Source of the DNA: Methanomassiliicoccales archaeon
Lineage (GTDB): Archaea > Thermoplasmatota > Thermoplasmata > Methanomassiliicoccales > UBA472
Assembly: GCA_028682915.1 (NCBI GenBank)
Contig: JAJRAN010000055.1
Coordinates: 318-64,317, forward strand
Reading direction: 5' to 3'
DNA length: 64,000 nucleotides
Of the stretch, positions 1 through 64,000 are shown piece after piece (positions within the stretch are counted from its first letter, which is position 1; the number at the start of each line of letters is the position of its first letter). The notes under the pieces are model-generated. The model had not been told where the DNA came from and made no database searches. It saw nothing but the letters and a program-made list of their open reading frames with translations. The translations under genes and the position numbers were made by a program.

Positions 1-403
1 GAGCGAGCAGCGTGGCCAAGGGGAAGGTTATAGGCAGGAACACCGCCCCCACGACTAGGACGATCGTGCTGATGATCAGGCCGAACCCCGCGCCCGCCAG
101 TGTATCCCCTGTCACCAATATCGGTATGTTCACCGGAAGGGTGAGCAATCGCTCGAAGGTCCCCGCTTGCTTCTCCCAGGGGATGATGAGCGGGCCCACC
201 GATGAGGCGGTGAAGAAAAGGGACATGGCCAGGAAGCCGGGGAAGTACTTCTCGATGTCCAGCTGCCTCCCGACGAAGAAGGCGAAGAAGAGGAAGGTGG
301 GGAGGATGAGCCCGAAGATGAAGACCGGCGCCTTACGATAGTAGATGCGGACGTCCTTCCTGGCGGTCACCAGAATGCCTTTTGTGATGATCCTGTAGTT
401 CAC
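1..403 (-). CDS. ABC-2 type transporter permease (partial, 3' end runs off the left edge)
   Basis: Absent from the ORF track because it has no stop in the window. My reverse-complement translation from GTG (403..401) reads VNYRIITKGILVTARKDVRIYYRKAPVFIFGLILPTFLFFAFFVGRQLDIEKYFPGFLAMSLFFTASSVGPLIIPWEKQAGTFERLL... and stays open to base 1. The N-terminus is hydrophobic and ABC-2 permease-like. Its start overlaps the stop of the upstream ATPase gene (GTGA at 400..403), consistent with translational coupling. Confidence 0.7.
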   Translation of the reverse strand, partial: MNYRIITKGILVTARKDVRIYYRKAPVFIFGLILPTFLFFAFFVGRQLDIEKYFPGFLAMSLFFTASSVGPLIIPWEKQAGTFERLLTLPVNIPILVTGDTLAGAGFGLIISTIVLVVGAVFLPITFPLATLLA

Positions 404-1350
404 GTCTTCCCCTCCGTGAGCTTGATGAAGACGTCCTCGAGGGTTGGGCCTAGCGTCGTCATGGAGATAATCCTCAGGCCTTTCTCCTCCTTTATGGCCA
501 TTATCTTCTCGATGGCCAAATTAGGATCGGAGGTGTAGATGCGTACCTTGTCCCCAGCTTCTTCGGCCTTGGCGACGCAGCGATCGGTGGTGAAGATGCT
601 ACAGTCCACCTTTCGGTCGAAGCTTACCTCGACTGACTGCACCTTCTCGAACGTGGACCTAAGCTTTTCTGGAGAATCGATGACCAGCACCTGCCCCTTG
701 TTGATGATGCAGACCCTCTGGCACATGCGGCTGGCCTCCTCGATGTTGTGCGTGGTGAGGACAACGGTGCTCCCCTTCTTGTTCAACTGCTTCACCTTTT
801 CCAGGATCATCCTCCTGGATTGGACGTCCAACCCTTCGGTGGGCTCGTCCAGGAACAGGACCGGGGGCTCGTGGATCATGGCACAGCCGATGCTGATCCT
901 CTGCCGCATGCCCTTCGAGTACTTCTTGACCGGGTCGTCGCCCCTCTCGGCCAGACCGAGCTCCTTGAGCATCTGCTCCGATCTCTCCTCCCGTTGCTTC
1001 CGGGAAAGGCCGTAGTATCTCGCCATGAGCTCCAGGTTCTCACGGCCGGATAGGTCCGGGTAAACGTTCCCCACCTCTGGGATGACCCCCATCTTCTCCT
1101 TGGCCTCGAGTGACCTCTTCCTGAGGTCCATCCCGAGGACCGTTACGCTTCCAGAGTCGGGTCTGAGTACCCCAGTCATCATGCGGATGGTGGTGGTCTT
1201 GCCAGCCCCGTTGGGGCCCAACAGACCGAAGAACTCGCCTTCCTCGACAGAGAAGGATATGCCGCGCACCGCTTTGGTCTCGCCAAAGGTCTTGACCAGG
1301 TCATGCACTTCGATGGCAGCCATTTTACCCCGGATTCGAATTGCCTCCAT
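400..1350 (-). CDS. ABC transporter ATP-binding protein (ABC-2/DrrA-like exporter ATPase)
   Basis: 316 aa. Walker A GPNGAGKTT, ABC signature YSKGMRQRISIG, Walker B VLFLDEPTEGLD, H-loop TTHNIEE. Confidence 0.95.
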   Translation of the reverse strand: MEAIRIRGKMAAIEVHDLVKTFGETKAVRGISFSVEEGEFFGLLGPNGAGKTTTIRMMTGVLRPDSGSVTVLGMDLRKRSLEAKEKMGVIPEVGNVYPDLSGRENLELMARYYGLSRKQREERSEQMLKELGLAERGDDPVKKYSKGMRQRISIGCAMIHEPPVLFLDEPTEGLDVQSRRMILEKVKQLNKKGSTVVLTTHNIEEASRMCQRVCIINKGQVLVIDSPEKLRSTFEKVQSVEVSFDRKVDCSIFTTDRCVAKAEEAGDKVRIYTSDPNLAIEKIMAIKEEKGLRIISMTTLGPTLEDVFIKLTEGKT

Positions 1351-1448
1351 ATGAGATTAAGGTTCTTGCAGTCAAAATGGAGATTCGGCCCCCAGCTCTG
1401 GCGGGATAATGTAATAATAGCTTCAGGCCATCCTAGGTTGGGAAGGTA

Positions 1449-1874
1449 ATGCCATCGGAAGAGGAAGCAGTAAGGCACGCATCTGAATGCTGGGAAAAAG
1501 GATTCAATTGTGCCGAGTCAGCGCTGCGAGGGGTATGCCATGGCATGGGAATCGTGCTGCCAGAGGTGGCGTTGAAGATTTCCACGCCGTTCGGCGGGGG
1601 GATCGGTCGATGCGAGGACCTGTGCGGGGCGCTATCCGGGGCGGTAATGGGCATAGGAGCCACGCTAGGCAGGAAGGAGGCTGAAGACGACAAATTTGCG
1701 AGTTATGAAGCAGCCAAGAAGCTACATGAGCAGTTCGCGGGCAAGTTTGGATCCTCATCATGCAGAGAGCTGAACCATGGCGACTTCAAATCGAAGGGGC
1801 ACGAGGCCAGGTGTAAGAACTTCACCTTGGAATCGGTTAGGATGACCTATCGCATCCTGAATGAAAAAAAGTGA
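1449..1874 (+). CDS. C_GCAxxG_C_C family (putative redox-active) protein
   Basis: 141 aa. The family's characteristic cysteine pattern is present: FNCAESALRG, DLCGALSGAVMGIG, SSCRELN, EARCKNF. Confidence 0.75.
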   Translation: MPSEEEAVRHASECWEKGFNCAESALRGVCHGMGIVLPEVALKISTPFGGGIGRCEDLCGALSGAVMGIGATLGRKEAEDDKFASYEAAKKLHEQFAGKFGSSSCRELNHGDFKSKGHEARCKNFTLESVRMTYRILNEKK

Positions 1875-2030
1875 ACATTCCATAAGAGGATTGGCTTCCT
1901 CAACAAGCCTGACACTTTAAAGACGATTAATCTAAATCCGTCTTGTATTTGTATATATAGGATAACTATGTCCTGTTTATGCATAATTATTAAATAGGTA
2001 GCCATGCTATCAATTTCTCAATAATCGGGG

Positions 2031-3287
2031 ATGTTAAGCATGGGGAAGCAGAAGATGTTGTTTGTCAGCGGGTCATTGGGACTTGGACATGTCGCCAGGG
2101 ATCTGGCCATTGCGAATGAATTGAGAGCCATCAACAAGGATGTCGAAATAATCTGGTTGGCGGATCCGCCAGCATCCGATTATATCCGGATGACCGGGGA
2201 GACCGTCCTTCCGGATCTGGATAAGATCAGTAGGAATACCAACGACATCGTGGACAGCCACGCCAATGATTATGAGCTGATGCTCAACCCGTATTTCATG
2301 GATTGGTACCAGACCTTCCCTGAGAGGGTCGGGATAATTAACGCGGCCGCTGTGAGGGAGAAGGTCGACCTGATCCTCGGTGATGAGACCTATGACCTCT
2401 ACTGTACATATGCCAGCAAGAAGAATCTCAAGATCAAGCCTTTCCTATTGATACTTGACTTCATCGGAGCTTATAAGGACGCTACCGAAACGAAGTGGCC
2501 CATGAAGATGAGGATGGCGTTCTACATGTTCCAGAGGTGGACTTACACGCACATGAAGAGCAGCTACGGAAAGGAGGGGACGATCTTCGTCGGGGAGACG
2601 GACGACGTCCCGGCGGATAAGCTCGCCATTCCTATGCCCAACCGTCGCGAGATAGTGAGGAGATATGGGAATAGCGTTGGATACATCCTCAATTTCGACC
2701 CGGCCACGGTAGGCAGCAAGGAGGAGATGCGCAAAAGGCTAGGCTATGGCCCAGAGCCGCTTGTGCTGGTAACGATAGGGGGGACGGCTGCCGGGGCACC
2801 TCTCCTCAAAAAGGCGGTGGCGGCCTACTCGTTCATGAAGAAAAGCGTTCCGGAGCTGAACATGGTCTTGGTGAACGGCCCGAGGGTCCCGTTAGATTAC
2901 GTGCAACCCTCCAACGGTGTGAAGGTGCTGGGCATGGTCCCGAACCTCTACCAGCACATGGTCGCGTCCGACCTTGTGATATGCTCTGGAGGAGGGACTA
3001 CCACGACGGAGCTGCAGGCGTTGAACAAGCCGTTCCTCTACTTCCCGTTGAAGAAGCATTTCGAGCAGAATATCGATGTGGCATACCATCTGCAGAGGGA
3101 CAAGATCGGTGTCAAGATGGCCTATGATGAGACGAGCCCTGAGCTGCTGGCCTCGAAGGCATTAGAGAATCTTGGCCGACAGGTAAACTATACCAAGGTC
3201 AGGACGGATGGAGCCACGAGGGCTGCTGCGCATACGGATATGGTGCTCAAGCGCATCGAGCGGGGCGAGATCAAGGTGGCAGGCTAA
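2031..3287 (+). CDS. GT-B fold glycosyltransferase (MurG/UDP-glycosyltransferase-like)
   Basis: 418 aa. N-terminal FVSGSLGLGHVARDLAIANEL and C-terminal nucleotide-sugar motif ICSGGGTTTTELQALNKPFLYFPL. An AT-rich promoter region lies upstream (1875-2030). Confidence 0.7.
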   Translation: MLSMGKQKMLFVSGSLGLGHVARDLAIANELRAINKDVEIIWLADPPASDYIRMTGETVLPDLDKISRNTNDIVDSHANDYELMLNPYFMDWYQTFPERVGIINAAAVREKVDLILGDETYDLYCTYASKKNLKIKPFLLILDFIGAYKDATETKWPMKMRMAFYMFQRWTYTHMKSSYGKEGTIFVGETDDVPADKLAIPMPNRREIVRRYGNSVGYILNFDPATVGSKEEMRKRLGYGPEPLVLVTIGGTAAGAPLLKKAVAAYSFMKKSVPELNMVLVNGPRVPLDYVQPSNGVKVLGMVPNLYQHMVASDLVICSGGGTTTTELQALNKPFLYFPLKKHFEQNIDVAYHLQRDKIGVKMAYDETSPELLASKALENLGRQVNYTKVRTDGATRAAAHTDMVLKRIERGEIKVAG

Positions 3288-4324
3288 GGCCCGATCCTAT
3301 GGAAAGGATTGGCGACGGAATAGAGCCCTGGCCTGGAGGAGGACGATGGGTCGTCGTACCTACTGTAAGGACGCCCGACCCGGATGCCCACCTCAGCCAA
3401 TGACCGCGTGACCTGAGAAAGCGAATCGTCGTCGTCGAACCTAATGGGAAACCGCGCGGCTGTATCCACGTTCTCTGTAAGAACGATGTGCGCTCCGGGG
3501 ATCTTCTCGATTCTCTGACGGAGCTTCTGAAAATTGTACCTTCGGATCTCCAGATAATGCTCTAGCTTCATCATCTCAGCGATGATTATGAGCATCGAGA
3601 CCAATGGCATCTTCGCATTCTCTATCTTGTCTGGGAAGTATTGGGAATCGTCGTAGGCGAAGCCTGGTTGGACGACTTCGTTGACCTCCCCGACTTTACT
3701 TCTGCCCTTCCTCAAGGACCTGAACAAAATGGCGAGATAGAATTCCTTGTTGATACCTATGTCACGGCTCGGTGGCGGTTTGCATCCATGGAAGGATTGG
3801 TGCAGTAGAAGGGCACCCCCGTTCATGCTATCGATGCTCTTGTTATGGAAGCTAAGTATCACCGCTTCTGGCCTGCACGAGAGCGGTCCCATGAACTGCG
3901 CTTGATCGAGGACGATTATCGGACCACCGTCGGCTTCCGACCACTTTTTGATCTGCCGATCGTAGGCTTCGCCTTGAGCCCCGAAGATGGGGGAGAACAG
4001 AACCACGTCTGGGGAATTCTCTTCTATCAGCGAGTCGAGCTCTTTTTCATCAGGGACCAATGTCTTGCCAAGCGGATAGCAATGGATGATCGCCCCTGCT
4101 TGCTCGATGGCATGCGGGACGGAGGCGCATATGTAATCCTGGACCAGAGCCATTGGTACCCCCCTTCCACGGGAAAGTCCCTGGAAGAAGGACAGGATGG
4201 CTGATCTGGCCGAGATGTGAAGGACGATTCGGTAATCATCTCCGATCAGGAGAGTGTTCCTTATCTGTGCCTTGACGATTACCTCCAGCAGCTTTCTGAT
4301 CGTCGATGCATCACCGTCTAGCAT
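3284..4324 (-). CDS. DegT/DnrJ/EryC1/StrS-like PLP-dependent aminotransferase (divergent)
   Basis: 346 aa. The SFHNKSIDSMNGGALL segment matches the family's SF(H/Y)xxKxxxxGEGG Schiff-base lysine region, and VLDQAQFMG matches the D-x-A-x-A/G region. Convergent with the glycosyltransferase gene, with a 4-nt overlap of stop codons (CTAA). Confidence 0.55.
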   Translation of the reverse strand: MLDGDASTIRKLLEVIVKAQIRNTLLIGDDYRIVLHISARSAILSFFQGLSRGRGVPMALVQDYICASVPHAIEQAGAIIHCYPLGKTLVPDEKELDSLIEENSPDVVLFSPIFGAQGEAYDRQIKKWSEADGGPIIVLDQAQFMGPLSCRPEAVILSFHNKSIDSMNGGALLLHQSFHGCKPPPSRDIGINKEFYLAILFRSLRKGRSKVGEVNEVVQPGFAYDDSQYFPDKIENAKMPLVSMLIIIAEMMKLEHYLEIRRYNFQKLRQRIEKIPGAHIVLTENVDTAARFPIRFDDDDSLSQVTRSLAEVGIRVGRPYSRYDDPSSSSRPGLYSVANPFHRIGP

Positions 4325-4902
4325 CCCAATTGTTCATGATAGATATTTCAAACATCCCTGGTAGCTATACTGGTTCCAATTCCGGCTCCTCTTCGTAGAA
4401 TAAATATGACCTCGCACGGACTGACCTCCTTGAGGTCGGGATGATCTCCAAGGAGTCTGGACCATGGATAAGGAATGGAGCCCCGAGGAGGCGATGCAAG
4501 ACCTCCTAGGAAGGCACCTTGATGGCGATCTAGCGGAAGCTTGCTTCGACTCCTTGGAGGGGGGTCGATCACGACGACCTGTATTCGATAAGGAGAAAGA
4601 TAGGCGAGAGGGTCGTTGACGCGACTAAGCTCGACGAGATCATCAGGGAATATTGTGCGTGGCTGCTCAACTCCATTCTAGATGAGAGAAGCCCCCTGGC
4701 GCCTGAAAACACGGTCAAGAGATTCCTAGGCCCGGGTATTTATCATCGATTCTCGCCCTTTTTCGCCCCTTATTCTTTTTTTCGATATATCGTTGGACTT
4801 TCAGGACGAGCCATCATCCTCGAATCGAAGTTATCACTATTGAAAACCAGCTGCTAACGCTTTTTAAAGGCTCCCCTCATAGAAAATATCAAGGCGGATG
4901 CT

Positions 4903-6084
4903 ATGGAGCTCATTTCCATAGGCCTGCTATCACCGATAGTAGGCATGATCGGAGTAGGCATGGGCATATACGTCTATATGCAGAGCCCAGGCTTTCCAAC
5001 CGCCCGGGTCTTTCTTGGCGCCATGTGGTTGTTCTTCTTTGGTGCGTTCTTGGACTTCATTTTAATCTACGCTCCTGGCTACGAGTCCGCCTTATGGATT
5101 GCCAGGGCTGAGCTTTTCGTGATCATTCTGCTCTTTGCGAGCATATTGTACCTGGCGTCATTCCTTCCGCACGAACGATTCAGTGGTTGGTTCCGAGGCA
5201 AGGAGTTCATGCTTGCGATCATCGCTGTCCTTTCCGCCACGATTGCGGTGATGCCGGTGGACCAGGTAGTGTACACCCCGTCTGGCTGGGGAGTACACGG
5301 ATCCACGGCCTTCCTCATCTGGACGGCCGTCGTAATGGGGTACATCATCGTCACCATCTACATGGTGCACACGACATGCAAGGGAGTCAAGTGGGAAAGA
5401 ACCAAGAAGCAGAGCCAGCTGATCTCCTTAGGGGTCATCTCACCTGTGCTCTACGCTTTTATTTTGAGCATACTCGAGGAGGAGGTGGTCGACATGCCCT
5501 CAATACTCTCACCAGGGTTCCTGGCCTTGGCCTGCGTCTTCGCCTATGGCATCATGCGCTACCGCTTGTTCCTGCCCTCAGCGGTGAGCGAGACGGACAT
5601 CAAGGGGGTCAAACGCCGCGATAAGGAGATGGCAGAGTCGGCCAAGTTCCTGATGGTGGAGGAAAAGAGGCCCGAGCGCTCCTATCGCCTTTTCCTCGGC
5701 CTCCTGGCCAATGGAAAGCATGGCCTGGTCATAACCAGATCTCACCCAGACCTCTTGCGCGAAGAGTATCGGATCGAGAAGACCCCGGTTCTGTGGCTAG
5801 CAAAGCAACCCGGCCCCAATCGAATCGAGCCTGCCAACCTGTCCATTCTGCAGCAGATCGTTACCGAGTTCATGAAGAAGGGCCTGAATGCAGCGGTGAT
5901 CATAGACAGTCTGGAGTACATCATGGAGAACAACCCACCCGAAGAGGTGATGATGATGCTCTATGACATCAGGGATGAGATCCAGGTCACCAATTCGACT
6001 CTGGTCCTCTCGGTGGACCCTGAGACCATGGACCCTCAATACGTAGCCCTGCTAGAGAGGGAATTCCAGGTGCTGGTGGCATAA
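4903..6084 (+). CDS. Multi-pass membrane protein with C-terminal DUF835 (KaiC/RecA-like, P-loop-less) domain
   Basis: 393 aa. About 7 hydrophobic helices in the first ~220 aa. The C-terminus (HGLVITRSHPDLLREEY...VLWLAK...AAVIIDSLEYIM...LVLSVDPETMD) is typical of archaeal DUF835. Confidence 0.75.
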   Translation: MELISIGLLSPIVGMIGVGMGIYVYMQSPGFPTARVFLGAMWLFFFGAFLDFILIYAPGYESALWIARAELFVIILLFASILYLASFLPHERFSGWFRGKEFMLAIIAVLSATIAVMPVDQVVYTPSGWGVHGSTAFLIWTAVVMGYIIVTIYMVHTTCKGVKWERTKKQSQLISLGVISPVLYAFILSILEEEVVDMPSILSPGFLALACVFAYGIMRYRLFLPSAVSETDIKGVKRRDKEMAESAKFLMVEEKRPERSYRLFLGLLANGKHGLVITRSHPDLLREEYRIEKTPVLWLAKQPGPNRIEPANLSILQQIVTEFMKKGLNAAVIIDSLEYIMENNPPEEVMMMLYDIRDEIQVTNSTLVLSVDPETMDPQYVALLEREFQVLVA

Positions 6085-6297
6085 TCAGCATGATTATGGA
6101 AAAGCAGAATATTTTAGGAAAAAATTGAATAGCCTTTGGCCGGCGTCCCGAGCCGGGTCAATTACCCAATCTGCTGAAATAACCGACCTAGGCTAGACTA
6201 TTCTATTACATTACTTCCAGATTGCTACCTCGGTTGACTTTACCTTCCGCATAGCTTTTCCCCCTCGGAATATTTTGGTTCCTCTCTGCTTGAGAGA

Positions 6298-6365
6298 AGT
6301 ATTATCTAAAGGGATAATAATCACATATAAAACTATGCAGATAGTATTATCTATAGGGATAATAA
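6298..6365. promoter_or_regulatory. Two copies of a 23-bp palindromic motif (putative operator pair) in an AT-rich intergenic island
   Basis: AGTATTATCTAAAGGGATAATAA (6298..6320) and AGTATTATCTATAGGGATAATAA (6343..6365) differ at one position and start 45 bp apart. Each contains the inverted repeat TATTATC-N6-GATAATA. They lie ~130-190 bp upstream of the polyprenyl synthetase-like gene. Confidence 0.5.
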
Positions 6366-6487
6366 AGATGTCAGTAAGCTGAGAATTCTTTCAAGCAAAA
6401 TAATTATCAATAGTATAAATATGGCACCGTTCAGCGCGATTTCATGGACCTTGCCCGAGTAATTAACAATAATATCATCAGATTATA

Positions 6488-7480
6488 TTGATACCTGAGA
6501 ATGGATGGCTCGCGGGGATTGAAATGGACGTAAAGGACAGGATGAGGGAGCTTGGGGAAGGGATCGTGAACGAGGCTTTCGACGATTTATTCTCACATGG
6601 AATACCCTCATCAAAGGCCAATCGCGTCCTTAGGAAGTTCTCGCGATGGTGGACGGACTACACCAGAGCCGCACTGATAGTAATGTCCTGCCAGGCGGTG
6701 GGGGGAGACCCCGTCTTAGTCCGCCAAGCCGCTAAAAGCTTGGTCCTGGCCGGTGGCGCGTTCGATCTGCACGATGACATCATCGATAGATCCTTCGTTC
6801 GTAAGAAGGCGAGGAAGAAGACGATTCAGGGCCAATTCGGAATGGAGGCCACACTACTGGCTGGGGACGCCCTCCTGATCGGCGGACTCGTAAACCTGGC
6901 AGAGATGCCTGGACTGAGCAATGCCACTAAGAAGGAGGTCGTGGCCGAGATAACGAAAGGGCTCTTCGAACTGGGTTCAGCGGAGATGGATGAGATGGCG
7001 TTCGTCCACAACCTGGATACGACGCCACGAAGCTATATCCGAATCCTTTGGATGAAATCTGGGGATCTGGAATCGTACACCAAGGTCGGGGCGATGATCG
7101 GCAATGGCTCCAAGGAGGAGGTGGAAGCCTTGGGCATGTACGGCCGATGTCTAGGCATGGTCTGCATTCTCAGGGACGAGCTCGAGGATACGTTCAATGA
7201 CTTCTACGAGCTTAGGTCGAGGATCTCCAGCGAAAGCCTGCCCCTGCCGATCGTTTACTCGCTCGGCGACGCGAAATGCCGCTCACATCTGAAGAAACTC
7301 TTCAGAGCCTTGCCCAAGGAGCCTTCGGACAAGGAACTAGAGAGGCTGATCGAGATCATCGACCAGAACCGAGGCTTCGACAAGGGGCAGGCGCTCATCA
7401 ACAAGTACGTAAGAAGAGCGAGAGCCGAGGCCAGAAAGCTCAAGGACCCAGAGCCGTTCCTGGCGATGTTCCATTCTTGA
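6488..7480 (+). CDS. Polyprenyl synthetase family protein (divergent trans-isoprenyl diphosphate synthase)
   Basis: 330 aa. First Asp-rich motif FDLHDDIIDRS (DDxxD). The second motif position reads LRDELEDTFND (DELED rather than canonical DDxxD). The track start is TTG 6488, and an in-frame ATG at 6524 is an alternative. Confidence 0.75.
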   Translation: MIPENGWLAGIEMDVKDRMRELGEGIVNEAFDDLFSHGIPSSKANRVLRKFSRWWTDYTRAALIVMSCQAVGGDPVLVRQAAKSLVLAGGAFDLHDDIIDRSFVRKKARKKTIQGQFGMEATLLAGDALLIGGLVNLAEMPGLSNATKKEVVAEITKGLFELGSAEMDEMAFVHNLDTTPRSYIRILWMKSGDLESYTKVGAMIGNGSKEEVEALGMYGRCLGMVCILRDELEDTFNDFYELRSRISSESLPLPIVYSLGDAKCRSHLKKLFRALPKEPSDKELERLIEIIDQNRGFDKGQALINKYVRRARAEARKLKDPEPFLAMFHS

Positions 7481-7500
7481 ACTTCCTTGAGATAGTTTGA

Positions 7501-8265
7501 ATGGCGCCGACTCCCATCGATGGTGCGAGAGAAATGTTGCCGATAGCCCTACTGATGATCGAACACCGCCAGATAGAGCGAATGATACCCCTACTCCATG
7601 AAGAGGCGAGGAGGGCACGGGCGGGGACCATTGACGTCGAGCGAATCGATGCCCTGGTGGATTTCATCCGTACCTATGCGGACAAATGCCACCATGGGAA
7701 GGAAGAGGATATACTGTTCGAAGCTCTGAGGACCAAGCCCATGACCAAGGATGGAGGGGCGGTCATGGAACGCTTGATTGAGGACCACAAGACCTCCAGG
7801 GTATATGTCAGAACGGTTTTGGACGCGACCCGACGCTATCGTCATTCCGATGCTGGCGGCCTCAATGAACTTGCTGATGGGCTGGAGGACTTGGCCAACC
7901 TCTACCCCCGACATATCGCCATCGAGGACAAGGACTTCTTCATCCCCAGCATGGCACTGTTCTCAAGGGAGGAGCAGAGCCGGATGATGGCCCAATTCCA
8001 GAGCTTCGATAGGAACCTGATACATCAGCTATATCGGGCGCGGATGGACGAGCTCGCTGGTGAAGTGAAGAGGAGCCGAGCAAGGACCAAGCCCAGCGCC
8101 GACCCGGGGGCGAAATGGGCTTGCACCGTCTGCGATCTTGTCTACGACCCGTCGAAAGGAGATCCGGACCACGGGATAGCCCCCGGGACCCGATTCGAGG
8201 ACATTCCTGATGATTGGGCATGCCCGCTGTGCGGAGCGGCCAAGACCGCTTTCAGAGTGCTTTAA
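7501..8265 (+). CDS. Hemerythrin-like domain protein fused to a C-terminal rubredoxin
   Basis: 254 aa. HHE-type metal ligand segments ([36 protein letters not shown]). The C-terminal [12 protein letters not shown]...[12 protein letters not shown] (about 8113..8262) is a canonical rubredoxin 2xCxxC. Confidence 0.85.
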
Positions 8266-8482
8266 TTGGTCAATCGGAATTGGGTCATCGGTAGGCGCAT
8301 CCCTGAAAATTCATATCAATTTCCAACAGGGGTTTGCATAAATTCTTATACTTGCATTATGTCATCGACACAAGCTAGATCTCATCCATTCACTTGCGCC
8401 CCTACGACCCCATCTGGGGGAGGAGGAGCCTCCGAGAGAAGGGCATAGAATTTAGTGAAAGACTATCGGAGGTGAATCAATA

Positions 8483-8629
8483 ATGTACGACAGGCCGCCA
8501 AAGGAGAAGCACAAGGCCATCTGCAGCGACTGCAAGAAGGAGTGCGAAGTACCATTCAAGCCCACTGAGGGCAGGCCAGTTTACTGCCGCGACTGCTTCA
8601 GCAAGCACAAGCCGGCAAAGCGCTACTAA
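8483..8629 (+). CDS. CxxC-x17-CxxC zinc-ribbon miniprotein (48 aa)
   Basis: Below the ORF-track size cutoff. My translation is MYDRPPKEKHKAICSDCKKECEVPFKPTEGRPVYCRDCFSKHKPAKRY. It has CxxC-17-CxxC spacing, a perfect GGAGGTGA RBS 7 nt upstream, and a long oligo-T tract downstream. Confidence 0.8.
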   Translation: MYDRPPKEKHKAICSDCKKECEVPFKPTEGRPVYCRDCFSKHKPAKRY

Positions 8630-8660
8630 GTCCTCTTGCGCCACGCGCGCAAGCCATATT

Positions 8661-8690
8661 CCTTTCTTTTTTTTTAATTTTTATTTTCTT
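8661..8690 (+). terminator. Oligo-T archaeal terminator region
   Basis: CCTTTCTTTTTTTTTAATTTTTATTTTCTT lies about 30 nt after the zinc-ribbon gene stop. Confidence 0.5.
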
Positions 8691-8863
8691 CCGCTATTTG
8701 TGAATTTACGTTCCTAGTTGAATTGCCCGTTTTGGCACTTTCAGCGTTTGCAGCGATCACCGTGGACCAGTACGGAACGTGCTGCGCTTGTCGAGATGGG
8801 CGGCATTGTCCGGCTAATGGAAAAAACATAGGAGTAAATAGGGGGGCCTAGGTCATTGCAAGC

Positions 8864-9712
8864 ATGACGCGCCAGCGAGCGGTCAAACGCGTCCAACGGA
8901 GCTTGCCCACCACCGAGGGGGCGGGTGTGCACCTGTACAGGGCATTCGGCCATTCAGAGACCAGCCTGCTTGACCCGTTCCTCATGCTAGACCATTTCCG
9001 CTCATCCGATCCCAGGGAATACATGGATGGCTTTCCCATGCACCCCCATCGGGGCATCGAGACCGTCACCTATCTGCTCTCAGGAGAGATAGACCATCAA
9101 GACAGCATTGGGAACAAGGGCCAGATCGCCGCTGGCGACGTACAATGGATGACCGCGGGTCGTGGTATCCATCACCAAGAGATGCCGAGGCGGACCGATG
9201 ATCCCTTGCATGGATTCCAGCTGTGGGTCAACCTCCCGCGTGCGCACAAGATGATGTCTCCGCGCTATCGGGACATAAAGGGCGACCAAATACCCTCTGC
9301 CAAACCAGAGGACGGTGTTGAGGTCAAGGTCGTCGCAGGGACCTTCGATGGGGTTCATGGACCGGTCAAGGATCTGGTGACCAGGGTGGAGTACTTCGAT
9401 GTCCGTTTGTCCGCGGACAAGGACCTCACCTTCCCGGTACGGGACGGGGACAGCGCCTTCGCCTATGTTTTCGAGGGTTCGGGCCATTTCGAGGAGGGGG
9501 GGAGGCATGAGGTCGGGGACCGGGAGCTGGCAATCTTCAGCCAAGGCGACGAGGTCTGGACTAAGGCGGGAAGAAGGGGTTGTCGATTCCTGTTCGCTCA
9601 CGGAGAGCCTTTGCACGAGCCAATAGCCTGGGGAGGGCCCATCGTCATGAACTCCCGCGAAGAGCTCGACCTCGCCTTCGAAGAGCTTGGGCGGGGGACT
9701 TTCATTCGTTGA
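8864..9712 (+). CDS. Pirin family protein
   Basis: 282 aa. HPHRGIETVTYLLSGEIDHQDSIGNKG is the pirin N-terminal cupin metal-binding signature, and the bicupin length fits. Confidence 0.9.
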   Translation: MTRQRAVKRVQRSLPTTEGAGVHLYRAFGHSETSLLDPFLMLDHFRSSDPREYMDGFPMHPHRGIETVTYLLSGEIDHQDSIGNKGQIAAGDVQWMTAGRGIHHQEMPRRTDDPLHGFQLWVNLPRAHKMMSPRYRDIKGDQIPSAKPEDGVEVKVVAGTFDGVHGPVKDLVTRVEYFDVRLSADKDLTFPVRDGDSAFAYVFEGSGHFEEGGRHEVGDRELAIFSQGDEVWTKAGRRGCRFLFAHGEPLHEPIAWGGPIVMNSREELDLAFEELGRGTFIR

Positions 9713-9987
9713 TCGGGCATTGTAGTTTGCACGAATCGGGGAGTGGGAGTGTTGATGAAATCCGTGGACAGCGATATTATAGAATGTTGCCGGCCCACGG
9801 CGGTATTTTATTGGGCCAGCTTACACCTTACATTGACGTGTTTTCTCATTGAAGCCCCGGCGTAGGACGGTAGAAACCCCAATACCTTCCATGCCATCGC
9901 TCTCCATAGGAGTGGGACGGTAACGGCCACATGCGGCCATCCGTGCCCGACCCCTCGAAATACCGTGACCAGAAATAAGGAGGAACG

Positions 9988-10191
9988 ATGAAGATGATAT
10001 CCGAATCTCACTTGAAGTCAAGAATGGAGGCTAACGAAAGGAACGAGCTGCCAGCGTGGTTTATGGAGGGCGAATACCGAGGGTTAGGATTGGCAGCCAT
10101 TCTTAAGGATTTCGAAGGAAACGGAGGCAATCAGAGGTCTGTAAAGAGGAGGGTATGGCGCCTCCCTAGGATCAAGGAGGCCCGGACATGA
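9988..10191 (+). CDS. Hypothetical small basic protein (67 aa)
   Basis: ORF preceded by a strong RBS (AAGGAGGA, 5 nt spacer). No family recognised. Confidence 0.4.
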   Translation: MKMISESHLKSRMEANERNELPAWFMEGEYRGLGLAAILKDFEGNGGNQRSVKRRVWRLPRIKEART

Positions 10192-10313
10192 GCCTGGCCG
10201 GGCTGGCATCTCAATCGGGCGGCCTTGAATCAATGGCCACCTTTCTGGGTTTGGCCTTGCTCATGGTGATCGTCGACCGGCTATTCTTGCGACTGGCCCT
10301 CGACGAGGAATGA
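10188..10313 (+). CDS. Hypothetical 41-aa single-TM peptide, translationally coupled to the preceding ORF
   Basis: My translation is MSLAGLASQSGGLESMATFLGLALLMVIVDRLFLRLALDEE. Its ATG overlaps the upstream stop (ATGA). Its own AAGGAGG RBS sits 7 nt upstream. Below the track size cutoff. Confidence 0.35.
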   Translation: MSLAGLASQSGGLESMATFLGLALLMVIVDRLFLRLALDEE

Positions 10314-10472
10314 CTTAAACCTTTTCGCCACACCGTTTTTTCTTAGCTCCCAGCCGAGCATGCTAAAGGCCTGTTATCGTGGACATAGGACGAGAGCGTG
10401 TTAGAAAGGAATATATACTTACGTGCCATGTCTTGGCATAGCACGGTAACGTGCACATAGAAGGTTGTTGAG

Positions 10473-11072
10473 ATGGCTGAAGCGAAATCCGAGAACCCCG
10501 CCATGCATCACGGGATGAAAGCACTGGCGCCACCGCAAGGCATCGCGATGGAAATGGGTTCGGTTCAGTATCGCGCGCTCCGCCAGGTCATCTTCGAAAC
10601 GGGACAACCCTTCGTGACGCCTCGTTGCCGGATCGTCGACCTGCGCTGTGGCAAGGGCGAGTTCGTTGAGCCTTTTATAGAGAGGAACGAGGACCTTTGC
10701 CGATTCATCATGTTAGACCCTTCATCGAACAATATCCAATCATGCATGCAGCGGTTCCACATGCGAATGCATTTGGGTTTCGTCCAACCAGCGGCCTTGG
10801 ACTTGAACAAGGACTTCCCGGACCTATCGTCCCGCCTTACCATTTGCATGGGTGGGCTCGGCCCATTGCCCATCGAGAGGAGGGTTGAGGTCCTGGGCGA
10901 AGTGCGCCGGCACCTGGAGAAGGGGGGCGCGTTCATAATGGCCGAGGCGCTGAAGAACGAGGATGACTGCGCCTCATGGCTGGGATCGCTCAGGGAGGCG
11001 GGGTTCGATAGCATCGAGAGGATCTGGACCTCTGGAAACATCTGCGCTTGGATGGCCAGGAAAAAAATCTAG
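10473..11072 (+). CDS. Class I SAM-dependent methyltransferase-like protein
   Basis: 199 aa. Motif I-like RIVDLRCGKGEF, acidic-loop MLDPS, post-I/III segments, and GGAFIMAE in the motif-III position. Confidence 0.55.
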   Translation: MAEAKSENPAMHHGMKALAPPQGIAMEMGSVQYRALRQVIFETGQPFVTPRCRIVDLRCGKGEFVEPFIERNEDLCRFIMLDPSSNNIQSCMQRFHMRMHLGFVQPAALDLNKDFPDLSSRLTICMGGLGPLPIERRVEVLGEVRRHLEKGGAFIMAEALKNEDDCASWLGSLREAGFDSIERIWTSGNICAWMARKKI

Positions 11073-11095
11073 GCATCGCGGACTGTCAATCCCAC

Positions 11096-11551
11096 TCAGT
11101 CTCTCTTCGAATACTTTGAGGAGGCTAGTCGCAGGTCCTTGCTCCACGCCTCCACGGGCAAGGGACTATGGATCTCGATCAGGTTGCCATCCGGGTCCCG
11201 GATGTAGGCGGCCCGTATTCCCCAGTCAGGGTAATCAGCGGGCCCCAGAATAGGCCCGGTGCACTTCCCCTTCATCCTCTTCAATCTCTTGTCCACGTTT
11301 CTGGAGCGGAAGACCAGCACGAACCGGTCCTGGACCTTGGCCTCTGAAGGCAGATCTTCGGTGCCGACGGTCTTGGCTTGCTCTCCCCTCTTGAAGATGG
11401 ACAAAACCCGATTCCCGGAAGTTTTAAAGGAGGCGTATCCAGAACCTTCGTCCCCCCAGGTGACCTCGAAGCCCATAACGTCCTTGTAGAAACGGAAGCA
11501 CTCATCGAACTTGCTGACCAGTAATCGAATACTTTCGAGCTTCAGCGACAT
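11096..11551 (-). CDS. VOC (glyoxalase/bleomycin-resistance/dioxygenase) family protein
   Basis: FYKDVMGFEVTWGDE and IRDPDGNLIEIHSP are typical VOC beta-alpha-beta-beta-beta modules. The track ORF extends to 11614. I favour the internal ATG (MSLKLESIRLL...) because it gives normal domain length, but the start is uncertain. Confidence 0.8.
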   Translation of the reverse strand: MSLKLESIRLLVSKFDECFRFYKDVMGFEVTWGDEGSGYASFKTSGNRVLSIFKRGEQAKTVGTEDLPSEAKVQDRFVLVFRSRNVDKRLKRMKGKCTGPILGPADYPDWGIRAAYIRDPDGNLIEIHSPLPVEAWSKDLRLASSKYSKRD

Positions 11552-11632
11552 GAGGCTTTCTATCCCCGTCCCCGCCTCATAATGATTGCCCATGCCGGAT
11601 GCGAGGTGCCTCATGCTATTACCAAGCTGGGC

Positions 11633-12880
11633 TCACGACTCCGGCTTGACGTTCTTGAAGATGAAGTAGAAGCAGGTTATGGCGGTGACGTAACAAACGG
11701 TGGTGATATAGAATGGAAGGTCGAAGAAACCGGCGGCCAGCAGCATCCCCCCGAAGATCGTGGTGATGCTGTTCGGCAGCCTCCATATGATGTTGTTGAT
11801 CGCGCTCGCCACCCCCCTGTCCTCTTTGGAGATTATGCCCATGAGGTAGCTGTCGGCGATAGGGGCGGACATGTTCATGAACATGGAACGGACGACGTAA
11901 GCTATACTTGCTAGGGCGGCACCCGGGACCAAGGGGACCATGACCAGGAAGATGGTCGATAGGCCTTGGGTCAAGGTGATGGCCTTCACCGGGCCATAGC
12001 GGAAAGCGATCCTTGTCGAGGCCAAGGACGCGAAGGCCATGGTTATGCTGGACACAGCTATCAATGGGCCCGACAGCGAGTCAGGGACATCATACCTGAG
12101 GAAGAGCCAGGTGGGGATGAGAGAGATTATAAAGCCGGCCCCAAGCCCGATTAGGGCGTTGATTAGCGAGAACCTTATCAGGTTGCTTCTGGTCCGGCTT
12201 TGGAGCATCGCGTGCTTCTCGGACCTCTCCCTCACCCTTTCGTGGTACCCCCTTAACTCTAAGAAGACGCCCACAGGCGGGATGATGTTGGCCAGGCCGA
12301 TTACGACGAAGGCCATGGAATGAACGGACTGCGAGCTCCAGCCAATGGCGCTCTCGATGAAGGGGAAGAAGAAGGGCAATGCCGCGCCTATCCCGGTGGC
12401 AGACGCGTTCACCAGGAAGGAGAGCGCGAACGCGGGATTGCGGTTCTCAAGAGTGGTCTGGTCTGCAATGAGCGCGTTCCACGCGGTGAGGAAGGCACCT
12501 TCCGCAACGCCGGCAATGACGGCGAGTATCAATAGGGCCCAAAGCTCCGTGGTCAAGGCGAAGCCGAACAGGAGGGGTGGGAAGATGACCAGAGCGAAGA
12601 GCAGCACCTTCTTCCGACCTATGCGGTCGGATAGGAGGCCTAAAGGGACGGCTGCCACCATGGCGGCCACGCTCATTATTCCGATGATGAGCCCTACATC
12701 ACCGGAGTTGAGCCCGATCTCAGGAAGATAGGCAGCGATGTAGGTTATGAGGTATCCTACGCCAAGGCCGGCGAAGCATGTCAGCCAGATGACCGCCTTG
12801 ACCTGGGGTGGAACTGAACCGAAGCCTGCCCCTAGCCTACTTCCCCTGCCAACCATAGCTTCGGCCTGGACGCAATCCAT
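11633..12880 (-). CDS. MFS transporter
   Basis: 415 aa, about 12 TM helices, and an MFS loop 2-3 motif LSDRIGRKK. Confidence 0.85.
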   Translation of the reverse strand: MDCVQAEAMVGRGSRLGAGFGSVPPQVKAVIWLTCFAGLGVGYLITYIAAYLPEIGLNSGDVGLIIGIMSVAAMVAAVPLGLLSDRIGRKKVLLFALVIFPPLLFGFALTTELWALLILAVIAGVAEGAFLTAWNALIADQTTLENRNPAFALSFLVNASATGIGAALPFFFPFIESAIGWSSQSVHSMAFVVIGLANIIPPVGVFLELRGYHERVRERSEKHAMLQSRTRSNLIRFSLINALIGLGAGFIISLIPTWLFLRYDVPDSLSGPLIAVSSITMAFASLASTRIAFRYGPVKAITLTQGLSTIFLVMVPLVPGAALASIAYVVRSMFMNMSAPIADSYLMGIISKEDRGVASAINNIIWRLPNSITTIFGGMLLAAGFFDLPFYITTVCYVTAITCFYFIFKNVKPES

Positions 12881-12985
12881 ACGTAGCTATGAAGGTTTTG
12901 CATCCGGGGCTCCTGCGCTTCCATCGCCCTCCGTTCGACATCAGGTACAAATTCCAGGTTCACGTTATTCAAGGAGGGTGCGCGC

Positions 12986-13435
12986 TTGAGCATTCAGGAA
13001 TTGGAGTCGAGGGATGACCCTAGCGTCAAGGCCATCGTTTCAGAGCTAAAGGCAATAACGAAGCAATATCCTGACCTCTTGGCCCTGGCCGACACCGAGT
13101 CCGGCTTGAGCGTCTGCTTCAAGGGATCGGACATGGAGGTGGAGCTGATGCAGATGAATGGTGCTTCGGGCAATGAGTCCGCTGACACGTTGGAAAGCAG
13201 GTTCCAGTACATCACCAAGAAGGTCTACCTCGATAACGGCGAGAGGAACAGGATCTCGTTCTTGCTGCAATATGCCAGGTTCAAGCCCGTTCCCGGGCAG
13301 CATGGGAGCTTCAGGCTGGCGTTCGGCGGCACGACCGATGTGAAATTCGACAAGAACCAGCTCACCAGGCTTAAGGAAGCGGTGGTGGAGATGGCCAAGA
13401 TCACGAAAGCGGCGAGGAACCGTAGCTGGAAATGA
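12986..13435 (+). CDS. Hypothetical protein
   Basis: 149 aa. TTG start with an AAGGAGGG RBS 8 nt upstream. No family recognised. Confidence 0.45.
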   Translation: MSIQELESRDDPSVKAIVSELKAITKQYPDLLALADTESGLSVCFKGSDMEVELMQMNGASGNESADTLESRFQYITKKVYLDNGERNRISFLLQYARFKPVPGQHGSFRLAFGGTTDVKFDKNQLTRLKEAVVEMAKITKAARNRSWK

Positions 13436-14233
13436 TCATGCGCCTTGTTCCATTAAGAATCCAATTCCATTCTGATTGAAATCCTTCGCCGCCTCCATCA
13501 AGACCATGTGGGAAGACTCCAGGGATAGGAATTTTGCCTTGGGTATCTCTTCCGACATTTGCCTCTGGAGATCCGGTGGCACCAATCTGTCCCTGCTTCC
13601 TGCGACTACGAGCGTGGGACATTTGACACCCTGCAGCCGACCGCTCGCATCGTAATCCAGGACGGCTTCGATCTGGCGCAAGAGCGCGTCGTCCGATGTT
13701 CCGCTTATCCTAGCCATACGGGCTTTGACGACCCCTTCCGCGACCCGCCTGTCCTTGAGGTAGCGCGGGCTGAGCGTCCATTCGAGCTCCAGCTTGGCGA
13801 GACTCGCCCTCCCTTCCCGTTTCTCGATGATCGACCTCATAGCCCGAAGGAGATCTACCTCTGGCGGCGTCGGCATTGCAGTAGTAGAGCACAGAACTAG
13901 GCTCTTGACCTTGGTGGGATGTGTGATAGCCATCTCCAGGGCGATCTTACCGCCAAGTCCGAACCCAACGACATTGGAGCTGTCCACACCGATGACGTCG
14001 AGCAGCTTGGCGGTGTCGTGGGCCATCACCTCGATGGAAAAGGGACCGTCTGGTGTGTCCGTCTTCCCCGTTCCCCGGTTGTCCAAGCAGATGGTCATGA
14101 AGTTCAGCGCGAATGATGGCACCTGCAAGGACCAGGAGGACAAATCCGAGGCCATGCCAGATATCATCGTGAGGGGCTGCCCTCCGCCCTTGATATCGAA
14201 GTTCATGATTATCTTCCCGACCCTCGCGATCAT
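13436..14233 (-). CDS. Alpha/beta-hydrolase fold protein (nucleophile position is Gly, not Ser)
   Basis: 265 aa. Oxyanion-region LTMISGMASD. The nucleophile elbow reads VVGFGLGGKIA where GxSxG is expected. Asp (AGSRDRLVP) and His (SSHMVLMEA) positions are present. Confidence 0.75.
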   Translation of the reverse strand: MIARVGKIIMNFDIKGGGQPLTMISGMASDLSSWSLQVPSFALNFMTICLDNRGTGKTDTPDGPFSIEVMAHDTAKLLDVIGVDSSNVVGFGLGGKIALEMAITHPTKVKSLVLCSTTAMPTPPEVDLLRAMRSIIEKREGRASLAKLELEWTLSPRYLKDRRVAEGVVKARMARISGTSDDALLRQIEAVLDYDASGRLQGVKCPTLVVAGSRDRLVPPDLQRQMSEEIPKAKFLSLESSHMVLMEAAKDFNQNGIGFLMEQGA

Positions 14234-14323
14234 TTCGCTTCAACCTCCGATGATCGGCTAGCCATCCGGAAGATGGTGAAGAACCTTACGATTCTTCATC
14301 CACTATCACTGTGCATGACAACC

Positions 14324-14330
14324 TTTATAT
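14324..14330 (+). promoter_or_regulatory. TATA-box-like element upstream of ftsZ
   Basis: ACCTTTATATCATCC lies about 35-40 nt upstream of ATG 14365. It sits downstream of the track's GTG start (14311), which argues for the ATG. Confidence 0.45.
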
Positions 14331-14364
14331 CATCCGTCAGACAACTGTCATACTGGGATGCACA

Positions 14365-15558
14365 ATGCCTAGCTCCTTAGTAAAGAGCGCTTTGTCTAAC
14401 GCTCAAAAGGAAGAGGCGCAGGGACAGGCGCCAGTGCAGACAACCGGAGGTAACTCCGCGGCAGACGAGGAGATCAGGAGGATAGCCCAGCAATTGGAGG
14501 TCAGCATCAAGATCATCGGTTGCGGGGGCGGTGGTTCGAATACCATCAATCGTTGCATGGAGGCGGGTATCAGCGGCGCGCAGCTGTGTGCCATCAACAC
14601 CGATGCGAAGCACCTGCTGTCGGTCCACGCCCCGACTAAGATCCTCATAGGGAAGGTGGCGACCCGGGGCCTTGGGGCGGGGGCGATACCCTCGGTGGGC
14701 GAACAGGCCGCGCGGGAGAACGAGATAGATGTGCGCAACTTCCTGACCGGGTCAAATATCGTATTCATCACCGCAGGGATGGGAGGAGGTACGGGGACTG
14801 GCTCTGCCCATTATGTAGCCCGCATCTCCAAGGATTACATTAGAGCGCTCACCATCGGCGTGGTGACGCTGCCGTTCAAGGCCGAAGGAACGTTGCGAAT
14901 GGAGAACGCCCTCGACGGGCTGGACAAGCTGAGAAGCGTCACCGATACCACGATAGTGGTGCCGAACGACAAGCTCCTGGAGCTGGTCCCTAAGATGCCG
15001 GTGGAAGCCGCCTTCAAGGTGGCGGACGAGGTCCTGATGCAGACCATAAAGGGCTTGACGGAGATCATCACCAAGCCAGGACTGGTGAATCTGGACTATG
15101 CCGACATCCTGACAATCATGAACGAGGGCGGCGTCGCCTTCGTCGGCATGGGCGAGGGCAACCGGGAGAACTCGGACGACCCGGTGAAGGACGCGGTGAA
15201 GGAAGCTCTCTCCTCGCCTTTGCTGGGCGAGATCAGCGTGAAAGAGTCCAAGGGCGCCCTGGTACGCGTGGTGGGCGGCCCGGACATGACAGTCGATGAG
15301 GCGCAGAGGGCGGCCGATTACGTCGGCAAGAGCATCGATCCCAGGGCGAGGATCATTTGGGGGTGCTCCATCGAGCCGGAGAACCAGGGGCAGATACAGG
15401 TGCTGGTGATCTTCACCGGCGCCAGGTCGCGCTACATGCTCGACTCGTTGAGCGCCGACACCGCGGCCCACTTGGGCATCAGGACGCAGCAGAAGCTGGG
15501 GGCAGCTGCCGCCACGTCGAGCACCGGGGCGAACGAGGGCATCGACTTCGTTCATTGA
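14365..15558 (+). CDS. ftsZ: Cell division protein FtsZ
   Basis: IGCGGGGSNTINR and the tubulin signature GMGGGTGTGSA. The remaining FtsZ core is collinear. Start moved to ATG 14365 (track start is 14311). Confidence 0.95.
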   Translation: MPSSLVKSALSNAQKEEAQGQAPVQTTGGNSAADEEIRRIAQQLEVSIKIIGCGGGGSNTINRCMEAGISGAQLCAINTDAKHLLSVHAPTKILIGKVATRGLGAGAIPSVGEQAARENEIDVRNFLTGSNIVFITAGMGGGTGTGSAHYVARISKDYIRALTIGVVTLPFKAEGTLRMENALDGLDKLRSVTDTTIVVPNDKLLELVPKMPVEAAFKVADEVLMQTIKGLTEIITKPGLVNLDYADILTIMNEGGVAFVGMGEGNRENSDDPVKDAVKEALSSPLLGEISVKESKGALVRVVGGPDMTVDEAQRAADYVGKSIDPRARIIWGCSIEPENQGQIQVLVIFTGARSRYMLDSLSADTAAHLGIRTQQKLGAAAATSSTGANEGIDFVH

Positions 15559-15576
15559 TCACTATTACCTCCCCCC

Positions 15577-15587
15577 TTTTTTTTCTT
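15577..15587 (+). terminator. Oligo-T terminator after ftsZ
   Basis: CCCCCCTTTTTTTTCTT lies about 20 nt after the stop. Confidence 0.5.
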
Positions 15588-15821
15588 CAACTGGCCAGCG
15601 CAGCCCATCCCTCTTCTCCCGGATCCTGGGATTTTAGCTCGTGGGCTTATGGGGAAGGAGCCCTCCGCAACTGGTCCTGACCGTCCTATCAATTGATCCG
15701 CCCATTGACGGCTTATGGCGTCAATTGGCTGGGCTCATGCTTTTTAACCCTATGATGCGACAGGACAATTGACAATATTAAGTACCTTAAGGTCCAATCG
15801 ACGGCAGAGGAGCGTTGATTG

Positions 15822-18206
15822 ATGGCTCAGGAATTGACTTATAAGGAATGTCGCAACATCTGTCCCGAGGTGCAGTTCAAGTGCAGGAGCACCGAAGAGC
15901 TCACCCCATTGACAGAGATCATCGGCCAGGACAGGGCCGCAAGGGCTTTGCAGTTCGGACTTAGGATCCAGAACCCGGGTTTCAACGTCTATGTGTCAGG
16001 ACTTCCTGGCACTGGAAGAAAGACCGCCATCACGAACTTCATCAGGGAACTGGCCAAGCATAGCCCGGTCCCATCGGACTGGTGCTACGTGAACAACTTC
16101 CATGACTCTAGCCAGCCCGATGTCATTCCGGTGCCGGCCGGATTGGGAATAGAGTTCAAACGAGAAATGGATAATTTCGTTTCTGGCACCGGCCAGGCGC
16201 TGAGAGAGGCCTTCGAGAGCAACGAGTACGCCCAGAAGCGACAGGCCACGCTTCGCACCATACAGGAGGACCGGACCGGCTTCATAGACACCATGAACAA
16301 AATGGCCGCGGACGCGGGGTTCCAGATCGTCCAGTCCCCCATCGGGCTCATGCTCGCCCCGGTAATGAGCGGACAGGCCATCAGCGAAGAGCAGCTTTCC
16401 CAGCTTCCACTTAAGACGCAGAAGGAGATCGAGACGAAGCGGCAGGAACTTCAGGTCGAGGTCCAGAAGTCTTTGATCCAGCTGCGGGACATTGACCGCA
16501 AGGCAGAGGAAATAGTCAATAAGCTCAACCGAGAGATAGCGGCGTTCGTCCTCCAGCCTAGGCTCCTGGGACTACGGAAACGATTCAAGGACAATGAGGA
16601 GGTCATAGGCTTCATCGGTCATGTCGAAGAGGACATCCTTAACAACATTGGCCCCTTGCTCCAGGCCGAGGCACCGCCTCAGCCCGGTCCGTTAGGCATT
16701 CCGATGCCCCAGGACGGTCCGAAGCGGAACTATGGCGTCAACCTGATAGTGGACAACTCCAAGCTGCAGGGGGCGCCGGTCGAGATCGAGATGAACCCCT
16801 CGTACTTCAGGCTCTTCGGGGCAGCGGAGAAGGAGGCGAAGTTCGGGGCCCTGTTCACCGACTACACCATGATCCGGGGCGGAGCGGCCCATCGGGCCAA
16901 TGGCGGCTTTCTGGTCCTTCCAGTGGAGGGGCTCTTTTTGGACCCATTGGCATGGCCCACGCTCAAGCAGACCCTGTCCAGTGGCAAGCTGGAGATCGAG
17001 GAACCAGCCGCGCGGATGGGTTATATGGTGACGAAGTCCCTGAGGCCCGAGCCCATCCCCTTCAAGGCCAAGGTCATACTGCTGGGCGATCCGTACGCAT
17101 ATGACCTTCTGTATTCCATGGACAAGGACTTCCGCGAGCTGTTCAAGGTGAAGGCGGAGTTCGACACCACCATGGACCGCAACGAGGAGAACGTGACGAA
17201 GTACGCGGCCTTCGTGTGCACCATCTGCCAAAAGGAGGGCTTGCTGCACGTCGACCCGGCTGGCCTGGCAGCGATCGTCGAGTACTCCTCGCGTCTGGTC
17301 GAGGACCAGAACAAGTTGGCGACGCTGTTCGCCGAGGTGGCCAACGTCATCAGGGAGGCTGACTTCTACGCCAAGGAGGAGAAGTCCAAGAACATCACGC
17401 GGGACCACATCAACAAGGCGCTGGAGGAGAAGGTCTATCGCTCCAACATGATCCAGAAAAAGATACAGGAGGCCATCGCCAAGAAGCTTATCCTGATCGA
17501 GACCAAGGACGCGAAGGTGGGCCAGGTCAATGGGCTCTCGGTAATGGGCGTGGGGGATTATGCCTTCGGCATGCCTTCGCGCATCACTGCCTCGGTCGGC
17601 GTGGGGAAGGAGGGCATAATCAACATCGAGAGGGAGATAGCCATGAGCGGCCCCTCGCATTCCAAGGGCGTGCTGATCCTGGGAGGGTACCTCAATGACA
17701 CCTATGCCAAGGAGAAGCCCCTGGGACTCACGGCCAAGCTTACCTTCGAGCAGTCTTACTCTGGCGTGGACGGCGATTCCGCCTCCTCCACCGAGCTCTA
17801 CGCGCTGCTCTCCGCCTTGTCAGGAAAACCGATCAATCAGAGCATCGCCGTGACCGGCTCAGTGAACCAGAAGGGCGAGGTGCAGGCCATCGGAGGGGTC
17901 AACTTCAAGATCGAGGGGTTCTTCGAGGTCTGCAAGCTGTTCGGGCTCACAGGGGACCAAGGGGTGATGATCCCTCAGAGCAACGTGCAGAACCTCATGT
18001 TGAAGGATGAGGTGCTGGGGGCTATCAAGAAGAAGAAGTTCCATGTCTGGTCGGTCGCCACCATCGACGAGGGCATCCAGCTGCTGACCGGTACCAAGGC
18101 TGGTTCGAAGCGGAAGGACGGGTCCTTCGACCCCGGAAGCATCAACGACCTGGTCAAGCGCCGTTTCGACGAGATGGCGGAAAAGGTGAAGGAATACCGC
18201 GGCTGA
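15822..18206 (+). CDS. Lon-like protease (AAA-like N-domain plus Lon S16 proteolytic C-domain, soluble LonC/COG1067-type)
   Basis: About 794 aa. C-terminal Lon protease domain with the Ser site GVDGDSASSTELYALLSAL and the Lys site GGVNFKIEG. The N-terminal P-loop-like segment SGLPGTGRKT is atypical. No TM insertion (unlike archaeal LonB). ATG 15822 follows a GAGGAG RBS. Confidence 0.85.
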   Translation: MAQELTYKECRNICPEVQFKCRSTEELTPLTEIIGQDRAARALQFGLRIQNPGFNVYVSGLPGTGRKTAITNFIRELAKHSPVPSDWCYVNNFHDSSQPDVIPVPAGLGIEFKREMDNFVSGTGQALREAFESNEYAQKRQATLRTIQEDRTGFIDTMNKMAADAGFQIVQSPIGLMLAPVMSGQAISEEQLSQLPLKTQKEIETKRQELQVEVQKSLIQLRDIDRKAEEIVNKLNREIAAFVLQPRLLGLRKRFKDNEEVIGFIGHVEEDILNNIGPLLQAEAPPQPGPLGIPMPQDGPKRNYGVNLIVDNSKLQGAPVEIEMNPSYFRLFGAAEKEAKFGALFTDYTMIRGGAAHRANGGFLVLPVEGLFLDPLAWPTLKQTLSSGKLEIEEPAARMGYMVTKSLRPEPIPFKAKVILLGDPYAYDLLYSMDKDFRELFKVKAEFDTTMDRNEENVTKYAAFVCTICQKEGLLHVDPAGLAAIVEYSSRLVEDQNKLATLFAEVANVIREADFYAKEEKSKNITRDHINKALEEKVYRSNMIQKKIQEAIAKKLILIETKDAKVGQVNGLSVMGVGDYAFGMPSRITASVGVGKEGIINIEREIAMSGPSHSKGVLILGGYLNDTYAKEKPLGLTAKLTFEQSYSGVDGDSASSTELYALLSALSGKPINQSIAVTGSVNQKGEVQAIGGVNFKIEGFFEVCKLFGLTGDQGVMIPQSNVQNLMLKDEVLGAIKKKKFHVWSVATIDEGIQLLTGTKAGSKRKDGSFDPGSINDLVKRRFDEMAEKVKEYRG

Positions 18207-18249
18207 GATTTCACCTTCTCCAGGACATCCATCACGCCCAGGAGGTAAG

Positions 18250-19446
18250 ATGGGATCGGTGAGGAAAGGCAGGCTGATGGCCGGGATCAGCACCAATGTC
18301 CTGATCCTGGGCATCGTGAGCCTCCTGACCGATGCCAGCAGCGAGATGATCTATCCCATAATGCCATTGTTCCTGACAGCGATAGGGGCGACTGGCACGC
18401 TCATCGGGCTAATCGAGGGAGCGGCGGAGACGACCGCCTCTCTGCTCAAGGTCGCCTCCGGCTGGTACTCCGACCGTTACCAGCGCCGGAAGGTCTTCCT
18501 GACCTCTGGCTATGGTCTTAGCGCGCTCTCCAAGCCCCTTTTCGCTCTGGCTACCACGGCGTACCAGGTGTTGGGGATCCGCATCGTCGAACGGGTGGGC
18601 AAGGGGATAAGGTCGGCCCCAAGGGATGCGCTAATAGCCGACTCCACCCCAAGGGAGAGCTGGGGGAAGGCGTTCGGGTTCCACAAGGCCATGGACTCCA
18701 CCGGGGCGGTGATTGGCCCACTGTTGGTGCTCCCCGTGCTACTGGCTGCTGCCGCGGTGACCGCAGACACCTATCGGTTGATCTTCCTGCTATCGACCAT
18801 ACCCGCCCTGGCCGCGGTTGCGGTGATCGTGCTGTTCGTCAAGGAGGTCAGGGCCAAACATGTCGAGGTGAAGAGGCGCTTCCTCTCTGGCACCCCTCTC
18901 CTAGGCAAGGAGTTCTGGCGCCTTATCGCAGTGGTCACCATCTTCTATCTGGGAGAGGTGAGCTACGTCTTCTTCATCCTCAAGGCTCAGGCCGCCGGCT
19001 TGGACGATGTGAACATCATCCTATTGTACGTGCTCTTCAACCTGATGTTCGTGGTAACGGCCATCCCGTCCGGGACGCTCTCCGACAGATTCGGTCGTCG
19101 GCCGGTCCTCGCCGTCTCCTTCCTGCTCTTCGCCGCGACCTGTGCGGTGATGGCGCTCGCCTCCGAGCTTTGGTTCTTAGCCCTTGGATTCGTTCTCTTC
19201 GGAGTATACAAGGGCTCCTCAGAGGGCGTCTTCAAGGCATTCGTCAGCGACGTATCCCCCAAAGGTTTGCGCGGGACAGCCTTGGGCATTTTCCATACCT
19301 GCGTGGGCATGGTCATGTTGCCAGGAGGCTTGATCGCCGGATTGCTCTGGGACGATATGGGGCCTTGGGCGACCTTCGCATACGGGGGTGTCCTTGCCAT
19401 GACATCAGTGATATTACTCTTGCTCCTGGGTAGGGGCAAGCATTGA
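18250..19446 (+). CDS. MFS transporter
   Basis: 398 aa, about 12 TM helices, motif YSDRYQRRK and a second-half LSDRFGRRP. GGAGGT RBS upstream. Confidence 0.85.
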   Translation: MGSVRKGRLMAGISTNVLILGIVSLLTDASSEMIYPIMPLFLTAIGATGTLIGLIEGAAETTASLLKVASGWYSDRYQRRKVFLTSGYGLSALSKPLFALATTAYQVLGIRIVERVGKGIRSAPRDALIADSTPRESWGKAFGFHKAMDSTGAVIGPLLVLPVLLAAAAVTADTYRLIFLLSTIPALAAVAVIVLFVKEVRAKHVEVKRRFLSGTPLLGKEFWRLIAVVTIFYLGEVSYVFFILKAQAAGLDDVNIILLYVLFNLMFVVTAIPSGTLSDRFGRRPVLAVSFLLFAATCAVMALASELWFLALGFVLFGVYKGSSEGVFKAFVSDVSPKGLRGTALGIFHTCVGMVMLPGGLIAGLLWDDMGPWATFAYGGVLAMTSVILLLLLGRGKH

Positions 19447-19480
19447 CCCAAGGACTGCATTTCCGCGTCCAGAGAGATCC

Positions 19481-20092
19481 ATGAATCTGAATATCAAAGA
19501 ACAGGAAAATCGTAGTTCGTTCCTGTGGACTTCTTATAGGGCTGGTTGCGTTAGCTCGCCCGTGACGGAGTCGACTCCCTATGAAGTATTGGAGAGCTTA
19601 GATGGCATAGAGATTAGAAAGTACCCCACCATGGTATTGGCCAAGGTCACCGGTCTTTCCGATGATATGGCCTTCCGTATTCTCTTCCGATATATCACCG
19701 GTGAGAACAAGGTGCGCAAGGACATCGCGATGACCGTCCCGGTCATCTCTTCTGGTCCCACATACAAGCGGATCGCCATGACCCGACCTGTCCTCTCGGA
19801 CGAAGACTCTTTCTCCTTCGTGATGCCCTCGGTCTTTTCCATAAGTACCGTGCCTGAGCCTCTGGACGAAAGGATAGTGATGATCGAGATGAAGCCAAGA
19901 CGGCTCGCCGTGATGAGGTTCTCCGGTCGACCCCACGATGATTCAATCAAGGAGAAGGAGGAACGGCTGATCTCGGTCCTTAGGGAAATGGGGATCGCAT
20001 TCAAAGGCGCCCCCTTCCTCATGAGGTACAATGGGCCAGGCACCCCGGGATTCATACGCCGGAACGAAGTGGCCGTGGAGCTCTCGCAATAA
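19481..20092 (+). CDS. SOUL/HBP heme-binding family protein
   Basis: 203 aa. PYEVLESLDGIEIRKYP, MTVPV and RFSGRP...RYNGPGTPGFIRRNEV are typical SOUL family blocks. Confidence 0.8.
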   Translation: MNLNIKEQENRSSFLWTSYRAGCVSSPVTESTPYEVLESLDGIEIRKYPTMVLAKVTGLSDDMAFRILFRYITGENKVRKDIAMTVPVISSGPTYKRIAMTRPVLSDEDSFSFVMPSVFSISTVPEPLDERIVMIEMKPRRLAVMRFSGRPHDDSIKEKEERLISVLREMGIAFKGAPFLMRYNGPGTPGFIRRNEVAVELSQ

Positions 20093-20145
20093 GGCAATCA
20101 GCAAGATTCATTTCAATCCAAGTCATAGGCCGTAGGGGGGATGAA

Positions 20146-20685
20146 ATGAGCGCGTCTACGTGGACAGAGAGCATCGCCAAGAAGGAGGCGGCCAGGGACG
20201 TCTTGAGCCTAGGGCAGCGCTTCGGCGAGGCCGTGGCCATCGTGGTCATATTCCTTGTCTTCCTATTCTTCATCAACAATCAAATCCAGGATACTGGCTT
20301 CTTCACTTCCGAGTTCGGCACCACTGAAATGATATTATTCTACGGCAGCCTGCTCTTTGGGATGTTCCCCCCTCTTCTTCGCCTTTTCCTAGGCAGGAGG
20401 AACCAGGTGAGACCAGTGGATGTTGTCGGCAACGTTCTTTTCGTAATAGCGGCCAGCTACTTGATATGGGTCTTCCCCTTCGATTTCAGCCATCTATCGG
20501 ACCTGTTCCCGGAGAGCTTGAAGTTCCTCTTGGACTGGATCACCAACGATATGGTGGTAGTATTGTTCAGCTTCGTGATCGTCATCGTAATCATTGCGTC
20601 AGTCTGGACCGCTTTCCTATTCATCTTGGTCAGGGATCGGCTCAAAAGGAATCCACCAGCATCCATCGAACCTATAAGTCAATAG
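20146..20685 (+). CDS. Hypothetical integral membrane protein
   Basis: 179 aa with 4-5 hydrophobic helices. No family recognised. Confidence 0.5.
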   Translation: MSASTWTESIAKKEAARDVLSLGQRFGEAVAIVVIFLVFLFFINNQIQDTGFFTSEFGTTEMILFYGSLLFGMFPPLLRLFLGRRNQVRPVDVVGNVLFVIAASYLIWVFPFDFSHLSDLFPESLKFLLDWITNDMVVVLFSFVIVIVIIASVWTAFLFILVRDRLKRNPPASIEPISQ

Positions 20686-20759
20686 CCGATCCCGGAGATG
20701 CCCCAAACCTCCGAAAATCAAGAATACATGGGACTTCCAATAGCTTCCAGAGTGAGCCC

Positions 20760-22118
20760 GTGGCCATTCCATACACCCCGAGACCCCCCAAGAGCAATAA
20801 TGACGCGTGGCTTGTGCTCGGAGTCATTTTCGTCGCTTTATTGGTGATAGGAGTGGCCTGGGTAGTAACGTTCCTTCCTAAACAGCCAGAGGAAGAGGTT
20901 ACTCCCAACGTGGAATGGCCGAAGGACACCGATGGCGACAGATACACAGACGCGGAGGACGTGTTCCCCACCGACCCCACCGAGTGGGCCGACGCCAACC
21001 AGAATGGCATCGGGGACAATTCCGAGTCTTATCCAACGGACGCGGACGATGATGGCTACAACGACCTAGTGGATCTGAAAGATGGAGTGGACGTGGGGAT
21101 ATTGGTAGAGATCAAGTCAGCCAAGGTCATCGATGACGTGGACCTCGTCACTGGGGTGGCGCAAGTCTATTTCAATGTTAAAATTAACGAGAGGCAGGAG
21201 GCGCGTATCGACGATGCTGGCTATCCCTATCTGTTCGAAGTGGGCTCGTTCTATCAGATCGGAAAGTCGCTCCGGTTCAACGTGGACGACAACCGCCGCT
21301 ACACCAAAATATCCATTTCCATGGTGGACGAGGACTATACCTCCCAGGATGACATGGTTGACATAGACGGCGTGAATCCAGGTGACAGGACCATGGACGT
21401 CATGTTCGACCTGGTCAACGGCACTTGGTACGGTGACGACACGACCAGATTGGCGGACGGCTCTTTGGACGGTTCCGCATCCTCCGATGACGACGATGGG
21501 GCGCTGAGTTACGATCTCTCGGTCACATCCCTCTCCGGCCTCAAGACCTACCGATGGTCCTATGGGAATGATGATTTCGAGATGCAGCTCAACCTCTCGG
21601 CCAGACAGTACTATCAGCTCAAATACAGCGATGTGGAGCGCTGGCCCTCGACCTATGAGGAGGCGAGGGCTTTCGTGACCGTTACCGACCCCTCGGTGCT
21701 GGAGGTGGCCTCCGAGCTCGATGGCATGGCCTCGGCGCTGGGTCTTTCTCCCTTGGAGCGGGCGAACTTCGCATTGTCCTTCGTCCAAGGAATAGACTAT
21801 TCCTTTGACAACGTCAGCGCTGGTGCCAACGAGTATTGGCGCTTTCCCTTGGAGACCCTGTACGACCAGACCGGCGATTGCGAGGACACATCCATCCTCT
21901 ATGCCTCCATCACGGAGGCGATGGACTACGACGCGGTCCTGCTTCTCTTACCTGGCCATATGGCGGTCGGACTATCCTGTCCGGGTGCCGACGGCGGCCA
22001 CATCGAGCTTGGGGGCGTCGATTACTATTATTGCGAGACGACAGGCCCTGGCTGGGAGATAGGTGAGGTGCCTCCGGAGATGAGGAATGTCGAGACCGAC
22101 CCCGTCCAGGTCCCTTAG
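20760..22118 (+). CDS. Membrane-anchored transglutaminase-like cysteine protease-fold protein with thrombospondin type-3-like Ca-binding repeats
   Basis: N-terminal TM anchor AWLVLGVIFVALLVIGVAWVV. Asp-rich DxDxDG-type repeats (DTDGDRYTDAEDVFPTDP, DANQNGIGDN, TDADDDGYND). C-terminal transglutaminase core DQTGDCEDTSILYASI...PGHMAVG...D. The track ORF (from 20466) overlaps the previous gene in another frame, so I start at in-frame GTG 20760. The start is uncertain. Confidence 0.65.
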   Translation: MAIPYTPRPPKSNNDAWLVLGVIFVALLVIGVAWVVTFLPKQPEEEVTPNVEWPKDTDGDRYTDAEDVFPTDPTEWADANQNGIGDNSESYPTDADDDGYNDLVDLKDGVDVGILVEIKSAKVIDDVDLVTGVAQVYFNVKINERQEARIDDAGYPYLFEVGSFYQIGKSLRFNVDDNRRYTKISISMVDEDYTSQDDMVDIDGVNPGDRTMDVMFDLVNGTWYGDDTTRLADGSLDGSASSDDDDGALSYDLSVTSLSGLKTYRWSYGNDDFEMQLNLSARQYYQLKYSDVERWPSTYEEARAFVTVTDPSVLEVASELDGMASALGLSPLERANFALSFVQGIDYSFDNVSAGANEYWRFPLETLYDQTGDCEDTSILYASITEAMDYDAVLLLLPGHMAVGLSCPGADGGHIELGGVDYYYCETTGPGWEIGEVPPEMRNVETDPVQVP

Positions 22119-22153
22119 GACATTGCTTTTATCTGCCATTCCGATACCCATGC

Positions 22154-22852
22154 ATGCGCCTCATCACCATGTACAAGAATCTGGGAGAGGCAAAGGTAGA
22201 ATTCTACGGGTGCCCCCTAGGATGCAAGTACTGCGCTCATCGCATCAGGGAGAAACGAGAGGTCACGGCGGAGCAGGTCAGCAAGTTCGTCGCTGGCTAC
22301 GATATCAAGCGCATCTTCTTCGGAGGTGCGGAGCCAGCCCTGTTCAAGAAGGACCTGGTGGACATCATCCGTGTCATGAGCAAGAGGGGGAAGGAGATAA
22401 CCCTCAAGACCACGGGAAGCGACCCAGAGTTCGTAAGGGCCACCGTTGACTATGTTCATCATTACATCATCGAGGTCAAGGCGCCCTTGGACGATGTCCA
22501 GGGCATGATGAGGCTCGTCAATCTGGACGAGGAGAGGACCAAGGAATACCTGGCGAACCTGAGGGCGTGCCTGGAATTGTTAAAGGGTAGGAAGGTCAGG
22601 GCTACGGTCAGGGTGATCCCCACGGTCATCGACCGGGACAAGATCGAGCGCCTGGGCCGGCAGCTGCATGGCTATGTCGACGAGGTCCAGCTCATCCAGT
22701 TCATGAGTGGCATGAACGACCTTCCTTTCGAAGGCATAAGCAAGCCCTCGCCTCCGATCGAGGAGGTGGAGGCGATGGGCGACATCATGCTCAAGTATGT
22801 GCCCATGGTGATCCTGCAAGGGGACGGATTCGATAGCACGCTCAGAGCCTGA
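22154..22852 (+). CDS. Radical SAM protein (small activase-like)
   Basis: 232 aa. CPLGCKYC is the CxxxCxxC cluster motif near the N-terminus, and FFGGAEPALF is a GGEP-like SAM motif. Confidence 0.75.
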   Translation: MRLITMYKNLGEAKVEFYGCPLGCKYCAHRIREKREVTAEQVSKFVAGYDIKRIFFGGAEPALFKKDLVDIIRVMSKRGKEITLKTTGSDPEFVRATVDYVHHYIIEVKAPLDDVQGMMRLVNLDEERTKEYLANLRACLELLKGRKVRATVRVIPTVIDRDKIERLGRQLHGYVDEVQLIQFMSGMNDLPFEGISKPSPPIEEVEAMGDIMLKYVPMVILQGDGFDSTLRA

Positions 22853-22889
22853 AAGTAAATTTCTCACTTCCATCGGATTCTCCGCTGCC

Positions 22890-23381
22890 TTACTCAGGCG
22901 ATTCGTTCGATTCCTTCCTGACGACTCGATAGCGGCAGCTCGCGTCCCCTCGGGATTTCGCTGACTCATAGCTGCCCTCGAGCTTCGGGTTCAACCCTTC
23001 CACGTATTGGTTCGCCGAGATCTCCAGAAGCTCGCATACTTCCAGGCCGCTGGCTTCGAAGGGACAGTAGGTCACCTCGACAAGCAACCTGTCCTCGTTG
23101 CATTCCAGCACCTCAAGTTCCTGCTTGAAGCACTTCTTGATGTGGCACAGGGCTGCGCAGATGTCCTCCATCCTATCCGGATCGAGGCCGAACCTGGCAA
23201 GGTTGGCCAAAGCACCGGCCTTGGTGGCGTTACCGAAGGCAGGAGCCAGTATCTCCAAGGTCCTCTCCCTTCCAAGATGGTCGACCATGCCGTGGACAGT
23301 GGTCAGGAATAGGACTGAGAGGAGGTCCATGGTCTCCTTGTCCCATTCCTTCTCGCTCATCTCTATCTTCTTTACCACCAT
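22890..23381 (-). CDS. Hypothetical protein (Cys-containing alpha-helical)
   Basis: 163 aa with clean coding frame. It weakly resembles L-2-amino-thiazoline-4-carboxylate hydrolase-like proteins (VTYCPF...C...C), but I cannot confirm this. Confidence 0.45.
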   Translation of the reverse strand: MVVKKIEMSEKEWDKETMDLLSVLFLTTVHGMVDHLGRERTLEILAPAFGNATKAGALANLARFGLDPDRMEDICAALCHIKKCFKQELEVLECNEDRLLVEVTYCPFEASGLEVCELLEISANQYVEGLNPKLEGSYESAKSRGDASCRYRVVRKESNESPE

Positions 23382-23488
23382 ATCGTAGGACGATACTCAC
23401 TGGCAGAGAGATATTGATTGCGCATTGTTACCATATCTTCCCTATGTCTACAGAACAATTATCTTGACGAGCCTCAATCCCTGGATGA

Positions 23489-23968
23489 ATGGTTGAGAAG
23501 GATGTGCAAGAGGGCATGCGCGCCCCCGATTTCGGGCTGCCCGATGAGGATGAAGGGCGTTTCCACCTCAGCGAGGAATTGGCCAATGGCCCGGTCGTGC
23601 TTCTCTTCTACCCCGTCGACTTCGGCGTCGTTTGCTCATTGGAGATGCGGACCTTCCAGGACTTGCGTGAGGGGTTCGAACGCAAGGGGGCTAAGGTCGT
23701 AGGCATAAGTCGCAATTCCATCACCTCGCACAAGCATTGGAAGGAGAGCATGGACATCCGCATCCGCCTGTTGTCCGATGAAAAAGGGTCGGTGTGCGAG
23801 ATGTACGCGGGACTGCAGGACTCGGGGGTTCTGAAAGGCCACCCGCGCAGGTCGGTGTTCATTATCGACCGGCGGGGGACGATTCGTTATGCTTGGGTCT
23901 CGAGGGCGGAGGGCCTTTCCCCGCCGTTCGATGAGGTCATGATGAGAATCAGGGAGATGGACCTCTAG
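23489..23968 (+). CDS. Peroxiredoxin (Bcp/AhpC-TSA family), atypical active-site context
   Basis: 159 aa. LLFYPVDFGVVCSLE aligns to PxxxTxxC, but the conserved Thr position is Gly. The conserved Arg region RRSVFIIDRRG is present. Confidence 0.75.
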   Translation: MVEKDVQEGMRAPDFGLPDEDEGRFHLSEELANGPVVLLFYPVDFGVVCSLEMRTFQDLREGFERKGAKVVGISRNSITSHKHWKESMDIRIRLLSDEKGSVCEMYAGLQDSGVLKGHPRRSVFIIDRRGTIRYAWVSRAEGLSPPFDEVMMRIREMDL

Positions 23969-24819
23969 GTCTCGGAATCGTCGGTGAGCTTGGTCAGCTT
24001 CATAGAGACCTCCCAGAGCCTCTGGGCGGCGCTGGTGTTGTAGGACATCTCGGAGGATTCGGCCTCGCCTTTATCCTCGAAATATTTGCCGGAGATGCTC
24101 TCCAGCTCTGGGGCGGTCGCCAGGAAGATGGTGTTCTCCGCCGCCTTTTCCGCGCTCTTGCCGAAAAGGTCCACGAACCTCTTGGAGAGGCTGGTCAGGA
24201 GCCCTGCGTCATAACCCAGATGCGTCTTGGCCAGTCCGGGGCTCGAGGCGTTGCAGGTGACGCCAGAACCCTCCAGTCTCTTCGCCATCTCATATGTGAA
24301 CAGGACCTGGGCCAGCTTGGATGAGGCGTAGGCCTTCTGCCCGCTGAACTTCCTGGTCATCTGCAGGTCCTCGAAGTCGATCCGCCCCCGCTCGTGCAGC
24401 CCCGAGGTGATGTTGATGATGCGGGAGGGGGCGCTGGTCTTGAGCATGTCAAGGAGCAGGTTTGTCAATAGGAAATGCGTGAGGTAATTGACCTGCAGGG
24501 TGAGCTCGATCCCATCCATGCTCTCCTGGCGCTTACCGAAGACGGCCCCCGCGTTGTTGATGAGGACGTCCAGGCGGTGGAACTGTCTACGGAAATCGTT
24601 CGCCAGCCGCCTCACTTCATCCATCTTCTCGAAATCCGCGATGAGATAGTAGATGGCGGGGTTCTTGGTCTCATCCTGGATCTCCTCCACGGTCTGCTTG
24701 GCCTTGTCCTCATCCCGACCGTGGATGACGATGGACGCACCATAGGTGGCGAGAGCTCGAGCCGTCGCCAGACCCATGCCCGAGGTGGCTCCGGTGATGA
24801 ACACCACCTTTCCTACCAT
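23965..24819 (-). CDS. SDR family oxidoreductase
   Basis: 284 aa. TGATSGMGLATA (TGxxxGxG), NNAG, and the YASSK catalytic Tyr-Lys. Its stop overlaps the convergent peroxiredoxin stop (CTAG). Confidence 0.9.
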   Translation of the reverse strand: MVGKVVFITGATSGMGLATARALATYGASIVIHGRDEDKAKQTVEEIQDETKNPAIYYLIADFEKMDEVRRLANDFRRQFHRLDVLINNAGAVFGKRQESMDGIELTLQVNYLTHFLLTNLLLDMLKTSAPSRIINITSGLHERGRIDFEDLQMTRKFSGQKAYASSKLAQVLFTYEMAKRLEGSGVTCNASSPGLAKTHLGYDAGLLTSLSKRFVDLFGKSAEKAAENTIFLATAPELESISGKYFEDKGEAESSEMSYNTSAAQRLWEVSMKLTKLTDDSET

Positions 24820-24958
24820 CGTGGAGGTGATTGCCCCGCCCCCTAAACCTGCCTAGGAGGCGCATCTGCCTATTAATGATTTACCAGCAGTGAAAAAAAC
24901 ACGATGGGAACCAGGAGATGCCCGAAAGAATTCGATCATACCAAGCTTGCCGCGGCTC

Positions 24959-26467
24959 CTAGGCCAAGCCCAAGGACACGAAGGCCCATATCATGAAGGT
25001 GATGAGCACCATGGCCGGGAGACCTATCGCAAGCCCGGCCTTCGCCAGCTCTGTCCGGGTGAAGGTGTTGGTGGAGTACGCCAAAGTGACCGGGGGCGTG
25101 CCGACCGGGGTGACGAGCGATATCGAGGCCACCATGCCCACGGTCAGCGCCAGGTACTTCGGGTCCATTCCCAGGGCCGCGGAGGTGGAGATGGCGATCG
25201 GAACCAGCAGGGCAGCAGTGGCGGTGTTGGATAGAAAGGTCGTGAGGACGAACGACATTAAGGCGAACACCAGCATGGTCAGAATAATCGCGTATCCTCC
25301 GGTGAAGGATGCTAGGGCCTGAGCCAAGAACTGGGCTGCACCCGTGGCTTCCAGGGCCTCGCCTAAGGCCAGCCCGGCCCCGATAATCAGGAAGACGTCC
25401 CAGGCTATGTTCTTGGCGTCGTCCCACCCCACCGCCCCCACCAGGAACATGGCCACGGCCGATAGCAGGGCGATTATCCCAGCGTTGGCCAAGCCTCCAG
25501 GGAGACCGGTGGCGGAGGCGATCTCCGATCCGAACACCCATAGTATTATCGTTGCCGCGAAAATAATCAACACCTGCTTCTCCTTTGCCTTGAGCGGGCC
25601 TAGGGTGTTGAGGCGCTCGCTCACCTCCTTCGTGTCCAGCTTGCCCTTGGGCACTCGCATGGCAAATGGAAGGATAAAGTAGACCAAAGCAAGGCAGGCC
25701 AGGGCTATGGGCAGGCCAATCACCAGCCAATCCAAGAAGGTCCAAGATATCTCCTTGCTCAACAAAGCGGACGTGATGGCGTTGGTGGGTGAGCCGACGA
25801 TGGTGGAAAGGCTGCCGAAGGCCGTGGCCATGCTGATGCCGATGAGAAAGAAGCCAGCGACCTTAACGCGGTTCTCACCTGAATGGGATGCCACGCTCAA
25901 GGCTACCGGGATGAGCAGGGCCACCGTCGCAGTGTTGGATATCCACATCGATAGCATTGCAGCTGAGATCATCAGCGCGACAAGGGTCTTCCTGAGGTCT
26001 CCCTTGGCGGCGGTGACCAAGAAATAGGACAGGCGCTTGTCCATGCCGTTGCGACGGAAGGTCTCGGCGATTATCAGACCGCCCACCAGCAGGAAGACGA
26101 CCGGATCGGCGAAGGGCGCGAGCGCCTCGATGGGGCTGAAGATGCCAAAGGCGGTGAGAAGGACGGGAACCAAGAGCGCGGTGACCGCCAGCGGGATCAT
26201 CCCGAAGGTCCAAAGCATGGAAACGCACACAAGGATGGCCAGGGCATATTTCATGCTGGAATCCATGTCGAGCGGGGCCAGGGCGATCCCGAAGAGGAAA
26301 AGGAAAGGGATGGTGATGCTCAGCAGGGTCAGCCGTTTGGGAGGGATACGGTCGAGCAGATGGAAGAAGTGCTTCTTGGGATAGGTCTCCTCTTCTGGTG
26401 ATGGGTAATGGACCGGCGCCATCTCTCTTTCAGCGACGGAGTCCCGGGGTAATAGATTTATTCGCAT
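24959..26467 (-). CDS. DASS/SLC13 family anion (di/tricarboxylate or sulfate):cation symporter
   Basis: 502 aa, highly hydrophobic, with two hairpin-tip SNT motifs (WISNTATVALLIPVA and FLSNTATAALLVPIA) typical of the DASS fold. Confidence 0.8.
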   Translation of the reverse strand: MRINLLPRDSVAEREMAPVHYPSPEEETYPKKHFFHLLDRIPPKRLTLLSITIPFLFLFGIALAPLDMDSSMKYALAILVCVSMLWTFGMIPLAVTALLVPVLLTAFGIFSPIEALAPFADPVVFLLVGGLIIAETFRRNGMDKRLSYFLVTAAKGDLRKTLVALMISAAMLSMWISNTATVALLIPVALSVASHSGENRVKVAGFFLIGISMATAFGSLSTIVGSPTNAITSALLSKEISWTFLDWLVIGLPIALACLALVYFILPFAMRVPKGKLDTKEVSERLNTLGPLKAKEKQVLIIFAATIILWVFGSEIASATGLPGGLANAGIIALLSAVAMFLVGAVGWDDAKNIAWDVFLIIGAGLALGEALEATGAAQFLAQALASFTGGYAIILTMLVFALMSFVLTTFLSNTATAALLVPIAISTSAALGMDPKYLALTVGMVASISLVTPVGTPPVTLAYSTNTFTRTELAKAGLAIGLPAMVLITFMIWAFVSLGLA

Positions 26468-26517
26468 TCGGACATTTGGAGATCGATTAAAACCCTTCCA
26501 CGGGGATTGGGGTCCAG

Positions 26518-27288
26518 ATGCGCCTAGAGTGCTGGAACGTGAATGGCCTCCGCGCCGCCCATCGAAAGGGGTTCTTGGACTACCTTGGGGAAGGATCCCC
26601 GGACATCCTATGCGTTCAGGAGGTCAAGGCCGACGAGGACAAGTTGCCGATCGAGCTGAAGGAGGTCCCTGGTTACCATTTCTTCGTCTGCTCTCCGAAG
26701 GAGGAGAAGGACAAGGGGTGGAGCGGGGTCGGGCTGTACACCAAGATGGCGCCCAAAAAGATCGAATACGGATTCGGGGAGGACGCCTTCGACCAGGAGG
26801 GGAGGACGATCGTCGCGCATTTTGAGGAATTCGTCCTGCTCAACATCTACTTCCCCAATGGCAAATCCTCCAGGGAGCGCCTCGATTTCAAGCTAGAGTT
26901 CTATGACGCCTTCCTCCGTTGCGCTAAGAGGCTGATGAGGGGCAAGAAGCAGCTGGTGGTCTGCGGCGACGTGAACACCGCTCATGAGGAGATCGACCTG
27001 GCGCGCCCCAAGGAGAACTCCAAGGTATCAGGCTTCCTGCCAGAGGAGAGGGCGTGGCTCGACAAGTTCGAGGAGGCGGGCCTGATCGATACCCTAAGGG
27101 AGTTCGACCCTTCGCCGGGGAGATACACCTGGTGGGACCTGAAGACCGGCGCAAGGGAACGCAATGTCGGCTGGCGCATAGATTATTTCTACATCACCAA
27201 AGGCCTGCGAAAAAGGCTGAGGAGCGCCTACATCAGAAGCGACGTCCAGGGGTCGGACCATTGCCCCATAGGCATCGAATTGGAGTGA
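26518..27288 (+). CDS. xth: Exodeoxyribonuclease III (AP endonuclease, Xth family)
   Basis: 256 aa. WNVNGLRA, LCVQEVK, GDVNTAHEEIDL, WRIDYF, GSDHCPI. Confidence 0.9.
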   Translation: MRLECWNVNGLRAAHRKGFLDYLGEGSPDILCVQEVKADEDKLPIELKEVPGYHFFVCSPKEEKDKGWSGVGLYTKMAPKKIEYGFGEDAFDQEGRTIVAHFEEFVLLNIYFPNGKSSRERLDFKLEFYDAFLRCAKRLMRGKKQLVVCGDVNTAHEEIDLARPKENSKVSGFLPEERAWLDKFEEAGLIDTLREFDPSPGRYTWWDLKTGARERNVGWRIDYFYITKGLRKRLRSAYIRSDVQGSDHCPIGIELE

Positions 27289-27289
27289 C

Positions 27290-27658
27290 TCACCTCAGGG
27301 ACTCGTCCTCTTGCATGGCTCCGAAGATGTTGCCCTCGGTGTCGTGGAACATTATCACCCATCCGACCCCTGGTACCGCTGTCTTCTGCTGGACGATGCC
27401 TCCGTGGTTCATGACGATCTTGCGCACGAGCTCGTCGATGTCCTTCACCCCGATGTAGTTCACGACCGTGGCTCGGGGATCCGTCCTGCGCTGGACGCCT
27501 CCGTCTATCCCCTTCTCTCCCTTCTTTCCCGTCCTGGCGAGCCAATATTCGAACGGTCCCTTCCATTCCTCGAAGCTCCAGCCGAAGACCTCCTTATAGA
27601 AGGACATGACGCGCCTGGGGTCCTCGGCGTTGATCTCGAAGTACTCGACCCTTGGCAT
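27290..27658 (-). CDS. VOC family (glyoxalase-like) protein
   Basis: 122 aa. FYKEVFGWSFE...GGIVQQKTAVPGVGWVIMFHDTEGNIFG is typical of the small VOC/PhnB-like family. Confidence 0.85.
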   Translation of the reverse strand: MPRVEYFEINAEDPRRVMSFYKEVFGWSFEEWKGPFEYWLARTGKKGEKGIDGGVQRRTDPRATVVNYIGVKDIDELVRKIVMNHGGIVQQKTAVPGVGWVIMFHDTEGNIFGAMQEDESLR

Positions 27659-27811
27659 GCTCCCTCCTCATGTGACTATGTGGCCTATTACTTCAAAAAT
27701 TATCCCATTCGAAACGCCTTGGCGGAGCACCGGGGCGGCCCGCGGGTCCATCTCGGCAGTTACGAAGCCCCCTGCGCAAGGGTTATCATCGCCACCTCTC
27801 ATCCAATCTTC

Positions 27812-28417
27812 ATGATGGGATGCCACTTCCAGGACCGGCCGTGCCGGCCTGGTCTCTGCCTGAAAGGGCTGCACGACCGACAGGATGGCGCTTCCTTCCG
27901 GATGTGCGACGAGTCGGCCGTGGTCTCGTGCCCCCATCGAGCCTGGGATCATCAGACGCACCTGGAGGTGTGCAAGACCAGATCCGACATGGTCGCCCCT
28001 TGCCATGTGTGCGGTGGTCGTCATCGCACCATGATGGAGGCTTTCCGCTGCTCGGTCTCGGCTTCCATCCGAGATTCATTCCAGGAGGATATCGTGGTCG
28101 ACCCGATCGATACCAGGCTTCCAGATGCAATGAGAGCGAGCGCCTGGCGCATGATCAGGAAAGGGGTGATCGAGCGCGACGGTGGCCAGTGCCGGCTCTG
28201 CGGCAAGGATCTGTCGAGGGCCCCTTCATGGCTGACGGAGGTGCATCATGTCCGTCCGAAGCGCGAGGGAGGGACGGATCACCCATCAAACCTCATCACC
28301 CTCTGCATTATGTGCCATCGGAGGATCACGGCCGACGCTATCATGGCTAGCTTGTCCAGGGATCGATCGCCTTCAGATCGCTTCCTGCCTAGGGAATGCC
28401 TCGAGGCTTTGCGCTGA
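27812..28417 (+). CDS. HNH endonuclease with N-terminal Cys/His-rich extension
   Basis: C-terminal HNH core is RDGGQCRLCGKD...EVHHVRPKREGGTDHPSNLITLCIMCHRRI. The track ORF (from 27311) runs antisense through the VOC gene. I start at the first in-frame ATG after the AT-rich divergent promoter (27812), and ATG 28031 is the alternative. Third-position GC favours this frame over the antisense ORF 27668..28024. Confidence 0.65.
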   Translation: MMGCHFQDRPCRPGLCLKGLHDRQDGASFRMCDESAVVSCPHRAWDHQTHLEVCKTRSDMVAPCHVCGGRHRTMMEAFRCSVSASIRDSFQEDIVVDPIDTRLPDAMRASAWRMIRKGVIERDGGQCRLCGKDLSRAPSWLTEVHHVRPKREGGTDHPSNLITLCIMCHRRITADAIMASLSRDRSPSDRFLPRECLEALR

Positions 28418-28521
28418 CCTGATGTGAACTCCCCTCGCGCATTCGAGCTCGTTATCTTTTCGAACGTTCCCATCCTGACCACATTTTTTTCTAGCGGGCG
28501 CGCCATCTAGAATGGATACCG

Positions 28522-28962
28522 ATGGCGCTCAGCTTCGAGATCCGCGAGATGAGGCCGGATGACTATCGCGGCCTGGTCGAGCTTTGGGAGCAAGCCATGT
28601 TGACTTACCATCCCGAAGGCAGGGATTCCAAGGAGAGGATCACCAAAGAGCTCGGGACACCCATGGCCTTGTTCCTGGTCGCAGAGGCAAATGGCCGGCT
28701 CATCGGATCGCTTCTCGGGACCACCGATGGCAGGAAGGGATGGATTAACCGCCTCGCCGTCCACCCCGAATGGCAGAGAAAAGGGGTGGCCCTCGCCCTC
28801 CTAAAGGAGATGGAGAAGAGGTTCGACCAGCGCGGGGTCCTGGTGCTGTGCGCCCTCATCCACGACGACAACCCATCTTCAAGAGCGTTCTTCACAAATG
28901 CGGGCTACGAAGAAGATCCGACCGTCGTATATTATTCCAAGAGGAAGGGGCACAAGGTCTGA
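28522..28962 (+). CDS. GNAT family N-acetyltransferase
   Basis: 146 aa. Acetyl-CoA motif A: INRLAVHPEWQRKGVALALL. Confidence 0.85.
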   Translation: MALSFEIREMRPDDYRGLVELWEQAMLTYHPEGRDSKERITKELGTPMALFLVAEANGRLIGSLLGTTDGRKGWINRLAVHPEWQRKGVALALLKEMEKRFDQRGVLVLCALIHDDNPSSRAFFTNAGYEEDPTVVYYSKRKGHKV

Positions 28963-29053
28963 ATCGATTAGGTCGATGCAATACTTATTCAGAATGACTG
29001 GAAGAGGTCTGCCCTCGGGCTGAGCCTCTTTCGGAGGTCGATCCCCTTTGTTC

Positions 29054-29383
29054 CTATTGCCTCCTGTATTCCTGATCGACGATGGTCCGATCCTTCTCGG
29101 AAACGCGCTGGACCCTTTGCTTCTCGTGCAGTGCGACGGTTTCGAGATCTGGCCAGTAGAAGTCGTGCACGTCCTTGTTGTCCAGCAGCCCTTGCTGCAC
29201 GTACGTCTGGGAGTGCGCCTCCATCTTGTCCACCATCTCCTTGTACTCTAACAGGACCTTCTTGTGCTTCTCGTGCTCGGGGGTGCCCTCGTCATAGAGG
29301 AGCGCCATCTCCGCCTCCTTGTTCATCTTTTGCACGATCTCTTCCAGTTGCTCCATTTGCTCTTCCGTCAGTTCGATGCCCAT
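29054..29383 (-). CDS. Hypothetical Glu/Lys-rich helical protein
   Basis: 109 aa starting at the ATG preceded by AGGTGA (5-nt spacer). The track's longer version (to 29515) lacks an RBS. No family recognised. Confidence 0.45.
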   Translation of the reverse strand: MGIELTEEQMEQLEEIVQKMNKEAEMALLYDEGTPEHEKHKKVLLEYKEMVDKMEAHSQTYVQQGLLDNKDVHDFYWPDLETVALHEKQRVQRVSEKDRTIVDQEYRRQ

Positions 29384-29701
29384 GGTCTCACCTAATAATC
29401 CGGTTCCATTCGTTCTTCCTTCATTTTTCCGTGCGATCTCATTCCACGCCATTTCCCCGTCGAACGAGAAACCGAAGTTATTCCCTCGCCCAGCATAGAT
29501 GGCACGGCTCCCCAACTAAATCTAGTTTACCAACGATTATTTCATACCCTCCCCCTAGTCACTGGCTCGACCAGTTGAGGATTCACCTCCTTGACGGCAC
29601 CCGGGGTGACCAGCCTGGCATCCACGGATCCGGTTGGATCCTTACACCAGCAAAGGTTAATGGTATGCCAGGCCATTTCCCACAAACCGAGAGGAAGATG
29701 A

Positions 29702-30091
29702 ATGACCGTTTTACTGGCAACGGATGGGAAGCCGCACTCGGAAAAGGCGGTGAAGTATGCCTTCGATTATGCAGCTCTGAGGAAGGACAGCCTCTACATC
29801 GTCTACGCGGTCAGCCCTAAATCGGAGGACGACAAGGACAAGGTCATCAACCATGGCATGGCCGTGCTTGAAGAACTGAAGAAACGCGGGGCCAAGGAGA
29901 ACGTGAAGGTCACGACCATGCTCGAGGCCGGTAATCCTTATGAGGCTGTGCTCAACGCAGCCGACCGGGTGAAGGCCGATGCCATTGTGGTCGGCACCTC
30001 CGGAAAGACCGCCATCGACCGCGTCCTTATCGGCTCGGTGTCCGAGTACATCGTCCGCAACTCCAAATGCACCGTGATCGTGGTAAAATGA
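29702..30091 (+). CDS. Universal stress protein (UspA family)
   Basis: 129 aa. VVGTSGKTAIDRVLIGSVSEYIVRNSKCTVIVV is the ATP-binding G-2x-G-9x-G(S/T) region. Confidence 0.9.
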   Translation: MTVLLATDGKPHSEKAVKYAFDYAALRKDSLYIVYAVSPKSEDDKDKVINHGMAVLEELKKRGAKENVKVTTMLEAGNPYEAVLNAADRVKADAIVVGTSGKTAIDRVLIGSVSEYIVRNSKCTVIVVK

Positions 30092-30116
30092 GCCGGTAGA
30101 GCGGGGTTTCGGCTCC

Positions 30117-30923
30117 TTACCTTGAGCGTTTCTTGCCAGCCTGGACCTTATCCACGGCCAGCATGAAGGCGTATATGATGGCCTGAGGTCGAGGCGGGCA
30201 ACCGGGTATGTAAACGTCGATGGGCAGTACCCCATCCACCCCGTTTCCCGAGGCGTAGCTGTCCTTGAAGATCCCGCCTGAGCAGGCGCAGGCTCCCATG
30301 GCCATTACCAGCTTTGGATCGGGGACGGCTTTATAAGTCTGCAGGAGCGCGTGCTCCATATTCCTGGTTACAGGGCCTGTGACAAGGAGCACATCGGCGT
30401 GCCTGGGGCTAGCCACGATGTGAAGTCCGAACCTCTCGATGTCATGAATGGCGTTGGTCAAAGAGTTCACCTCGACCTCGCAGCCGTTGCAGGAGCCGGC
30501 ATCGACCTCTCGGATGGATAGCGACCGGCCGAGCGCCTTCTGCGTCTTGGCCTCGAGCCTCCGGCCGAGCGTCTCCGTCGAGGGCTCCCGGTCGACGGCC
30601 CCGGAAACGACCAGATCCTGCCTTTTCCTTGTGGCCAGCTCGAATTCCTTGGTGATGCTTATGGCCCCTTCCGGGCAGGACCTGGAGCATTCCCCGCAGA
30701 AGATGCAGGCGCCCAGGTCGATATGGATGGCGCCATCGAAGGAGAGGATTGCGCCGGTCGGGCATGCTTCGACGCAAGCTTTGTGCAAACTGCATTTAGA
30801 AGAGTCGACGTGCGGGGCGCCCTGGTGCCCATCGTACGGCTCGTAGCGCTCTTTGGGATAACCTGAGGTCACGATGCCCTTCCTCAGCACTCCCGTTTCG
30901 ATAGGTTTCAGCATGCATATCAC
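30117..30923 (-). CDS. Fused 2x[4Fe-4S] ferredoxin (HycF/HyfH/NuoI-like) and hydrogenase small subunit (HycG/HyfI/NuoB-like)
   Basis: 268 aa. The N-terminal half has CSLHKACVEACP and CIFCGECSRSCP. The C-terminal half has NuoB/HycG motifs GSCNGCE, ASPRHADVLLVTGP, GACACSGG, PGCPPRP. GTG start lies 1 nt after the large-subunit stop. Confidence 0.85.
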   Translation of the reverse strand: MICMLKPIETGVLRKGIVTSGYPKERYEPYDGHQGAPHVDSSKCSLHKACVEACPTGAILSFDGAIHIDLGACIFCGECSRSCPEGAISITKEFELATRKRQDLVVSGAVDREPSTETLGRRLEAKTQKALGRSLSIREVDAGSCNGCEVEVNSLTNAIHDIERFGLHIVASPRHADVLLVTGPVTRNMEHALLQTYKAVPDPKLVMAMGACACSGGIFKDSYASGNGVDGVLPIDVYIPGCPPRPQAIIYAFMLAVDKVQAGKKRSR

Positions 30924-30924
30924 C

Positions 30925-32514
30925 TCAAAGGTCGCTCCCGGAATAGGACAGGTTGAAGGATTTGTTGATCAGAGGGAAATCGGGGACGATGTTCCCCAGC
31001 ACGGCTGTCTCCATCGCCCTCCAATTGTGGAAGGAGGCGTCACGGACCTTGTGCCGGAGTGGCCTGTTGCTCTCCCCCGAGATCGTCCAATGCACCAGCT
31101 CTCCACGAGGTGATTCGACCAGGCCCATGGACGTCTTCCCTTCCTCCACGTCCACGACGCGGTCGAGAATCGCCCCCGATGGAAGGCCGCCCAATGCCTG
31201 TTCCACGATGCTTATGGACTCGTTGAGCTCGTCCAGCTTGACCAGGAGTCGCGCCTGGACGTCGCCCTCGTACCTGACGGGGACGCGGAAGCTCATGTGA
31301 CGATAGGCGGCATACGGATGATCACGGCGGACGTCCCGGTCCAAACCAGAGGCGCGCGCCACCGGGCCGACCAGGTTGAGGTCCTTGGCCGTGACCAAGG
31401 AGACCGCGCCAGTGGCCTCGGTCCGATCCAATACCGATTGGGTACCAAAGACCAACGAGGCGAACTCCTTCAGATCCAGCTTGAGCCGTATGAGCTCGCT
31501 GAGGGTTCTCTGCAGCTTCTCGGCGGGTATGTCCATCCTCACCCCACCGAGGCAGTTGATCCCTCTCAACAGCCTGCTCCCGGCCAAGTAGTCGTTGAGG
31601 TCCAACGCCCTCTCCCTCATGATGTACGCATGTTGCGCGGCCACGTTGAAAGCCACATCCAGTGCGATTCCGCCCACGTCCCCCAACAGGCAATGGATTC
31701 GTTCCAGCTCGGCGAATGCCGTGCGCAGGTGCTCGGCCCTCTCTGGCGCGCTATGGGTCATGCCCTCGACCGCTTGGCAGAAGGCTAGGGAGTGGGAGAA
31801 GGAATTATCGCCCGATATCCGCTCCGCGAGGAATACTCCTTTCTCGTAGGTCAGACGCTCGAACAGTTTCTCCGTGCCTTTGTGCGCGTATCCGAGGCGG
31901 ATCTCGAGGTTCAGGATCGGCTCGCCGGCAACGCTGAAACGGAAATGCCCCGGCTCGATCACGCCAGCATGCACCGGCCCGACGGGGATCTCGAAGACGC
32001 CCTCGCCCTCGACGCGATGATATGTATAGCTTGAGGGCAGCCGCTGGACCTTCTTCTCCGCCGGAAAGTCCTTGAGGAGTGGATGCTCCTCGATGGGCCA
32101 ATCGTCATAGAGAACTAGAGGGCGGGGGTCAGGATGCCCGACCGGGACCATCCCAAGGAGGTCATGCATCTCCCTCTCGTACCAATCGGCGCATGGGATG
32201 TCGGGGGTCAAGGAGCGGAAGCTAGGATGCTCTGGGTCCATGCTCGTCAAGAGAACGGCGAAGTCCTCCTCCCCTTTGAGCGCCAGGACCAGGACCAGCT
32301 TCAGGTCATTGCTGGCGATTCGATTGTCCACGCCGTGGAAGGTGACGATGCTGGCTCCCCAGAGGTTGTGGATGTGCGCCGCCACCTGAGCGAAGGCGTC
32401 CAGCTCGACCTCCAGCCACATCTCGTTGCCCTTAACCCTCCTCGACTTGATCTTGTCCGACAGTTCCTCGGGCATGGAGCGAAGGATGTCCTGCATCCGG
32501 CTCTCGGTCATCAT
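30925..32514 (-). CDS. HycE/HyfG-like large subunit (NuoC-NuoD fusion type) lacking the [NiFe]-binding cysteines
   Basis: 529 aa counted from the ATG that overlaps the hyfF-like stop (ATGA at 32511..32514). The track's 889-aa ORF is an artefactual 5' extension. The sequence is collinear with group-4 large subunits. At the N-terminal RxCGxCxxxH position it reads ERISGDNSFSH (31804..31821). At the C-terminal DPCxxCxxR position it reads NLSYSGSDL-stop (30928..30954). I verified both by translating the DNA myself. Confidence 0.9.
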   Translation of the reverse strand: MMTESRMQDILRSMPEELSDKIKSRRVKGNEMWLEVELDAFAQVAAHIHNLWGASIVTFHGVDNRIASNDLKLVLVLALKGEEDFAVLLTSMDPEHPSFRSLTPDIPCADWYEREMHDLLGMVPVGHPDPRPLVLYDDWPIEEHPLLKDFPAEKKVQRLPSSYTYHRVEGEGVFEIPVGPVHAGVIEPGHFRFSVAGEPILNLEIRLGYAHKGTEKLFERLTYEKGVFLAERISGDNSFSHSLAFCQAVEGMTHSAPERAEHLRTAFAELERIHCLLGDVGGIALDVAFNVAAQHAYIMRERALDLNDYLAGSRLLRGINCLGGVRMDIPAEKLQRTLSELIRLKLDLKEFASLVFGTQSVLDRTEATGAVSLVTAKDLNLVGPVARASGLDRDVRRDHPYAAYRHMSFRVPVRYEGDVQARLLVKLDELNESISIVEQALGGLPSGAILDRVVDVEEGKTSMGLVESPRGELVHWTISGESNRPLRHKVRDASFHNWRAMETAVLGNIVPDFPLINKSFNLSYSGSDL

Positions 32515-33971
32515 CCACCTCCCGGGAAGAGGCGCGCGATGCCTTCCAGCATGTCGTTCAGTCCCTGGGGCAGGTAGAGGCCCAGGACCAGGACCCCTGC
32601 GAGCAGAGCGACGATGAGCAGGATCGCGCTCAGGTCCCCTTCGCGCCTCCCCTGCTCTTTGGGGGGGTGGCCGAAGACCATCCTCGAAGCGCGTAGGAGC
32701 ACGACGGCGAAGATGATGGCGAGGAGCACCAGGTAGAGCGATATGACCAGCAATTCCCCTGCCTGCAGCCCGGCCATGAGTATGACCAGCTCGCTCACGA
32801 AGATGCCGAAGGGGGGGCACCCGACTATGGCCAGGAAGCCGGCGAACCATAAGGTCGAGGTGATGGGCATGGTCTTGGAGAGGCCTCTTATCTCCTCGAT
32901 GGTCCTGGTCTTCGTCCTGGCATACACCTGGCCAGCGCCGAAGAACAACGCACTCTTGGTCAAGGCGTGATTGAGCATCTGCAGCAGTCCGCCGATGATG
33001 CCCAGAGGCCCGCCGATCCCAAAGCCCAGGGCGATCACGCCCATGTGCTCGATGGAGCTGTAAGCGAGCAGGCGCTTGAAGTCCTTGGCCAGGATGATGA
33101 AGGCCGCGGCGATGGCCATGGAGAGCACGCCGAAAAGCACAAGCAGTCCGCCGGAGAAGCCTGGGCCGAGAGAGGTGGAAGATATCATGTGGTAGCGCAG
33201 GATGGCGTACATGGCGCAATTGAGGAGGACGCCTGAGAGCAGGGCGGAGATGGGGGTGGGGGCCTGCGAGTGCGCGTCGGGCAGCCATGTATGCATCGGC
33301 GCGAGACCGACCTTGGTGCCGTAGCCGACCAGGACGAGGATGAAGGAGATGCGCAGCAGCGTAGGGTCCAGCTGTCCGGCCATGGCCAGGAGCGACGACC
33401 ATTCCAGCGAGCCGCCGCCTTCGCCCAGCTGCTGGATGGAAGAGGCGTAGAGCAGGATCGTGCCCAGGAGGGCCAGGGTGATGCCCACCGAGCAGATTAT
33501 TACGTACTTCCAAGCCGCCTCCAACGAGCTCTCGCTGTTGTAGAAGCTCACCAAGAAGGCCGATGCCAGAGTGGTGGCCTCGATGGCGATCCACATGACC
33601 CCCAGGTTATCAGAGAGGCACACCAGGACCATGGTCATGACGAAGGCGTGCAGCAGGGCGTAGTAGTAGCTTATGCGCTTGGCCCCGAACCTGCCCTCCT
33701 GCAGTTCCCTGCCCATGTAGCCTACCGAATAAAGGGAGGTGGCTAACGACACGATTGCCACCAGCATCAACATGAAGGCGCTGAGCCCGTCCATGTAGAG
33801 CGTCCCCTCGTCCTTGGCGCCGTTGGTGACCACGTCGTATGAGGCGAGCAGCGATGCGGCGAGTAGGGCGACGGAACCGAGGCTGCTGGCCCACTCCACC
33901 TTCCTCCGATCCCTTAGGAGGAGGCAGACGAGCGCGGTCAAGACTGGAATCAGCAGCAGGAGCTCGAGCAT
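32511..33971 (-). CDS. HyfF-like antiporter-type membrane subunit (NuoM/N family)
   Basis: 486 aa, about 14 TM helices. Proton-conducting membrane transporter blocks (WLPDAHSQAPTPISALLSGVLLN, SSIEHMG). Confidence 0.85.
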   Translation of the reverse strand: MLELLLLIPVLTALVCLLLRDRRKVEWASSLGSVALLAASLLASYDVVTNGAKDEGTLYMDGLSAFMLMLVAIVSLATSLYSVGYMGRELQEGRFGAKRISYYYALLHAFVMTMVLVCLSDNLGVMWIAIEATTLASAFLVSFYNSESSLEAAWKYVIICSVGITLALLGTILLYASSIQQLGEGGGSLEWSSLLAMAGQLDPTLLRISFILVLVGYGTKVGLAPMHTWLPDAHSQAPTPISALLSGVLLNCAMYAILRYHMISSTSLGPGFSGGLLVLFGVLSMAIAAAFIILAKDFKRLLAYSSIEHMGVIALGFGIGGPLGIIGGLLQMLNHALTKSALFFGAGQVYARTKTRTIEEIRGLSKTMPITSTLWFAGFLAIVGCPPFGIFVSELVILMAGLQAGELLVISLYLVLLAIIFAVVLLRASRMVFGHPPKEQGRREGDLSAILLIVALLAGVLVLGLYLPQGLNDMLEGIARLFPGGG

Positions 33972-34640
33972 CTAATCCCTCAACCTCCTCAGGAACGAAG
34001 TGTCAAGGGTGTCGAAGGTGCGGTTGATGCGGAAGACGAAGACGCCCATGATCAGCACGGCCACCATGATGTCGAAGAAGACCCCTAGCTCGACGATCAA
34101 GGGCATGCCGTAGCTGAGGGAGAGGGCGGCCATGAACAGGCCATTCTCCATCACCAGGAGGCCGATGACCTGGGTGATGGCCTTCTTGCGGCTGATCATC
34201 ACGAAAAGGCCGATGAGCACCACGGCCAGGGAGAGCGCAAGGGCGCCGGCGGTGATCGTCTCCCCGCTCTGGATGAGGGGCTCGGCCACATAGTATGCCA
34301 AGATGGCCAGTCCTCCCGCGATGAGCAGAGAGGAAGGGGTTCGCACCGAAGGCTCGACGTCGTTGGCCACCTGGATCCGGTCCATCACCCGGTCGATGAT
34401 GCGAGGGATGACCAGCGCCTTCAGCAGGATGGTCAGGGCGGCGACAATGTAGATATGCCAATAGCCGGTGCTGTAGGCGACCGCGGCCGCGAGGAGCCCG
34501 AGAGCCAGGGACTGCAGGGCGAACACCCGGACCAAGGTGCGCATGCGCCCCGTGGCCACGATTAGGAAGGCCGTGAGCAGCACCAGCGCCGCCAGACCGT
34601 CTATCAGATTAACGTCGAGCTCGGCCATCTTCTCCCTCAC
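33972..34640 (-). CDS. HyfE-like small membrane subunit (NuoK-related)
   Basis: 222 aa, about 7 TM helices. The GLLVMENGLFMAAL block matches the HyfE LMENG motif. Overlaps the upstream gene by 4 nt. Confidence 0.8.
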   Translation of the reverse strand: MREKMAELDVNLIDGLAALVLLTAFLIVATGRMRTLVRVFALQSLALGLLAAAVAYSTGYWHIYIVAALTILLKALVIPRIIDRVMDRIQVANDVEPSVRTPSSLLIAGGLAILAYYVAEPLIQSGETITAGALALSLAVVLIGLFVMISRKKAITQVIGLLVMENGLFMAALSLSYGMPLIVELGVFFDIMVAVLIMGVFVFRINRTFDTLDTSFLRRLRD

Positions 34641-35572
34641 AGAACGAAGTACGACATTACCGCCAGGAAGGCGAGCATGAACGCCCCCGTGAGCAGGTTC
34701 GGCAGTCGAAACAGCCTGAGCTTAGCCATGGAAGATTCGATCACGGCGATGACCACAGCCAGGGTCAATAGCTTAGCTAGGAAGACAATCACACCAAGGG
34801 CTAGGGCTGGAGCGGTGATCTCGGTGGCCACGCCCCAGGGCAGGAAAGCGCTCCAAGCGATGGTGACGAACAGGGTGAGCTTGACCATGCTGGAATACTC
34901 CATCAGCGCCAGGTCCTTACCTGAATACTCCAGGAGCATGGCCTCGTGGATCATGGTCAGCTCGAGATGGGTGGAGGGGTTGTCCACTGGCACCCGTGCG
35001 TTCTCGGCGAGGACGGCGATGAGGAAGGCTGCGAATGCCAGCAGCAGGGCGGGCCCTATAAGGCTGGCACCCGAGGTCGCGATGACGCTTGTGACCGAGA
35101 CCAGAGAGGTCGTTCCGGTCAACAATGCCACGGTGAAGAAGGAGAGCAGGATTGCGGGCTCGATCAACGAGGAGACCAGCATCTCCCGGCTCGACCCCAT
35201 GCCGCCGAATGTGGACCCGGCGTCCAATGCGGCCAAGGCCGTGAAGAACCGGGTCATGGCGAAGAGATAGACCAGGACGATCAGGTCCCCTAGGAAGCCG
35301 AGGCTCTCGGTCACGAAGGCGGGGACCAGCAGGGCCGCGACCACCATCGAGATTAGGCATACATAGGGAGTAATGGTGGTGACCCAGGAGGAATCCTCGG
35401 ATACCACCGAGCCCTTGCGCATTAGCTTGGCAAGGTCGAGGTAGGGCTGGTAGATCGGGGGGCCGCGCCGGCTCTGCATCCATGCCTTGAGCTTGCGGAT
35501 TATCCCGGTGAGAAGGGGAGCGAGGGCCAGCAGCGCAGCCGTTTGGATCAGGGCGAGGACAAGGTCGGCCAT
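34637..35572 (-). CDS. HycD/HyfC-like membrane subunit (NuoH family)
   Basis: 311 aa. N-terminal LAPLLTGIIRKLKAWMQSRRGPPIYQPYLDLAKL matches the NuoH/HycD RRGP signature. Confidence 0.9.
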   Translation of the reverse strand: MADLVLALIQTAALLALAPLLTGIIRKLKAWMQSRRGPPIYQPYLDLAKLMRKGSVVSEDSSWVTTITPYVCLISMVVAALLVPAFVTESLGFLGDLIVLVYLFAMTRFFTALAALDAGSTFGGMGSSREMLVSSLIEPAILLSFFTVALLTGTTSLVSVTSVIATSGASLIGPALLLAFAAFLIAVLAENARVPVDNPSTHLELTMIHEAMLLEYSGKDLALMEYSSMVKLTLFVTIAWSAFLPWGVATEITAPALALGVIVFLAKLLTLAVVIAVIESSMAKLRLFRLPNLLTGAFMLAFLAVMSYFVL

Positions 35573-35576
35573 TTCC

Positions 35577-37730
35577 TCACCTGAACACCAGAAGAAGGAG
35601 TATGAGGGCGGCGAATATGTACGCCAGGTACCTCTGTACGCTCCCCGTTTGGATTATGCTCGCTCGCCTGGCGACGCCCAGGATGGTGCGCGCCACCGGC
35701 TCGTAGAGATAGGTCTCGAATAACCGTGGTATGCTTGAGGAATAGGTCATGCCCCTCCTCGAATACGGGGAGGAGGTTGGATCTGAGGAGAGACTGCTCT
35801 CCCCCCTGAGGAAGGGGTTGAACACTCGGAGGATGGGCTGGGAGTGGCCGGTCGGGGTGTACTCGTTCCTGGGGCCCAGAGGCGTCCCACAGTCCCAGGT
35901 CTTCCCCTTTACCCGCGGGGTCCTTCCTCCCCAGGACCTGACCAAGATGAAGGCGAATGGGATCATCAGTCCAAGCAATCCAGCCAGCAGGATCGGGGAG
36001 ACGCTGGAGACCTCCCCGCCATCCACTTCCAGGACCCAGCCATCGGTAAGCTGACCGGCGATGGACACGCCGATCACATCCGTGCTGGCCTGGTCCACCA
36101 TGGGGATTATCTGGGCCGCGAGGACGCCGGTGGCCAGGCAAAGACCGGCCAAGATGGACATGGCCAGGAGCAGGCTGCGATGCGATTCTCGAGGATGCTT
36201 GGCCGCCTCGCTCCTGGGCCGGGCCAAGAACACGCTCCCGAAGATGCGCACGAAGCAGGCGGCCGCCAAGGCGCCAGTTAGCGCGAGCATGCCCAGGGCT
36301 ATGGCCATGAGCAGGTTCACTGTCACGTCATGGATGGAGTAGGAGAGGAGAAGGGACTGGAAGATCAGCCATTCGCTGATGAATCCGTTGAAGGGGGGTA
36401 TGGCCGATATGGACAGCACCCCGATGAAGAAGAGGATGCTGGTGTACCGCATGCCCTTCCCCAGGCCTCCCATCCTCTCCATGTCCTTTGTCCCGGTGGC
36501 ATGGACCACCGCCCCCGCCCCGAGGAATAGGAGGGACTTGAACAGGGAGTGGAAGAGCACGTGGAGCAAACAGGCCACCAGGGCCAGGGCGGCGATCTGC
36601 ATCATACCCTGGGCGTAGAATACCATGGCGGCTCCCAAGGCGATGAAGATTATTCCAACGTTCTCGACCGTGGAGAAGGCCAGGGCCCTCTTGATGTCCT
36701 TCTCGGCGATAGCGTAGAGTACCCCCAGCAAGGCGGTGAGGGAGCCGACGAAGAGGGTCAAGAGACCCCACCACATCAGATCGACGTGCAGGAATTGGAA
36801 GGCGGTGCGGATGAGCATGTACACCGCCAGCTTGACCATGACCCCTGACATCAGTGCCGAGACGTTGCTCGGGGCCGAAGGATGAGCCTGTGGCAGCCAT
36901 ACATGGAGGGGCACTATGCCGGCCTTGGCCCCGAAGCCTATCAGCGCGAGAAGGAAGGCGCCGCTTCGGGCCAGCTCGGTCATTCCCTGACCAGCGTACA
37001 GCGATATCTGATGGAAGTCGAGAGAACCTGCCATCAAGGACAGGTACAGAAGGCAGCTTGCGATGCATGCCGTCCCGAGATGGGCCATCACGAGATACAG
37101 CCATGCCGCGGACGCGGCCCCCTCCTCCTCATGCTCGTAGGCTACCAGCAGATAGGAGGAGAGCGACATCAGCTCCCAGAAGACCAGGAAGAGGAAGACG
37201 TTGCTCGACGCCACGACCATGACCATCGAGACCAGGAAGAGGGGGAAAAGCGCGCAGAACTTGGCTATGCTATACCTGCCGATGAACTGCTGGACATAGC
37301 CTAGTGAATAGATGGAGGCTGCGAGGGCCACGATGGAGATGGCGGCGAGGAACAGGGCGGCGAGGGGATCTATGACGACAGCGAACGGCCCGAGGAAGGG
37401 GATGGCGGTGAACTCGAAGCTCATGCTTCCCTCCAGGAAAACGCTGATCGAGGTCAGCAAACCCATGAGTGAGGCAAGGGCCGAGAGCCCGAATGACAGG
37501 TTGATGCAGAGCCGCTCCTTCCTGACCGTGACCAGGGCGGCCACGGTCGCGAGCGCTCCCAACGTGATCGTCGCCGCGAACGAATAGGTCCCTAGCGTTA
37601 CCAGCCACCTCTTCGGGCCTTCTCGCACAGGTCCCAAGGTGGAACCTCGTGCGAGAACGACCCGGTTTTGGCTGGCAAAATCGTCCTTCCTTTTAAGGAT
37701 TTCGTGAGCTTTGATTTCAATAGGAATCAA
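35577..37730 (-). CDS. HyfB-like antiporter-type membrane subunit (NuoL/MnhA family)
   Basis: Up to 717 aa, collinear with HyfB (FWELMSLSSYLLV, WLPQAHPSAPSNVSALMSGVMVK). The track start is TTG 37730. A TTG at about 37637 preceded by GAGGT, or a GTG at about 37628, are plausible shorter starts. Confidence 0.85.
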   Translation of the reverse strand: MIPIEIKAHEILKRKDDFASQNRVVLARGSTLGPVREGPKRWLVTLGTYSFAATITLGALATVAALVTVRKERLCINLSFGLSALASLMGLLTSISVFLEGSMSFEFTAIPFLGPFAVVIDPLAALFLAAISIVALAASIYSLGYVQQFIGRYSIAKFCALFPLFLVSMVMVVASSNVFLFLVFWELMSLSSYLLVAYEHEEEGAASAAWLYLVMAHLGTACIASCLLYLSLMAGSLDFHQISLYAGQGMTELARSGAFLLALIGFGAKAGIVPLHVWLPQAHPSAPSNVSALMSGVMVKLAVYMLIRTAFQFLHVDLMWWGLLTLFVGSLTALLGVLYAIAEKDIKRALAFSTVENVGIIFIALGAAMVFYAQGMMQIAALALVACLLHVLFHSLFKSLLFLGAGAVVHATGTKDMERMGGLGKGMRYTSILFFIGVLSISAIPPFNGFISEWLIFQSLLLSYSIHDVTVNLLMAIALGMLALTGALAAACFVRIFGSVFLARPRSEAAKHPRESHRSLLLAMSILAGLCLATGVLAAQIIPMVDQASTDVIGVSIAGQLTDGWVLEVDGGEVSSVSPILLAGLLGLMIPFAFILVRSWGGRTPRVKGKTWDCGTPLGPRNEYTPTGHSQPILRVFNPFLRGESSLSSDPTSSPYSRRGMTYSSSIPRLFETYLYEPVARTILGVARRASIIQTGSVQRYLAYIFAALILLLLVFR

Positions 37731-37776
37731 GAATAATAAGTCCAGATATGCCGCCCATCTAAAAAAGGGTCCGTTT

Positions 37777-38013
37777 CTAGGTCATGACCGACCGAAGCCC
37801 TCTGTCGTTCTCATAGCGGAACGCCACCTCCTTCGCCCAAGAGTCTGGAAGCCCATGGTGCTCTTTGAGATGCTTGACGGTGAGGTCGTGCCCCCTCTCC
37901 GCCACGCCATATTCGTCCAGTAAAACAAACCATTCTTGCCAGGTCTTCCCGGTGGCATCCCTCACCTCCTCGTCGCCGATGACCTTCTCCTTCCTCTTGC
38001 AGCTCCGGCCCAT
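37777..38013 (-). CDS. DUF4287-like small protein
   Basis: 78 aa. ATGKTWQEWFVLLDEYG...HLKEHHGLPDSWAKEVA resembles the DUF4287 pattern (TGKT..E.F......H.....L....GL). An oligo-T run follows the stop. Confidence 0.5.
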   Translation of the reverse strand: MGRSCKRKEKVIGDEEVRDATGKTWQEWFVLLDEYGVAERGHDLTVKHLKEHHGLPDSWAKEVAFRYENDRGLRSVMT

Positions 38014-38128
38014 GTTGTCGCTATTCGCCTGGCCTTGTTATAAGCATTCCTTTGCTTCGAGACCGATGGCGGTTGCCACCATCGCGTTAATATACGCGCG
38101 CCATGGTTGTATCGGAGGAGGCCCCCGG

Positions 38129-38650
38129 ATGGAAGATGCGATCGCGAGGAAGGAGATGAGCGCGGCCGTGCTCAAGACCGCGCTGGCCATCGAGGAGTTC
38201 GGCATCAGGTTCTATTCGGAGCTGAGCGACTGTGTCGCTGATGAGAGAGGGAGGGCGCTCATGCGCAGCCTGGGCAGCGACGAGCAGGAGCATGCGCGCA
38301 TCATCAAGAAGGAGATGGAACGCCTATCTATCCGGACGAATGGCTCTGGCGTAGAACCGTTACATGAGTACCTCGAGATCCTTCCAGAAAAGGTCTTCAC
38401 CAGGCCTAAGGACTCCTGCCTCACGGTGGAGGACGAGATAGCCGCCTTGCAGAAGGGCATAGAGGTCGAGATAAATTCCATCAGGATGTATCAGGATGCT
38501 TCATCCAGAGCCCTTGACCCGAAGACCATGAGCACCATCGAGGAGCTGACCCGTTGGGAGCTGAGACATCGAGAGATCCTCGAGGAGAACATGCGCACCC
38601 TCAAGCTGGGAGGAGCTTGGTACGGGTACGGCCCGATATTGGAAGGATGA
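38129..38650 (+). CDS. Rubrerythrin/ferritin-like diiron four-helix-bundle protein
   Basis: 173 aa from the ATG preceded by GGAGGAGG. Paired E...ExxH ligand pattern (AIEEFG / SDEQEHARII / IEVEINS / WELRHREIL). The track ORF start (37865) is an antisense-overlapping extension. Confidence 0.65.
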   Translation: MEDAIARKEMSAAVLKTALAIEEFGIRFYSELSDCVADERGRALMRSLGSDEQEHARIIKKEMERLSIRTNGSGVEPLHEYLEILPEKVFTRPKDSCLTVEDEIAALQKGIEVEINSIRMYQDASSRALDPKTMSTIEELTRWELRHREILEENMRTLKLGGAWYGYGPILEG

Positions 38651-38672
38651 AGCTTTTTTTCAAAAGCTTTTT
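38650..38672 (+). terminator. Hairpin plus T-tract terminator
   Basis: AAGCTTTT-TTTC-AAAAGCTT followed by TTT, starting at the last base of the stop codon. Confidence 0.45.
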
Positions 38673-38829
38673 AAGGGCGTTAATGCTGGCTCTGTTACGA
38701 CATACCAGCAGTGCCCGGTGAATAAATTAAAATACCTAGGTAACATGCCTAGAGCAATCCCGTCCCCTGTCGAAATCCGGTGGGACTGGAGTCGCCGGCT
38801 GATTCGGTGTGGTATTAGAGGTGCATGGC

Positions 38830-39993
38830 ATGGCAAGGTTGCCGAATATTAACAGAGAGTTGTCGGCCTGTCTCCAGTGTGGCTACTGCGTTCGCGTATG
38901 CGACACCTACGCCCAGGAGCCATGGGAATCCAACAGCCCCCGTGGCAAGATATATTACCTGAAGCAGCTGCAGAACAAGACCCCCATCGACAAGATGCTC
39001 GGTCGGAAGGTCGAGGTCGACGAAGAGTTCGTCGAAGCCTTATACAAATGCACTGGATGCGCCGCCTGCTGGTCCGTCTGCCACGTCAGCATCGAGTTCG
39101 CCGAGTTCTGGGAGGTCGTCCGCGAATGGGTGGTGGACCAGGGCAAGGGCCCGCTACCAGCGCACAAGAAGCTGGGCGAGAGCATCCTGGCCAATAACAA
39201 CCCCTACAAGGAGCCGCCGGCCAAGCGCGGGGACTGGTTCCCTTCGAACATCAACAAGGTCGCTATGAACCCCGACGTCTGCTTCTTCGCGGGTTGCACC
39301 GCCTCCTACAGGATGCAGAGGATCCCCCAGGCGGCCGCCACCTTCCTGGACCGCTGCGGAGTGAGGCAGAACATCATGGGCGCCGACGAGATGTGCTGCA
39401 CCTCCCCGATGCTCAGGACCGGGCAGATCAAGGCGTCCCGCGACTTCGCGGAGAACAACGTCCGCCAGACGGAGAAGATGGGGGCCAGGGCCATGGTCAC
39501 CGCTTGCGCCGGCTGCTACAAGACCACGACCCACGATTACAAGCGCTTCTACAGCCGCCCATCCTTCGAGGTCTATCACTTCTCGCAGTACGCGCTCAAG
39601 CTGCTGAAGGAGAAGAAGGTCAAGTACACCAAGAACTATGGAAACATGAAGGTCACTTACCACGACCCCTGCCACCTAGGAAGGCACGCGGGCGTTTTCG
39701 AGGTCCCGCGCGAGGTCATCAAGTCCGTGCCGGGGCTCGAGCTGGTGGAGATGGGCCGCAACCGCATGAGCTCGCAGTGCTGCGGGGCGGGAGGCGGTTA
39801 CAAGTCGCAGTTCAACGAGTTCGCCGTCAACATCGCCGCCAAGAGGGTCAAGGAGGCCATTGACACGGGAGCCGAGCGCATAATCACCACCTGCCCGTTC
39901 TGCGTGCTGAACCTGCAGCAGGGCGCGAAGCAACTTGGCTCCGATATCAAGGTGATGGACCTATCAGAGCTGCTGGCCGAAGCGACGGCTTAA
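38830..39993 (+). CDS. HdrD/GlpC-type (Fe-S) oxidoreductase with two [4Fe-4S] motifs and two CCG domains
   Basis: CLQCGYCVRVCD and CTGCAACWSVCH are ferredoxin motifs. Two cysteine-rich CCG-type domains follow (GC...EMCCTSP...TACAGCY and DPCHLGRH...SQCCGAGGG...TTCPFCV). ATG 38830 follows a GAGGTG RBS (track start is GTG 38809). Confidence 0.8.
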   Translation: MARLPNINRELSACLQCGYCVRVCDTYAQEPWESNSPRGKIYYLKQLQNKTPIDKMLGRKVEVDEEFVEALYKCTGCAACWSVCHVSIEFAEFWEVVREWVVDQGKGPLPAHKKLGESILANNNPYKEPPAKRGDWFPSNINKVAMNPDVCFFAGCTASYRMQRIPQAAATFLDRCGVRQNIMGADEMCCTSPMLRTGQIKASRDFAENNVRQTEKMGARAMVTACAGCYKTTTHDYKRFYSRPSFEVYHFSQYALKLLKEKKVKYTKNYGNMKVTYHDPCHLGRHAGVFEVPREVIKSVPGLELVEMGRNRMSSQCCGAGGGYKSQFNEFAVNIAAKRVKEAIDTGAERIITTCPFCVLNLQQGAKQLGSDIKVMDLSELLAEATA

Positions 39994-40046
39994 TGGGGCG
40001 ACAGCCCTCCTTCCATTCTTCTATTCGTATTATGGAAGGGCCGCGG

Positions 40047-40370
40047 TCATTTGACCTTGACCTTCAGCACCTCCGTCTTGATCGGAGGGACGCCCTCCTC
40101 CCAGGACCGGCGGTAGACCAGCTTCAATGTTGCCCGGCCCTTCCTCATCGCCTTGAAGCCGAACCTGAAGGTGCCCCCGGACCCGATCCTGCCGGAGGTG
40201 GATGGCTGATAGGTCGGCCCCTCGGTCCAGTCCAGGACCTCTGGGCTGAGCGAAGCCACCTGCCATTGGTAGCCCGTGGTGGGATTGCCCTCCAGGGTTA
40301 CCGTCAGGCTATCCCCAACCCTCAACTGTATCTTTTCCTCGGGCTTCGACCCGTCGAGTTGGACCTCCAT
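40047..40370 (-). CDS. Chagasin-family cysteine peptidase inhibitor (I42)
   Basis: 107 aa. LEGNPTTGYQWQ is the NPTTG signature, followed by the GSGGTFRFGFKA and RRSWE loops. Confidence 0.85.
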   Translation of the reverse strand: MEVQLDGSKPEEKIQLRVGDSLTVTLEGNPTTGYQWQVASLSPEVLDWTEGPTYQPSTSGRIGSGGTFRFGFKAMRKGRATLKLVYRRSWEEGVPPIKTEVLKVKVK

Positions 40371-40517
40371 GCCTCCTTTCTCCTTTACGATCTATTGGCT
40401 CTCTGGCCTCTTCTAGGCATCGCCGAGCCGTCGCTCTCATTCCCAGACATAGAATGATGACCTTCGCGCTCCATCTCGATAGATTCAAGTACCGCCAACG
40501 TCTGGATTCTGGGGCCC

Positions 40518-43259
40518 ATGGTATTCGAGCTGCTCGACCCCAAGATCCAGAAGGTGCTCAGGGAGAAGGACATCCGTGAGCCGACCGGCCCGCAGCGGCA
40601 GGCCATCCCCCACATCCTCAAGGGGGAGCACGTTCTTCTCGTGGCCCCGACTGGGATAGGCAAGACCGAGGCGGCCATGCTTCCCATCCTTCATATGCTT
40701 CTAAGGTCGGGGGGCAAGGGCATAAAATGTATCTACGTCACCCCGCTCAGGGCGCTGAACCGGGACCTGCTCCGGCGTCTGGAAGAGTTCGGGAAGGCGC
40801 TCGGGCTGGAGGTGGCGGTACGGCACGGGGACACGCCCCAATCGGAGAGGAACAGGCAATCGCGCAAGGCACCGGACGTACTCATCACCACCCCGGAGAC
40901 GCTGCAGATCATGTTCTCCGGTAAGAGGCTGAGGGAGCACTTGGCAAACGTGCGCTTCTTCGTCGTCGATGAGATCCATGAGCTGGCCGAGGACGAGCGC
41001 GGAGCGCAGCTGGCCGTGGCCATGGAGAGACTGATCAAGGAGGCGGGCGAGTTCCAGAGGATCGGCCTGTCCGCCACCGTGGGCAGCGTCCAAGAGGTCG
41101 CCAACTACCTCGGCGGGGCGGAGCGGAAGGTCACCTCGATCCGCGCCCACGTGGCCAAGGACATGCGCGTGACGGTGCAGAGCCCAGGTGTGAGCGACGA
41201 GGACAAGGACCTGGCGGGGACGTTGCAGAGCGAGCCCCAGCTGGTGTCCTGCATGCGTCGCTGCCGCCAGATCATCGAGGCGCATCGCTCCACGCTGCTA
41301 TTCGTCAACACCCGCGACACCGCGGAGGCGCTCGCTGCCAGGTATCACGTCTGGGATGATGGGTTCCCCGTGGGCGTGCATCATGGCTCTCTCTCTAAGG
41401 AGACGCGAATCGAAATGGAGGAGAGCTTCAAGAAGGAACGGCTGAAGGGGCTCATATGCACCTCGTCCCTCGAGCTGGGGATCGACATAGGTAGCGTCGA
41501 CTTCGCCATCCAATACAACTCGCCCCGCCAGGTCGCCAGGCTCATCCAGAGGATGGGGCGGGCGGGGCACAGCGTCGGCGCCAAGTCCGAGGGGGCCATA
41601 GTGGCCTCCACGCCTGACGAGATCGCTGAGTCCCTGGTCATCACCCGCAAGTCCACCAAGGAGGAGCTGGAACCCCTCCGGATCAGGGAGAACCCCTTGA
41701 CCGTCCTGGCGAACCAGATCGTGGCCATGGCCATGGTCGGGATGGTCGAGAAGGAGGAGGCCTACCACATTTTGACCCGCTCGTTCCCATTCCGCAACCT
41801 TACCAAAGAGACCTTCGAAGGCGTGCTCGAGCAGCTAGGGAGGATAGGCCTGGTATTCATCGGGGAAAATGACTACCGGCGCTCGAGCCGGGGTATGCGC
41901 TACTTCTACGACAACCTGTCCATGATCCCCGACGAGAGGAGCTTCAGGATCAGGGAGCTGTCCTCGCGCAAGATCGTAGGGCAGCTGGACGAGTCGTTCG
42001 TGGTCTCTTTCGCCGAGCCCTATGCCACCTTCATCACCCGCGGTAGGTCCTGGCGCATCGTCGAGATGAAGGAGGACGAGCTGCTGGTGGAGCAGGTGAA
42101 GGAGATCGGCTCCATCCCATCCTGGGTGGGGGAGGACATACCGGTGCCTTATGATGTGGGCACCGAGGTGGGGCGGCTGCGCCGCCTGCGTAACTTCGAG
42201 GACTATGCCGGGGACGAGGAGGCGGTGGGCAAGCTCCGACGCTACTTAGAGGAGCAGAGCAAGGAGGCTAAGGTCCCCACCGACCAGCTGCTGACATTGG
42301 AGATGGGGAGGAAGCTGGCCATACTCAATTGCTGCTTCGGTTCCAAGGTGAACGAGACGCTTTCCAAGCTCCTTTCGGTGCTGCTCTCGGCGCGGATCGG
42401 GGAGAGCATCGCGGTCCACACCGACCCTTACCGGATCGTTCTGGAGCTGCCCCGGGACATAAGGGCGGTCACCATCATCGACACCCTGAAATCGATAAGG
42501 TCGGAGAACGTGGAGGGCCTAGTCCGCCTGGTGATCAAGAACTCCTCCTTCCTCAGGTGGCGGTTCGTCCACGTGGCCAAGAAGTTCGGGGCGGTGGAGA
42601 AGGAAGCGGATTACCAGAGCATCAACTTCAACCGCCTCTTCGAGGCCTACGACGGCACGCCCATGTACGACGAGGCCGTGGCCCGCGTCCTCTGGGAGGA
42701 CCTGGACCTGGAGGGAACGGCCAAGGTGGTGAGGCAGATCGAGACCGGCGAGCTGCAGGTCGACGTGACCCCGCTCACGCCCATTGGCCGGGCCGGGTTG
42801 GAGTACTCCAAGGAGCTTATCGCTCCCCAGAGGGCCGACCATTCCATCCTCATGGCGCTCAAGAACCGCCTGGAGGATGAGCAGATGTTCATGACCTGTA
42901 TCAACTGCAAGGCGCAGTGGCGCCTGAAGGTGAGGGACGCCCCCCGCCATATTCATTGCGAGAGGTGCGGGGGCAAGATGGTCGCGGCGCTGCACTCCTA
43001 CAACAAGGATGATGCCAGGCTGCTGTCGAACAAGGACCTCGGCGAGGAGGAGGAGGCCGAGGTGAGGCGGATGTACAAGAACGCCAGCCTGGTCAACAAG
43101 AACGGGAAGAAGGCCCTGCTCTGCCTGGCTGGCCGGGGCGTGGGGCCGGACACCGCCGCCCGCGTGCTCGCTGGTTACCACGAGAACGAGGACGAGTTCC
43201 TCAGGGAGATACTAAGCGCCGAGATAACCTATGCCAGGACGAAGAAGTTCTGGGATTGA
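40518..43259 (+). CDS. Lhr-type DEAD/DEAH-box ATP-dependent helicase
   Basis: 913 aa. Motif I APTGIGKTEAA, motif II VVDEIHE, motif III SAT, motif VI QRMGRAGH. A long Lhr-type C-terminal region ends in a Zn ribbon (CINCKAQW...CERCGGKM). Confidence 0.9.
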   Translation: MVFELLDPKIQKVLREKDIREPTGPQRQAIPHILKGEHVLLVAPTGIGKTEAAMLPILHMLLRSGGKGIKCIYVTPLRALNRDLLRRLEEFGKALGLEVAVRHGDTPQSERNRQSRKAPDVLITTPETLQIMFSGKRLREHLANVRFFVVDEIHELAEDERGAQLAVAMERLIKEAGEFQRIGLSATVGSVQEVANYLGGAERKVTSIRAHVAKDMRVTVQSPGVSDEDKDLAGTLQSEPQLVSCMRRCRQIIEAHRSTLLFVNTRDTAEALAARYHVWDDGFPVGVHHGSLSKETRIEMEESFKKERLKGLICTSSLELGIDIGSVDFAIQYNSPRQVARLIQRMGRAGHSVGAKSEGAIVASTPDEIAESLVITRKSTKEELEPLRIRENPLTVLANQIVAMAMVGMVEKEEAYHILTRSFPFRNLTKETFEGVLEQLGRIGLVFIGENDYRRSSRGMRYFYDNLSMIPDERSFRIRELSSRKIVGQLDESFVVSFAEPYATFITRGRSWRIVEMKEDELLVEQVKEIGSIPSWVGEDIPVPYDVGTEVGRLRRLRNFEDYAGDEEAVGKLRRYLEEQSKEAKVPTDQLLTLEMGRKLAILNCCFGSKVNETLSKLLSVLLSARIGESIAVHTDPYRIVLELPRDIRAVTIIDTLKSIRSENVEGLVRLVIKNSSFLRWRFVHVAKKFGAVEKEADYQSINFNRLFEAYDGTPMYDEAVARVLWEDLDLEGTAKVVRQIETGELQVDVTPLTPIGRAGLEYSKELIAPQRADHSILMALKNRLEDEQMFMTCINCKAQWRLKVRDAPRHIHCERCGGKMVAALHSYNKDDARLLSNKDLGEEEEAEVRRMYKNASLVNKNGKKALLCLAGRGVGPDTAARVLAGYHENEDEFLREILSAEITYARTKKFWD

Positions 43260-43266
43260 GCAAGGT

Positions 43267-43893
43267 CTAAGGACCTTTTACGGGGTTGGTTAGTCTACCA
43301 ACACCCTTGATGCTGATCTCGACTGTGTCCCCACCCTTTATCGCTCCTACGCCCTCGGGTGTGCCCGTGGCGATCACGTCCCCAGGCTCAAGGACCATGT
43401 ACTTGGATATGTAGGCAATCAGCTCCTCGACGGGGAATATCATGTCCGCCGTCCTTCCGTCCTGTCTCAGCTCTCCGTTCAGCCTGGTCTGGACCGTGAG
43501 AGCGCGGAGGTCGGGGACCTCAACGATCGGTGTGGGCTCGGACATGGGAGCGAACGTATCCATGCCCTTGGCCAGGGACCAGGGTAGCCCGGCCTTGCGT
43601 GCCACAGATTGAACGTCACGCGCGGTCACGTCGTTAAAGACGGCGGCAGCCCCTACGTGTTTCAGTGCCTGCTTGGGCGTAACGTTCTTGGCGCGCCTGC
43701 CGACTATTACCGCCAGCTCCCCTTCGTAGTCGACGCGCCCCAGACCCGGTGGAATCAATATCTCCTCTCGGTCGGCGATCTGGGCGCTCGAGGGTTTCAG
43801 AAATATGACTGGTTCGCTAGGGACCTCGGACTTGAGCTCCTTGATATGGGCGCGGTAGTTCTGCCCGATGCAAACGATCTTGCCAGGTCGCAT
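43267..43893 (-). CDS. Fumarylacetoacetate hydrolase (FAH) family protein
   Basis: 208 aa. KIVCIGQNYRAHIKE, DYEGELAVIVG, GDVIATGTPEGVG. Confidence 0.9.
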   Translation of the reverse strand: MRPGKIVCIGQNYRAHIKELKSEVPSEPVIFLKPSSAQIADREEILIPPGLGRVDYEGELAVIVGRRAKNVTPKQALKHVGAAAVFNDVTARDVQSVARKAGLPWSLAKGMDTFAPMSEPTPIVEVPDLRALTVQTRLNGELRQDGRTADMIFPVEELIAYISKYMVLEPGDVIATGTPEGVGAIKGGDTVEISIKGVGRLTNPVKGP

Positions 43894-43911
43894 GTTACCA
43901 CTTGAGGAGGT

Positions 43912-44163
43912 TTAATCCTCCTCCGGCTCATTTTCATTGTTCCCCACGGTCTCCAGCTTGACCATGACGCCCATGCCCTTCAGGGTTGCCACCACCATGT
44001 CCGCCAGCGATATGGCGTCCTCAAGGGTGGCCTGCTTGTCCCAGGTGTACACGGCATCATAGTTTCCCGTGGTCGGCTTGAAGCCCATGTTGTTCAAGGC
44101 GTCGAAGACCTTGGAGGGCTTGGCGCCCTCGGAGCTGAACATCACGGTGATGTAGGTCAACAT
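43912..44163 (-). CDS. Hypothetical small protein
   Basis: 83 aa with clean frame and an acidic tail. No family recognised. Confidence 0.4.
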   Translation of the reverse strand: MLTYITVMFSSEGAKPSKVFDALNNMGFKPTTGNYDAVYTWDKQATLEDAISLADMVVATLKGMGVMVKLETVGNNENEPEED

Positions 44164-44248
44164 CGAGAGGCAATCCTATCATTCGCATTAAAGGTTTCCC
44201 GATTGCATCTCGTCGATGGACGAAGGTCTGGCCGCTACGAGAATCGTA

Positions 44249-44854
44249 TCATTTCCTGATGAAGTCTCGGGCGATGATGTATATCTCCGAGCTGCTGGCG
44301 CGGGAGGCGTCCGGACCGTAGAGTTTGACCTCTTTGAAGCTCGACTTGACCCGCTTCAAGAACTCCTGCATCATGTCGCCTTCGAAGATCTTCAACACCA
44401 TGGCGCCTCCTGGCCTGAGCACCTTCTCCGCGAACTCCAGGGCGTGCTCGCAAAGGTCGACGGAACGGGCGTGGTCCATGGAATAGCTCCCAGAGATGTT
44501 CGGGCTCATGTCGGAGAGGACGACGTCCGCCTTGCCTCCAAGCGCCTCCAGCATGTCGAGGACCGTTTCCTCCTTGCGCATATCACCCTGCACCGTCTCC
44601 ACGCCCTCGATGGGCTCGATCGGTTGCAGGTCCACGCCGACGACCTTTCCTTTCGGCTCCACGCGTTCCGCGGCCACTTGCAGCCATCCGCCCGGGGCAG
44701 CGCCTAGGTCGGCGACGACCGCTCCACGCTTCAGGAGCTTGAACTTGTCGTCGATCTGGATCAGCTTGAATGAGGCTCGGCTCCTATAGTCCATCCTCTT
44801 GGCCGCCTTGGAATAGGGGTCGTTCCGCCTTTCCGTCATCCAGCGCTTCGACAC
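44249..44854 (-). CDS. rlmE: 23S rRNA (uridine-2'-O)-methyltransferase RlmE/FtsJ
   Basis: 201 aa. YRSRASFKLIQIDDKF, VVADLGAAPGGWLQV, VVLSDMSPNISG, K-D-K-E tetrad context. Confidence 0.9.
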   Translation of the reverse strand: MSKRWMTERRNDPYSKAAKRMDYRSRASFKLIQIDDKFKLLKRGAVVADLGAAPGGWLQVAAERVEPKGKVVGVDLQPIEPIEGVETVQGDMRKEETVLDMLEALGGKADVVLSDMSPNISGSYSMDHARSVDLCEHALEFAEKVLRPGGAMVLKIFEGDMMQEFLKRVKSSFKEVKLYGPDASRASSSEIYIIARDFIRK

Positions 44855-44951
44855 ATGTCGACGACTCCTCCGATGACAATAAAGCTTTGCCCTGCAATTT
44901 GAACGGATTCAAATAGGACGAGGGGGATGAAAACCTCCGGAGGCGGCATCA

Positions 44952-45251
44952 ATGGCCAAATGCGTGCAGAAGCCGAGCACGAAGGCGAGCAGACTCGAGC
45001 GCCTGTCCGAGGAGGAGTTCGACAAATGGATCCTTTCCAAGATGGACGTCTGCCAATGCCTGGACTGCAGTACCCACAACAAATGTGCCAAGAACAGCGG
45101 CGAGAGGTTGTATTGCGTGGTCATGAGGAGCCCTTTCTGCATCGATTCCAAGAAAGGATGCCTTTGCAAGGACTGCCCGGTCTCCCTTGAGTTCGGTTTC
45201 AAGAAGGACTATCACTGCCTGGTAGGCGCGGAGATCGTCAGGAAGGCCTGA
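44952..45251 (+). CDS. DUF2769-like Cys-rich protein
   Basis: 99 aa. CQCLDCSTHNKC...LYCVV...FC...KGCLCKDCPV...YHCLVG matches the DUF2769 cysteine pattern. Confidence 0.6.
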   Translation: MAKCVQKPSTKASRLERLSEEEFDKWILSKMDVCQCLDCSTHNKCAKNSGERLYCVVMRSPFCIDSKKGCLCKDCPVSLEFGFKKDYHCLVGAEIVRKA

Positions 45252-45290
45252 GGGCAAGGTTTTTTCAAATTGGGAGGTCTACCAGGTACC

Positions 45291-46322
45291 ATGCCTCAGC
45301 GAAAGACCCCCATGACCTATGCAAAGGCCGGTGTGGACATAGACGCCAAGTCGGCGGCCATCGCCTCCCTGGTGAAGCAGCTGAGGTACAGGCGCTCCGG
45401 TCGCGGGAGGATGATGGATATCAAGGGCCAGTTCACATCCCTCATCGACTTCGGCGACGTGGCCTTGACCCTGTGCACCGATGGGGTGGGGACCAAGCTG
45501 CTTATCGCCGAGGCCATGAACAAGTGGGACACGGTGGGCATAGACTGCATGGCCATGAACGTGAACGACACCATTTGCGTCGGGGCCGAGCCGATCGCCT
45601 TCGTGGACTACATCGCCCTGGACAGACCCAACCCCGAGGTCACCGAGGCCATCGGGATGGGCCTCCAGGCCGGGGCGAAGATGTCGGACTGCGAGATCGT
45701 CGGGGGGGAGATCGCCGTGCTCCCCGAGATGGTGAAGGGGGTCGACCTATCGGGAAGCTGCCTAGGCTTCGTGGACAAGGACCGCATCGTCACCGGGGCG
45801 GACATCGAGATTGGTGATGTGATCATCGGGCTGCCCTCATCAGGGGTGCATTCCAACGGCATGACCCTGGCAAGGAGGGTGCTGGAGAGGAACGGCATCC
45901 CCTTGGACCAGAAGATACCTGGATTGAGGGGGAGCGTGGGAGAGGAGCTTCTCACCCCCACCTCCATCTACGTCCGCCAGGTGCTCAAGCTGCTGGAAGG
46001 CACCCAGGTCAGCGGGATGGTGGACGTAACCGGCGGAGGGCTGCGCAACTTCGTGCGCTTGAAGAGGGATGTGCGTTTCGATGTATCGCGGCCTCTGACC
46101 CCCCAACCGATCTTCAAGGTCCTCCAGGGGCTGGGCGGTATCGAGGACAGGGAGATGTACCAGACCTTCAACATGGGCATGGGCTTCGCGGTCATTCTCC
46201 GAGAGGACGACGCGAAGGAAGCTACAAGGGTCCTCGCGAAGGGGGCTAGGGTCGTTGGTTCCGTAGTGGAAGGGGAGGGCGTTGGCTCCTCGGGATTAGA
46301 TCTTGATTATTCCTCTTATTGA
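45291..46322 (+). CDS. purM: Phosphoribosylformylglycinamidine cyclo-ligase (AIR synthetase)
   Basis: TYAKAGVDID, CTDGVGTKL, DCMAMNVNDTICVGAEP, VTGGGL. Start ambiguous among TTG 45270, ATG 45291 and ATG 45312. Confidence 0.92.
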   Translation: MPQRKTPMTYAKAGVDIDAKSAAIASLVKQLRYRRSGRGRMMDIKGQFTSLIDFGDVALTLCTDGVGTKLLIAEAMNKWDTVGIDCMAMNVNDTICVGAEPIAFVDYIALDRPNPEVTEAIGMGLQAGAKMSDCEIVGGEIAVLPEMVKGVDLSGSCLGFVDKDRIVTGADIEIGDVIIGLPSSGVHSNGMTLARRVLERNGIPLDQKIPGLRGSVGEELLTPTSIYVRQVLKLLEGTQVSGMVDVTGGGLRNFVRLKRDVRFDVSRPLTPQPIFKVLQGLGGIEDREMYQTFNMGMGFAVILREDDAKEATRVLAKGARVVGSVVEGEGVGSSGLDLDYSSY

Positions 46323-46442
46323 CGCCATCGATCGACGGAAATGCGGACGCTGAAGCCAGAATGATGGAAAAAATCGGGGGATGATGAGAAGAAGAATGAA
46401 ATTCCCATTCACCGTCGAGAGAATCATTTCGCGAAGGTCTGG

Positions 46443-47006
46443 TCAGCCATTTTTACCTTGACGTCTGAGCGCGTGGGCAATGACGGCCGCCACGGCGCCG
46501 AGCGCAGTGCATGTCTCCAGGGAATGCCCACCGAAGGTGATGTCCATATGGTTCGGGGCCATCTCGCGAGCCTCCTTGGGCACGCCCTTGGGGCCGGTGC
46601 CGAATAGGAGACAGACGCTCCTACCCTCTTTCAGCATGAGGACGACCTCCTCGGCGCTCCTCTTCCTCTTCGCATCCGGGTCGCAGGTCGTTAGAACCGA
46701 CTCGCCCAGCTGAGGAGGGAGCCCCTTGGTCATGTAGGGGAAGGTCTGGAAGCGCCCTTTGGACGCCAGTTCCCTGAGGTAGGAGCCGTCCTCGCCGATG
46801 CTGGTCGTCGTCGCCACCCAATCGGCGATCTCCTGGGGGGTGGGGAGGTCCTTGGGGAAGGGGAAGCCGAACGTCGCCAGGTTCATGTCGAAGGCCAAAG
46901 CCAGCGGGCCTGCTCTGGCCAGGACGCGCCGGTGCGCCTCCCTGAAGCTGTTGGGGTCATAGGAGTTCCATAGGGCGATGGTCGCCCTTCCCGTGCGACG
47001 TGTCAT
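46443..47006 (-). CDS. Hypothetical protein, possibly SPOUT-class methyltransferase-like (DUF531-like)
   Basis: 187 aa. The C-terminal CLLFGTGPKGVPKE...HSLETCTALGAVAAVI resembles the SPOUT trefoil-knot SAM-binding region. This is a weak call. Confidence 0.4.
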   Translation of the reverse strand: MTRRTGRATIALWNSYDPNSFREAHRRVLARAGPLALAFDMNLATFGFPFPKDLPTPQEIADWVATTTSIGEDGSYLRELASKGRFQTFPYMTKGLPPQLGESVLTTCDPDAKRKRSAEEVVLMLKEGRSVCLLFGTGPKGVPKEAREMAPNHMDITFGGHSLETCTALGAVAAVIAHALRRQGKNG

Positions 47007-47058
47007 TGCACACCTTCGATAAATGAGGAGAAGAAGAGATTTGTAGGGTTTCGCGTTT

Positions 47059-48120
47059 TCAGATCTTGATCGGGACCTGCTTGACGCCCTTGAGCATGTC
47101 TCCGTCCCAGTCGTACTGCAGCCGCTTTCGGCCCTTCCACAGCTTCTTCTGCAGGACGTAGCCGACCATCAGGCTGAGGCCGATGGACGCTTCCACGTAG
47201 GCCACGGACTTGGTGGCGTCGCGGTTGATCTTGCCCCAGGATTGCGCCTCCTCGAAGGTGCAGCCGGAGAGGCCGCCCCACTGCGGCGCGTCCATGGTTA
47301 TCTGGATGGCGTAGTGGTGCCCGCCCTTGTCGTAGCCCAGGGTCTCGCAGATCACCTCGGTCTGCTGGATGTAGTTCTTGGGTATGCCGCCCCCGATGTA
47401 GATCACCCCGGTCTTCTCGGAGTTGATCTTGAGCTGTGTCAGCTCCCAGTTGTCGCGGATGGGGTCGATGCGCATGAAGTCCTTCTTGGCCTTGCGCCTT
47501 TCCACGTATAGGCCAGTGAGGCCGATGCCGATGGAGGAATCGTTCAGCGCGGGAACGAAGATTGGCACGCCGTACTTGTACGCGTTACCGAGAATTGAGC
47601 CCTCGTCCTTGACACAGTGCTTGCCCAGGACCTGCATGAACTCGCGGCTGGAGTAGCCACGGGGCTCGAGCTCGCCGGCAATCTTGCCTATGACCGCGTC
47701 GGTCTCCCGGAACTTGTTCTCGTCCACCAAGGTATCGTAGATGCGGTCGATGAACAGGTCCCTCAGCGCCAGGTCGTCGGTGCGCGGGGAGCATTTCCAG
47801 TGATGGTAACCGCGCGCCTGGTAGAAGTCCTGGTAGGGGATGGCGCCGATGGTCACGATGGAGTCGACTATGCCATAGCGGACCATGTCGGCGATGACCT
47901 TCCTCAGGCCGGCCGCGACCAGCGGGCCCGCGAGCCCCAGTATGATGGTGGGGCGCGCCTCATCCTTCAGCGCCTTTTCGTAAGCGATGGCGCAGGTGGC
48001 CAATGCCCTGCTCTGCACCGAGCTGTCCTTGTATGCGTCGACCAGGTCGGAGACCGTCGAGATCTTGTCGAAGTCTATGGCCTTGACCTTCTCCTTCAGA
48101 ACGTCGGATTTCTTGACCAT
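47059..48120 (-). CDS. dys: Deoxyhypusine synthase
   Basis: 353 aa. LGLAGPLVAAGLR, IYIGGGIPKNY, GGLSGCTFEEAQSWGKI. This enzyme is confined to archaea and eukaryotes. Confidence 0.92.
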   Translation of the reverse strand: MVKKSDVLKEKVKAIDFDKISTVSDLVDAYKDSSVQSRALATCAIAYEKALKDEARPTIILGLAGPLVAAGLRKVIADMVRYGIVDSIVTIGAIPYQDFYQARGYHHWKCSPRTDDLALRDLFIDRIYDTLVDENKFRETDAVIGKIAGELEPRGYSSREFMQVLGKHCVKDEGSILGNAYKYGVPIFVPALNDSSIGIGLTGLYVERRKAKKDFMRIDPIRDNWELTQLKINSEKTGVIYIGGGIPKNYIQQTEVICETLGYDKGGHHYAIQITMDAPQWGGLSGCTFEEAQSWGKINRDATKSVAYVEASIGLSLMVGYVLQKKLWKGRKRLQYDWDGDMLKGVKQVPIKI

Positions 48121-48196
48121 GTTCTACCGCATTGAGGTAATGAAACCTAGTATTTCGATTTTGCCCCGTTTACGGCAGAATCCACCTATCCCAGGC

Positions 48197-48373
48197 TTAT
48201 TTCTTCGTGGCGTCAGCGGTCTTGCGGGGCCGAGAGCAGATGGCGTAAAGGTCACCATCGAAAAAGACGTCTAGGTCGGGGTTCTCGGCCTGTATCTCCT
48301 GTATCTTGCGCAGGACCTCCCTTAGGGTCATGTCGCCATCCTTGCTAATCTTGACATGAACCTTGGTCTCCAT
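48197..48373 (-). CDS. Hypothetical 58-aa protein
   Basis: METKVHVKISKDGDMTLREVLRKIQEIQAENPDLDVFFDGDLYAICSRPRK..., with GAGGAGTG upstream. The track's 123-aa version extends into the AT-rich promoter region. Confidence 0.35.
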   Translation of the reverse strand: METKVHVKISKDGDMTLREVLRKIQEIQAENPDLDVFFDGDLYAICSRPRKTADATKK

Positions 48374-48607
48374 AATCCAGCGCACTCCTCGGACGATTCT
48401 CAAGTAAGGAGGTATCCACGATATATAACCTTTTTTTGCGCTGGATTGGTACGGGCCTGGGCCGAGGCCTGGAATCGTCCCGCTCCCAATCTCACATTGT
48501 AGAAATAAGACCGAGCCAGATTCGGAATCAAGAATGCTATTCACAGCGAAATATTTTAATACGTTCATGGGGACTCGGATAGAACAGCTAGGCTAGACAA
48601 GGTCAGG

Positions 48608-50557
48608 GTGTTAGGGTTGGGAATCTCCAGAAAGGCAGCACATGCCAAGAAGGATGGGACAATGGCGGCCATAGCCGTCGAGAAGCCCGACCCAGCCTCC
48701 ACCAATGATGATTTTGACAAGTCCAAGGAAGACGATCTCCGACGTTGGCTCACGGGCGAGGAGGACAATCTGCTCACCTGGCTCAACGAAGGAGACCGCG
48801 GAGAGACCGAGACCCTCACCCAGGTCGCACATGACTTGGGAGACGACGATGTTCGCGATAAGACCGAGAAAAGCGGCAAGGAGCTCGCCGAACTCAAGCT
48901 TGCAGTGATTGAATTGCTGCGCCGAGGGCAACCCGCGGATGCCGTCAAGGACGAAAGCGTTCCCGCCCTCTCAAGGAGACTGCGGGAGATATCAGAGCAC
49001 GAATCCGGATCACGTTCAGAACTGGACCGTCTTCTACGCAACAACCAGGACCTCAAGAAGGAGTTCGACTCCGCCATGGCCGCCGTGCCCAAGGACCAAC
49101 GAGCCCTAATAAAGAAGCAGATCGAGCTGGCGGAAAGGGAGGCAAGGCTCCAGGCCAAGGAGAGGGAGCGCGCGGAAATGGGGGCCAACGGCAACGGTGT
49201 CGGCGCCTCGTCCATGTCCGAGCTGGAGGAGCGCTTCCAGGCCGAGCTGCGCCAGAAGGAGCTCGAGTTCCAGGAGAAGGAGAAGGACTACCGGGCCAAG
49301 GTCGAGTACCTGGCCGAGGAGCTGAAGAGGAAAAGCCTAGAGGAGCAGCAGAAGGAGGACGAGCTCAAGCTCACCAGGATGACTGGGTCCCAGGCGAACG
49401 TGGAAATGGAGATGAAGCTGAAGGACGTCCAGCTCAAGGAGAAGCGCATGCTCCTCATGGAGGAGGAGATCGCCAGGCTGAAGATAGACGTGCGCGAGCG
49501 CGACGACGAGTTGCGCAAGATCAAGGAGGTCGTGGGCTACAAGGAGCAGGAGCTCCTCCGAAGGGAGGAGGACCTAGACTACCGCGACAAGCTCATGGCC
49601 AGCGAGCGACGGAAGCTGGACGAGGCCAAGCGCGAGGTCACCAACGTTGAAGAGGTGGAGCTGAAGAAGCGCTTGGAAGAGCTGAAATCGGAGGTGCAGC
49701 GGAAGGAGGAGGAACTGATAGCCAAGGAGAAGTTCCTCAACGCCAAGAGCGAAGAGCTCCGACTGCGCGAGTCCGGGGTCATCGATGACGAGATCAAGCG
49801 CCGCGAGGAGGAGCGGGCCATCGAGTTCAACGTGGCCAAGGTCAAGACCGGCAACTCGAGGCTGGACGATCTGCTGCTGGGCGGCATACCCTTCGGTTCG
49901 AACGTGCTCATACATGGTCCGCCATTCATCGGCAAGGAGATCATGATCGATCAGTTCGTGGCCGAGGGACTGAAGAAGGGGATCCCCTGCATTTGGGTCA
50001 TCACCGACAAGACGCCTAAGGACATCCGGGAGGAGATGGCCCCGATACTCTCGGGCTACCCGGAATACGAGGGCAGAGGACTCGTCAAGTACGTTGATTC
50101 TTACTCAAGGAGCATGGGAGAGTCCGCCGACGACCCCAACGCCATCTACATCGAGGAGCCGACGGACCACGACGCCATAATGGCGGCGACGGACAAGCTG
50201 GCCAAGGAATTCAAGGAGAGCCACAGGTACTATCGCCTGGCTTTCCGCTCGGTCTCGACGCTGGTCGCCTACTCCGACCCCAACGTCGCCTTCCGCTTCC
50301 TGAGCCCGTTCTGCGGGCGGCGCAAGCGCGACGGCGCGGTGAGCATGTATGTCATAGAGAAGGGCATGCATGGCGAGCAGGAGATACAGATGCTAGGCTC
50401 AATCATGGACGGCATGGTCGACTTCAAACTGGACCAGCTAAAGAGCTATTTCTCCATCCAAGGCATATCCGACGTCCAATCGCGCTCCTACATCCGCTAC
50501 ACCGTGGGCAAGCATGGGCTCAGCATCGGATCGTTCTCGCTGGACCATATCAGGTGA
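48608..50557 (+). CDS. Long coiled-coil protein with C-terminal KaiC/RecA-like (ATPase-fold) domain carrying degenerate Walker motifs
   Basis: 649 aa. About 400 aa of E/K/R/L-rich heptad-like sequence. The KaiC-like domain spans about 49850..50554 (RLDDLLLGGIPFGSNVLIHGPPFIGKE...). The Walker A position reads GPPFIGKE (49916..49939) and the Walker B position reads RLAFRSVSTL. Start is GTG 48608 or ATG 48662. Confidence 0.75.
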   Translation: MLGLGISRKAAHAKKDGTMAAIAVEKPDPASTNDDFDKSKEDDLRRWLTGEEDNLLTWLNEGDRGETETLTQVAHDLGDDDVRDKTEKSGKELAELKLAVIELLRRGQPADAVKDESVPALSRRLREISEHESGSRSELDRLLRNNQDLKKEFDSAMAAVPKDQRALIKKQIELAEREARLQAKERERAEMGANGNGVGASSMSELEERFQAELRQKELEFQEKEKDYRAKVEYLAEELKRKSLEEQQKEDELKLTRMTGSQANVEMEMKLKDVQLKEKRMLLMEEEIARLKIDVRERDDELRKIKEVVGYKEQELLRREEDLDYRDKLMASERRKLDEAKREVTNVEEVELKKRLEELKSEVQRKEEELIAKEKFLNAKSEELRLRESGVIDDEIKRREEERAIEFNVAKVKTGNSRLDDLLLGGIPFGSNVLIHGPPFIGKEIMIDQFVAEGLKKGIPCIWVITDKTPKDIREEMAPILSGYPEYEGRGLVKYVDSYSRSMGESADDPNAIYIEEPTDHDAIMAATDKLAKEFKESHRYYRLAFRSVSTLVAYSDPNVAFRFLSPFCGRRKRDGAVSMYVIEKGMHGEQEIQMLGSIMDGMVDFKLDQLKSYFSIQGISDVQSRSYIRYTVGKHGLSIGSFSLDHIR

Positions 50558-50612
50558 TCCAAGGCGACGTCAGAATCGCCCTTTCATGCGATTTACTCTG
50601 ACCGATTATAGG

Positions 50613-51047
50613 TCAGGCGACCTCTGGCCCTCTGTAGTCCCCCGGCTTCTTGGGAGCGGGCGCTTGCTGGATGTTGATGTGCGGCATCGGGACAGGGGGC
50701 GGGAGCCTGATGTCCCTGGCGACCAGCAAGGCGGTGGGAATGCAGTTGGGGACGACGGTGTTGTGGACCAGGTTGGCCCACTCTGGAGGCATGGAGTTCT
50801 TCTTGGTCCATTCGTCGATGAGCGCGTCCACGTCTCCTGCCACCACCACTTGGCCCTCGATCTTGATGTAGCCCATGCCCACGTAGTTGGTGGTGAAGCG
50901 GTAGTCGATCACCGCGGTGGATTCGGCCCCCTTCACGATCTGGGTGACGGTGCTGTTGTGGTCCACCCTCACGTTATTTACCTTCTCCCCTGCCTTGGAG
51001 AACCTCTTCGCTTCGATGAAAGCTAACTCGAAACTTTTGACTAACAT
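50613..51047 (-). CDS. Hypothetical protein with Pro-rich C-terminal tail
   Basis: 144 aa with clean frame, directly downstream of and co-oriented with tRNA-Phe. No family confidently recognised. Confidence 0.5.
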   Translation of the reverse strand: MLVKSFELAFIEAKRFSKAGEKVNNVRVDHNSTVTQIVKGAESTAVIDYRFTTNYVGMGYIKIEGQVVVAGDVDALIDEWTKKNSMPPEWANLVHNTVVPNCIPTALLVARDIRLPPPVPMPHINIQQAPAPKKPGDYRGPEVA

Positions 51048-51116
51048 CTTCCCGCCTGCTACCGCATCATAGGGGCGGGTAATAGAAGTTTGCCGAGCAT
51101 GGTCTTAGAAATGGAG

Positions 51117-51189
51117 TGCCGCAGGCCGGACTTGAACCAGCGACTTCAAGATCTTCAGTCTTGCACTCTCCCAACTGAGTTACTGCGGC
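51117..51189 (-). tRNA. tRNA-Phe (anticodon GAA)
   Basis: Reverse complement is GCCGCAG-TA-ACTC-AGTTGGGA-GAGT-G-CAAGA-CTGAAGA-TCTTG-AAGTC-GCTGG-TTCAAGT-CCGGC-CTGCGGC-A. It has a 7-bp acceptor stem, a cloverleaf with all arms paired and a GAA anticodon. CCA is not encoded. Confidence 0.9.
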
Positions 51190-51216
51190 GGGCTTGACCG
51201 AAAAAGGGGAGGGCCG

Positions 51217-51224
51217 TTATAAAT
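51217..51224 (-). promoter_or_regulatory. TATA box for tRNA-Phe
   Basis: The minus strand reads ACATTTATAACGG, with TTTATAA about 27-30 nt upstream of the tRNA 5' end. Confidence 0.55.
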
Positions 51225-51332
51225 GTTCCCCACGCGGCGGCCGGGAGCGAAAGCCCTCGAAAAAGAGGCTTTGAGCGAGCTTTCTAGGACTAACCAGGAA
51301 GGCGTCCTCCAGATGATACTGGCAGCATTACG

Positions 51333-51340
51333 TTTATATA
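51333..51340 (+). promoter_or_regulatory. TATA box for the type-IV-filament operon
   Basis: CGTTTATATATCT lies about 50-60 nt upstream of ATG 51392. Confidence 0.5.
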
Positions 51341-51391
51341 TCTACGAAGTTCTCTTAATCACACCAGACTGGATGGGGGACTGGATTTCAA

Positions 51392-52354
51392 ATGCTCGAG
51401 CGCCCCAAGCGAAGCGTGTGCAAAGTTACGCAAGTCCGCCGTTTCTTGAAGCGGGACCGCGATGAGAGAGGAGTAGCATCCACGGTCGGAACGATAATGG
51501 CACTTCTTGTCTTCCTGACATTCTTGACGCTGTTCACGAATTCCTACATCCCCGTGTGGATGGTGGACAATGAAAGGACCCACATGAATACGGTCATGAA
51601 CCAGTTCGGGGAGATGAAGGGGAAGGTGGACATCCTCTCGATAAACGCCCGCATGACCGGCTCGACCGACATCAACATGTACCAGTCCATCGACCTGGGG
51701 GCGGACGGGATCCCTGTCTTCGCCTCTCCGACGGCGGGCATGATAAGTTACGCCCCTTACGGTGGCGGCAACAGCAGCGTCAGGGTGATATTCAATTACA
51801 CATTGGGCTCGAGCACGAATGTCTACCACTTTGACCAAAACGGTGGGGGCATGGTCCAGTTCTATGCTCCTAACCGGTATTATGTGCAACAGTGGGTGAC
51901 CTATGAGAATGGCGCCATCCTGGTACGCCAGACGGATGGGCAGACGATGAGGGCCTATCCAAGTATCGAGCTTAGCAAGCCCAACCCCTCCTCCCAGATC
52001 AACATGGCCTTCGAGCAGGTGGACTTCGTAGGACCGAACTCCAGCGCGGCAGGCACCTCGAACGCGGGATTGAACATCGACGTGATCTACCTCGACTCTG
52101 AGACATACACCAATGCCAACATAAGCGGGACGCTGAGCCCGATCGTCCTGGTCTTCAAGAGCCTCAATGGCCAGGCATGGTACAGCTACCTGTTCCAGTA
52201 CCTACATTCCGCCAATAACAACCTGGTGAACAACACCGACTATGTCCTATCCCCATACTCCGCCAGCACCCAGACAGTGAAGCTCGTCATCAACAACGTC
52301 AGCTCCTTCGCCTTCAGCCGCGCCATAACCCAGATCAGCGTAGAGGTATCATGA
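51392..52354 (+). CDS. Archaeal type IV pilin-like protein (class III signal peptide)
   Basis: 320 aa. KRDRDERG|VASTVGTIMALLVFLTFLTLF is the archaeal prepilin pattern: basic stretch, G, small residue, hydrophobic helix. The remainder is beta-rich with many N-x-S/T sequons. The true start may be further downstream (for example the TTG in FLKRD). Confidence 0.65.
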   Translation: MLERPKRSVCKVTQVRRFLKRDRDERGVASTVGTIMALLVFLTFLTLFTNSYIPVWMVDNERTHMNTVMNQFGEMKGKVDILSINARMTGSTDINMYQSIDLGADGIPVFASPTAGMISYAPYGGGNSSVRVIFNYTLGSSTNVYHFDQNGGGMVQFYAPNRYYVQQWVTYENGAILVRQTDGQTMRAYPSIELSKPNPSSQINMAFEQVDFVGPNSSAAGTSNAGLNIDVIYLDSETYTNANISGTLSPIVLVFKSLNGQAWYSYLFQYLHSANNNLVNNTDYVLSPYSASTQTVKLVINNVSSFAFSRAITQISVEVS

Positions 52355-52367
52355 TGGAGGCGCTAGC

Positions 52368-54113
52368 ATGAAGCGGATCAAGAAGGACACGGGGGCCGGG
52401 GCCTCTCAGACCGATACGATCGCGCCTGAGGTGGAGGACACCAAGTCCCACCGTATCCGCGACTCCTATGTCAAGTTCCTACGGAAGTTCTCCTCGAAAG
52501 GGAGCATAGTGCGGCTTCCAGCCGGCCAGATCCAGGAGAGGATCGAGTGGTCCAAGGGGAAGGGCTCGGGAATCACCGAGATCCCCAAGATCGAGAACCC
52601 GAACATCGAGATCGTAGACCTGTACCCCGTCTTCGAGCCCTACAGCTACATCCGCGTCACCTTCAACAGCGAGAACTCCGAGTACGTCCTGGAGACGCTG
52701 GAACCACGGCTGAACGAGGAGGAAGGAAAGCTCCTTCGCCTGGTCAAGGACACGCTGGAGCGGACTCTGGGCTATGAGTGGCAGAAGCTCACCACCTTCG
52801 ACAAGGACCGTTACCTTCGCGAGGCGGTGGATTCCTTCTTCGAGACCCGCGGCATGCGGGTGGACCAGATATCCAAGAAGAAGATAGGCTACTTCATCAT
52901 CCGCGATTTCGTCGGCTACGGGCCCATCGACCCGCTCATGCGCGATGAGAACGTGGAGGACGTGTCCTGCGATGGGGTCGACGTGCCTTTGTTCCTGTTC
53001 CATCGCAAATACGAGAGCATCAGGACCCAGCTGAGGTTCGAGGACGAGGAGTCGCTGAACTCGTTCGTGGTCGCCCTGGCGCAACGCTGCGGGAAACAGA
53101 TATCGGTGTCCAGCCCCATCCTCGACGGCACCACCCCGGAAGGGCACCGCGTCCAGGCCACCTACTCGCGCGAGGTCACCACCCGGGGAGGCACGTTCAC
53201 CATCCGCAGGTTCAAGGAGAAGCCCTTCACGCCTGTGGACCTGATCAAGTTCGGCACCGCCAGCCCCGAGATGGTCGCCTACCTTTGGATAGGCGTCGAG
53301 CACGGCGAGTCCGCCATCATCGCCGGAGGCACGGCCTCGGGCAAGACGGCCACGCTGAACTCCATCGCGCTCTTCATACCGCCCGGGGCGAAGATCGTCA
53401 CCATGGAGGACACCCGCGAGATCAACCTTCCCCACGAGAACTGGATCCCGGGCACGACCCGGTCCGGGGTAGGGGAGAAGGAGGCGAGCGGCAAGTCCGC
53501 GGGCGAGATAGATATGTATGACCTTGTCCGGGCGGCGCTGAGGCAACGCCCCAACTACATCATCGTCGGCGAGGTCAGAGGCAAGGAGACCTACATCATG
53601 TTCCAGGCAATGGCCACCGGCCATACCACCTACTCGACCATGCACGCCGACTCGGTGAAGAGCATGGTGAACAGATTGGAGAACCCGCCCATCAACTGCC
53701 CCAGGATACTGCTCACCGCTCTGCGCAACGTCATGATCCAGACCCACGTCCGGGTCGGCACGGACCTGGTCAGGCGGATCAAGCAGGTCATCGAGATCGT
53801 GGGCTTCGAGCCGGAGACCAACGAGCTCATAACCAACACCGTCTACGAATGGGACCAGGCCACGGACAAGTTCCTCTACAAGGGGCACTCGTTCCTGTTC
53901 GACAAGATCATGGAGATGAAATCTCTCACCCACGAACAGATGATGACCGAGTTCGACCGAAGGGTGGACATCGTGCGCTACATGGTCTACAAGGACATAA
54001 CCGATCACCGCAAGATCTGGTCGCTGATCAACAATTACTACAAGGAGCCGGACAAGACCGTGGAACGCGTCCGCAACGAAATGAGGGAAGGAGGTTTGGA
54101 AGTTGCCGCCTGA
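52368..54113 (+). CDS. Type II/IV secretion system ATPase, archaeal FlaI/PilB-like (copy 1)
   Basis: 581 aa. Walker A GGTASGKTATLN, Asp box IVTMEDTREINL, Walker B RQRPNYIIVGEVRGKE, His box TGHTTYSTMHA. GGAGG RBS upstream. Confidence 0.9.
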   Translation: MKRIKKDTGAGASQTDTIAPEVEDTKSHRIRDSYVKFLRKFSSKGSIVRLPAGQIQERIEWSKGKGSGITEIPKIENPNIEIVDLYPVFEPYSYIRVTFNSENSEYVLETLEPRLNEEEGKLLRLVKDTLERTLGYEWQKLTTFDKDRYLREAVDSFFETRGMRVDQISKKKIGYFIIRDFVGYGPIDPLMRDENVEDVSCDGVDVPLFLFHRKYESIRTQLRFEDEESLNSFVVALAQRCGKQISVSSPILDGTTPEGHRVQATYSREVTTRGGTFTIRRFKEKPFTPVDLIKFGTASPEMVAYLWIGVEHGESAIIAGGTASGKTATLNSIALFIPPGAKIVTMEDTREINLPHENWIPGTTRSGVGEKEASGKSAGEIDMYDLVRAALRQRPNYIIVGEVRGKETYIMFQAMATGHTTYSTMHADSVKSMVNRLENPPINCPRILLTALRNVMIQTHVRVGTDLVRRIKQVIEIVGFEPETNELITNTVYEWDQATDKFLYKGHSFLFDKIMEMKSLTHEQMMTEFDRRVDIVRYMVYKDITDHRKIWSLINNYYKEPDKTVERVRNEMREGGLEVAA

Positions 54114-55140
54114 GGTCTCTGACATCTTCGCGAGGCTGGAGTCGTCCAAGAAGCAGTACATGAAGACCGGTGCCCAGGACGAAGCCTCCAGGATGGGGCC
54201 GCATCTGGTCCGATTGTCGGAGGGGGCGGTGCCGGAGTACGTCAAGCTCACCAAATACCAGCAGTTCTGCTGGCGAACCATGGGCAAGGCGGCGAAGGTC
54301 CGCTCCAAACCCAACCCCAAGCTGGAACTCTCCCTTCTCCAGGCCCACATGCGCATGCGGCCCGAGGAGTTCACCGCCTACGTTTGGATGACGACCGTCA
54401 TCCTCGCCATCATCTCGGTCGCGATCGCCATCACCTTGGGCGCCACCCTGGTCGCGTTCCTGGGACTGGATGTCTCGCTCACGCTGCTGGTCACCATCCT
54501 GATCGCGGTAGTCCCGCCCATGATGGGATACGCCCTGCTGACCTCCCAACCGGGGAGCAAGGCCAAGGCCCGCGCCCGGGACATCGACAAGCGCATCGGC
54601 CCGGCCATGAGCTTCATCTCGGCCATGGCCTCGGCGGACGTCAACGTGGACGTCATCTTTAAGGAGCTCTCCCGCCAGGAAATCTATGGCGAGATAAAGA
54701 ACGAGGCGGAGTGGATCACGCGCGACACCGAGCTGCTGGGGATCGATATACTTACCGCAGTGAGCAAGGCTGCGCAGCGCACCCCGTCCTCCAAGTTCCA
54801 AGAGTTCCTGCAGGGCGTGGTCACCACCTCCACCTCCGGCGGACAGCTCAAGCCGTATTTCCTGCAGAAGGCGGAGCAGTTCGAGAAGGAGGGAAAGCTG
54901 GACATGCGCCAGCAGCTGGAGAGCCTCGGCCTCTTGGCCGAGTCGTTCGTGACCGTCGTCGTCGCCTTCCCCCTGTTCCTGATCGTCATCATGGCCATCA
55001 TGGCCATCGTGCCAGGAGGGGGCGGTAGTGGGCAATTCACCGTTCTACTGCTCTGGATGGTGGTGCTGCTCATGGTGCCCATCGCCCAGTTCGGATTCAT
55101 ATTCATCATATGGAACTCCACCAAGGAGGCCGCAATGTAG
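54103..55140 (+). CDS. T2SSF-domain platform protein, FlaJ/PilC N-half-like (TadB/C-like)
   Basis: 345 aa. TTG start with a GGAGGT RBS, overlapping the ATPase gene by 11 nt. One cytoplasmic T2SSF-type helical domain flanked by TM helices. Confidence 0.8.
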   Translation: MPPEVSDIFARLESSKKQYMKTGAQDEASRMGPHLVRLSEGAVPEYVKLTKYQQFCWRTMGKAAKVRSKPNPKLELSLLQAHMRMRPEEFTAYVWMTTVILAIISVAIAITLGATLVAFLGLDVSLTLLVTILIAVVPPMMGYALLTSQPGSKAKARARDIDKRIGPAMSFISAMASADVNVDVIFKELSRQEIYGEIKNEAEWITRDTELLGIDILTAVSKAAQRTPSSKFQEFLQGVVTTSTSGGQLKPYFLQKAEQFEKEGKLDMRQQLESLGLLAESFVTVVVAFPLFLIVIMAIMAIVPGGGGSGQFTVLLLWMVVLLMVPIAQFGFIFIIWNSTKEAAM

Positions 55141-55148
55141 GTGTTGCC

Positions 55149-56057
55149 ATGGCAAAGAAAGAAGAAATACTGGACATAAAAGAGATAACAAAGAGGAAGC
55201 AGGATCACAGCAAGCTCCTCCTATACATCGGCATCACCGTGGCCGCCATCCTATTCGCCATAGGCGCCCTGGACGCCATCGGGGGCATCTCGACCGGTCT
55301 GCTGTGGATCGACTACGTCGCCTTGGGCCTGATGGCGATATGTGGACCCTACGGGTTCTACCAGACGCGCAAGTACAAGCGGATTAAGGAGATCGAGTCC
55401 CGCCTCCCCGACTTCCTGCGCGATGTGGCCGAGGCTGGCAGGTTCGGCATGACCTTGGCCGAGGCAGTGAAGGTCGCCTCCCGCGGCCGCTACGGCGGCC
55501 TCACCCCCGAGATCCGGCGCATGGCTGCGCAGATCGACTGGGGCGTACCAGCGGCAGAGGCCATGCGCCTCTTCGCCGAGAGGGTAGACACCCCGCTGAC
55601 CAACAGGATGATGTCCATCATCATCAAGGCCAACGACGCGGGCGGGAACGTGGCGGACGTGCTCACCATGGTCGCGCACGATGCCAGGGAGGTGATGCTC
55701 TCCGAGGAGGAGCGCAAGATCTCCATGGCCACCTATACCGTGGTCATCTACGTGGCTTTCATGGTCTTCATCGCCACCATCTTCATCCTAAACTCGACCT
55801 TCCTTCCCAAGATGGAGGAGGCGGGCGCGTCGGTGGCCGAGGGCGCCGAGGCGGCGGGCATCGACACTAGTTCCATTGCCACCATCCAGGTCGACGTCAT
55901 CCCCACGATCCAGCTGATATTCGTCGTATCCGTCGTGATCCACGCCTTCGGCGATGGTATCTTGGCGGGCGTGCTGCAAGACGGCAAGATAGCCAACGGC
56001 ATGAGGCACAGCTTCATCATGCTCTTGATAGGCTTGATCGGAACGAGGTTGCTCTAG
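55149..56057 (+). CDS. T2SSF-domain platform protein, FlaJ/PilC C-half-like (TadB/C-like)
   Basis: 302 aa from ATG 55149 (track start is 55110). LPDFLRDVAEAGRFGMTLAEAV...IDWGVPAAEAMRLFAERV is a T2SSF domain, with about 5 TM helices. Confidence 0.8.
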   Translation: MAKKEEILDIKEITKRKQDHSKLLLYIGITVAAILFAIGALDAIGGISTGLLWIDYVALGLMAICGPYGFYQTRKYKRIKEIESRLPDFLRDVAEAGRFGMTLAEAVKVASRGRYGGLTPEIRRMAAQIDWGVPAAEAMRLFAERVDTPLTNRMMSIIIKANDAGGNVADVLTMVAHDAREVMLSEEERKISMATYTVVIYVAFMVFIATIFILNSTFLPKMEEAGASVAEGAEAAGIDTSSIATIQVDVIPTIQLIFVVSVVIHAFGDGILAGVLQDGKIANGMRHSFIMLLIGLIGTRLL

Positions 56058-56068
56058 GGGTGACCAAA

Positions 56069-57748
56069 ATGGCGACCACCAGCGAACCCGAACCCTCCCC
56101 GGAGCCCTTCCAGGAGGAGGCTAAGGGCGGAGGCTTGACCAGCAGCTACCTGAAGCTCCTGATGAAGATCAAGGCCAAGCCGATGAAAGTGCGGGTGCCC
56201 ATGAGGTCGGACTCCGGGCAGGCCGCGATAATAACCGAGGTGCCACGGATAGACGATGCCACCATCGACGAGGTGGAGGTGACCAAGATAATTCCCCCCT
56301 ACACCTTCGTCCGCATCAAGTACGACAACGCCGCCTCCGAGTACCTCTACGAGGTCATCGAGCCGCAGCTGACCGAGGATGAGAATACCCTACTTGACGT
56401 CCTGAAGCGCGCTCTGATCCTGACGCTCAACCTCGCCGACGTGGAGAACCAGAAGGAGAAGGAGGCGGTCCTTCGCTCCGGGACGGATACGCTGATGAAG
56501 CAGATGAACGTCAGCCTGAACCCGGTATCCAAAGAGAGGATCTCGTATTTCCTAAGGCGCGACTTCATCGGCTACGGGGTCATCGACGTGATGATGACGG
56601 ACCCCAACGTCGAGGACTGCTCCTGCGACGGGGTGGGAATACCCCTGTTCATTTTCCATCGCAAGTACGGTTCCATCCGCTCCAACGTCAAGTTCGATAA
56701 GGAGATGGAACTGGATTCCTTCGTGGTCTGGCTGGCCCAGAAGTGCGGGAAGCACATCTCCGTGGCCGACCCCCTGCTGGACGCCACCATCCCGGACGGC
56801 TCCAGGCTCAACGCCACATTGGGCAAGCACGTGACCAAGAGGGGGTCGAGCTTCACCATACGCAGGTTCAAGGAGAACCCGTTCACGCCCGTCGACCTGC
56901 TCAAGTTCAAGACCATGAGCACCGACATGATGGCGTACCTGTGGACCGCCACGGAGTATGGGAGCTCCATGCTGGTTTGTGGAGGCACTGCCTCGGGCAA
57001 GACCACGACGTTGAACGCGGTCCTTCTGTTCATCCCTCCGCAGATGAAGATCGTCAGCATCGAGGACACCAGGGAGCTGAACCTCCCGCACGAGAATTGG
57101 ATCCCTTCACTCACCCGCGAGGGCTTCGGAGGCAAGAAGGCTTCTTCCTCGGGCAGCATCGACATGTTCGAGCTGCTGACCACCGCCCTGCGCCAAAGGC
57201 CCCAATACCTGATGGTCGGGGAGGTCCGTGGCAAGGAGGCGTACGTCGTCTTCCAGGCCATGGCCACCGGCAAGACCGCCTACTCGACGTTCCACGCCGA
57301 GGACGTTCAGGCGATGGTCCACAGGATGGAGAACGACCCCATCAACTTACCACGCGCGTTGATGACCGCCCTGGACATAGTGCTCCTCCAGGCCCAGGTG
57401 AAGGTCGGGACCAAGATGACCCGAAGGGTCAAGTCCCTCACCGAGATCGTGGGCATGGACCCTGAGACCGGGGAGCTCATCACCAACTCCGTCTACACCT
57501 GGAACCCGGCGGATGACACCTTCAACTACTCTGGCCACTCCTACGTCTACGAGAAGGTCCGCACCATCCGCAACTGGTCCCCCAGGGAGATGGAGAGGGA
57601 GGTCAAGCGCCGGGTGGACATCCTGGACTTCATGAAGAAGTCGGGGTTCGACAACTACCGCCAGGTCGCCAGGGTCATCTCCGCCTACTACAAGGACCCG
57701 GAGAAGGTGGGAAAGGAGATCAAGGAGAAGCTCCAGGCCATGGGCTGA
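56069..57748 (+). CDS. Type II/IV secretion system ATPase, archaeal FlaI/PilB-like (copy 2, paralog of 52368..54113)
   Basis: About 559 aa from the ATG preceded by AGGGGTGA. Walker A GGTASGKTTTLN, IVSIEDTRELNL, RQRPQYLMVGEVRGKE, TGKTAYSTFHA. Collinear with copy 1 over the whole core. Confidence 0.9.
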   Translation: MATTSEPEPSPEPFQEEAKGGGLTSSYLKLLMKIKAKPMKVRVPMRSDSGQAAIITEVPRIDDATIDEVEVTKIIPPYTFVRIKYDNAASEYLYEVIEPQLTEDENTLLDVLKRALILTLNLADVENQKEKEAVLRSGTDTLMKQMNVSLNPVSKERISYFLRRDFIGYGVIDVMMTDPNVEDCSCDGVGIPLFIFHRKYGSIRSNVKFDKEMELDSFVVWLAQKCGKHISVADPLLDATIPDGSRLNATLGKHVTKRGSSFTIRRFKENPFTPVDLLKFKTMSTDMMAYLWTATEYGSSMLVCGGTASGKTTTLNAVLLFIPPQMKIVSIEDTRELNLPHENWIPSLTREGFGGKKASSSGSIDMFELLTTALRQRPQYLMVGEVRGKEAYVVFQAMATGKTAYSTFHAEDVQAMVHRMENDPINLPRALMTALDIVLLQAQVKVGTKMTRRVKSLTEIVGMDPETGELITNSVYTWNPADDTFNYSGHSYVYEKVRTIRNWSPREMEREVKRRVDILDFMKKSGFDNYRQVARVISAYYKDPEKVGKEIKEKLQAMG

Positions 57749-57815
57749 GCGCGTTCGGACATCCCTCCGCAGCCTTTATCTCCGGCCACCGGTCTAGCTG
57801 ACCCGGGAGATATTC

Positions 57816-58154
57816 ATGGGCATTGAGTCCTCTGACACGGCGGTGCGGATCTACGAGCTTCTGCGCCAGGTGCCTGCGGGAAAGGTGACGACCTATGGCG
57901 CCTTGGCCAAGGCGGCCGGGATACCTAAGGCCTCGCGCTTGGTCGGTGCGATAATGAGGGGGAACCCCTACGCCCCGCGCGTCCCTTGTCATCGGGTGGT
58001 CAAGTCCGACGGCGCGATCGGAGGCTATTCCGGCTCTGCGGACGAGAACATCAGGAAGAAGGTCGCCATGCTGGAGTCGGAGGGGGTCCGGGTGAGGGAC
58101 GGCAAGGTGGTCGACTTCGGGAAGGTCTTCTTCGACGACTTCGCCAGCGAATGA
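57816..58154 (+). CDS. MGMT-family protein (O6-alkylguanine-DNA alkyltransferase DNA-binding/active-site domain only)
   Basis: 112 aa. VPAGKVTTYGALA, the VPCHRVV active-site Cys motif, and GGY. Confidence 0.85.
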   Translation: MGIESSDTAVRIYELLRQVPAGKVTTYGALAKAAGIPKASRLVGAIMRGNPYAPRVPCHRVVKSDGAIGGYSGSADENIRKKVAMLESEGVRVRDGKVVDFGKVFFDDFASE

Positions 58155-58300
58155 CTCGGAAAGGTGCGATCGAGGCATATATTGACACGTTCATCCAGGG
58201 TTTTACATCGCAATATGCCTCGGCGGAGGTAGCTGGGGCCGATCCGGGAGCGATAAATAAAAAGTAAGGATTGTAAAGGGTTTCGATAGGGTTTGATGGC

Positions 58301-61300
58301 CTACTGGTTCTTCGGCTCCTCGGGCGCCGGCTCCGACGGCTGCTCGCCGCCCTCCTCCTTCTTGGAGACGGCCTTCTTATCCGCGGGCCTCTTGACTATG
58401 CGCCTGGTGGGCTTGGACGGCTCGGCGGCCGTGGCGCCCGCCTCGGGCATCATGGTCTTGTCGAAGACCGTGCCGCACTTTCCGCAGATGTTGGCGCCTC
58501 TCGGGTTGGGGGTCCCGCAGACCGGGCAGGGGAACGCCGAACCGGCGGCCTTCCTCTTGTCCTCCTCCTGGGAGAGCCACTTCTCGAAGCTTATGTAGGA
58601 GGGCTGCTTCTTCCACCACTCCTGGAACTTGGCCTCGCTGTACTTCTTGCCCAACGCCTGCTTGGCCTGTTCGCGGTAGGGGTTGGCGTAGGCCTCGTAC
58701 TGCTCCCTCATCTTGCGGATGTACTCGCTCTCCTCCTCTGCCAAGGGCTCGGTCACGAACTTCGCGCCGCACTCCGGGCATTCCGAGGAGGACGCTGGTA
58801 TCCAAGCGCCGCATTGACTGCATTTCGCGGTCCCGGTCTCGAATTCCACGCCGCACTTGGGGCACTTCTTCGAGCTCTCCGGTATCAGCGCGCCGCATTC
58901 GCCGCACTCCACCAACCTGCCTAGCTGGTACTTGTACAGGTAGAAGGAGAAGGCTATGATCACCAATAGCACCACCACGATGATCAGTATCCACACCCAG
59001 ATCGGGATCTCGGTCTCGGTCGTCAAGGCCCTGACCTCGAACGGGGTGGAGTATTGAGTGACCACGCGGTCCCCAGGCATTACCTGGACCTCCATGGCAT
59101 AGTAGTTGGGCGAGGCATTCGAGGGTATCAGCCTGCTGGCCGAGTATTCGCCGTTGGAGTTGGTGTAAACGGTTACGTTGTCGCCTATCTGTGCGTTGGT
59201 CTGGGCGACGACCAGGGTGACCACGACCTTGACATTCACCAGCGGGTCGTTGGTGAGGGCGTTGGTGACCCTTCCGTACACGTACACCTCCATGTCCGGG
59301 TTGTACCATGACCTGTCAGTGCTGATGGTCGTGGCCGGCTGTGGCGGGTTGACTACGAAGTCGCGGGAGAGGGCGTTGTTGTTTTCGTTGGTCTCCTCTA
59401 TCGCGAACACCGAGTCGAGGGTGCATCTCAAGGTGTAGTTGCCGTTGGTGACGTTCACGACCCAAGGCATCTCCACCACGATGGTCTGGTTGGCATCGAG
59501 GTCGCGGGACACCGTGCCGATGTTAATCACGAAGCTGTCTGTATCGATAGCGTCGAACCTTATCTTCACGCTCATGGCAGGGGTGTAGCCATCGTTTATC
59601 ACGCTGACCCTGAGCACCAGGCTCTCACCGACCACGGCCTCGCTGACGTCGAGGCTGCCGGAGGTGACGTTCATGCCCCCGACGAACATCAGGTCGGGCC
59701 GGTTGTCGACCACGTCCGTCGTCTGGACCAGGCGATTGTTGTTGTAGTTGGTCTCGACTATGGTGCGGGCCGGGTTGACGTCTATGGTGATGGTCCTGGT
59801 CTGGATCTTGCCCCCTGCTGCCGGTAGGACGTTCCAGGTGCCATAGGCCACCACGGTCTGACCTGCGGCGATGCTCGCTATCATCTGGGTATCGAACAGG
59901 TTGCCGGTTCCGACCGCGCCCTCCCAGAAGTTCACGACCACGTTGGCAGCGCCGGTCTGGCCGATATTGGTTATGGCGGCGTTGACGGAAACCTGGTCAT
60001 TGATGTATATGGCTGTGGACGGTGTGAAGGTCACGCCGGACGGTGTCAGGTCTGCGTAGTTGAGCACGGTCACCGGCAGAGTGACGTTGTTGTTGCTTGT
60101 CGTGTGCTCTGATATCGGGGGGACCCCGACGTTCACCTTTATCAGCAGGTTGTGGTTGCCGGGTATGTTAGGCACCCATGTGAGGCTAGCGGTCCCGGTC
60201 CCACCAAGCGCTGGGATGGTTGAGATTATCCTGTACCCGAGCAGCACCTGGGACCCGCTGGGCTTGATGTCCACGAAGGAGACGTTGACGTTGTTGGCGG
60301 CGATGTCCCCGCTGTTGTGCACGATCAAGGTCACCGACGCGGTGCTGTTGGTCGTCGGGGTTGTTGGGACCACCGTGACGTCAGAGGTGGACACATAGAG
60401 CTCGGCGATGCCCCGGACGGTGATCAGCGTCCAATTGGTGTTATCGTTCTCATTCAGCTCCTTGATAGCGTTCTCCGGGTCAACGATCACGGATATGTTG
60501 TGTTGCCCCAACGGATAGGATGCTTGCCAAACGGCCTTCACGGTCGCCGTCGCCCCTGGTGCGATCTTTTCCACCATGACGTCGGCAATGGTCGTGCTTC
60601 CATCCTTGAACCTCACCAGGACGCTGTTGGCATCCACGACACCGCTGTTCCTCACGTAGGTGGTCAGGGTGACGTTATCCTCCCTGTATGGATTGCTGTT
60701 CGACGCATACAATGGCGGATCGAGGTCAGGCAGCGCTCCTGGTATGCTTAGGGTGCGCGAGGCGATCTCATCGATCAATGGCTCGCTGTAAGCCGGCAAA
60801 GATACCGACATAGGCGAGATGGTCTGATAGGCCACGCCTCCGTACCAATAGCTGGCGTTGATGCGGTAATTGCCTAGGAAGTTGTTGTTGCTAGCATCGA
60901 TCCTATCGCAGAGCGCTGCGAACAACGCCTTTCCGTTGGCGCCAGTCTTCATCGTGCCGAAGAGAGTCCCATTCAGATAGTATCTCATTTGGACGACGGT
61001 GTTCGGGATCGGGTATCTGTTGCCGTCCTGTACCAGCACCTCGACCCAGCAGAAGTTGTATACAACCGCTCCTTCAATCGGGCGGAGCGCTGGTATTGTG
61101 ACTCCGTAGAGGTAGGCACGTGCGCTGCCTCCGAATGAACTCCAAGCGGTCTGGAATGTGGTGTTGTAGGCCTTCAGGGTCGCAAGGGACCCGCTTGGAG
61201 CGACGATGTCCGAGCCGATGGTGGAATTCTTAAGGACCAACGCGGAACTGTCCGCGAGGCTGATCCTGACGGCCGAGTAGATGGTGGAAGAGTCGACGGT

Positions 61301-64000
61301 TATCTTGGCGCTTCCAGAGGCGTAGATCCAGATAGCCCTAGTCGAGCTTAGCGTTGCCGCCGACATATCCAACGCGCCGTTGTCCTGGACGAATATCTGG
61401 AACTCGTAGTCGTAGGCCTGGTTGATCGTCAGCCCCGCGTCTTGCAACTTCAGGGTGCCGCTATCGGTTATGATTATGCGGCCGCGATGGGTGAAGGACG
61501 TTCCTTCGAGCGTCACCACGTTCGTTCCGTCGATGATCAGGTCCCAGCCACTGAGGGGCACGACCCCGTTCAAAGCTATCGTGATCTGGGGATCGTTGAT
61601 CGTCAGTGGGTTTGAATAAGGCTGCAATGAGACTGGGGTGTTGTCCGCGTAGTAGTTCGTGCCAATGAACGAATAGGTGCAGTTCAGTAGATATGTTCCA
61701 TAGTAGACCGAGCCGCCTGCGCTGATGATGTCGCACAGAGCATCGAAGCTAACCTTACCAGAGATGTCGGAGGTCGCTGTCCTGACTACCGTACCGTTCA
61801 CGTACCACCTGAGCTGGACCGATGCACCAGCGATGACGTTGTTGGCATCGTCGGTAACGGTCACATCGATGGTCCGGTAATGATAGATCCTAGCGGTCTC
61901 TTTCGCGCTCATCGAAGGGATGGAGACGCTGTACATCATTGCCCTGGCATTTCCTCCGAATGACGAAAGGGCCTTGCTGAAGCTAGAGTCCCTCGCGGTC
62001 AGAGACGCGGAGGAACTGGTCGGCGCCACGATTTCGGCTCCAATCGACGAGGTATCGATGCTCAAGGAGCTAGTACCGTCCAATTTGATGTTGACCTGCT
62101 CGGATAGCACTGAGTCGTTCACCCATACCTTTGCACCTTCGTTGAGGTACATCCAGACGGAATTGCTTGAGGTCAGCGTGGCATCCTCGAGGATTATCCT
62201 GCCATTATCCATCACGTAGACCTGGAATTGGTTGTCGTAGTCTTGGTCGATGGTGAATATGGCGTTCTCGATCTTCAGCGTACCTTGGTCCATTACGATT
62301 ATTCGTCCGCGATGGTTGAAGTTGGTCCCGCTGTAGACCAAAACGTTGTTGTCGTCGACCACCAGATCGGTGCTTTGAATCGCCAGGTCAACGACAATCG
62401 ACCTGCTTGCCAGGTTGTTGCTGTACGAATATTCTTGCGGGCTCCTCTCCTTGTTCACATAGACGTAGATGTTGTAGGTCCCGATGTCGGTCGGCGTCCA
62501 TACGAACGTGGTGGTATTGGCCGTCGCTTGAGCGATGTTCATCATCGTGGAGCCTATTAACTGCCCACTTGTCGTCGGGTCCCCGATGTAGAAGGAGACG
62601 GTGACATTCACCGCATCGGCCCTCCCAAGGATGTTCGAGACCACGACGGTGGTCGTTACTGGAGACCCAGAGTAGGCGGGCTGTGGCACGAAGCTGATGT
62701 CGCCGGTGACCACCGAGAGCTCTGGTAGGTTGGCAAGAACATTGACCTGTAGAGACCTGTCGTTGTTGTTCTCGTTGCCCTCCTGTATGGCATTCTTGGG
62801 GTCCGCCTTGGCGGCAAATGTATGCAATCCGGCCGGGGTCGCCGTCCAAGTGAATTGCACCTCGACGGTCGAGCCAGGCCCAACGAATGCGACTGTCTGC
62901 TCAGAGGTCCAGCCGCTCATTGAGTCGGTCACGTTGATCACGACGTTCGTGGCCCCGGTCAGAGCCTGGTTGCGAACGAAGACCGATATGACGGCTGAAT
63001 CCCCGACATAGATTATTGCTGGGTTTACAGACATCGAGCTTATCAGAAGATCTGGCTTGTCCAGATAGAGCCCGGGCATGCTGAAATTGACCAGTTGGGT
63101 TTGGTTTTCCTGAGAGATGTCAGGATAGACATCGAAGGCGACAGTGCCTGTTCCAGTGAACAGGATATTGCTCACATTCGTGTACTCATAACTAAGAGAG
63201 TAACCCAAGAGCGCCTGCATGTTCGGCTGCTGGCTGGTGGAGTTCAGGAGCTCGGAGAGAAGGGGCAGCCTCACAGAGCCGGAGTCGTTGGTCATCATGT
63301 AGTCTGCCGAGCTCTTTCCGAGATAGCTGAGCACATCGCTTGGCGGAACCGCTTGAATTCCAGTTGAGGTGTAATAATAGGCGGCAGCTCCACCTGCCAA
63401 TAGGCTCGCGTTTACGTATGCGCCGCCAACCGGTAGTCCCTGCTGGTCGACCGCACTCACATCAGCCCATCTATAAACGTAAACAGCCGGTCCAGTTTGA
63501 ATAATAACTGAGATTTTATCGAACTGAACTGATTGTGTCCGTGGGTTCTGGAATTTAATCTTGAGACTGTTCAACGCGGTAATGTCTTTCACACCAGCGC
63601 TGTATAAATCAAAATTGAATGTGTCTGGGGTGGCACCATTATAATATGGCTGAATTGAAGTATTTTGCAGAGCACTCCATGAAGATCCCCATTGAACATA
63701 TGGCCCCGCTACATACCCTAATGCAGTTCTGACAGACACACGAAGGGTCGCGCTTGTGATTGGTCCTGTCAGTTCTCCAACGTTGAAGTTCTCAATAGCC
63801 AACACTTGGTTCAGGCCCACAGTATAATATGAACCATCTACAGATCTAAGACTGGAAATCGGGGCGCCAGTGGTATCGATTGCGTTCTTTGTGACTGGAA
63901 CCACACTCTCCGAAATACCGCTGATGAAATAGGCGGGGACCCTGTCTACCGCCGCGGTTTCCTCTGCGGTGTCGGCGTATACGCCATATAGATATGCTTT
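58301..64000 (-). CDS. Giant surface protein (more than 1,899 aa, 5'-partial): CARDB arrays, duplicated beta-helix-like module, one TM helix, cytoplasmic triple zinc-ribbon tail
   Basis: The track gives 1867 aa from GTG 63904. I translated 63905..64000 in frame (KAYLYGVYADTAEETAAVDRVPAYFISGISES) and found no stop, so the ORF is open to the window edge. At least six CARDB-like units are present (PDL/AEL...V.V.N.G...A..V.V). The TM helix IPIWVWILIIVVVLLVIIAFSFYLY is at 58934..59008. Three CxxC-x10-CxxC ribbons are at 58475..58906. N-x-S/T sequons are numerous. Confidence 0.85.
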   Translation of the reverse strand, partial: KAYLYGVYADTAEETAAVDRVPAYFISGISESVVPVTKNAIDTTGAPISSLRSVDGSYYTVGLNQVLAIENFNVGELTGPITSATLRVSVRTALGYVAGPYVQWGSSWSALQNTSIQPYYNGATPDTFNFDLYSAGVKDITALNSLKIKFQNPRTQSVQFDKISVIIQTGPAVYVYRWADVSAVDQQGLPVGGAYVNASLLAGGAAAYYYTSTGIQAVPPSDVLSYLGKSSADYMMTNDSGSVRLPLLSELLNSTSQQPNMQALLGYSLSYEYTNVSNILFTGTGTVAFDVYPDISQENQTQLVNFSMPGLYLDKPDLLISSMSVNPAIIYVGDSAVISVFVRNQALTGATNVVINVTDSMSGWTSEQTVAFVGPGSTVEVQFTWTATPAGLHTFAAKADPKNAIQEGNENNNDRSLQVNVLANLPELSVVTGDISFVPQPAYSGSPVTTTVVVSNILGRADAVNVTVSFYIGDPTTSGQLIGSTMMNIAQATANTTTFVWTPTDIGTYNIYVYVNKERSPQEYSYSNNLASRSIVVDLAIQSTDLVVDDNNVLVYSGTNFNHRGRIIVMDQGTLKIENAIFTIDQDYDNQFQVYVMDNGRIILEDATLTSSNSVWMYLNEGAKVWVNDSVLSEQVNIKLDGTSSLSIDTSSIGAEIVAPTSSSASLTARDSSFSKALSSFGGNARAMMYSVSIPSMSAKETARIYHYRTIDVTVTDDANNVIAGASVQLRWYVNGTVVRTATSDISGKVSFDALCDIISAGGSVYYGTYLLNCTYSFIGTNYYADNTPVSLQPYSNPLTINDPQITIALNGVVPLSGWDLIIDGTNVVTLEGTSFTHRGRIIITDSGTLKLQDAGLTINQAYDYEFQIFVQDNGALDMSAATLSSTRAIWIYASGSAKITVDSSTIYSAVRISLADSSALVLKNSTIGSDIVAPSGSLATLKAYNTTFQTAWSSFGGSARAYLYGVTIPALRPIEGAVVYNFCWVEVLVQDGNRYPIPNTVVQMRYYLNGTLFGTMKTGANGKALFAALCDRIDASNNNFLGNYRINASYWYGGVAYQTISPMSVSLPAYSEPLIDEIASRTLSIPGALPDLDPPLYASNSNPYREDNVTLTTYVRNSGVVDANSVLVRFKDGSTTIADVMVEKIAPGATATVKAVWQASYPLGQHNISVIVDPENAIKELNENDNTNWTLITVRGIAELYVSTSDVTVVPTTPTTNSTASVTLIVHNSGDIAANNVNVSFVDIKPSGSQVLLGYRIISTIPALGGTGTASLTWVPNIPGNHNLLIKVNVGVPPISEHTTSNNNVTLPVTVLNYADLTPSGVTFTPSTAIYINDQVSVNAAITNIGQTGAANVVVNFWEGAVGTGNLFDTQMIASIAAGQTVVAYGTWNVLPAAGGKIQTRTITIDVNPARTIVETNYNNNRLVQTTDVVDNRPDLMFVGGMNVTSGSLDVSEAVVGESLVLRVSVINDGYTPAMSVKIRFDAIDTDSFVINIGTVSRDLDANQTIVVEMPWVVNVTNGNYTLRCTLDSVFAIEETNENNNALSRDFVVNPPQPATTISTDRSWYNPDMEVYVYGRVTNALTNDPLVNVKVVVTLVVAQTNAQIGDNVTVYTNSNGEYSASRLIPSNASPNYYAMEVQVMPGDRVVTQYSTPFEVRALTTETEIPIWVWILIIVVVLLVIIAFSFYLYKYQLGRLVECGECGALIPESSKKCPKCGVEFETGTAKCSQCGAWIPASSSECPECGAKFVTEPLAEEESEYIRKMREQYEAYANPYREQAKQALGKKYSEAKFQEWWKKQPSYISFEKWLSQEEDKRKAAGSAFPCPVCGTPNPRGANICGKCGTVFDKTMMPEAGATAAEPSKPTRRIVKRPADKKAVSKKEEGGEQPSEPAPEEPKNQ
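60776..62368 (-). repeat. Intragenic tandem duplication of a ~255-aa module inside the giant surface protein
   Basis: Copy 1 covers aa 513-767 (61604..62368) and copy 2 covers aa 788-1043 (60776..61543). They are collinear: DLVVDDNNVLVYSGTNFNHRGRIIVMDQGTLKIENA.../DLIIDGTNVVTLEGTSFTHRGRIIITDSGTLKLQDA... through ...SFGGNARAMMYSVSIP/SFGGSARAYLYGVTIP to ...SLQPYSNPL/SLPAYSEPL. Confidence 0.8.

Follow-up and report, generated by a model that had tools for sequence, protein, structure and literature searches.

The hydrogenase-like large subunit (EhrL) encoded in a 64-kb stretch of DNA from a Methanomassiliicoccales archaeon (the window) likely belongs to an Ehr-type membrane complex. Judging from the gene sequences, this complex is most likely a ferredoxin-fed, ion-translocating oxidoreductase that is unable to make H2. 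The lack of the NiFe-ligating cysteines, which had been pointed out in an earlier note on this DNA, is a correct observation but not a new one because the Ehr family is already known. What appears to be added here are the orthologous universal stress protein gene that accompanies the operon and the rubrerythrin-HdrD gene pair located upstream of it.

The large subunit and the loss of the NiFe ligands

Two Pfam domains are detected in EhrL, Complex1_30kDa (PF00329; NuoC, residues 35-155) and Complex1_49kDa (PF00346; NuoD), and the top match in an HMMER search against PDB sequences is E. coli HycE (7z0s_E, E 7.8e-82), with which EhrL is collinear overall at 30% identity. The AF2 model (pLDDT 89) has the fold of group 4 hydrogenase large subunits, and its top Foldseek match is also HycE (7z0s_E, TM 0.90). 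Pfam, HMMER and Foldseek agree with the original description of the protein as collinear with group 4 large subunits, with a NuoC-like N-terminus. By direct translation, the stop codon of ehrL is at 30925..30927; the NCBI start is the second ATG, at 32511.

In the L1-equivalent region, RISGDNSFSHS of EhrL lies opposite RVCGICGFAHS of HycE and RMCGICSFSH of MbhL, and the hydrogenase motif RxCGxCxxxH is absent: the first and second cysteine ligands are replaced by S234 and N237, D236 is typical of Ehr and H241 is kept. Direct translation and the HycE alignment bear out the replacement of RxCGxCxxxH by E-R-I-S-G-D-N-S-F-S-H, although the interval originally given for it, 31804..31821, covers R-I-S-G-D-N only (see Table 1 for the full motif). 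In the L2-equivalent region, NLSYSGSD of EhrL lies opposite DPCYSCTD of HycE, the motif DPCxxCxx(H/R) is likewise absent, S523 and G526 take the places of the third and fourth cysteines, and Leu that of the terminal Arg; here, translation reproduces both the sequence N-L-S-Y-S-G-S-D-L, followed by the stop, and its original coordinates. The alignments to HycE, MbhL and Nqo4 show no cysteine at or adjoining any of the four ligand positions, which disposes of the possibility that the ligands are merely shifted. Given the replacement of all four cysteines, which is maintained across the family, EhrL is predicted to be incapable of forming a NiFe site, as proposed from the outset, and H2 chemistry should be impossible for the Ehr complex.

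The Cys-less L1 pattern E-R-x-S-G-(D/Q)-x-x-x-x-H is present in all 117 scorable sequences among the 120 closest homologues (those in which the motif search located the L1 region), which come from independent assemblies. The C-terminal pattern [NS]LSY[SA]G.D[LM], followed by the stop, is near-universal in the same 120 sequences, with rare variants, and Cys-less motifs occur in about 100 of 150 representatives (50% identity). Homologues of this type include those from M. luminyensis, Methanocella and Lokiarchaeia. In the family profile, position 234 is Ser or Ala, position 236 is Asp in 66 of the 84 sequences (79%) and position 237 is variable; a comparison of conservation between the clades reveals no conserved polar or catalytic residue gained at the former NiFe site besides D236. 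Because D236 is the only gain and 237 is variable, loss of the chemistry at this site fits as well as a new substrate does. The dN/dS of ehrL relative to its 81%-identical orthologue in locus L001 is 0.11; the gene is under strong purifying selection, and its product is an ordinary family member maintained by selection. Since the same motifs recur across independent assemblies, in more than 100 homologues, and given this low dN/dS, the loss of the cysteines is neither a chance event nor the sequencing or assembly error that had been considered possible.

EhrL ends one residue past the aligned Asp; the chain sequence of HycE continues for about 33 residues. The absence of a C-terminal extension, which had been taken as a sign of a non-hydrogenase, is real but does not by itself carry that meaning, because the nearest Cys-containing relatives are also tail-less, ending with NKSF[NE]LCYxCxDR and a stop. 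The same holds for EchE of M. luminyensis, a bona fide Cys-containing protein (ERVCGICSFHH in the L1 region and DPCICCTDR at the very C-terminus) that is encoded next to the Ehr operon. Since this EchE has the cysteines, the lineage does keep them where H2 chemistry is needed.

Organization of the ehr operon

The ehrL gene is part of a six-gene operon that encodes HyfB-like, NuoH-like, HyfE-like and HyfF-like membrane proteins, the large subunit, and a fusion of a 2x[4Fe-4S] domain with a NuoB-like small subunit (Table 1). The identical gene order is found in seven other loci, from Methanocella, M. luminyensis, Lokiarchaeia, other archaea and an Acidobacterium, and the fusion of the small subunit with the ferredoxin domain is also present in Methanocella and an Acidobacterium.

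Table 1. Coordinates of the ehr operon, its motifs and its neighbors in the window
Feature	Positions	Strand	Description	Basis
usp	29702..30091	+	Universal stress protein family; convergent with ehrS	PF00582
ehrS	30117..30923	-	N-terminal HycF/NuoI-like 2x[4Fe-4S] domain, C-terminal HycG/NuoB-like domain	PF00037/PF12838, PF01058
EhrS first ferredoxin motif	30759..30794	-	C-S-L-H-K-A-C-V-E-A-C-P	Alignment
ehrL	30925..32514	-	NuoC+NuoD-fused HycE/HyfG-like large subunit without NiFe ligands, 529 aa	
L2-equivalent	30928..30954	-	NLSYSGSDL, then stop	Translation, HycE alignment, family profile
L1-equivalent	31792..31824	-	ERISGDNSFSH (E231-H241)	Alignment to HycE, MbhL, Nqo4
ehrD	32511..33971	-	HyfF/NuoN/MbhH-like antiporter-type subunit, 486 aa	PF00361; NCBIfam HyfF, 509 bits
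ehrC	33972..34640	-	HyfE-like small membrane subunit, NuoK-like C-terminus	PF00420
ehrB	34637..35572	-	NuoH/HycD/HyfC-like membrane subunit, 311 aa	PF00146, E 1.6e-42
ehrA	35577..37628	-	HyfB/NuoL-like antiporter-type subunit	PF00361; L030 gene call
rbr	38129..38650	+	Rubrerythrin-like; divergent from ehrA, co-directional with hdrD; context, candidate member	PF02915
hdrD	38830..39993	+	HdrD-like, 2x[4Fe-4S] and two CCG domains	PF02754 (two), Fer4

EhrS scores above the NCBIfam cut-off for a NuoB subfamily and shows similarity to HycF/HyfH at residues 4-110. The ligands of the NuoB cluster (C145, C148, C212 and C242) are invariant in the alignment, with a GSCNGCE motif of the hydrogenase type; the ferredoxin motifs are present as well, and all twelve cluster-ligand positions are maintained. 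In the first ferredoxin motif, the second Cys of CxxCxxCxxxCP is His in the window and in loci L001 and L008, and Cys in Methanocella and L006. The Fe-S wire of three clusters is thus predicted to be intact.

The membrane subunits are of the Hyf type, with a score of 674 bits for the HyfB equivalog of NCBIfam (cut-off 667) and scores just under the cut-offs for HyfF (509 vs 610) and HyfE (115 vs 136); EhrC also matches the NCBIfam family 'hydrogenase 4 membrane subunit' (E 4e-33). In the alignment of EhrD to MbhH and MbsH, the motifs with the TM5 Glu, TM7 Lys and TM12 Lys are recognizable in EhrD. EhrA is 683 aa long as called, and its ORF is open to 37730.

Relationships to hydrogenases, complex I and MBS

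Ehr shares with the group 4a/4f hydrogenases (HycE of FHL-1, PDB 7z0s; Hyf/Hyd-4) the NuoC-NuoD fusion, the HyfB/HyfC/HyfE/HyfF-type membrane subunits and an electron wire of the HycF+HycG type. EhrL and the tail-less Cys-containing relatives have in common the VGPxHAGxIEPGHFR beta1-beta2 loop, the NKSF.L.Y motif and the lack of the C-terminal extension. These relatives, which are found in Planctomycetota and Desulfotomaculum, are probably of the 'group 4f' type. Unlike the group 4a/4f enzymes, Ehr has S, N, S and G at the ligand positions, along with the gained D236 and the Arg to Leu replacement at the end, and there is no FdhF/HyfA module and no hyp or hycI gene near ehr, so that the NiFe ligands, the HycI-processed extension and the associated FdhF/HyfA that mark formate hydrogenlyase and Hyf are all missing. 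The ORFs of the window that were scanned include no hypA-F or hycI-type genes (the Pfam scan covered 10 kb on each side of the operon and, farther away, ORFs of 250 aa or longer); an AIRS-domain ORF (45270..46322) that was considered as HypE is PurM instead. The hyp genes would be needed anyway by any Mvh or Ech enzyme.

Cluster N2 of complex I is ligated by tandem cysteines (CC). With complex I and Fpo (NuoCD, Nqo4, FpoD), Ehr shares a homologous fold lacking the NiFe cysteines and the NuoB, NuoH and antiporter-like modules. The proximal cluster of Ehr is, in contrast, CxxC-ligated, and the complex includes two antiporter-like subunits, no NuoA or NuoJ, and six genes rather than 11. As for the residues of the NuoD-type quinone cavity, whose inspection had been advised, the quinone ligands of complex I are absent in the alignment, with H38 of Nqo4 opposite I186 (which is followed by E187) and Y87 opposite G235. 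The EhrL scores for the respective NCBIfam equivalogs are 233 bits for NuoD (cut-off 360) and 197 bits for FpoD (cut-off 600); these sub-threshold scores, together with the missing quinone ligands, rule out the identity of EhrL as NuoD or FpoD.

The MBS/Mbx complexes of Thermococcales (PDB 6u8y) resemble Ehr in being descendants of group 4 with a degenerate NiFe site and an intact Fe-S wire, and the concept of a ferredoxin donor combined with a non-proton acceptor, sulfane sulfur in the case of MBS/Mbx, is common to both. However, MbsL (6u8y_L, E 6.8e-36) is far behind HycE among the matches of EhrL, the substitutions at the site are different, and the ehr operon contains no Mrp-type Na+ module, Mrp small-subunit genes or additional Mbs subunits. 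Hence, from the initial placement of the protein with Ehr-type or MBS/Mbx-like modules, the first part is supported by motifs and operon, and the second is the poorer match.

Membership in the Ehr class

As a named class, Ehr dates back to 2005/2013 (Coppi 2005; Marreiros et al. 2013) and, as quoted in papers citing the latter work, is defined as group-4-like complexes of unknown function that have no NiFe ligands. In HydDB, Ehr is kept apart from the hydrogenases and treated as not metabolizing H2, and a Methanomassiliicoccales MAG with an Ehr was described as early as 2018. The complex from the window combines a group-4-like large subunit without NiFe cysteines and a NuoB-like small subunit with [4Fe-4S] ligands with NuoL-, NuoH-, HyfE- and NuoN/HyfF-like membrane subunits. 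All these components, as well as the six-gene operon, are shared with Geobacter sulfurreducens EhrABCDLS (GSU0739-45), compared by its published subunit list. Compared by description, the archaeal sub-lineage differs from the Geobacter system in its uniform ERISGDNxxxH / NLSYSGNDL signature and, in addition, has a conserved adjacent usp gene, with rbr-hdrD upstream in the family represented in the window, where the small subunit is fused to a ferredoxin-like domain.

In a rough neighbor-joining tree without support values, built from a MAFFT alignment (fast setting) and including no named reference EhrL, the protein belongs to a large, almost purely Cys-less clade that adjoins the tail-less Cys-containing enzymes. 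The complex is probably a descendant of tail-less group 4 [NiFe]-hydrogenases of the Hyf/4f kind that kept the entire scaffold and lost the NiFe center. The class is widespread, being found in Geobacter, Nitrospira, ammonia-oxidizing archaea, Margulisbacteria and Methanocella and, in the present analysis, in Asgard archaea and Methanomassiliicoccales. Its members are routinely mis-annotated as 'NADH-quinone oxidoreductase subunit C' or 'Ni,Fe-hydrogenase III', so that H2 metabolism is predicted too often. The function of Ehr also bears on how complex I evolved from hydrogenases.

Genomic neighborhood

The Usp encoded in the window is 59-64% identical to the Ehr-adjacent Usp of Methanomassiliicoccales relatives and Methanocella, and 30% identical to the copy in L033, which is located in the operon. 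By these comparisons, an orthologous usp gene accompanies the ehr operon across archaeal orders, a modest addition to the description of the class, and this protein, which contains an ATP motif, is probably an accessory component or a regulator of Ehr. On the other side of the operon, the position of rbr is kept in L001-L004, L029, L031 and L032, and the HdrD-like protein matches TfrB/HdrB-like families of NCBIfam under the cut-offs. As a second modest addition, the rbr-hdrD pair is located divergently upstream of ehr throughout Methanomassiliicoccaceae. Both the Usp partner and the HdrD neighborhood could be followed up by experiment, since M. luminyensis, which has the orthologous locus at 55% identity, is in culture.

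Possible functions of the complex

In the most likely scheme, reduced ferredoxin would dock on the 2x[4Fe-4S] domain of EhrS, by analogy with EchF, MbhN and HycF. Electrons would then flow to the NuoB-type cluster at the interface of EhrL, EhrS and EhrB and from there to an acceptor other than H+, and this redox step would drive ion translocation via EhrA and EhrD, or the reverse. Judging by synteny, the best genomic candidate for the acceptor in this lineage is the CoM-S-S-CoB reductase represented by the divergent upstream HdrD-like gene.

In this specific version of the scheme, which is possible although we consider it rather unlikely, electrons would pass from ferredoxin via EhrS to HdrD, reducing CoM-S-S-CoB while EhrA and EhrD pump ions. 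The window, L001-L004, M. luminyensis, L031 and L032 all have the divergent rbr-hdrD pair upstream of ehrA, at EhrL identities down to 53%. In M. luminyensis, accession numbering suggests that none of the three hdrD genes adjoins fpo and that an HdrD-like gene, probably hdrD1, adjoins ehr; the membranes of this organism have Fd:heterodisulfide oxidoreductase activity according to a paper that cites the original work. However, the literature assigns this activity to the Fpo-like complex and HdrD, and the synteny is limited to one archaeal family and could reflect inherited gene order. There is no HdrD at the ehr loci of Methanocella, Lokiarchaeia, L033 and Acidobacteria, which weighs against the link. 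A table in Borrel 2014 suggests that gut Methanomassiliicoccales lacking Ehr still have hdrD1, and the accession numbers in this table imply that, in 'Ca. M. intestinalis', hdrD1 is beside ech, with no room for ehr. Furthermore, between the window and L001, HdrD is 96% identical and EhrL 81%, and therefore the constraints on the two proteins are not coupled. That Ehr, together with the rbr-like, HdrD-like and Usp proteins, constitutes an unrecognized energy-converting ferredoxin:heterodisulfide oxidoreductase of free-living Methanomassiliicoccaceae, acting in parallel with the Fpo-like/HdrD system or replacing it, is a claim that we regard as decidedly unlikely; if true, the heterodisulfide reading would be the first function assigned to any Ehr complex.

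Alternatively, Ehr might reduce a membrane-soluble carrier (quinone, a methanophenazine-like compound or an unknown lipid) at the EhrL/EhrS/EhrB interface, similarly to complex I and Fpo. Ehr has the large subunit/NuoB/NuoH triad from which the quinone chamber of complex I is built, and many bacterial hosts of Ehr make menaquinone. A liposoluble carrier is predicted in Methanomassiliicoccales (Borrel 2014). Nevertheless, the replaced quinone ligands, the CxxC rather than tandem CC motif of EhrS, the beta1-beta2 loop of the hydrogenase type with its EP glutamate and the low NuoD and FpoD scores make such a carrier improbable.

Two further proposals appear very improbable, to a similar extent. 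Under the first, Ehr and a formate dehydrogenase together form an FHL-like FDH-Ehr complex, with Ehr as its membrane part, that couples formate oxidation to ion translocation. In Methanocella, usp comes directly after the ehr operon, with fdhC-fdhA-fdhB behind it, and the membrane arm of Ehr is similar to that of Hyf, itself a part of formate hydrogenlyase. According to the literature, Ehr subunits reach their highest abundance in Geobacter on formate, and Margulisbacteria and Saganbacteria have been suggested to possess an FDH-Ehr complex. However, the scanned ORFs of the window include no formate dehydrogenase or transporter, nor was one found at the ehr loci of Methanomassiliicoccales, Lokiarchaeia and Acidobacteria and, with the NiFe site gone, the electrons of formate would still have no acceptor.

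Under the second proposal, Ehr performs no net redox chemistry and acts as an Mrp-like cation/proton antiporter that senses the redox state or is gated by it, with the Fe-S arm reporting the state of ferredoxin and Usp modulating the complex. Nothing has indeed been rebuilt at the emptied NiFe site, where D236 is the sole gain and the cysteines have given way to Ser/Ala, a variable residue, Ser and Gly; no acceptor module is conserved across the Methanocella, Lokiarchaeia, M. luminyensis, L033 and Acidobacterium loci, and the ATP-motif stress family protein is the only widely conserved neighbor of ehr. Against this stand the twelve cluster-ligand positions, the maintenance of which under strong selection would be costly for a mere sensor, and the fact that no redox-gated antiporter has been characterized as a precedent.

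Finally, that Ehr is still a hydrogenase with shifted cysteines or another metal site, or that ehrL is an assembly error or a decaying pseudogene, has next to no probability, the collinearity with HycE and the source annotation of homologues as 'Ni,Fe-hydrogenase III large subunit' notwithstanding, considering the Cys-free alignments around the ligand positions, the independent Cys-less homologues, the intact reading frame, the low dN/dS and the treatment of Ehr in HydDB.

Other features of the window

An ORF on the minus strand (29054..29383) was examined as a possible EchD/NuoC remnant and rejected, as BLASTP against M. luminyensis EchD yielded no match (E 4.8); by tblastn, a homologue of this ORF maps inside the L002 Ech operon. 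In Rfam and tRNA scans, the window gave a single match, a tRNA-Phe.

The Cys-less large subunit and its operon

The ehrL gene is the fifth of six genes in a tightly packed minus-strand set encoding an energy-converting hydrogenase-related (Ehr) complex (see the table). Its uninterrupted 529-residue translation joins a NuoC-type domain (PF00329, residues 35-155) to a NuoD/large-subunit domain (PF00346), as detected with Pfam. Among all PDB sequences searched with HMMER, the top match is HycE of the E. coli formate hydrogenlyase (7z0s_E, E = 7.8e-82), followed by P. furiosus MbhL, Aquifex NuoCD2 and Thermus Nqo4 (E = 1e-43 to 1e-47); MbsL matches at E = 7e-36. In the HMMER alignments, RISGDNSFSHS of EhrL is opposite RVCGICGFAHS of HycE and RMCGICSFSHN of MbhL, and NLSYSGSD is opposite DPCYSCTD of HycE, so that the four NiFe ligand positions are occupied by S234, N237, S523 and G526; only one residue follows the Asp aligned to HycE. 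The translation and these alignments bear out in every detail the observation of the earlier note that all four Cys ligands are replaced. The AlphaFold2 model built with 110 homologues as input (pLDDT 89, pTM 0.91; low confidence only at residues 180-192, which form the beta1-beta2 loop, and at the last three positions) has HycE as the nearest solved fold (TM 0.90). The quinone ligands of complex I are missing in the alignment as well (Nqo4 His38 corresponds to I186, and Tyr87 to G235), and EhrL scores far under the NuoD and FpoD equivalog cut-offs.

Genes of the Ehr locus and its neighborhood (window coordinates unless a comparison locus is named)
Gene	Location	Strand	Features
ehrA	35577..37628	-	HyfB/NuoL-like; exceeds HyfB equivalog cut-off
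ehrB	34637..35572	-	NuoH-like
ehrC	33972..34640	-	HyfE-like
ehrD	32511..33971	-	HyfF/NuoN-like; motifs align to MbhH charged residues
ehrL	30925..32514	-	large subunit
ehrS	30117..30923	-	HycF/NuoI-like 2x[4Fe-4S] domain fused to HycG/NuoB-like domain
usp	29702..30091	+	adjoins ehrS
usp, other loci	L027:12375-12770, L029:12645-13061, L031:10408-11307, L032:10443-10859, L033:10416-10847		adjoins ehrS
rubrerythrin-like	38129..38650	+	divergent, upstream of ehrA
HdrD-like	38830..39993	+	two CCG domains + 2x[4Fe-4S]; divergent, upstream of ehrA

The Cys-less motifs are neither an artefact nor a sign of gene decay. A protein identical to EhrL is deposited from a Methanomassiliicoccales MAG (GCA_028679885.1, JAJRAO010000031.1) as 'NADH-quinone oxidoreductase subunit C'. 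The 120 closest homologue clusters come from many independent assemblies, with identity down to 50%, and include Methanomassiliicoccus luminyensis, Methanocella arvoryzae and a Lokiarchaeia MAG; the first motif has the form E-R-x-S-G-(D/Q)-x-x-x-x-H in all 117 clusters in which a motif search located the region, and the C-terminal [NS]LSY[SA]G.D[LM]* is near-universal, with rare variants. The dN/dS ratio against the 81%-identical orthologue in the comparison locus L001 is 0.11. An internal control is provided by M. luminyensis, in which the large subunit of the Ech hydrogenase, encoded just downstream of the Ehr operon, retains ERVCGICSFHH and DPCICCTDR.

Relationship to hydrogenases and the Ehr class

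Scanning 1.84 billion representatives with HMMER yielded 9,511 relatives at E values up to 1e-3. About 100 of the best 150 belong to the Cys-less type, whose signature is (S/A)-G-D-x ... NKSFNLSY(S/A)G.D(L/R)*, and 32 of these 150 have all four Cys. The nearest Cys-containing representatives, up to 46% identical and including named members from Planctomycetota and Desulfotomaculum, end in NKSF.LCY.C.DR* with no C-terminal extension, whereas HycE/HyfG-like representatives bear an extra tail, with 13-25+ residues shown. In a rough neighbor-joining tree, the Cys-less sequences form one large clade beside the tail-less hydrogenases, with a few partial intermediates, in agreement with the published closeness of Ehr to group 4f (PMC10284858). 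Compared to the tail-less, Cys-containing sister group, the Cys-less clade has Ser or Ala in place of Cys234, Asp in place of Ala/Val236 (66 of 84 sequences), a variable small or polar residue in place of Cys237, Ser in place of Cys523, Gly in place of Cys526 and Leu in place of the terminal Arg; a beta1-beta2 loop with the hydrogenase-type Glu-Pro is common to both. Because the nearest Cys-containing relatives also lack a C-terminal extension, its absence is ancestral in the Cys-less clade. Thus, the case made previously against a hydrogenase has a single weak point, the absent extension, which cannot be counted as evidence of loss of function.

Such complexes reportedly received the name Ehr from Coppi in 2005, in Geobacter sulfurreducens, and Marreiros et al. 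are said to have established the class in 2013. The subunits listed for the Geobacter complex (GSU0739-45), including a NuoL-like EhrA, a HyfE-like EhrC, EhrL and EhrS, match the operon in the window, and these proteins peak in abundance on formate (PMC7894505). HydDB has been trained to leave out Ehr, treating its members as homologues without H2 metabolism (PMC5037454). Ehr has been reported, with no function assigned, in Margulisbacteria and Saganbacteria, with a proposed FDH-Ehr complex (PMC6349859), in comammox Nitrospira (PMC10284858), in ammonia-oxidising archaea (PMC10432482) and, explicitly named, in a Methanomassiliicoccales MAG (PMC6147122). Given the Cys-less motifs, the matching operon and this published definition, the proposed placement with Ehr-type complexes was correct. 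The complex belongs to an already known class, and both its identity as Ehr and its non-hydrogenase nature are well supported. The interest of the locus rests on the question of Ehr family function and on the Usp and HdrD leads.

Proposed electron transfer and candidate partners

In alignments of EhrS, the Cys residues of the NuoB-type cluster (C145, C148, C212 and C242) are invariant, in the hydrogenase-type GSCNGCE pattern, and the second ferredoxin motif has its canonical form. The conserved cluster motifs indicate that the electron wire is intact although the catalytic metal site has been lost. The first ferredoxin motif (residues 44-55, 30759..30794(-)) is canonical CxxCxxCxxxCP in Methanocella and the comparison locus L006, whereas the window, L001 and L008 have C-x2-H-x2-C-x3-CP, with His replacing the second Cys; judging from this motif, the wire may begin with a His-ligated [4Fe-4S] cluster. 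On the model of EchF, MbhN and HycF, ferredoxin would donate electrons to the 2x[4Fe-4S] domain of EhrS, from which, as the conserved ligands suggest, they could pass to the NuoB-type cluster. A putative acceptor other than protons would receive the electrons in or close to the emptied pocket, and its reduction would drive, or be driven by, ion movement via EhrA and EhrD.

Methanocella, M. luminyensis, Lokiarchaeia and three other archaeal genomes share this six-gene order, as does an Acidobacterium, and no electron-input or -output module common to all compared loci was found. The best local candidate for the acceptor, judging from gene context, is the HdrD-like protein. Wherever a Methanomassiliicoccaceae locus has enough flanking sequence, the rubrerythrin-like and HdrD-like genes lie upstream of ehrA as a divergent pair, and the order Lhr <- HdrD <- Rbr | Ehr -> is kept in L001-L004, M. 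luminyensis, L031 and L032. Between the window and L001, HdrD is far more conserved (96% identity) than the Ehr subunits (76-92%). However, this synteny lies inside one family, and the flanks in Methanocella are instead frh upstream and usp with fdhC-fdhA-fdhB downstream. Furthermore, consecutive accession numbers in the gene table of Borrel 2014 suggest that in 'Ca. M. intestinalis' hdrD1 is directly beside ech with no ehr between, and HdrD is paired with an Fpo-like complex in the literature (including PMC6147122). The former NiFe pocket, emptied and poorly re-specified, also leaves room for Ehr being a redox-gated antiporter with no terminal acceptor.

Of the seven archaeal loci, the window included, six have a universal-stress-protein-family (Usp) gene with the G-x2-G-x9-G-S ATP motif next to ehrS; the gene is absent from the Lokiarchaeia and Acidobacteria loci. 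It is convergent with ehrS in five of the six; in L033 both genes point the same way, with a 4-bp overlap at the stop codon of ehrS, although orthology is weaker here because this Usp is only 30% identical to the window copy. The other identities to the window copy are 64% (Methanocella), 59-60% (Methanomassiliicoccales) and 40% (second copy in L031); the values of 59-64% exceed the 55% of EhrL between the window and Methanocella. Usp may be a so far unnoticed partner of Ehr in archaea, with an accessory or regulatory role. The window additionally encodes a hemerythrin-domain protein with a rubredoxin domain at its C terminus (7501..8265(+)); together, the hemerythrin-rubredoxin, rubrerythrin-like, peroxiredoxin and Usp genes suggest several oxidative-stress functions of the region.

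Other genes of the window

A complete, Cys-containing Ech operon is immediately downstream of Ehr and Usp in M. luminyensis (L029:13195-18348), L031 (11426-16458) and L002 (~12700-17400). It is absent downstream of Ehr in the window, L001, L003 and L004; this place is occupied in all four by only a small ORF (29054..29383(-) in the window, 109 aa) and a GNAT gene. The small ORF, also found downstream of Ehr in L001-L004 and L007 (31-50% identity), has no Pfam or NCBIfam match and no detectable similarity to M. luminyensis EchD. No hyp, hycI, fdh or fpo genes are among the scanned window ORFs (those within 10 kb of the operon on either side and those of at least 250 aa elsewhere). A clear HNH-nuclease motif (EVHHVRPKREGGTDHPSNLITLCIMCHRRI; region ~28100..28417(+)) is located C-terminally in a long and dubious ORF (27311..28417), within ~860 bp that have no called gene in the NCBI record. 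Finally, an archaeal type IV pilus or archaellum-like cluster (48608..57748(+)) encodes a KaiC-like ATPase, two T2SSE-type ATPases and a T2SSF-type membrane protein, and is adjoined on the opposite strand by an ORF of 1,867 aa (58301..63904(-)).

What the first reader, a model, noticed from the sequence alone, without database searches (positions are those of the whole stretch)
37777..39993. HdrD-type CCG-domain oxidoreductase and a rubrerythrin-like protein encoded divergently from the NiFe-less complex
The upstream flank of the operon holds a diiron rubrerythrin-like gene (38129..38650). Next to it is a gene with two [4Fe-4S] motifs plus two CCG cysteine-rich domains (38830..39993), the architecture of HdrD/GlpC/LutA-type disulfide or quinone-linked oxidoreductases. 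In Methanomassiliicoccales a hydrogenase/complex-I-like Fpo-type module is proposed to pair with soluble HdrD as a ferredoxin:heterodisulfide oxidoreductase. An analogous pairing with this Hyf-derived module would be a new variant of that idea. The functional link rests only on proximity and is purely inferential.
Basis: inference. Interest (0 to 1): 0.55.

Follow-up and report, generated by a model that had tools for sequence, protein, structure and literature searches.

The report
Methanogen HdrD beside an Ehr complex
The gene is the known heterodisulfide reductase subunit HdrD of Methanomassiliicoccales archaea; it sits, with a small diiron protein, next to a hydrogenase-like membrane complex of unknown role, and this neighbourhood is inherited across the group, including its cultured type strain, without good evidence yet that the two work together.

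Summary
38830-39993 (+) encodes a soluble 387-aa protein with two CxxCxxCxxxC motifs and two complete CCG motifs. 38129-38650 (+) encodes a rubredoxin-less rubrerythrin-family diiron protein.

The window is a contig of a Methanomassiliicoccales MAG (GCA_028679885.1). The CCG protein is the ortholog (66.6% identity, same synteny) of the HdrD of Methanomassiliicoccus luminyensis, whose activity was measured. It scores 253-285 bits against Methanosarcinales HdrD but 69-84 bits against E. coli GlpC, GlcF and LutA.

The neighbouring six-gene operon is not Fpo. It is an Ehr-type (energy-converting-hydrogenase-related) complex in which all four NiFe cysteines are replaced.

hdrD lies beside ehr in every Ehr-bearing Methanomassiliicoccales locus with enough flank (at least 11 lineages), including M. 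luminyensis B10. No paper I read mentions this. The arrangement looks like one inherited event:
- hdrD orthologs persist without ehr.
- ehr in Methanocella and Lokiarchaeia has no hdrD nearby.
- The hdrD-lhr linkage is even more conserved.
- The promoters are separate.
- In public M. luminyensis RNA-seq, hdrD tracks fpo, at 3-12 times the level of ehr.

An Ehr+HdrD ferredoxin:heterodisulfide oxidoreductase remains possible (about 0.2) but unproven. Verdict: a new member of known kinds, of moderate interest.

The parts
38830..39993 (+). hdrD: soluble heterodisulfide-reductase catalytic subunit, 387 aa. The N-terminal part is HdrC-like with 2x[4Fe-4S]; the C-terminal part is HdrB-like with 2xCCG.
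   Evidence: Pfam and NCBIfam hits. Motif positions. Invariant cysteines. 66.6% identity to M. luminyensis HdrD WYS_RS12230 and 36-40% to Methanosarcinales HdrD encoded next to hdrE.
38722..38752 (+). Putative hdrD promoter: a TATA-like AATAAATTAAAATA followed by the inverted repeat CCTAGGTAACATGCCTAG. The leader is about 75 nt and ends in a GAGGTG Shine-Dalgarno-like ribosome-binding sequence.
   Evidence: Read from the sequence. Conserved in the window's clade. Unique in the window. Function is inferred, not shown.
38651..38675 (+). T-rich stretch with an AAGCTT...AAGCTT inverted repeat directly after the rbr stop codon; a likely archaeal terminator separating rbr from hdrD.
   Evidence: Read from the sequence. 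In M. luminyensis the rbr genes and hdrD are not co-expressed, r = -0.84 and -0.40. Inference.
38129..38650 (+). Rubrerythrin-family (ferritin-like) diiron protein without a rubredoxin domain, 173 aa.
   Evidence: PF02915 at E 1.1e-12. ExxH motifs and absence of CxxC. Closest solved structure is TM1526, a ferritin-like diiron-carboxylate protein. It stays next to hdrD even where ehr is absent (L006, L007, L012).
37777..38013 (-). Small DUF4287 protein, 78 aa, between rbr and ehrA. It is a lineage-specific insert.
   Evidence: PF14117 at E 3.2e-07. Present in the window clade only and absent in L005, L011, L014, L090 and L128.
35577..37628 (-). ehrA: NuoL/HyfB-like antiporter subunit. The NCBI start gives 683 aa; the ORF is open up to 37730.
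   Evidence: Proton_antipo_M at E 3e-57. Gene call.
34637..35572 (-). ehrB: NuoH/HyfC-like membrane subunit.
   Evidence: NADHdh PF00146 at E 1.6e-42.
33972..34628 (-). ehrC: HyfE/NuoK-like membrane subunit.
   Evidence: Oxidored_q2 at E 3.8e-07. Gene call.
32511..33971 (-). ehrD: NuoM/N/HyfF-like antiporter subunit.
   Evidence: Proton_antipo_M at E 8.1e-57.
30925..32511 (-). ehrL: NuoC-NuoD (HycE-like) fusion large subunit with all four NiFe cysteine ligands replaced.
   Evidence: Complex1_30kDa and Complex1_49kDa. HycE 7z0s_E 279 bits against Nqo4 152 bits, with the motif alignment. The substituted motifs are conserved in 15 homologs.
30117..30914 (-). ehrS: fusion of a HycF/NuoI-like 2x[4Fe-4S] ferredoxin domain and a NuoB-like small subunit that keeps its proximal-cluster cysteines.
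   Evidence: Oxidored_q6 and Fer4. Sequence.
29702..30091 (+). Universal stress protein gene, convergent with ehr; a conserved companion of ehr.
   Evidence: Usp at E 1e-29. Same position in L005, L090, L091, L097 and L128.
40518..43259 (+). Lhr-type helicase, the most constant neighbour of hdrD across the order. It serves as a synteny control and is not a functional partner.
   Evidence: NCBIfam PRK13767. hdrD-lhr adjacency in nearly all orthologous loci.

Best explanation
The CCG gene is hdrD of a Methanomassiliicoccales archaeon. It encodes a soluble iron-sulfur protein. [quoted passage not shown]

What is shown: identity, motifs, and orthology to the M. luminyensis enzyme whose activity was measured.

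What is inferred: that CoM-S-S-CoB is the substrate in this particular uncultured organism.

Its neighbours are separate transcription units. One is a rubredoxin-less rubrerythrin-family diiron protein, probably for oxidative-stress defence. The other is a six-subunit Ehr complex, a NiFe-less relative of Hyf and complex I with two antiporter-like subunits. Ehr most likely oxidises ferredoxin and moves ions, with an unknown acceptor.

The hdrD-ehr adjacency is best read as one ancestral gene order. It was inherited along the Methanomassiliicoccus-like branch of the order and eroded by deletions. It is not evidence of a dedicated two-part enzyme. The main electron donor to HdrD is more likely the 11-subunit Fpo-like complex encoded elsewhere, as in the published model. 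Ehr is at most an alternative partner.
For: Identity of the protein:
- Pfam and NCBIfam architecture. The best full-length NCBIfam match is the HdrD-like C-terminal part of TfrB (245.7 bits, below the model's 385-bit curated cut-off), with HdrB and HdrC hits as well.
- Both CCG motifs fit CX31-39CCX35-36CXXC, and all their cysteines are invariant.
- The top 120 homologs that carry a taxonomic label are Methanomassiliicoccales or unclassified 'Euryarchaeota archaeon' proteins, several labelled HdrD by their sources.
- The contig is GCA_028679885.1, 'Methanomassiliicoccales archaeon'.
- 66.6% identity and identical synteny with M. luminyensis WYS_RS12230 = WP_019178460, the HdrD whose activity was measured.
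- 253-285 bits to Methanosarcinales HdrD encoded behind hdrE, against 69-84 bits to E. coli GlpC, GlcF and YkgE.

The adjacency as inherited synteny:
- Ehr-(DUF4287)-Rbr-HdrD-Lhr is found only within one clade.
- The Ech-HdrD order in Ca. M. intestinalis is explained by deletion of rbr-ehr-usp from the M. luminyensis/L128 order.
- Ten orthologous hdrD loci with at least 5 kb of upstream flank lack ehr.
- 0 of 64 more distant HdrD-like loci have a complex-I-like neighbour.
- ehr in Methanocella arvoryzae and in a Lokiarchaeia MAG has no hdrD nearby.
- hdrD-lhr-FAA hydrolase-rlmE-purM synteny is more widely kept than hdrD-ehr.

Regulation and expression:
- Promoter regions are separate, and the hdrD-specific inverted repeat is absent upstream of ehr.
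- In M. luminyensis CZDD1 RNA-seq (bioRxiv 10.1101/2024.03.29.587405, Dataset S2), hdrD averages 447 FPKM and correlates with fpo genes (210-814 FPKM, r = 0.83-0.97).
- In the same data the ehr genes average 37-161 FPKM; ehrD and ehrL show r of about 0.
Against: - Every Ehr-bearing Methanomassiliicoccales locus with enough flank, at least 11 lineages with HdrD identity 64-92% to the window, keeps hdrD within about 1.5-3.3 kb.
- ehr is the only membrane complex ever found next to hdrD. fpo lies far away in M. luminyensis (WYS_RS00365-420 against WYS_RS12230).
- The Fpo-HdrD contact has never been shown directly. One paper calls the Fpo-like complex's acceptor in this order 'so far unidentified'.
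- ehrA, ehrB and ehrC do co-vary moderately with hdrD (r = 0.71-0.88). With n = 6 and an obvious replicate effect, the RNA-seq argument is weak.
- Whether this genome has fpo, mcr or CoM/CoB biosynthesis could not be checked.
Confidence: 0.6

Rival explanations
1. Ehr and HdrD form a second membrane-bound, energy-converting ferredoxin:heterodisulfide oxidoreductase. Reduced ferredoxin feeds the EhrS ferredoxin-like domain, and electrons pass through the NuoB-like cluster to HdrD docked on EhrL/EhrS. With two antiporter-like subunits, against three in Fpo, the complex would pump fewer ions per heterodisulfide. That would be a lower 'gear', useful to free-living lineages.
For: - hdrD is next to ehr in all Ehr-bearing members of the order with enough flank, over HdrD divergence down to 64%.
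- ehr is the only membrane complex adjacent to hdrD.
- Ehr has no known acceptor. The residues replacing the NiFe cysteines are conserved, which suggests a functional pocket.
- Elsewhere ehr lies near another soluble oxidoreductase: fdhAB in Methanocella, and an FDH-Ehr proposal in PMC6349859. This fits a modular design.
- ehrA-C expression correlates moderately with hdrD.
- HdrD's membrane partner has not been shown directly.
Against: - The adjacency is a single inherited arrangement, not a repeated one.
- hdrD is retained where ehr is lost (L006, L008, L121-L123).
- ehr outside the order lacks hdrD.
- Two unrelated genes and separate promoters lie between the two, with no shared motif.
- ehr transcripts are 3- to 12-fold below hdrD, and ehrD and ehrL do not co-vary with it.
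- The equally conserved hdrD-lhr linkage shows that synteny here need not mean function.
Confidence: 0.2
2. The organism is not a methanogen. Its HdrD-like protein reduces another disulfide or serves another dehydrogenase, as proposed for HdrD or HdrD/GlcD in non-methanogenic Thermoplasmata basal to the order.
For: - No methanogenesis gene lies in the 64-kb window.
- HdrD-family proteins occur in Asgard archaea, Bathyarchaeia and Deltaproteobacteria.
- Zinke et al. infer Fpo-like+HdrD in a non-methanogenic relative.
Against: - The protein sits inside the clade that contains the M. luminyensis and Ca. M. intestinalis HdrD.
- The whole 20-kb synteny block matches M. luminyensis.
- No GlcD-like or lactate-utilisation gene is nearby.
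- 64 kb is only a small part of the genome, so the absence of mcr from the window says little.
Confidence: 0.1
3. The functional pair is rbr-hdrD, not ehr-hdrD. Either the diiron protein protects the oxygen-sensitive clusters of HdrD, or it draws electrons from HdrD or thiols for peroxide reduction.
For: rbr stays directly upstream of hdrD in loci that have no ehr (L006, L007, L012) as well as in all ehr-bearing ones. The window also holds other oxidative-stress genes.
Against: - rbr is missing next to hdrD in the host-associated family and in Ca. M. intestinalis.
- A T-run separates the two genes.
- In M. luminyensis the two rbr genes do not co-vary with hdrD; r = -0.84 and -0.40.
Confidence: 0.05

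Closest known systems
HdrD of Methanomassiliicoccus luminyensis (WYS_RS12230 / WP_019178460; Kroninger et al. 2016, as summarised in PMC7374477)
   Same: Ortholog: 66.6% identity over 386 residues, the same cysteine motifs, no hdrE, and the same gene order lhr-hdrD-rbr | ehr-usp.
   Different: The window protein lacks the roughly 40-residue Ala/Pro/Lys-rich C-terminal tail (387 against 429 aa). The window has one rbr plus DUF4287, where M. luminyensis has two rbr genes. There is no ech operon after usp. The organism is uncultured.
HdrDE of Methanosarcinales (membrane-bound, methanophenazine-dependent heterodisulfide reductase)
   Same: Same full-length HdrD architecture, with 36-40% identity and 253-285 bits.
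   Different: No hdrE cytochrome b gene is adjacent, whereas it directly precedes hdrD in L027, L029, L032, L040 and L052. The electron donor must therefore differ.
Fpo-like complex + HdrD model of Methanomassiliicoccales (Lang et al. 2015; Kroninger et al. 2016, 2019; cited)
   Same: The same HdrD, and the same idea that a 'headless' complex-I relative oxidises ferredoxin and hands electrons to soluble HdrD.
   Different: The complex next to hdrD is not Fpo. It has six genes rather than eleven, with NuoC-D and NuoI-B fusions and two rather than three antiporter-like subunits. It scores closest to HycE, not to FpoD or NuoD.
Ehr (energy-converting-hydrogenase-related) complexes, EhrABCDLS (Coppi 2005; Marreiros et al. 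2013; noted in Geobacter, Desulfotomaculum, Margulisbacteria and the MALP Methanomassiliicoccales genome)
   Same: Six subunits of the same types, a large subunit without NiFe cysteines, and function unknown.
   Different: Direct orthology to the Geobacter proteins was not tested. EhrS is a fused ferredoxin-NuoB protein here. The partners proposed elsewhere are formate dehydrogenases, not HdrD.
E. coli formate hydrogenlyase (Hyc, and the related Hyf/hydrogenase 4), PDB 7z0s
   Same: Best solved relative of the large subunit (279 bits), with the same NuoC-D fusion and the same membrane-subunit types.
   Different: The NiFe site is absent, so this is not a hydrogenase. There is no formate dehydrogenase or HycB-type partner in the operon.
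GlpC / GlcF / LutA (YkgE) CCG proteins
   Same: They share the CCG domains, and GlpC and GlcF also share the ferredoxin-like N-terminus.
   Different: Only 23-24% identity and 69-84 bits. They fall outside the HdrD clade in the NJ tree, and no glpAB, glcDE or lutBC genes are nearby.
Rubrerythrin / TM1526 ferritin-like diiron-carboxylate proteins
   Same: A four-helix-bundle diiron ligand pattern; PF02915.
   Different: No rubredoxin domain, so it is not a canonical rubrerythrin. Activity unknown.

Membership tests
HdrD (heterodisulfide reductase, HdrC-HdrB fusion type) | N-terminal ferredoxin-like domain with two CxxCxxCxxxC motifs | tested here: met
   C14-C24 and C74-C84. Fer4_8 and Fer4_17 hits. 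Invariant in 12 orthologs.
HdrD (heterodisulfide reductase, HdrC-HdrB fusion type) | Two CCG motifs CX31-39CCX35-36CXXC, the ligands of the two non-cubane [4Fe-4S] clusters. The consensus is from the HdrB structure and is taken from established knowledge. | tested here: met
   C156-x32-CC-x35-CxxC229 and C281-x35-CC-x36-CxxC358. PF02754 at E 2.4e-35 in 2 stretches. The first motif reads CCT/CCS rather than CCG throughout the clade.
HdrD (heterodisulfide reductase, HdrC-HdrB fusion type) | Closer to bona fide HdrD than to GlpC, GlcF or LutA | tested here: met
   253-285 bits to HdrD genes that follow hdrE in Methanosarcinales, against 69-84 bits to the E. coli proteins, plus the NJ tree. The tree has no bootstrap support values.
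HdrD (heterodisulfide reductase, HdrC-HdrB fusion type) | Orthology to an HdrD with measured heterodisulfide reductase activity | tested here: met
   66.6% identity and conserved 20-kb synteny with M. luminyensis WYS_RS12230.
HdrD (heterodisulfide reductase, HdrC-HdrB fusion type) | CoM-S-S-CoB available in the cell (mcr, CoM/CoB biosynthesis) and enzyme activity | not testable with these tools
   Only this contig is accessible. No methanogenesis gene lies in the window.
HdrDE-type membrane heterodisulfide reductase | Adjacent hdrE encoding the cytochrome b anchor | tested here: not met
   No such gene within 10 kb, whereas it is present directly upstream in five Methanosarcinales loci. Consistent with the literature for the whole order.
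Ehr complex (EhrABCDLS) | Six-gene operon: NuoL-like, NuoH-like, HyfE/NuoK-like and NuoM/N-like subunits, a large subunit and a small subunit | tested here: met
   Pfam on all six products. Same composition in relatives.
Ehr complex (EhrABCDLS) | Large subunit lacks the four NiFe-ligating cysteines | tested here: met
   Alignment to HycE. The same substitutions appear in 15 homologs.
Ehr complex (EhrABCDLS) | Orthology to the founding Geobacter sulfurreducens Ehr (GSU0739-45) | not tested
   No Geobacter sequence was compared. The assignment rests on composition, on the missing cysteines, and on the use of the name for a Methanomassiliicoccales genome in PMC6147122.
Group 4 [NiFe] hydrogenase (Hyf/Hyc/Ech/Mbh) | L1 and L2 CxxC motifs binding the NiFe centre | tested here: not met
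   RISGDNSFSH and NLSYSGSD stand in place of RxCGxCxxxH and DPCxxCxxx.
[quoted passage not shown] | fpoABCDHIJKLMN gene set, with separate FpoB, C, D and I and three antiporter-like subunits | tested here: not met
   The adjacent operon has six genes with C-D and I-B fusions and two antiporter-like subunits. In M. luminyensis fpo is a different, distant locus. Whether the genome holds fpo elsewhere is not testable.
Rubrerythrin | Diiron four-helix bundle (E...ExxH twice) plus a C-terminal rubredoxin domain (two CxxC) | tested here: inconclusive
   The diiron ligand pattern is present and the rubredoxin domain is absent. It is best called a rubrerythrin-family or ferritin-like diiron protein.

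The most novel reading that the evidence does not exclude
In the Methanomassiliicoccus-like branch, including the cultured M. luminyensis, the uncharacterised Ehr complex uses HdrD as its electron-accepting module. This would give a second, lower-stoichiometry ferredoxin:heterodisulfide oxidoreductase beside Fpo-like+HdrD. It would be the first physiological acceptor assigned to any Ehr complex. It would also mean that the membrane ferredoxin:heterodisulfide activity measured in M. luminyensis has been credited to Fpo without excluding the complex encoded next to hdrD.
Probability: 0.2. Interest if true: 0.7.

Novelty: new member of a known kind. Interest (0 to 1): 0.38.

Why it matters
Two questions are open. 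One is which membrane complex actually delivers electrons to HdrD in the cytochrome-free, methyl-reducing Methanomassiliicoccales, which produce methane in guts and wetlands. The other is what Ehr complexes do in any organism.

The window shows that hdrD and ehr are neighbours throughout one branch of the order. The same holds in the type strain in which the Fpo+HdrD model was developed, yet none of the papers read mentions it. That gives a cheap, testable hypothesis in a cultured organism.

Two cautions follow. Automated annotation labels Ehr subunits as NuoC, FpoD or 'hydrogenase 4', so genome surveys may count Ehr as Fpo or as a hydrogenase. As it stands, though, the genes are ordinary orthologs, and the functional link is not supported beyond inherited gene order.

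Tried and rejected
1. GlpC-, GlcF- or LutA-type enzyme: rejected on scores, on the tree and on the missing partner genes.
2. HdrDE type: rejected, because there is no hdrE.
3. The adjacent complex as the Fpo-like complex, or as a true Hyf/Ech hydrogenase: rejected on gene content and on the missing NiFe cysteines.
4. Ech-HdrD adjacency in Ca. M. intestinalis as independent recruitment of a second hydrogenase-type complex next to hdrD: rejected. L090 and L128 show the order hdrD-rbr|ehr-usp-ech-trx-methylase, so the adjacency is a deletion product.
5. A shared operator between the hdrD and ehr promoters: not found. The conserved CCTAGG...CCTAG repeat is unique to hdrD.
6. rbr-hdrD co-transcription: unlikely, given the T-run and the anti-correlated expression in M. 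luminyensis.
7. Context of more basal Thermoplasmata HdrD orthologs (L020, L022): the neighbours are unrelated genes, such as the trp operon, so no partner is indicated.
8. The bacterial-type promoter and terminator scan was uninformative for an archaeon.
9. In the NJ tree my ORF picker took antisense ORFs for L017, L018, L019 and L025. Those four tips are artefacts and were ignored.
10. Lang et al. 2015 and the Kroninger FEBS J papers are not held, so I know them only through papers that cite them.

Full report
**What is in the sequence**

The stretch 37777-39993 holds three genes.

The first, 38830-39993 (+), encodes a 387-aa protein.
- Pfam finds two CCG domains (PF02754, E 2.4e-35, two stretches) behind a dicluster ferredoxin domain.
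- The cysteine motifs are C14-x2-C-x2-C-x3-C24, C74-x2-C-x2-C-x3-C84, C156-x32-CC-x35-C-x2-C229 and C281-x35-CC-x36-C-x2-C358.
- All 18 of these cysteines are invariant in an alignment of 12 orthologs.
- The protein has no hydrophobic segment.
- The ATG at 38830, not the GTG at 38809, matches the N-termini of the homologs and the NCBI gene call.

The second, 38129-38650 (+), encodes a 173-aa rubrerythrin-family protein (PF02915, E 1.1e-12).
- It has the E...ExxH...E...ExxH diiron pattern but no rubredoxin CxxC pairs.
- The nearest solved structure is the ferritin-like diiron protein TM1526.

The third, 37777-38013 (-), encodes a 78-aa DUF4287 protein.

**Where the window comes from**

The exact HdrD-like protein is encoded on NCBI contig JAJRAO010000031.1 (67,046 bp) of assembly GCA_028679885.1. 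The identical large-subunit protein of the neighbouring operon is labelled 'Methanomassiliicoccales archaeon' (P0121).

The best 120 homologs of the CCG protein that carry a taxonomic label come from Methanomassiliicoccales or from unclassified 'Euryarchaeota archaeon' records. Several are called HdrD by their sources.

**Is it HdrD?**

- NCBIfam gives its best and only full-length match to the HdrD-like C-terminal half of thiol:fumarate reductase TfrB (245.7 bits, below that model's 385-bit curated cut-off). GlpC (105.6) and GlcF (91) match the CCG part only. HdrB and HdrC models match the C- and N-terminal parts.
- Solved structures give HdrB chains and a 1042-residue 'iron-sulfur-binding reductase'.
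- I fetched five Methanosarcinales loci in which the homolog directly follows a 259-280-aa membrane protein gene in the position of hdrE. I read these as hdrED operons.
- BLASTP of the window protein gives 253-285 bits (36-40% identity, full length) to those HdrD proteins. It gives only 69-84 bits to E. coli GlpC, GlcF and YkgE/LutA.
- In a neighbour-joining tree, which has no bootstrap support, the window protein lies inside a Methanomassiliicoccales/Thermoplasmata clade. That clade is distinct from a second paralog of the same order (L076, L082) and from the E. coli proteins.
- Four tips of that tree (L017-L019, L025) are artefacts of my ORF picker and were ignored.

The decisive link is the type strain. 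In M. luminyensis B10 (CAJE01000023.1) the gene order is lhr, hdrD (429 aa), rbr, rbr, then divergently ehrA-B-C-D-L, a ferredoxin gene, a nuoB-like gene, usp, echA-F and thioredoxin. A public RNA-seq table lists the same order as WYS_RS12225 to WYS_RS12315. WYS_RS12230 = WP_019178460 is the HdrD named as the enzyme of the M. luminyensis model, whose activity was measured (PMC7374477). It is listed as hdrD1 in PMC4153887. The window protein is 66.6% identical to it.

**What the neighbouring complex is**

The minus-strand operon 30117-37628 encodes six subunits:
- a NuoL/HyfB-like subunit;
- a NuoH-like subunit;
- a HyfE/NuoK-like subunit;
- a NuoM/N-like subunit;
- a NuoC-NuoD fusion;
- a ferredoxin-NuoB fusion.

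The large subunit scores best against E. coli formate hydrogenlyase HycE (279 bits, against 152 for Thermus Nqo4). The alignment shows all four NiFe cysteines replaced: RVCGICGFAH becomes RISGDNSFSH, and DPCYSCTD becomes NLSYSGSD. The replacing residues (R[IV]SGD......LSY[SA]G[NS]D[LM]) are themselves conserved in homologs from Methanomassiliicoccales, Methanocella and Lokiarchaeia.

This matches the published description of Ehr complexes: energy-converting-hydrogenase-related, EhrABCDLS, with no NiFe ligands and unknown function. One such complex was noted, with function unknown, in the 'Lake Pavin' Methanomassiliicoccales genome (PMC6147122). It is not the 11-subunit Fpo-like complex, which in M. 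luminyensis is a distant locus (WYS_RS00365-420).

**Test of the adjacency**

I used exact-protein look-ups, a scan of species-representative genomes with an HdrD alignment, and a metagenome scan with the large subunit. I then ran tblastn with all window proteins against the fetched loci.

- Every Ehr-bearing locus of the order with enough upstream flank has hdrD about 1.5-3.3 kb from ehrA, in the same orientation. These are the window, L003/4, L005, L010/L094, L011, L014, L021, L090, L093, L097 and L128/9. That makes at least 11 lineages, with HdrD identity 64-92% and EhrL identity 52-81% to the window.
- Ten orthologous hdrD loci with at least 5 kb of upstream flank have no ehr. AFOR lies upstream in L006/7 and L123. 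ech lies upstream in Ca. M. intestinalis L008/9. Unrelated genes lie upstream in L015, L017-L019, L023, L121 and L122.
- More basal Thermoplasmata orthologs lie next to unrelated genes such as the trp operon.
- None of 64 more distant HdrD-like loci (Asgard archaea, Bathyarchaeia, Methanosarcinales, Deltaproteobacteria) has a complex-I-like neighbour.
- ehr in Methanocella arvoryzae lies between frh and fdhC-fdhAB. ehr in a Lokiarchaeia MAG has no oxidoreductase neighbour. Neither has hdrD nearby.
- The block hdrD-lhr-FAA hydrolase-rlmE-purM-DUF531-deoxyhypusine synthase is kept across the whole order, including the host-associated family. Conserved synteny here therefore does not by itself imply function.
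- The Ech-HdrD adjacency of Ca. M. intestinalis is what remains when rbr-ehr-usp is deleted from the order seen in M. luminyensis and in L128. It is not an independent association.

**Regulation and expression**

hdrD and ehr do not share a promoter region.
- rbr is followed by a T7 run inside an inverted repeat (38651-38675).
- hdrD has its own AT-rich TATA-like box about 95 nt upstream of the ATG. It is followed in the window's clade by a conserved inverted repeat, CCTAGGTAACATGCCTAG, and a leader of about 75 nt.
- That repeat occurs once in the window and not upstream of ehr, which has its own TATA-like box and leader.

In the only expression data I could reach, M. luminyensis CZDD1 with three co-culture and three H2 replicates, hdrD averages 447 FPKM.
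- hdrD follows the fpo genes (210-814 FPKM; r of log values 0.83-0.97).
- The ehr genes average 37-161 FPKM. ehrA-C correlate moderately (0.71-0.88), and ehrD and ehrL not at all.
- The two rbr genes do not follow hdrD (-0.84 and -0.40).

With six samples and a visible replicate effect, this is suggestive only.

**Literature**

The papers I could read all pair HdrD with the Fpo-like complex and do not mention the Ehr operon beside hdrD. These are Borrel 2014, Speth and Orphan 2018, Cozannet 2020, Zinke 2020, the 2024 Genome Biology survey, the 2020 review, Kroninger 2017 and the 2024 preprint. [quoted passage not shown] Lang 2015 and the two FEBS J papers are not held, so I cannot exclude that they comment on it.

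**Conclusion**

The gene is a new ortholog of a known enzyme, beside a new member of a known but functionally unassigned complex family. The most likely mechanism has four steps:
1. Reduced ferredoxin is oxidised by a membrane complex-I relative.
2. Electrons enter HdrD through its two cubane clusters.
3. They reach the two CCG-bound clusters.
4. There CoM-S-S-CoB is reduced.

The donor complex is probably Fpo-like, on the basis of the literature and of expression level and pattern. Its appeal is that it can be tested in a cultured organism and would assign a first acceptor to an Ehr complex. Whether this particular MAG is a methanogen, and whether it has fpo at all, could not be tested with only this contig.

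Noticed in passing
window 38722-38752: Upstream of hdrD, a TATA-like AATAAATTAAAATA is followed directly by the perfect inverted repeat CCTAGGTAACATGCCTAG. The arrangement is conserved in the window's clade (L003, L010, L093, L094; degenerate in L097) and occurs once in the 64 kb. It could be an operator or a 5'-end hairpin of a roughly 75-nt leader.
   Followed up: partly
window 30117-30914 (-); L003, L005, L090, L091, L092: EhrS is a fusion of a HycF/NuoI-like ferredoxin and a NuoB-like subunit here and in Methanocella. It is split into two genes in M. luminyensis, L003, L005 and Lokiarchaeia. In the window and L003 the first Fe-S motif is C-x5-C-x3-CP instead of CxxCxxCxxxCP, so one cluster has only three cysteine ligands.
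   Followed up: partly
window 30925-32511 (-) and homologs P0122-P0240: The residues that replace the NiFe cysteines in EhrL (R[IV]SGD..., ...LSY[SA]G[NS]D[LM]) are conserved across Methanomassiliicoccales, Methanocella and Lokiarchaeia. This suggests the former active-site pocket keeps a function.
   Followed up: partly
window 29702-30091 (+); L005, L090, L091, L097, L128: A universal stress protein gene, convergent with the end of ehr, is kept in Methanomassiliicoccales and in Methanocella arvoryzae. It is a more widely conserved companion of ehr than hdrD is.
   Followed up: partly
L091 (Methanocella arvoryzae AM114193.2, 759263-780837): There ehr lies between frhABG (with a hycI-like protease gene) and fdhC-fdhAB plus a carbonic anhydrase gene. 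This fits the FDH-Ehr idea proposed for Margulisbacteria and the formate-linked abundance seen in Geobacter.
   Followed up: no
L008/L009 versus L090 and L128: Ca. M. intestinalis has hdrD directly beside ech1. Relatives show hdrD-rbr|ehr-usp-ech-trx-methylase, so the intestinalis order looks like a deletion of rbr-ehr-usp.
   Followed up: yes
window 40047-40370 (-): A chagasin-family (I42) peptidase inhibitor gene sits between hdrD and lhr. It is seen only on the window's own contig, on a second contig carrying the identical HdrD (L002), and in the closest relative fetched (L093). It is absent from more distant relatives.
   Followed up: no
window 7501-8265 (+), 23489-23968 (+), 1449-1874 (+): Further redox or oxidative-stress genes in this anaerobe's contig: a hemerythrin-rubredoxin fusion, an AhpC/TSA peroxiredoxin, and a C_GCAxxG_C_C putative redox protein.
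   Followed up: no
window 52368-57748 (+) and 58301-63904 (-): Two T2SSE-type ATPase genes and two T2SSF-type membrane protein genes (type IV pilus/archaellum-like) lie next to a 1867-aa protein with six CARDB repeats and C-terminal zinc ribbons.
   Followed up: no
window 48662-50557 (+): A 631-aa KaiC-like ATPase with a weak MEDS (methanogen/methylotroph DcmR sensory) domain match. It is part of the synteny block conserved with M. luminyensis relatives.
   Followed up: no
P0210, P0121 and other annotations: Source annotations call Ehr subunits 'NADH-quinone oxidoreductase subunit C', 'F420H2 dehydrogenase subunit D', 'hydrogenase 4 subunit B/F' or 'Ni,Fe-hydrogenase III large subunit'. Marker-based genome surveys could therefore count Ehr as Fpo or as a hydrogenase.
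   Followed up: no
L021 (CAVYIY010000008.1): In this MAG, hdrD and lhr match only in several frame-shifted pieces, and about 2.1 kb is inserted between ehrA and DUF4287. The cause is probably assembly errors or pseudogenisation.
   Followed up: no

Follow-up and report, generated by a model that had tools for sequence, protein, structure and literature searches.

Proteins of the KaiC family are regarded as important hubs of archaeal regulation, and almost none of them beyond ArlH, CirA and GvpD has a known role. The window analysed here, a stretch of 64,000 nucleotides from a Methanomassiliicoccales archaeon (contig JAJRAN010000055.1), raises the question of what such a domain might do once its catalytic residues have been replaced. 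It encodes a protein in which a long, charged N-terminal region precedes a KaiC-like domain with aberrant Walker motifs, in the vicinity of type IV pilus-like genes. The preliminary description of this gene, made without database searches, took it for an uninterrupted coiled coil of about 400 aa fused to a pseudo-ATPase, conceivably an accessory of the nearby filament machine.

The gene and its orthologues

The gene is a genuine and complete ORF encoding 649 aa from a GTG start (Table 1). The N-termini of the orthologues align from 'LGISRK...', where orthologue L013 begins with an ATG; this alignment and the position of the TATA-box-like element favour the GTG or TTG at 48608-48617 as start codon over the internal ATG at aa 19. 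The element itself is probably the gene's own archaeal promoter. No long hydrophobic run is present in the 649-aa sequence, and neither a signal peptide nor a transmembrane segment was found in the N-termini of 18 class L orthologues (first 300 aa; Kyte-Doolittle 19-mer maximum below 0.9). PADLOC gave no match to a defence system.

Orthologues (ORFs of 574-896 aa) were collected from 80 species-representative genomes by a genome scan with a profile from a 21-sequence alignment, and all catalytic-site counts are over 79 of them. The protein is conserved and archaeal-lineage-specific, and occurs in the Methanomassiliicoccales and related Thermoplasmata. Besides the architecture of the window protein (class S), orthologues from sister Thermoplasmata (class L) are extended by a zinc ribbon and an (HhH)2 domain and carry the Trp motif described below twice. 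The N-terminal CxxC...CxxC ribbon and (HhH)2 domain occur in 32 of the 80 orthologues (HHH_5 above the Pfam cut-off); in seven scanned class L N-termini HHH_5 scored 29.5-61.6 bits (42.7-61.6 in six of them) against a cut-off of 27. Both are absent from the window protein and from all 39 class S orthologues, and a search for a separately encoded Zn-ribbon/(HhH)2 module found none in the window or the class S loci. More distant relatives carry an N-terminal coiled coil of 100-170 aa joined to a GKE-type domain. One distant stand-alone relative lies in a signalling-type operon, together with Roadblock/LC7, a small GTPase, PAS histidine kinases and a multi-KaiC protein; in the window protein and its operon, Pfam recognised no signalling input or output domain.

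Table 1. Features of the iKaiC gene and its immediate surroundings (positions in the window; aa, residues of the 649-aa protein)
Feature	Position	Strand	Residues	Remark
Divergent small ORF, 58 aa, METKVHVKISKDG...	48197..48373	-		123-aa ORF call too long
TATA-box-like element ATATTTTAATA	48550..48562	+		~45-58 nt 5' of the start codon; read from the sequence
CC-iKaiC protein, class S architecture	48608..50557	+	1-649	GTG start; TTG at 48617 as alternative
Variable N-terminus, predicted disordered	48608..48718	+	1-37	AF2 pLDDT ~30, no secondary structure
Acidic double-Trp motif LRRWLTGEEDNLLTWL	48737..48784	+	44-59	Consensus L-x-x-W-L-x-G-E-E-D-x-L-x-x-W-L
Segmented alpha-helical/coiled-coil stalk	48845..49834	+	80-409	AF2 helices, pLDDT mostly 70-90
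KaiC/RecA-fold domain (iKaiC)	49835..50554	+	410-649	Pfam, AF2, Foldseek, orthologue identity
P-loop GPPFIGKE	49916..49939	+	437-444	Lys443 kept; Glu444 replaces the Mg-coordinating Ser/Thr
Asp467-Lys468 at the KaiC catalytic Glu-Glu position	50006..50011	+	467-468	Profile alignment
Walker B strand RLAFRSVS	50234..50257	+	543-550	Arg547 replaces Asp
C-terminal tail GSFSLDHIR	50528..50554	+	641-649	Strongly conserved
Convergent 144-aa orphan ORF	50613..51047	-		Tightest-linked neighbour; tail-to-tail with the iKaiC gene

The C-terminal domain

The C-terminal 240 aa adopt a KaiC/RecA fold, as the preliminary description had proposed for the last ~235 aa on the basis of a KaiC/FlaH/RadA-like layout. 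Pfam KaiC (PF06745) matches aa 412-611 with 64.1 bits against a gathering cut-off of 26.6, and the AF2 model of the domain is confident (pLDDT 94.3, pTM 0.91). The Foldseek comparison suggested at that stage returned PH0284 (2dr3; TM 0.76-0.84, E=2e-16) and KaiC CI (TM ~0.7-0.8) as its top PDB matches. All five peptide strings that had been quoted are present in the protein (at aa 237, 285, 418, 437 and 543), and the string used for comparison, AAVIIDSLEYI, indeed lies in the DUF835 protein at 4903..6084. Two further Pfam families match the domain, namely DUF7504 (PF24336; 49.6 bits against a cut-off of 27, aa 460-605) and DUF7090 (27.8 bits); DUF7504 is listed as a family without known function.

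The models of better-known relatives scored below their cut-offs: 18.8 bits against 215 for ArlH (NCBIfam NF052589), 40.2 against 194 for FlaH (PRK06067) and 18.2 against 403 for RadA/Sms. Rad51 had no match in the Pfam scan of the window protein. The family profile does match the Sulfolobus KaiC-like protein SSO2452 (2w0m), at 63.8 bits. Median identity to the 80 orthologues is 68% for the C-terminal domain and 38% for the stalk, as would be expected if a globular module under constraint sits on a rod that evolves fast. In the domain, 81 of 253 columns are at least 97% conserved (79 orthologues), and the tail GSF[SA]LDHI[RK] closes nearly all of the 79 proteins, always at the very end.

Replacement of the catalytic residues

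The catalytic register was set by aligning the family profile against PDB sequences (KaiC and PH0284). GPPFIGKE aligns on GTPGTGKT of KaiC and GGPGTGKT of PH0284 and departs from the Walker A pattern GxxxxGK[ST], while RLAFRSVS aligns on RVVIDSIT and RVVVDSVT, respectively, and departs from the hhhhD of Walker B. With both segments in register, Glu444 stands where Walker A has its Ser/Thr and Arg547 where Walker B has its Asp, exactly as read in the preliminary description. The possibility, considered there, of intact catalytic residues at shifted positions finds no counterpart in the profile alignment, which shows no register shift. A third lesion had escaped that first reading: the FEE of KaiC (LEE in PH0284) has become T-D467-K468, so that the catalytic Glu pair, which follows strand 2, is missing as well.

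These replacements are not peculiarities of one genome. The P-loop reads GPPFxGKE or GPAYVGKE in 79/79 orthologues, Glu444 included; Lys468 and Arg547 are each kept in at least 97% of the 79, with Asp or Glu at position 467; and GxxxxGK, Glu444, Lys468, Arg547, His588 and other polar pocket residues are strictly conserved over 79 species. In the wider family (54 sequences), the Walker A Ser/Thr position holds Glu in 41, Asp in 6, Gln in 3 and Arg in 3, and the Walker B Asp position holds Arg in 22, Asp in 9 and Glu in 7, the Asp being retained in stand-alone forms of 241 aa. In such stand-alone forms, a Glu or Asp in Walker A goes together with a Walker B that has its Asp or Glu intact. Judged by this conservation, the nucleotide site has been remodelled and is under selection, rather than decaying.

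The N-terminal region

The preliminary claim of an uninterrupted coiled coil of ~400 aa stands only in part: a helical stalk with heptad signal is present, but it spans ~330 aa with five breaks, and the ~80 aa that precede it are not coiled coil. This revision follows from the AF2 helix breaks and the patchy heptad signal. AF2 places eight helices over aa 64-409, those of the stalk at aa 80-105, 117-159, 162-192, 201-257, 260-341, 348-398 and 400-409, with breaks at 106-116, 160-161, 193-200, 258-259 and 342-347 that coincide with Gly/Pro positions. The stalk consists for 53% of E+K+R+D+Q and for 4% of G+P. A home-made heptad score, compared with composition-matched shuffles (i.e. not COILS or MARCOIL), exceeded the 95th percentile in 28-residue windows starting at aa 120, 267-302, 323 and 351-358, with maxima of 5.6 against a shuffle 99th percentile of 4.65. 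The signal thus covers roughly aa 120-147 and 267-385 and is weaker elsewhere (including aa 148-266). By the canonical test, the stalk has the properties of a coiled coil: its helices are long, and over these two stretches their heptad periodicity exceeds that of shuffles with matched composition.

Homology to an SMC- or GrpE-like family had been named as an alternative for this region. Neither these nor any other named coiled-coil family matched the N-terminal part in Pfam, the scan gave no SMC_N, AAA_23 or Rad50 match of the kind expected for SMC/Rad50-type proteins, whose ABC-type head is split by an antiparallel coiled coil with a hinge or zinc hook, and full-length Foldseek matched only the KaiC domain.

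In front of the stalk, the poorly conserved aa 1-37 are followed by an acidic motif with two tryptophans, which is present in 73 of the 80 orthologues, singly in class S and as a pair ~40 aa apart in class L; in alignment A5 its W, L and W do not vary. AF2 draws helices at aa 38-49 and 52-61 at low confidence; in the full-length model (run as a monomer; pTM 0.48) pLDDT is below 50 over aa 1-48 and 50-64, taking in both short helices. The motif likely forms two short amphipathic helices that meet at the Gly, and it is proposed here as a candidate partner-docking motif. No other protein contained it when the window and 88 loci were translated in six frames, and a 44-column profile run against 5.8 billion proteins retrieved only one 66-aa fragment.

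Neighbouring genes

The convergent 144-aa ORF lies tail-to-tail with the iKaiC gene in 78 of 80 loci, and in 60/60 of those with sufficient flank. It has no match in Pfam, NCBIfam, the PDB or PADLOC, and its homologues are all 'hypothetical proteins' of Methanomassiliicoccales/Thermoplasmata; a SecB-like identity, an impression from the sequence, was dropped (hhalign probability 0.3%, no PDB or Pfam match). Of the divergent small ORF only the C-terminal ~55 aa are conserved (66/80 loci, median identity 69%), and it has no family match. A conserved upstream gene in class L that had looked informative turned out to be an unrelated HdrA/MvhD-type oxidoreductase.

The pilus genes begin ~0.8 kb downstream, and comprise a pilin-like protein, two FlaI-like ATPases and two half-size T2SSF proteins; Pfam and NCBIfam found no ArlH belonging to this locus. 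The minus-strand 144-aa ORF and a tRNA-Phe gene intervene, and the iKaiC gene and the pilus operon each have a TATA-like element of their own. The iKaiC gene is not part of the pilus operon. Co-localisation of the orthologues with FlaI/T2SSF genes, which had been put forward as a check, is indeed frequent (51 of 60 loci; 35/35 in class S and 16/25 in class L), but it is no better than that of the control genes PurM (upstream in 31/31 class S and 17/23 class L loci) and RlmE (30/31 and 16/23). Nine class L loci keep the iKaiC gene and its 144-aa partner without pilus genes; in the four of them checked with Pfam, housekeeping or unrelated genes (e.g. TiaS, enolase, aminotransferase) lie downstream. 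Around relatives with 39-55% identity, the flanking 8 kb contain no pilus genes. As functional evidence, the linkage was therefore discarded, being no stronger than the PurM/RlmE/DUF531 adjacency and absent from distant relatives. In such highly syntenic genomes, a position beside a pilus operon is by itself no evidence of a link in function.

Proposed function and alternatives

Following these results, it seems probable (at roughly 0.6) that the gene encodes a cytoplasmic, non-catalytic scaffold or adaptor built on an inactivated KaiC-fold domain (iKaiC). The pseudo-ATPase scaffold of the preliminary description is strengthened by the fact that three rather than two catalytic positions are replaced and fixed across the 79 orthologues, by the contrast in identity between domain and stalk, and by an N-terminal part that matched no SMC, GrpE or other family in Pfam and Foldseek. 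The C-terminal domain would have lost canonical Mg-dependent ATP hydrolysis. Its remodelled pocket would have kept a use, whether as a network of structural salt bridges (e.g. a putative Glu444-Arg547 pair filling the Mg site) or for binding a phosphate-bearing ligand without turnover. By analogy with other KaiC-family domains, it may serve as an oligomerisation and docking module, with the stalk dimerising or bundling chains and acting as a spacer. At the far end, the acidic LxxWLxGEEDxLxxWL motif could recruit a partner via its Leu/Trp face; the zinc ribbon, (HhH)2 domain and second motif copy in sister lineages suggest that this end is a modular cargo-binding head. A purely structural relic is argued against by the strict conservation of Lys443 and the full glycine-rich loop, which makes nucleotide binding or an unconventional activity possible.

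One possible client of this scaffold is the type IV pilus-like operon next to its gene, on genomic evidence no better than background synteny. A dedicated role in the pilus machine, as accessory or regulatory subunit, is unlikely: the iKaiC ring would sit under the FlaI-like hexamers as ArlH does under ArlI, with the coil as an ArlX/ArlCDE-like scaffold, or the protein would be a CirA-like regulator of the locus. Proximity, the co-occurrence in all class S loci and the lack of an ArlH in the locus speak for this, as do the recurrence of KaiC-family ATPases near archaeal T4P loci (PMC4858521) and the example of CirA, a KaiC-like protein that is separately transcribed beside the arl genes and controls motility (PMC10983859). 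Set against them are the separate transcription unit (with an opposite-strand ORF and a tRNA gene in between), the equally conserved PurM/RlmE adjacency, the nine class L loci and the distant relatives without pilus genes, and the score of the ArlH model, so that the accessory role raised in the preliminary description is left unsupported. The pocket is moreover rewired, whereas Chaudhury et al. (2016) reportedly found the ArlH-ArlI interaction to be nucleotide-dependent. Somewhat less likely still is a DNA-associated tether or recombination-mediator-like protein, i.e. an inactive RecA fold in the style of RadA paralogues with a coiled coil and a DNA-binding head, which class S would have lost and replaced by a partner bound via the Trp motif. 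The ribbon and (HhH)2 domain in 32 of 80 orthologues fit this reading, the same domain type preceding the RecA core of RadA/Rad51, and so does the profile match to SSO2452, which is reported to be a RadA paralogue; in Rad51 paralogues, which work as mediators, the Walker motifs are often degenerate. However, the head is missing from the window protein and every class S orthologue with no separate copy nearby, genes for repair or replication are not among its consistent neighbours, the C-terminal domain matches KaiC and not the Rad51/RadA models, and (HhH)2 domains are also capable of protein contacts.

The strict conservation of the pocket over 79 species could also mean that the protein is still active, as an NTPase or autokinase whose chemistry is unconventional, in which Glu444 binds the metal directly, Lys468 and Arg547 are catalytic or stabilise a transition state, and the whole works as a KaiC-type signalling switch. 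Stand-alone relatives that pair a Walker A Glu/Asp with an intact Walker B Asp/Glu, one of them in the signalling-type operon, lend it some colour. It is nevertheless improbable, since all three canonical catalytic elements changed together in the orthologous group and the Mg ion would be repelled by an Arg in place of the Walker B Asp; moreover, we know of no precedent for it in the KaiC family. Least probable, and frankly speculative, is a more specific version of the scaffold: a cytoplasmic tether whose inactivated KaiC ring (with the Arg-Glu pair in the Mg site) anchors coiled-coil arms, the tips of which capture cargo (DNA via the ribbon/(HhH)2 in class L, an adaptor via the Trp motif in class S) and couple it to the two-ATPase type IV pilus-like machine. 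If this were true, the protein could be, for example, a coupling factor for DNA uptake or export or a scaffold that positions an archaeal pilus, and ArlH-like and ArlX-like roles would be fused with a DNA-handling head.

Under the favoured reading of a non-catalytic scaffold, several properties recommend the protein for study. Its conservation extends over at least 80 species-level lineages among the Methanomassiliicoccales and related Thermoplasmata (which include human-gut and wetland methanogens), its rewired pocket is invariant, its architecture (ring module, stalk, docking motif) is measurable, and the lineages offer a natural comparison with and without a DNA-binding head. Together, these properties make the role of a dead KaiC domain tractable to test.

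Comparison with known systems

The closest structural relatives are the single-domain archaeal KaiC-like ATPases of PF06745 (PH0284/2dr3, PH0186/2zts and SSO2452/2w0m), with which the fold is common over ~240 residues (TM 0.76-0.84), as are the N-terminal 'RLDDLLGGG-P-G' segment and the glycine-rich loop with its Lys. They retain GK[TS], the Glu-Glu pair and the Walker B Asp, where the window protein has E444, D467-K468 and R547, and they lack a long N-terminal extension, compared with the 410-aa N-terminal region here. ArlH (FlaH) of the archaellum motor is also a KaiC fold encoded near a FlaI-type ATPase and a T2SSF-type platform; it has ~230 aa, lies within the arl operon, and has functional Walker motifs and reportedly nucleotide-dependent ArlI binding, whereas the window protein forms a separate transcription unit and has a rewired pocket. 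In RadA/Rad51, (HhH)2 precedes a RecA-fold core, as it does in the class L orthologues. RadA is however an active ATPase with a short linker that carries a polymerisation motif, while class L has ~500 aa of motif repeats and coiled coil in between and a KaiC-like, inactive core; the window protein has no HHH match and falls outside RadA/Rad51 altogether.

The regulator CirA of Haloferax volcanii (PMC10983859) likewise is a KaiC-like gene beside filament genes with its own transcription, and its product regulates rather than forming part of the motor; but the Walker A/B motifs and catalytic glutamates of CirA are conserved, and it lacks a coiled-coil stalk. Among archaeal signalling proteins, inactivated KaiC-like domains (iKaiC) form an established class (PMC5847659, citing Makarova, Galperin & Koonin 2017), described there as KaiC-superfamily domains without the catalytic residues that are joined to other modules and proposed to act as non-enzymatic hubs. 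The window protein, which contains such a domain, probably belongs to this class. The fusions in that account involve REC, PAS, HalOD1 etc., compared with a long coiled coil and a new Trp motif here (plus the Zn ribbon/(HhH)2 in sister lineages); relative to the iKaiC examples as PMC5847659 describes them, the architecture of iKaiC, coiled-coil stalk and Trp motif is new. The KaiC of Rhodobacter sphaeroides (PMC10076222) also combines a KaiC-fold ring with a coiled coil, which mediates higher-order assembly and long-range regulation; that coil is a C-terminal one of ~50 aa on an active double-domain KaiC, whereas here an N-terminal stalk of ~330 aa is attached to a single inactive domain. Finally, FrzS of Myxococcus xanthus (PMC1974792) differs in that its receiver is not a RecA/KaiC fold, in its bacterial origin and in its reversed domain order, but as a pseudo-enzyme receiver without phospho-acceptor on a long coiled coil it provides a precedent for a 'dead domain plus coiled coil' adaptor near a type IV pilus system.

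The KaiC-fold domain and its pocket

Within CC-iKaiC (a coiled-coil stalk followed by an inactivated KaiC-fold domain, iKaiC, at aa ~410-649), Pfam recognises a KaiC domain at aa 412-611 (64.1 bits, cut-off 26.6), with two uncharacterised KaiC-like families, DUF7504 and DUF7090, also above threshold; the KaiC-type models of NCBIfam all score sub-threshold (ArlH 18.8 bits, cut-off 215). The C-terminal 253 residues are predicted very confidently by AlphaFold2 (pLDDT 94.3, pTM 0.91, from an alignment of 54 sequences), the top PDB neighbours of the model being the single-domain KaiC-like protein PH0284 (2dr3; TM 0.76-0.83) and the CI domain of KaiC.

When the family profile, as well as the single sequence, is aligned to the PDB sequences, GPPFIGKE falls on GTPGTGKT (KaiC) and GGPGTGKT (PH0284), T-D467-K468 on the catalytic FEE and LEE, and RLAFR547SVS on RVVIDSIT and RVVVDSVT, each time with zero register shift. 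Because the profile alignment is in register, other residues stand in for the Walker A Thr, for the catalytic Glu pair and for the Walker B Asp alike, which bears out the degenerate Walker A and B motifs of the preliminary description, adds the Glu pair to them, and rules out intact catalytic residues at shifted positions. The peptide strings quoted there were all found where it had placed them, including its Walker B comparator AAVIIDSLEYI (aa 330 of the DUF835 protein).

Throughout 79 orthologues from species-representative genomes the P-loop reads GPPFxGKE (or GPAYVGKE), Lys468 and Arg547 are each kept in at least 97%, position 467 is Asp or Glu, and 81 of the C-domain's 253 columns reach 97% conservation or more. 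Members of the wider family (35-55% identity) generally share the Walker A Glu/Asp; at the Walker B position, stand-alone 241-aa forms have Asp and some members Glu, and Arg occurs there only in the CC-iKaiC clade. Given this conservation and the wider-family pattern of the replaced residues, the pocket has been remodelled under purifying selection and is not decaying. A Glu444-Arg547 contact within it is proposed.

Stalk, double-Trp motif and architectures

The N-terminal part, which matches no Pfam family or solved structure, had been described as an uninterrupted coiled coil of ~400 aa; its helical nature and heptad signal stand, its continuity does not. In the full-length AlphaFold2 model aa 1-37 have no assigned secondary structure (pLDDT below 50 reaches further, covering aa 1-48 and 50-64), aa 38-61 form two short helices of low confidence, and aa 64-409 form eight helices (pLDDT mostly 70-90) with five breaks (106-116, 160-161, 193-200, 258-259 and 342-347) that match Gly/Pro positions. 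On a simple home-made heptad score (28-residue windows), roughly aa 120-147 and 267-385 exceed the 95th percentile of composition-matched shuffles, with maxima of 5.6 against a 99th percentile of 4.65 and a weaker signal between the two regions.

At aa 44-59 the orthologue alignment reveals a conserved acidic motif, L-x-x-W-L-x-G-E-E-D-x-L-x-x-W-L, carried by 73 of 80 orthologues and confined to the CC-iKaiC protein when the window and 88 loci are translated in all six frames. Its profile, searched against 5.8 billion proteins, returned elsewhere only one 66-aa fragment.

Scanning a single genome of each species gave 347 relatives, of which the best 80 loci, all from Methanomassiliicoccales or other Thermoplasmata MAGs, were analysed (full ORFs 574-896 aa). 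They include a short class S (the window and 39 loci; 575-710 aa), with one motif copy and otherwise no N-terminal domain, and a long class L (32-34 loci; 785-900 aa), in which a CxxC...CxxC zinc ribbon, (HhH)2 and two motif copies precede the coiled coil and the iKaiC domain. The (HhH)2 scores 29.5-61.6 bits against Pfam HHH_5 (cut-off 27) in the seven class-L N-termini scanned, and 42.7-61.6 in six of them; a separately encoded ribbon/HhH module was not found in the window or in class-S loci. In relatives further removed, the coiled coil ahead of a GKE-type domain is shorter (100-170 aa).

Genomic context

Features of the window and of related loci
Feature	Position	Strand	Remarks
7TM (HisKA_7TM-like) protein	4903..6084	+	C-terminal DUF835 domain, 110 bits
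Small protein	48197..48373	-	about 56-58 aa; divergent from CC-iKaiC gene
TATA-like element	45-58 nt upstream of CC-iKaiC start		candidate promoter
CC-iKaiC ORF	48608..50557	+	649 aa
144-aa orphan	50613..51047	-	convergent with CC-iKaiC gene
tRNA-Phe (GAA) gene	51116..51189	-	between 144-aa ORF and pilus operon
Type IV pilus-like operon	51392..57748	+	pilin-like, two FlaI-like ATPases, two T2SSF genes
CARDB giant protein	58301..63904	-	1867 aa; convergent with pilus operon
HdrA-MvhD/FlpD gene (class-L locus L040)	5604..8021	-	equivalents in L041, L049, L073
Apparent operon ending in P0105 (relative in locus L081)	5915..8726		P0105 itself stand-alone, 241 aa, GKE-type

Two small genes are the sole neighbours of CC-iKaiC with linkage above background. 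The 144-aa orphan lies beside it in 78 of 80 loci (60/60 where the flank suffices), covers the same range of taxa, ends in a conserved C-terminal ...EVA tail, and matches nothing in Pfam, PDB, NCBIfam or PADLOC; a SecB-like identity is unsupported (hhalign probability 0.3%). The small divergent protein, over-extended by a mechanical ORF call of 123 aa, is conserved in 66/80 loci with the consensus MEKxVHVKxDxxxDxTLREVLxKIxEIQxxxPxLDVFFDGDxYAICSRPRK, and has no family or structure matches.

The CC-iKaiC gene is followed by the minus-strand 144-aa ORF, tRNA-Phe and then the pilus operon, which has a TATA-like element of its own and encodes a pilin-like protein of 320 aa whose N-terminus resembles a class III signal peptide (no Pfam matches), FlaI-like ATPases of 581 and 562 aa, and half-size T2SSF proteins. 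The giant protein beyond it combines six CARDB repeats with CarboxypepD_reg domains and, at its C-terminus, double zinc ribbons; it is kept at the same position in 45 loci. Makarova et al. 2016 report that three 'Themoplasmatales' species lack secretion ATPases and remark, beside this, that Methanomassiliicoccus is non-motile (PMC4858521), given which the pilus-like locus may merit separate study.

Elsewhere, class-L loci have a gene inserted head-to-head upstream of CC-iKaiC; its product of about 800 aa joins an HdrA-like flavoprotein to an MvhD/FlpD domain. In class S this position is occupied by deoxyhypusine synthase. P0105, whose Walker B Asp is intact, closes what looks like an operon, whose other genes code for an unknown protein of 181 aa, a Roadblock/LC7 protein and a small-GTPase-like protein of 390 aa. 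Next door are genes for PAS histidine kinases, for a response regulator and for a multi-KaiC protein of 712 aa.

Possible roles

The best-supported reading makes CC-iKaiC a KaiC-fold hub that is not catalytic, sits on a segmented coiled-coil stalk and has a predicted modular cargo-binding head. An accessory role in the pilus is possible, and pilus genes do follow downstream in 51 of the 60 loci whose flank on that side is 4 kb or longer (class S 35/35, class L 16/25). The unrelated upstream genes PurM (31/31 and 17/23) and RlmE (30/31 and 16/23) are, however, kept to a similar extent in the two classes, so that pilus adjacency weighs no more than general synteny. In four loci that lack pilus genes, Pfam identifies what lies downstream as housekeeping or unrelated genes (for TiaS, an aminotransferase, enolase, a short-chain dehydrogenase and a beta-helix protein), and the 144-aa ORF is retained; within 8 kb of five more distant relatives (39-55% identity) neither pilus genes nor homologues of the two small neighbours were found. 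Nearness to the filament operon, for which the preliminary description called an accessory role conceivable but unproven, thus lends that role no support above background gene order. The class-L head suggests a DNA-associated role, which is likewise possible, as is a function as an unconventional active switch.

KaiC-family genes near T4P loci were noted earlier (PMC4858521), and CirA is an example of a KaiC-family neighbour of filament genes that acts as a regulator (PMC10983859). Inactivated KaiC-like domains are a recognised archaeal class (PMC5847659, citing Makarova et al. 2017). Compared with this class, as far as it is described in the citing paper, the architecture of CC-iKaiC and the invariant Glu/Asp-Lys/Arg rewiring of its pocket are new, as are its Trp motif and the dichotomy between classes S and L.
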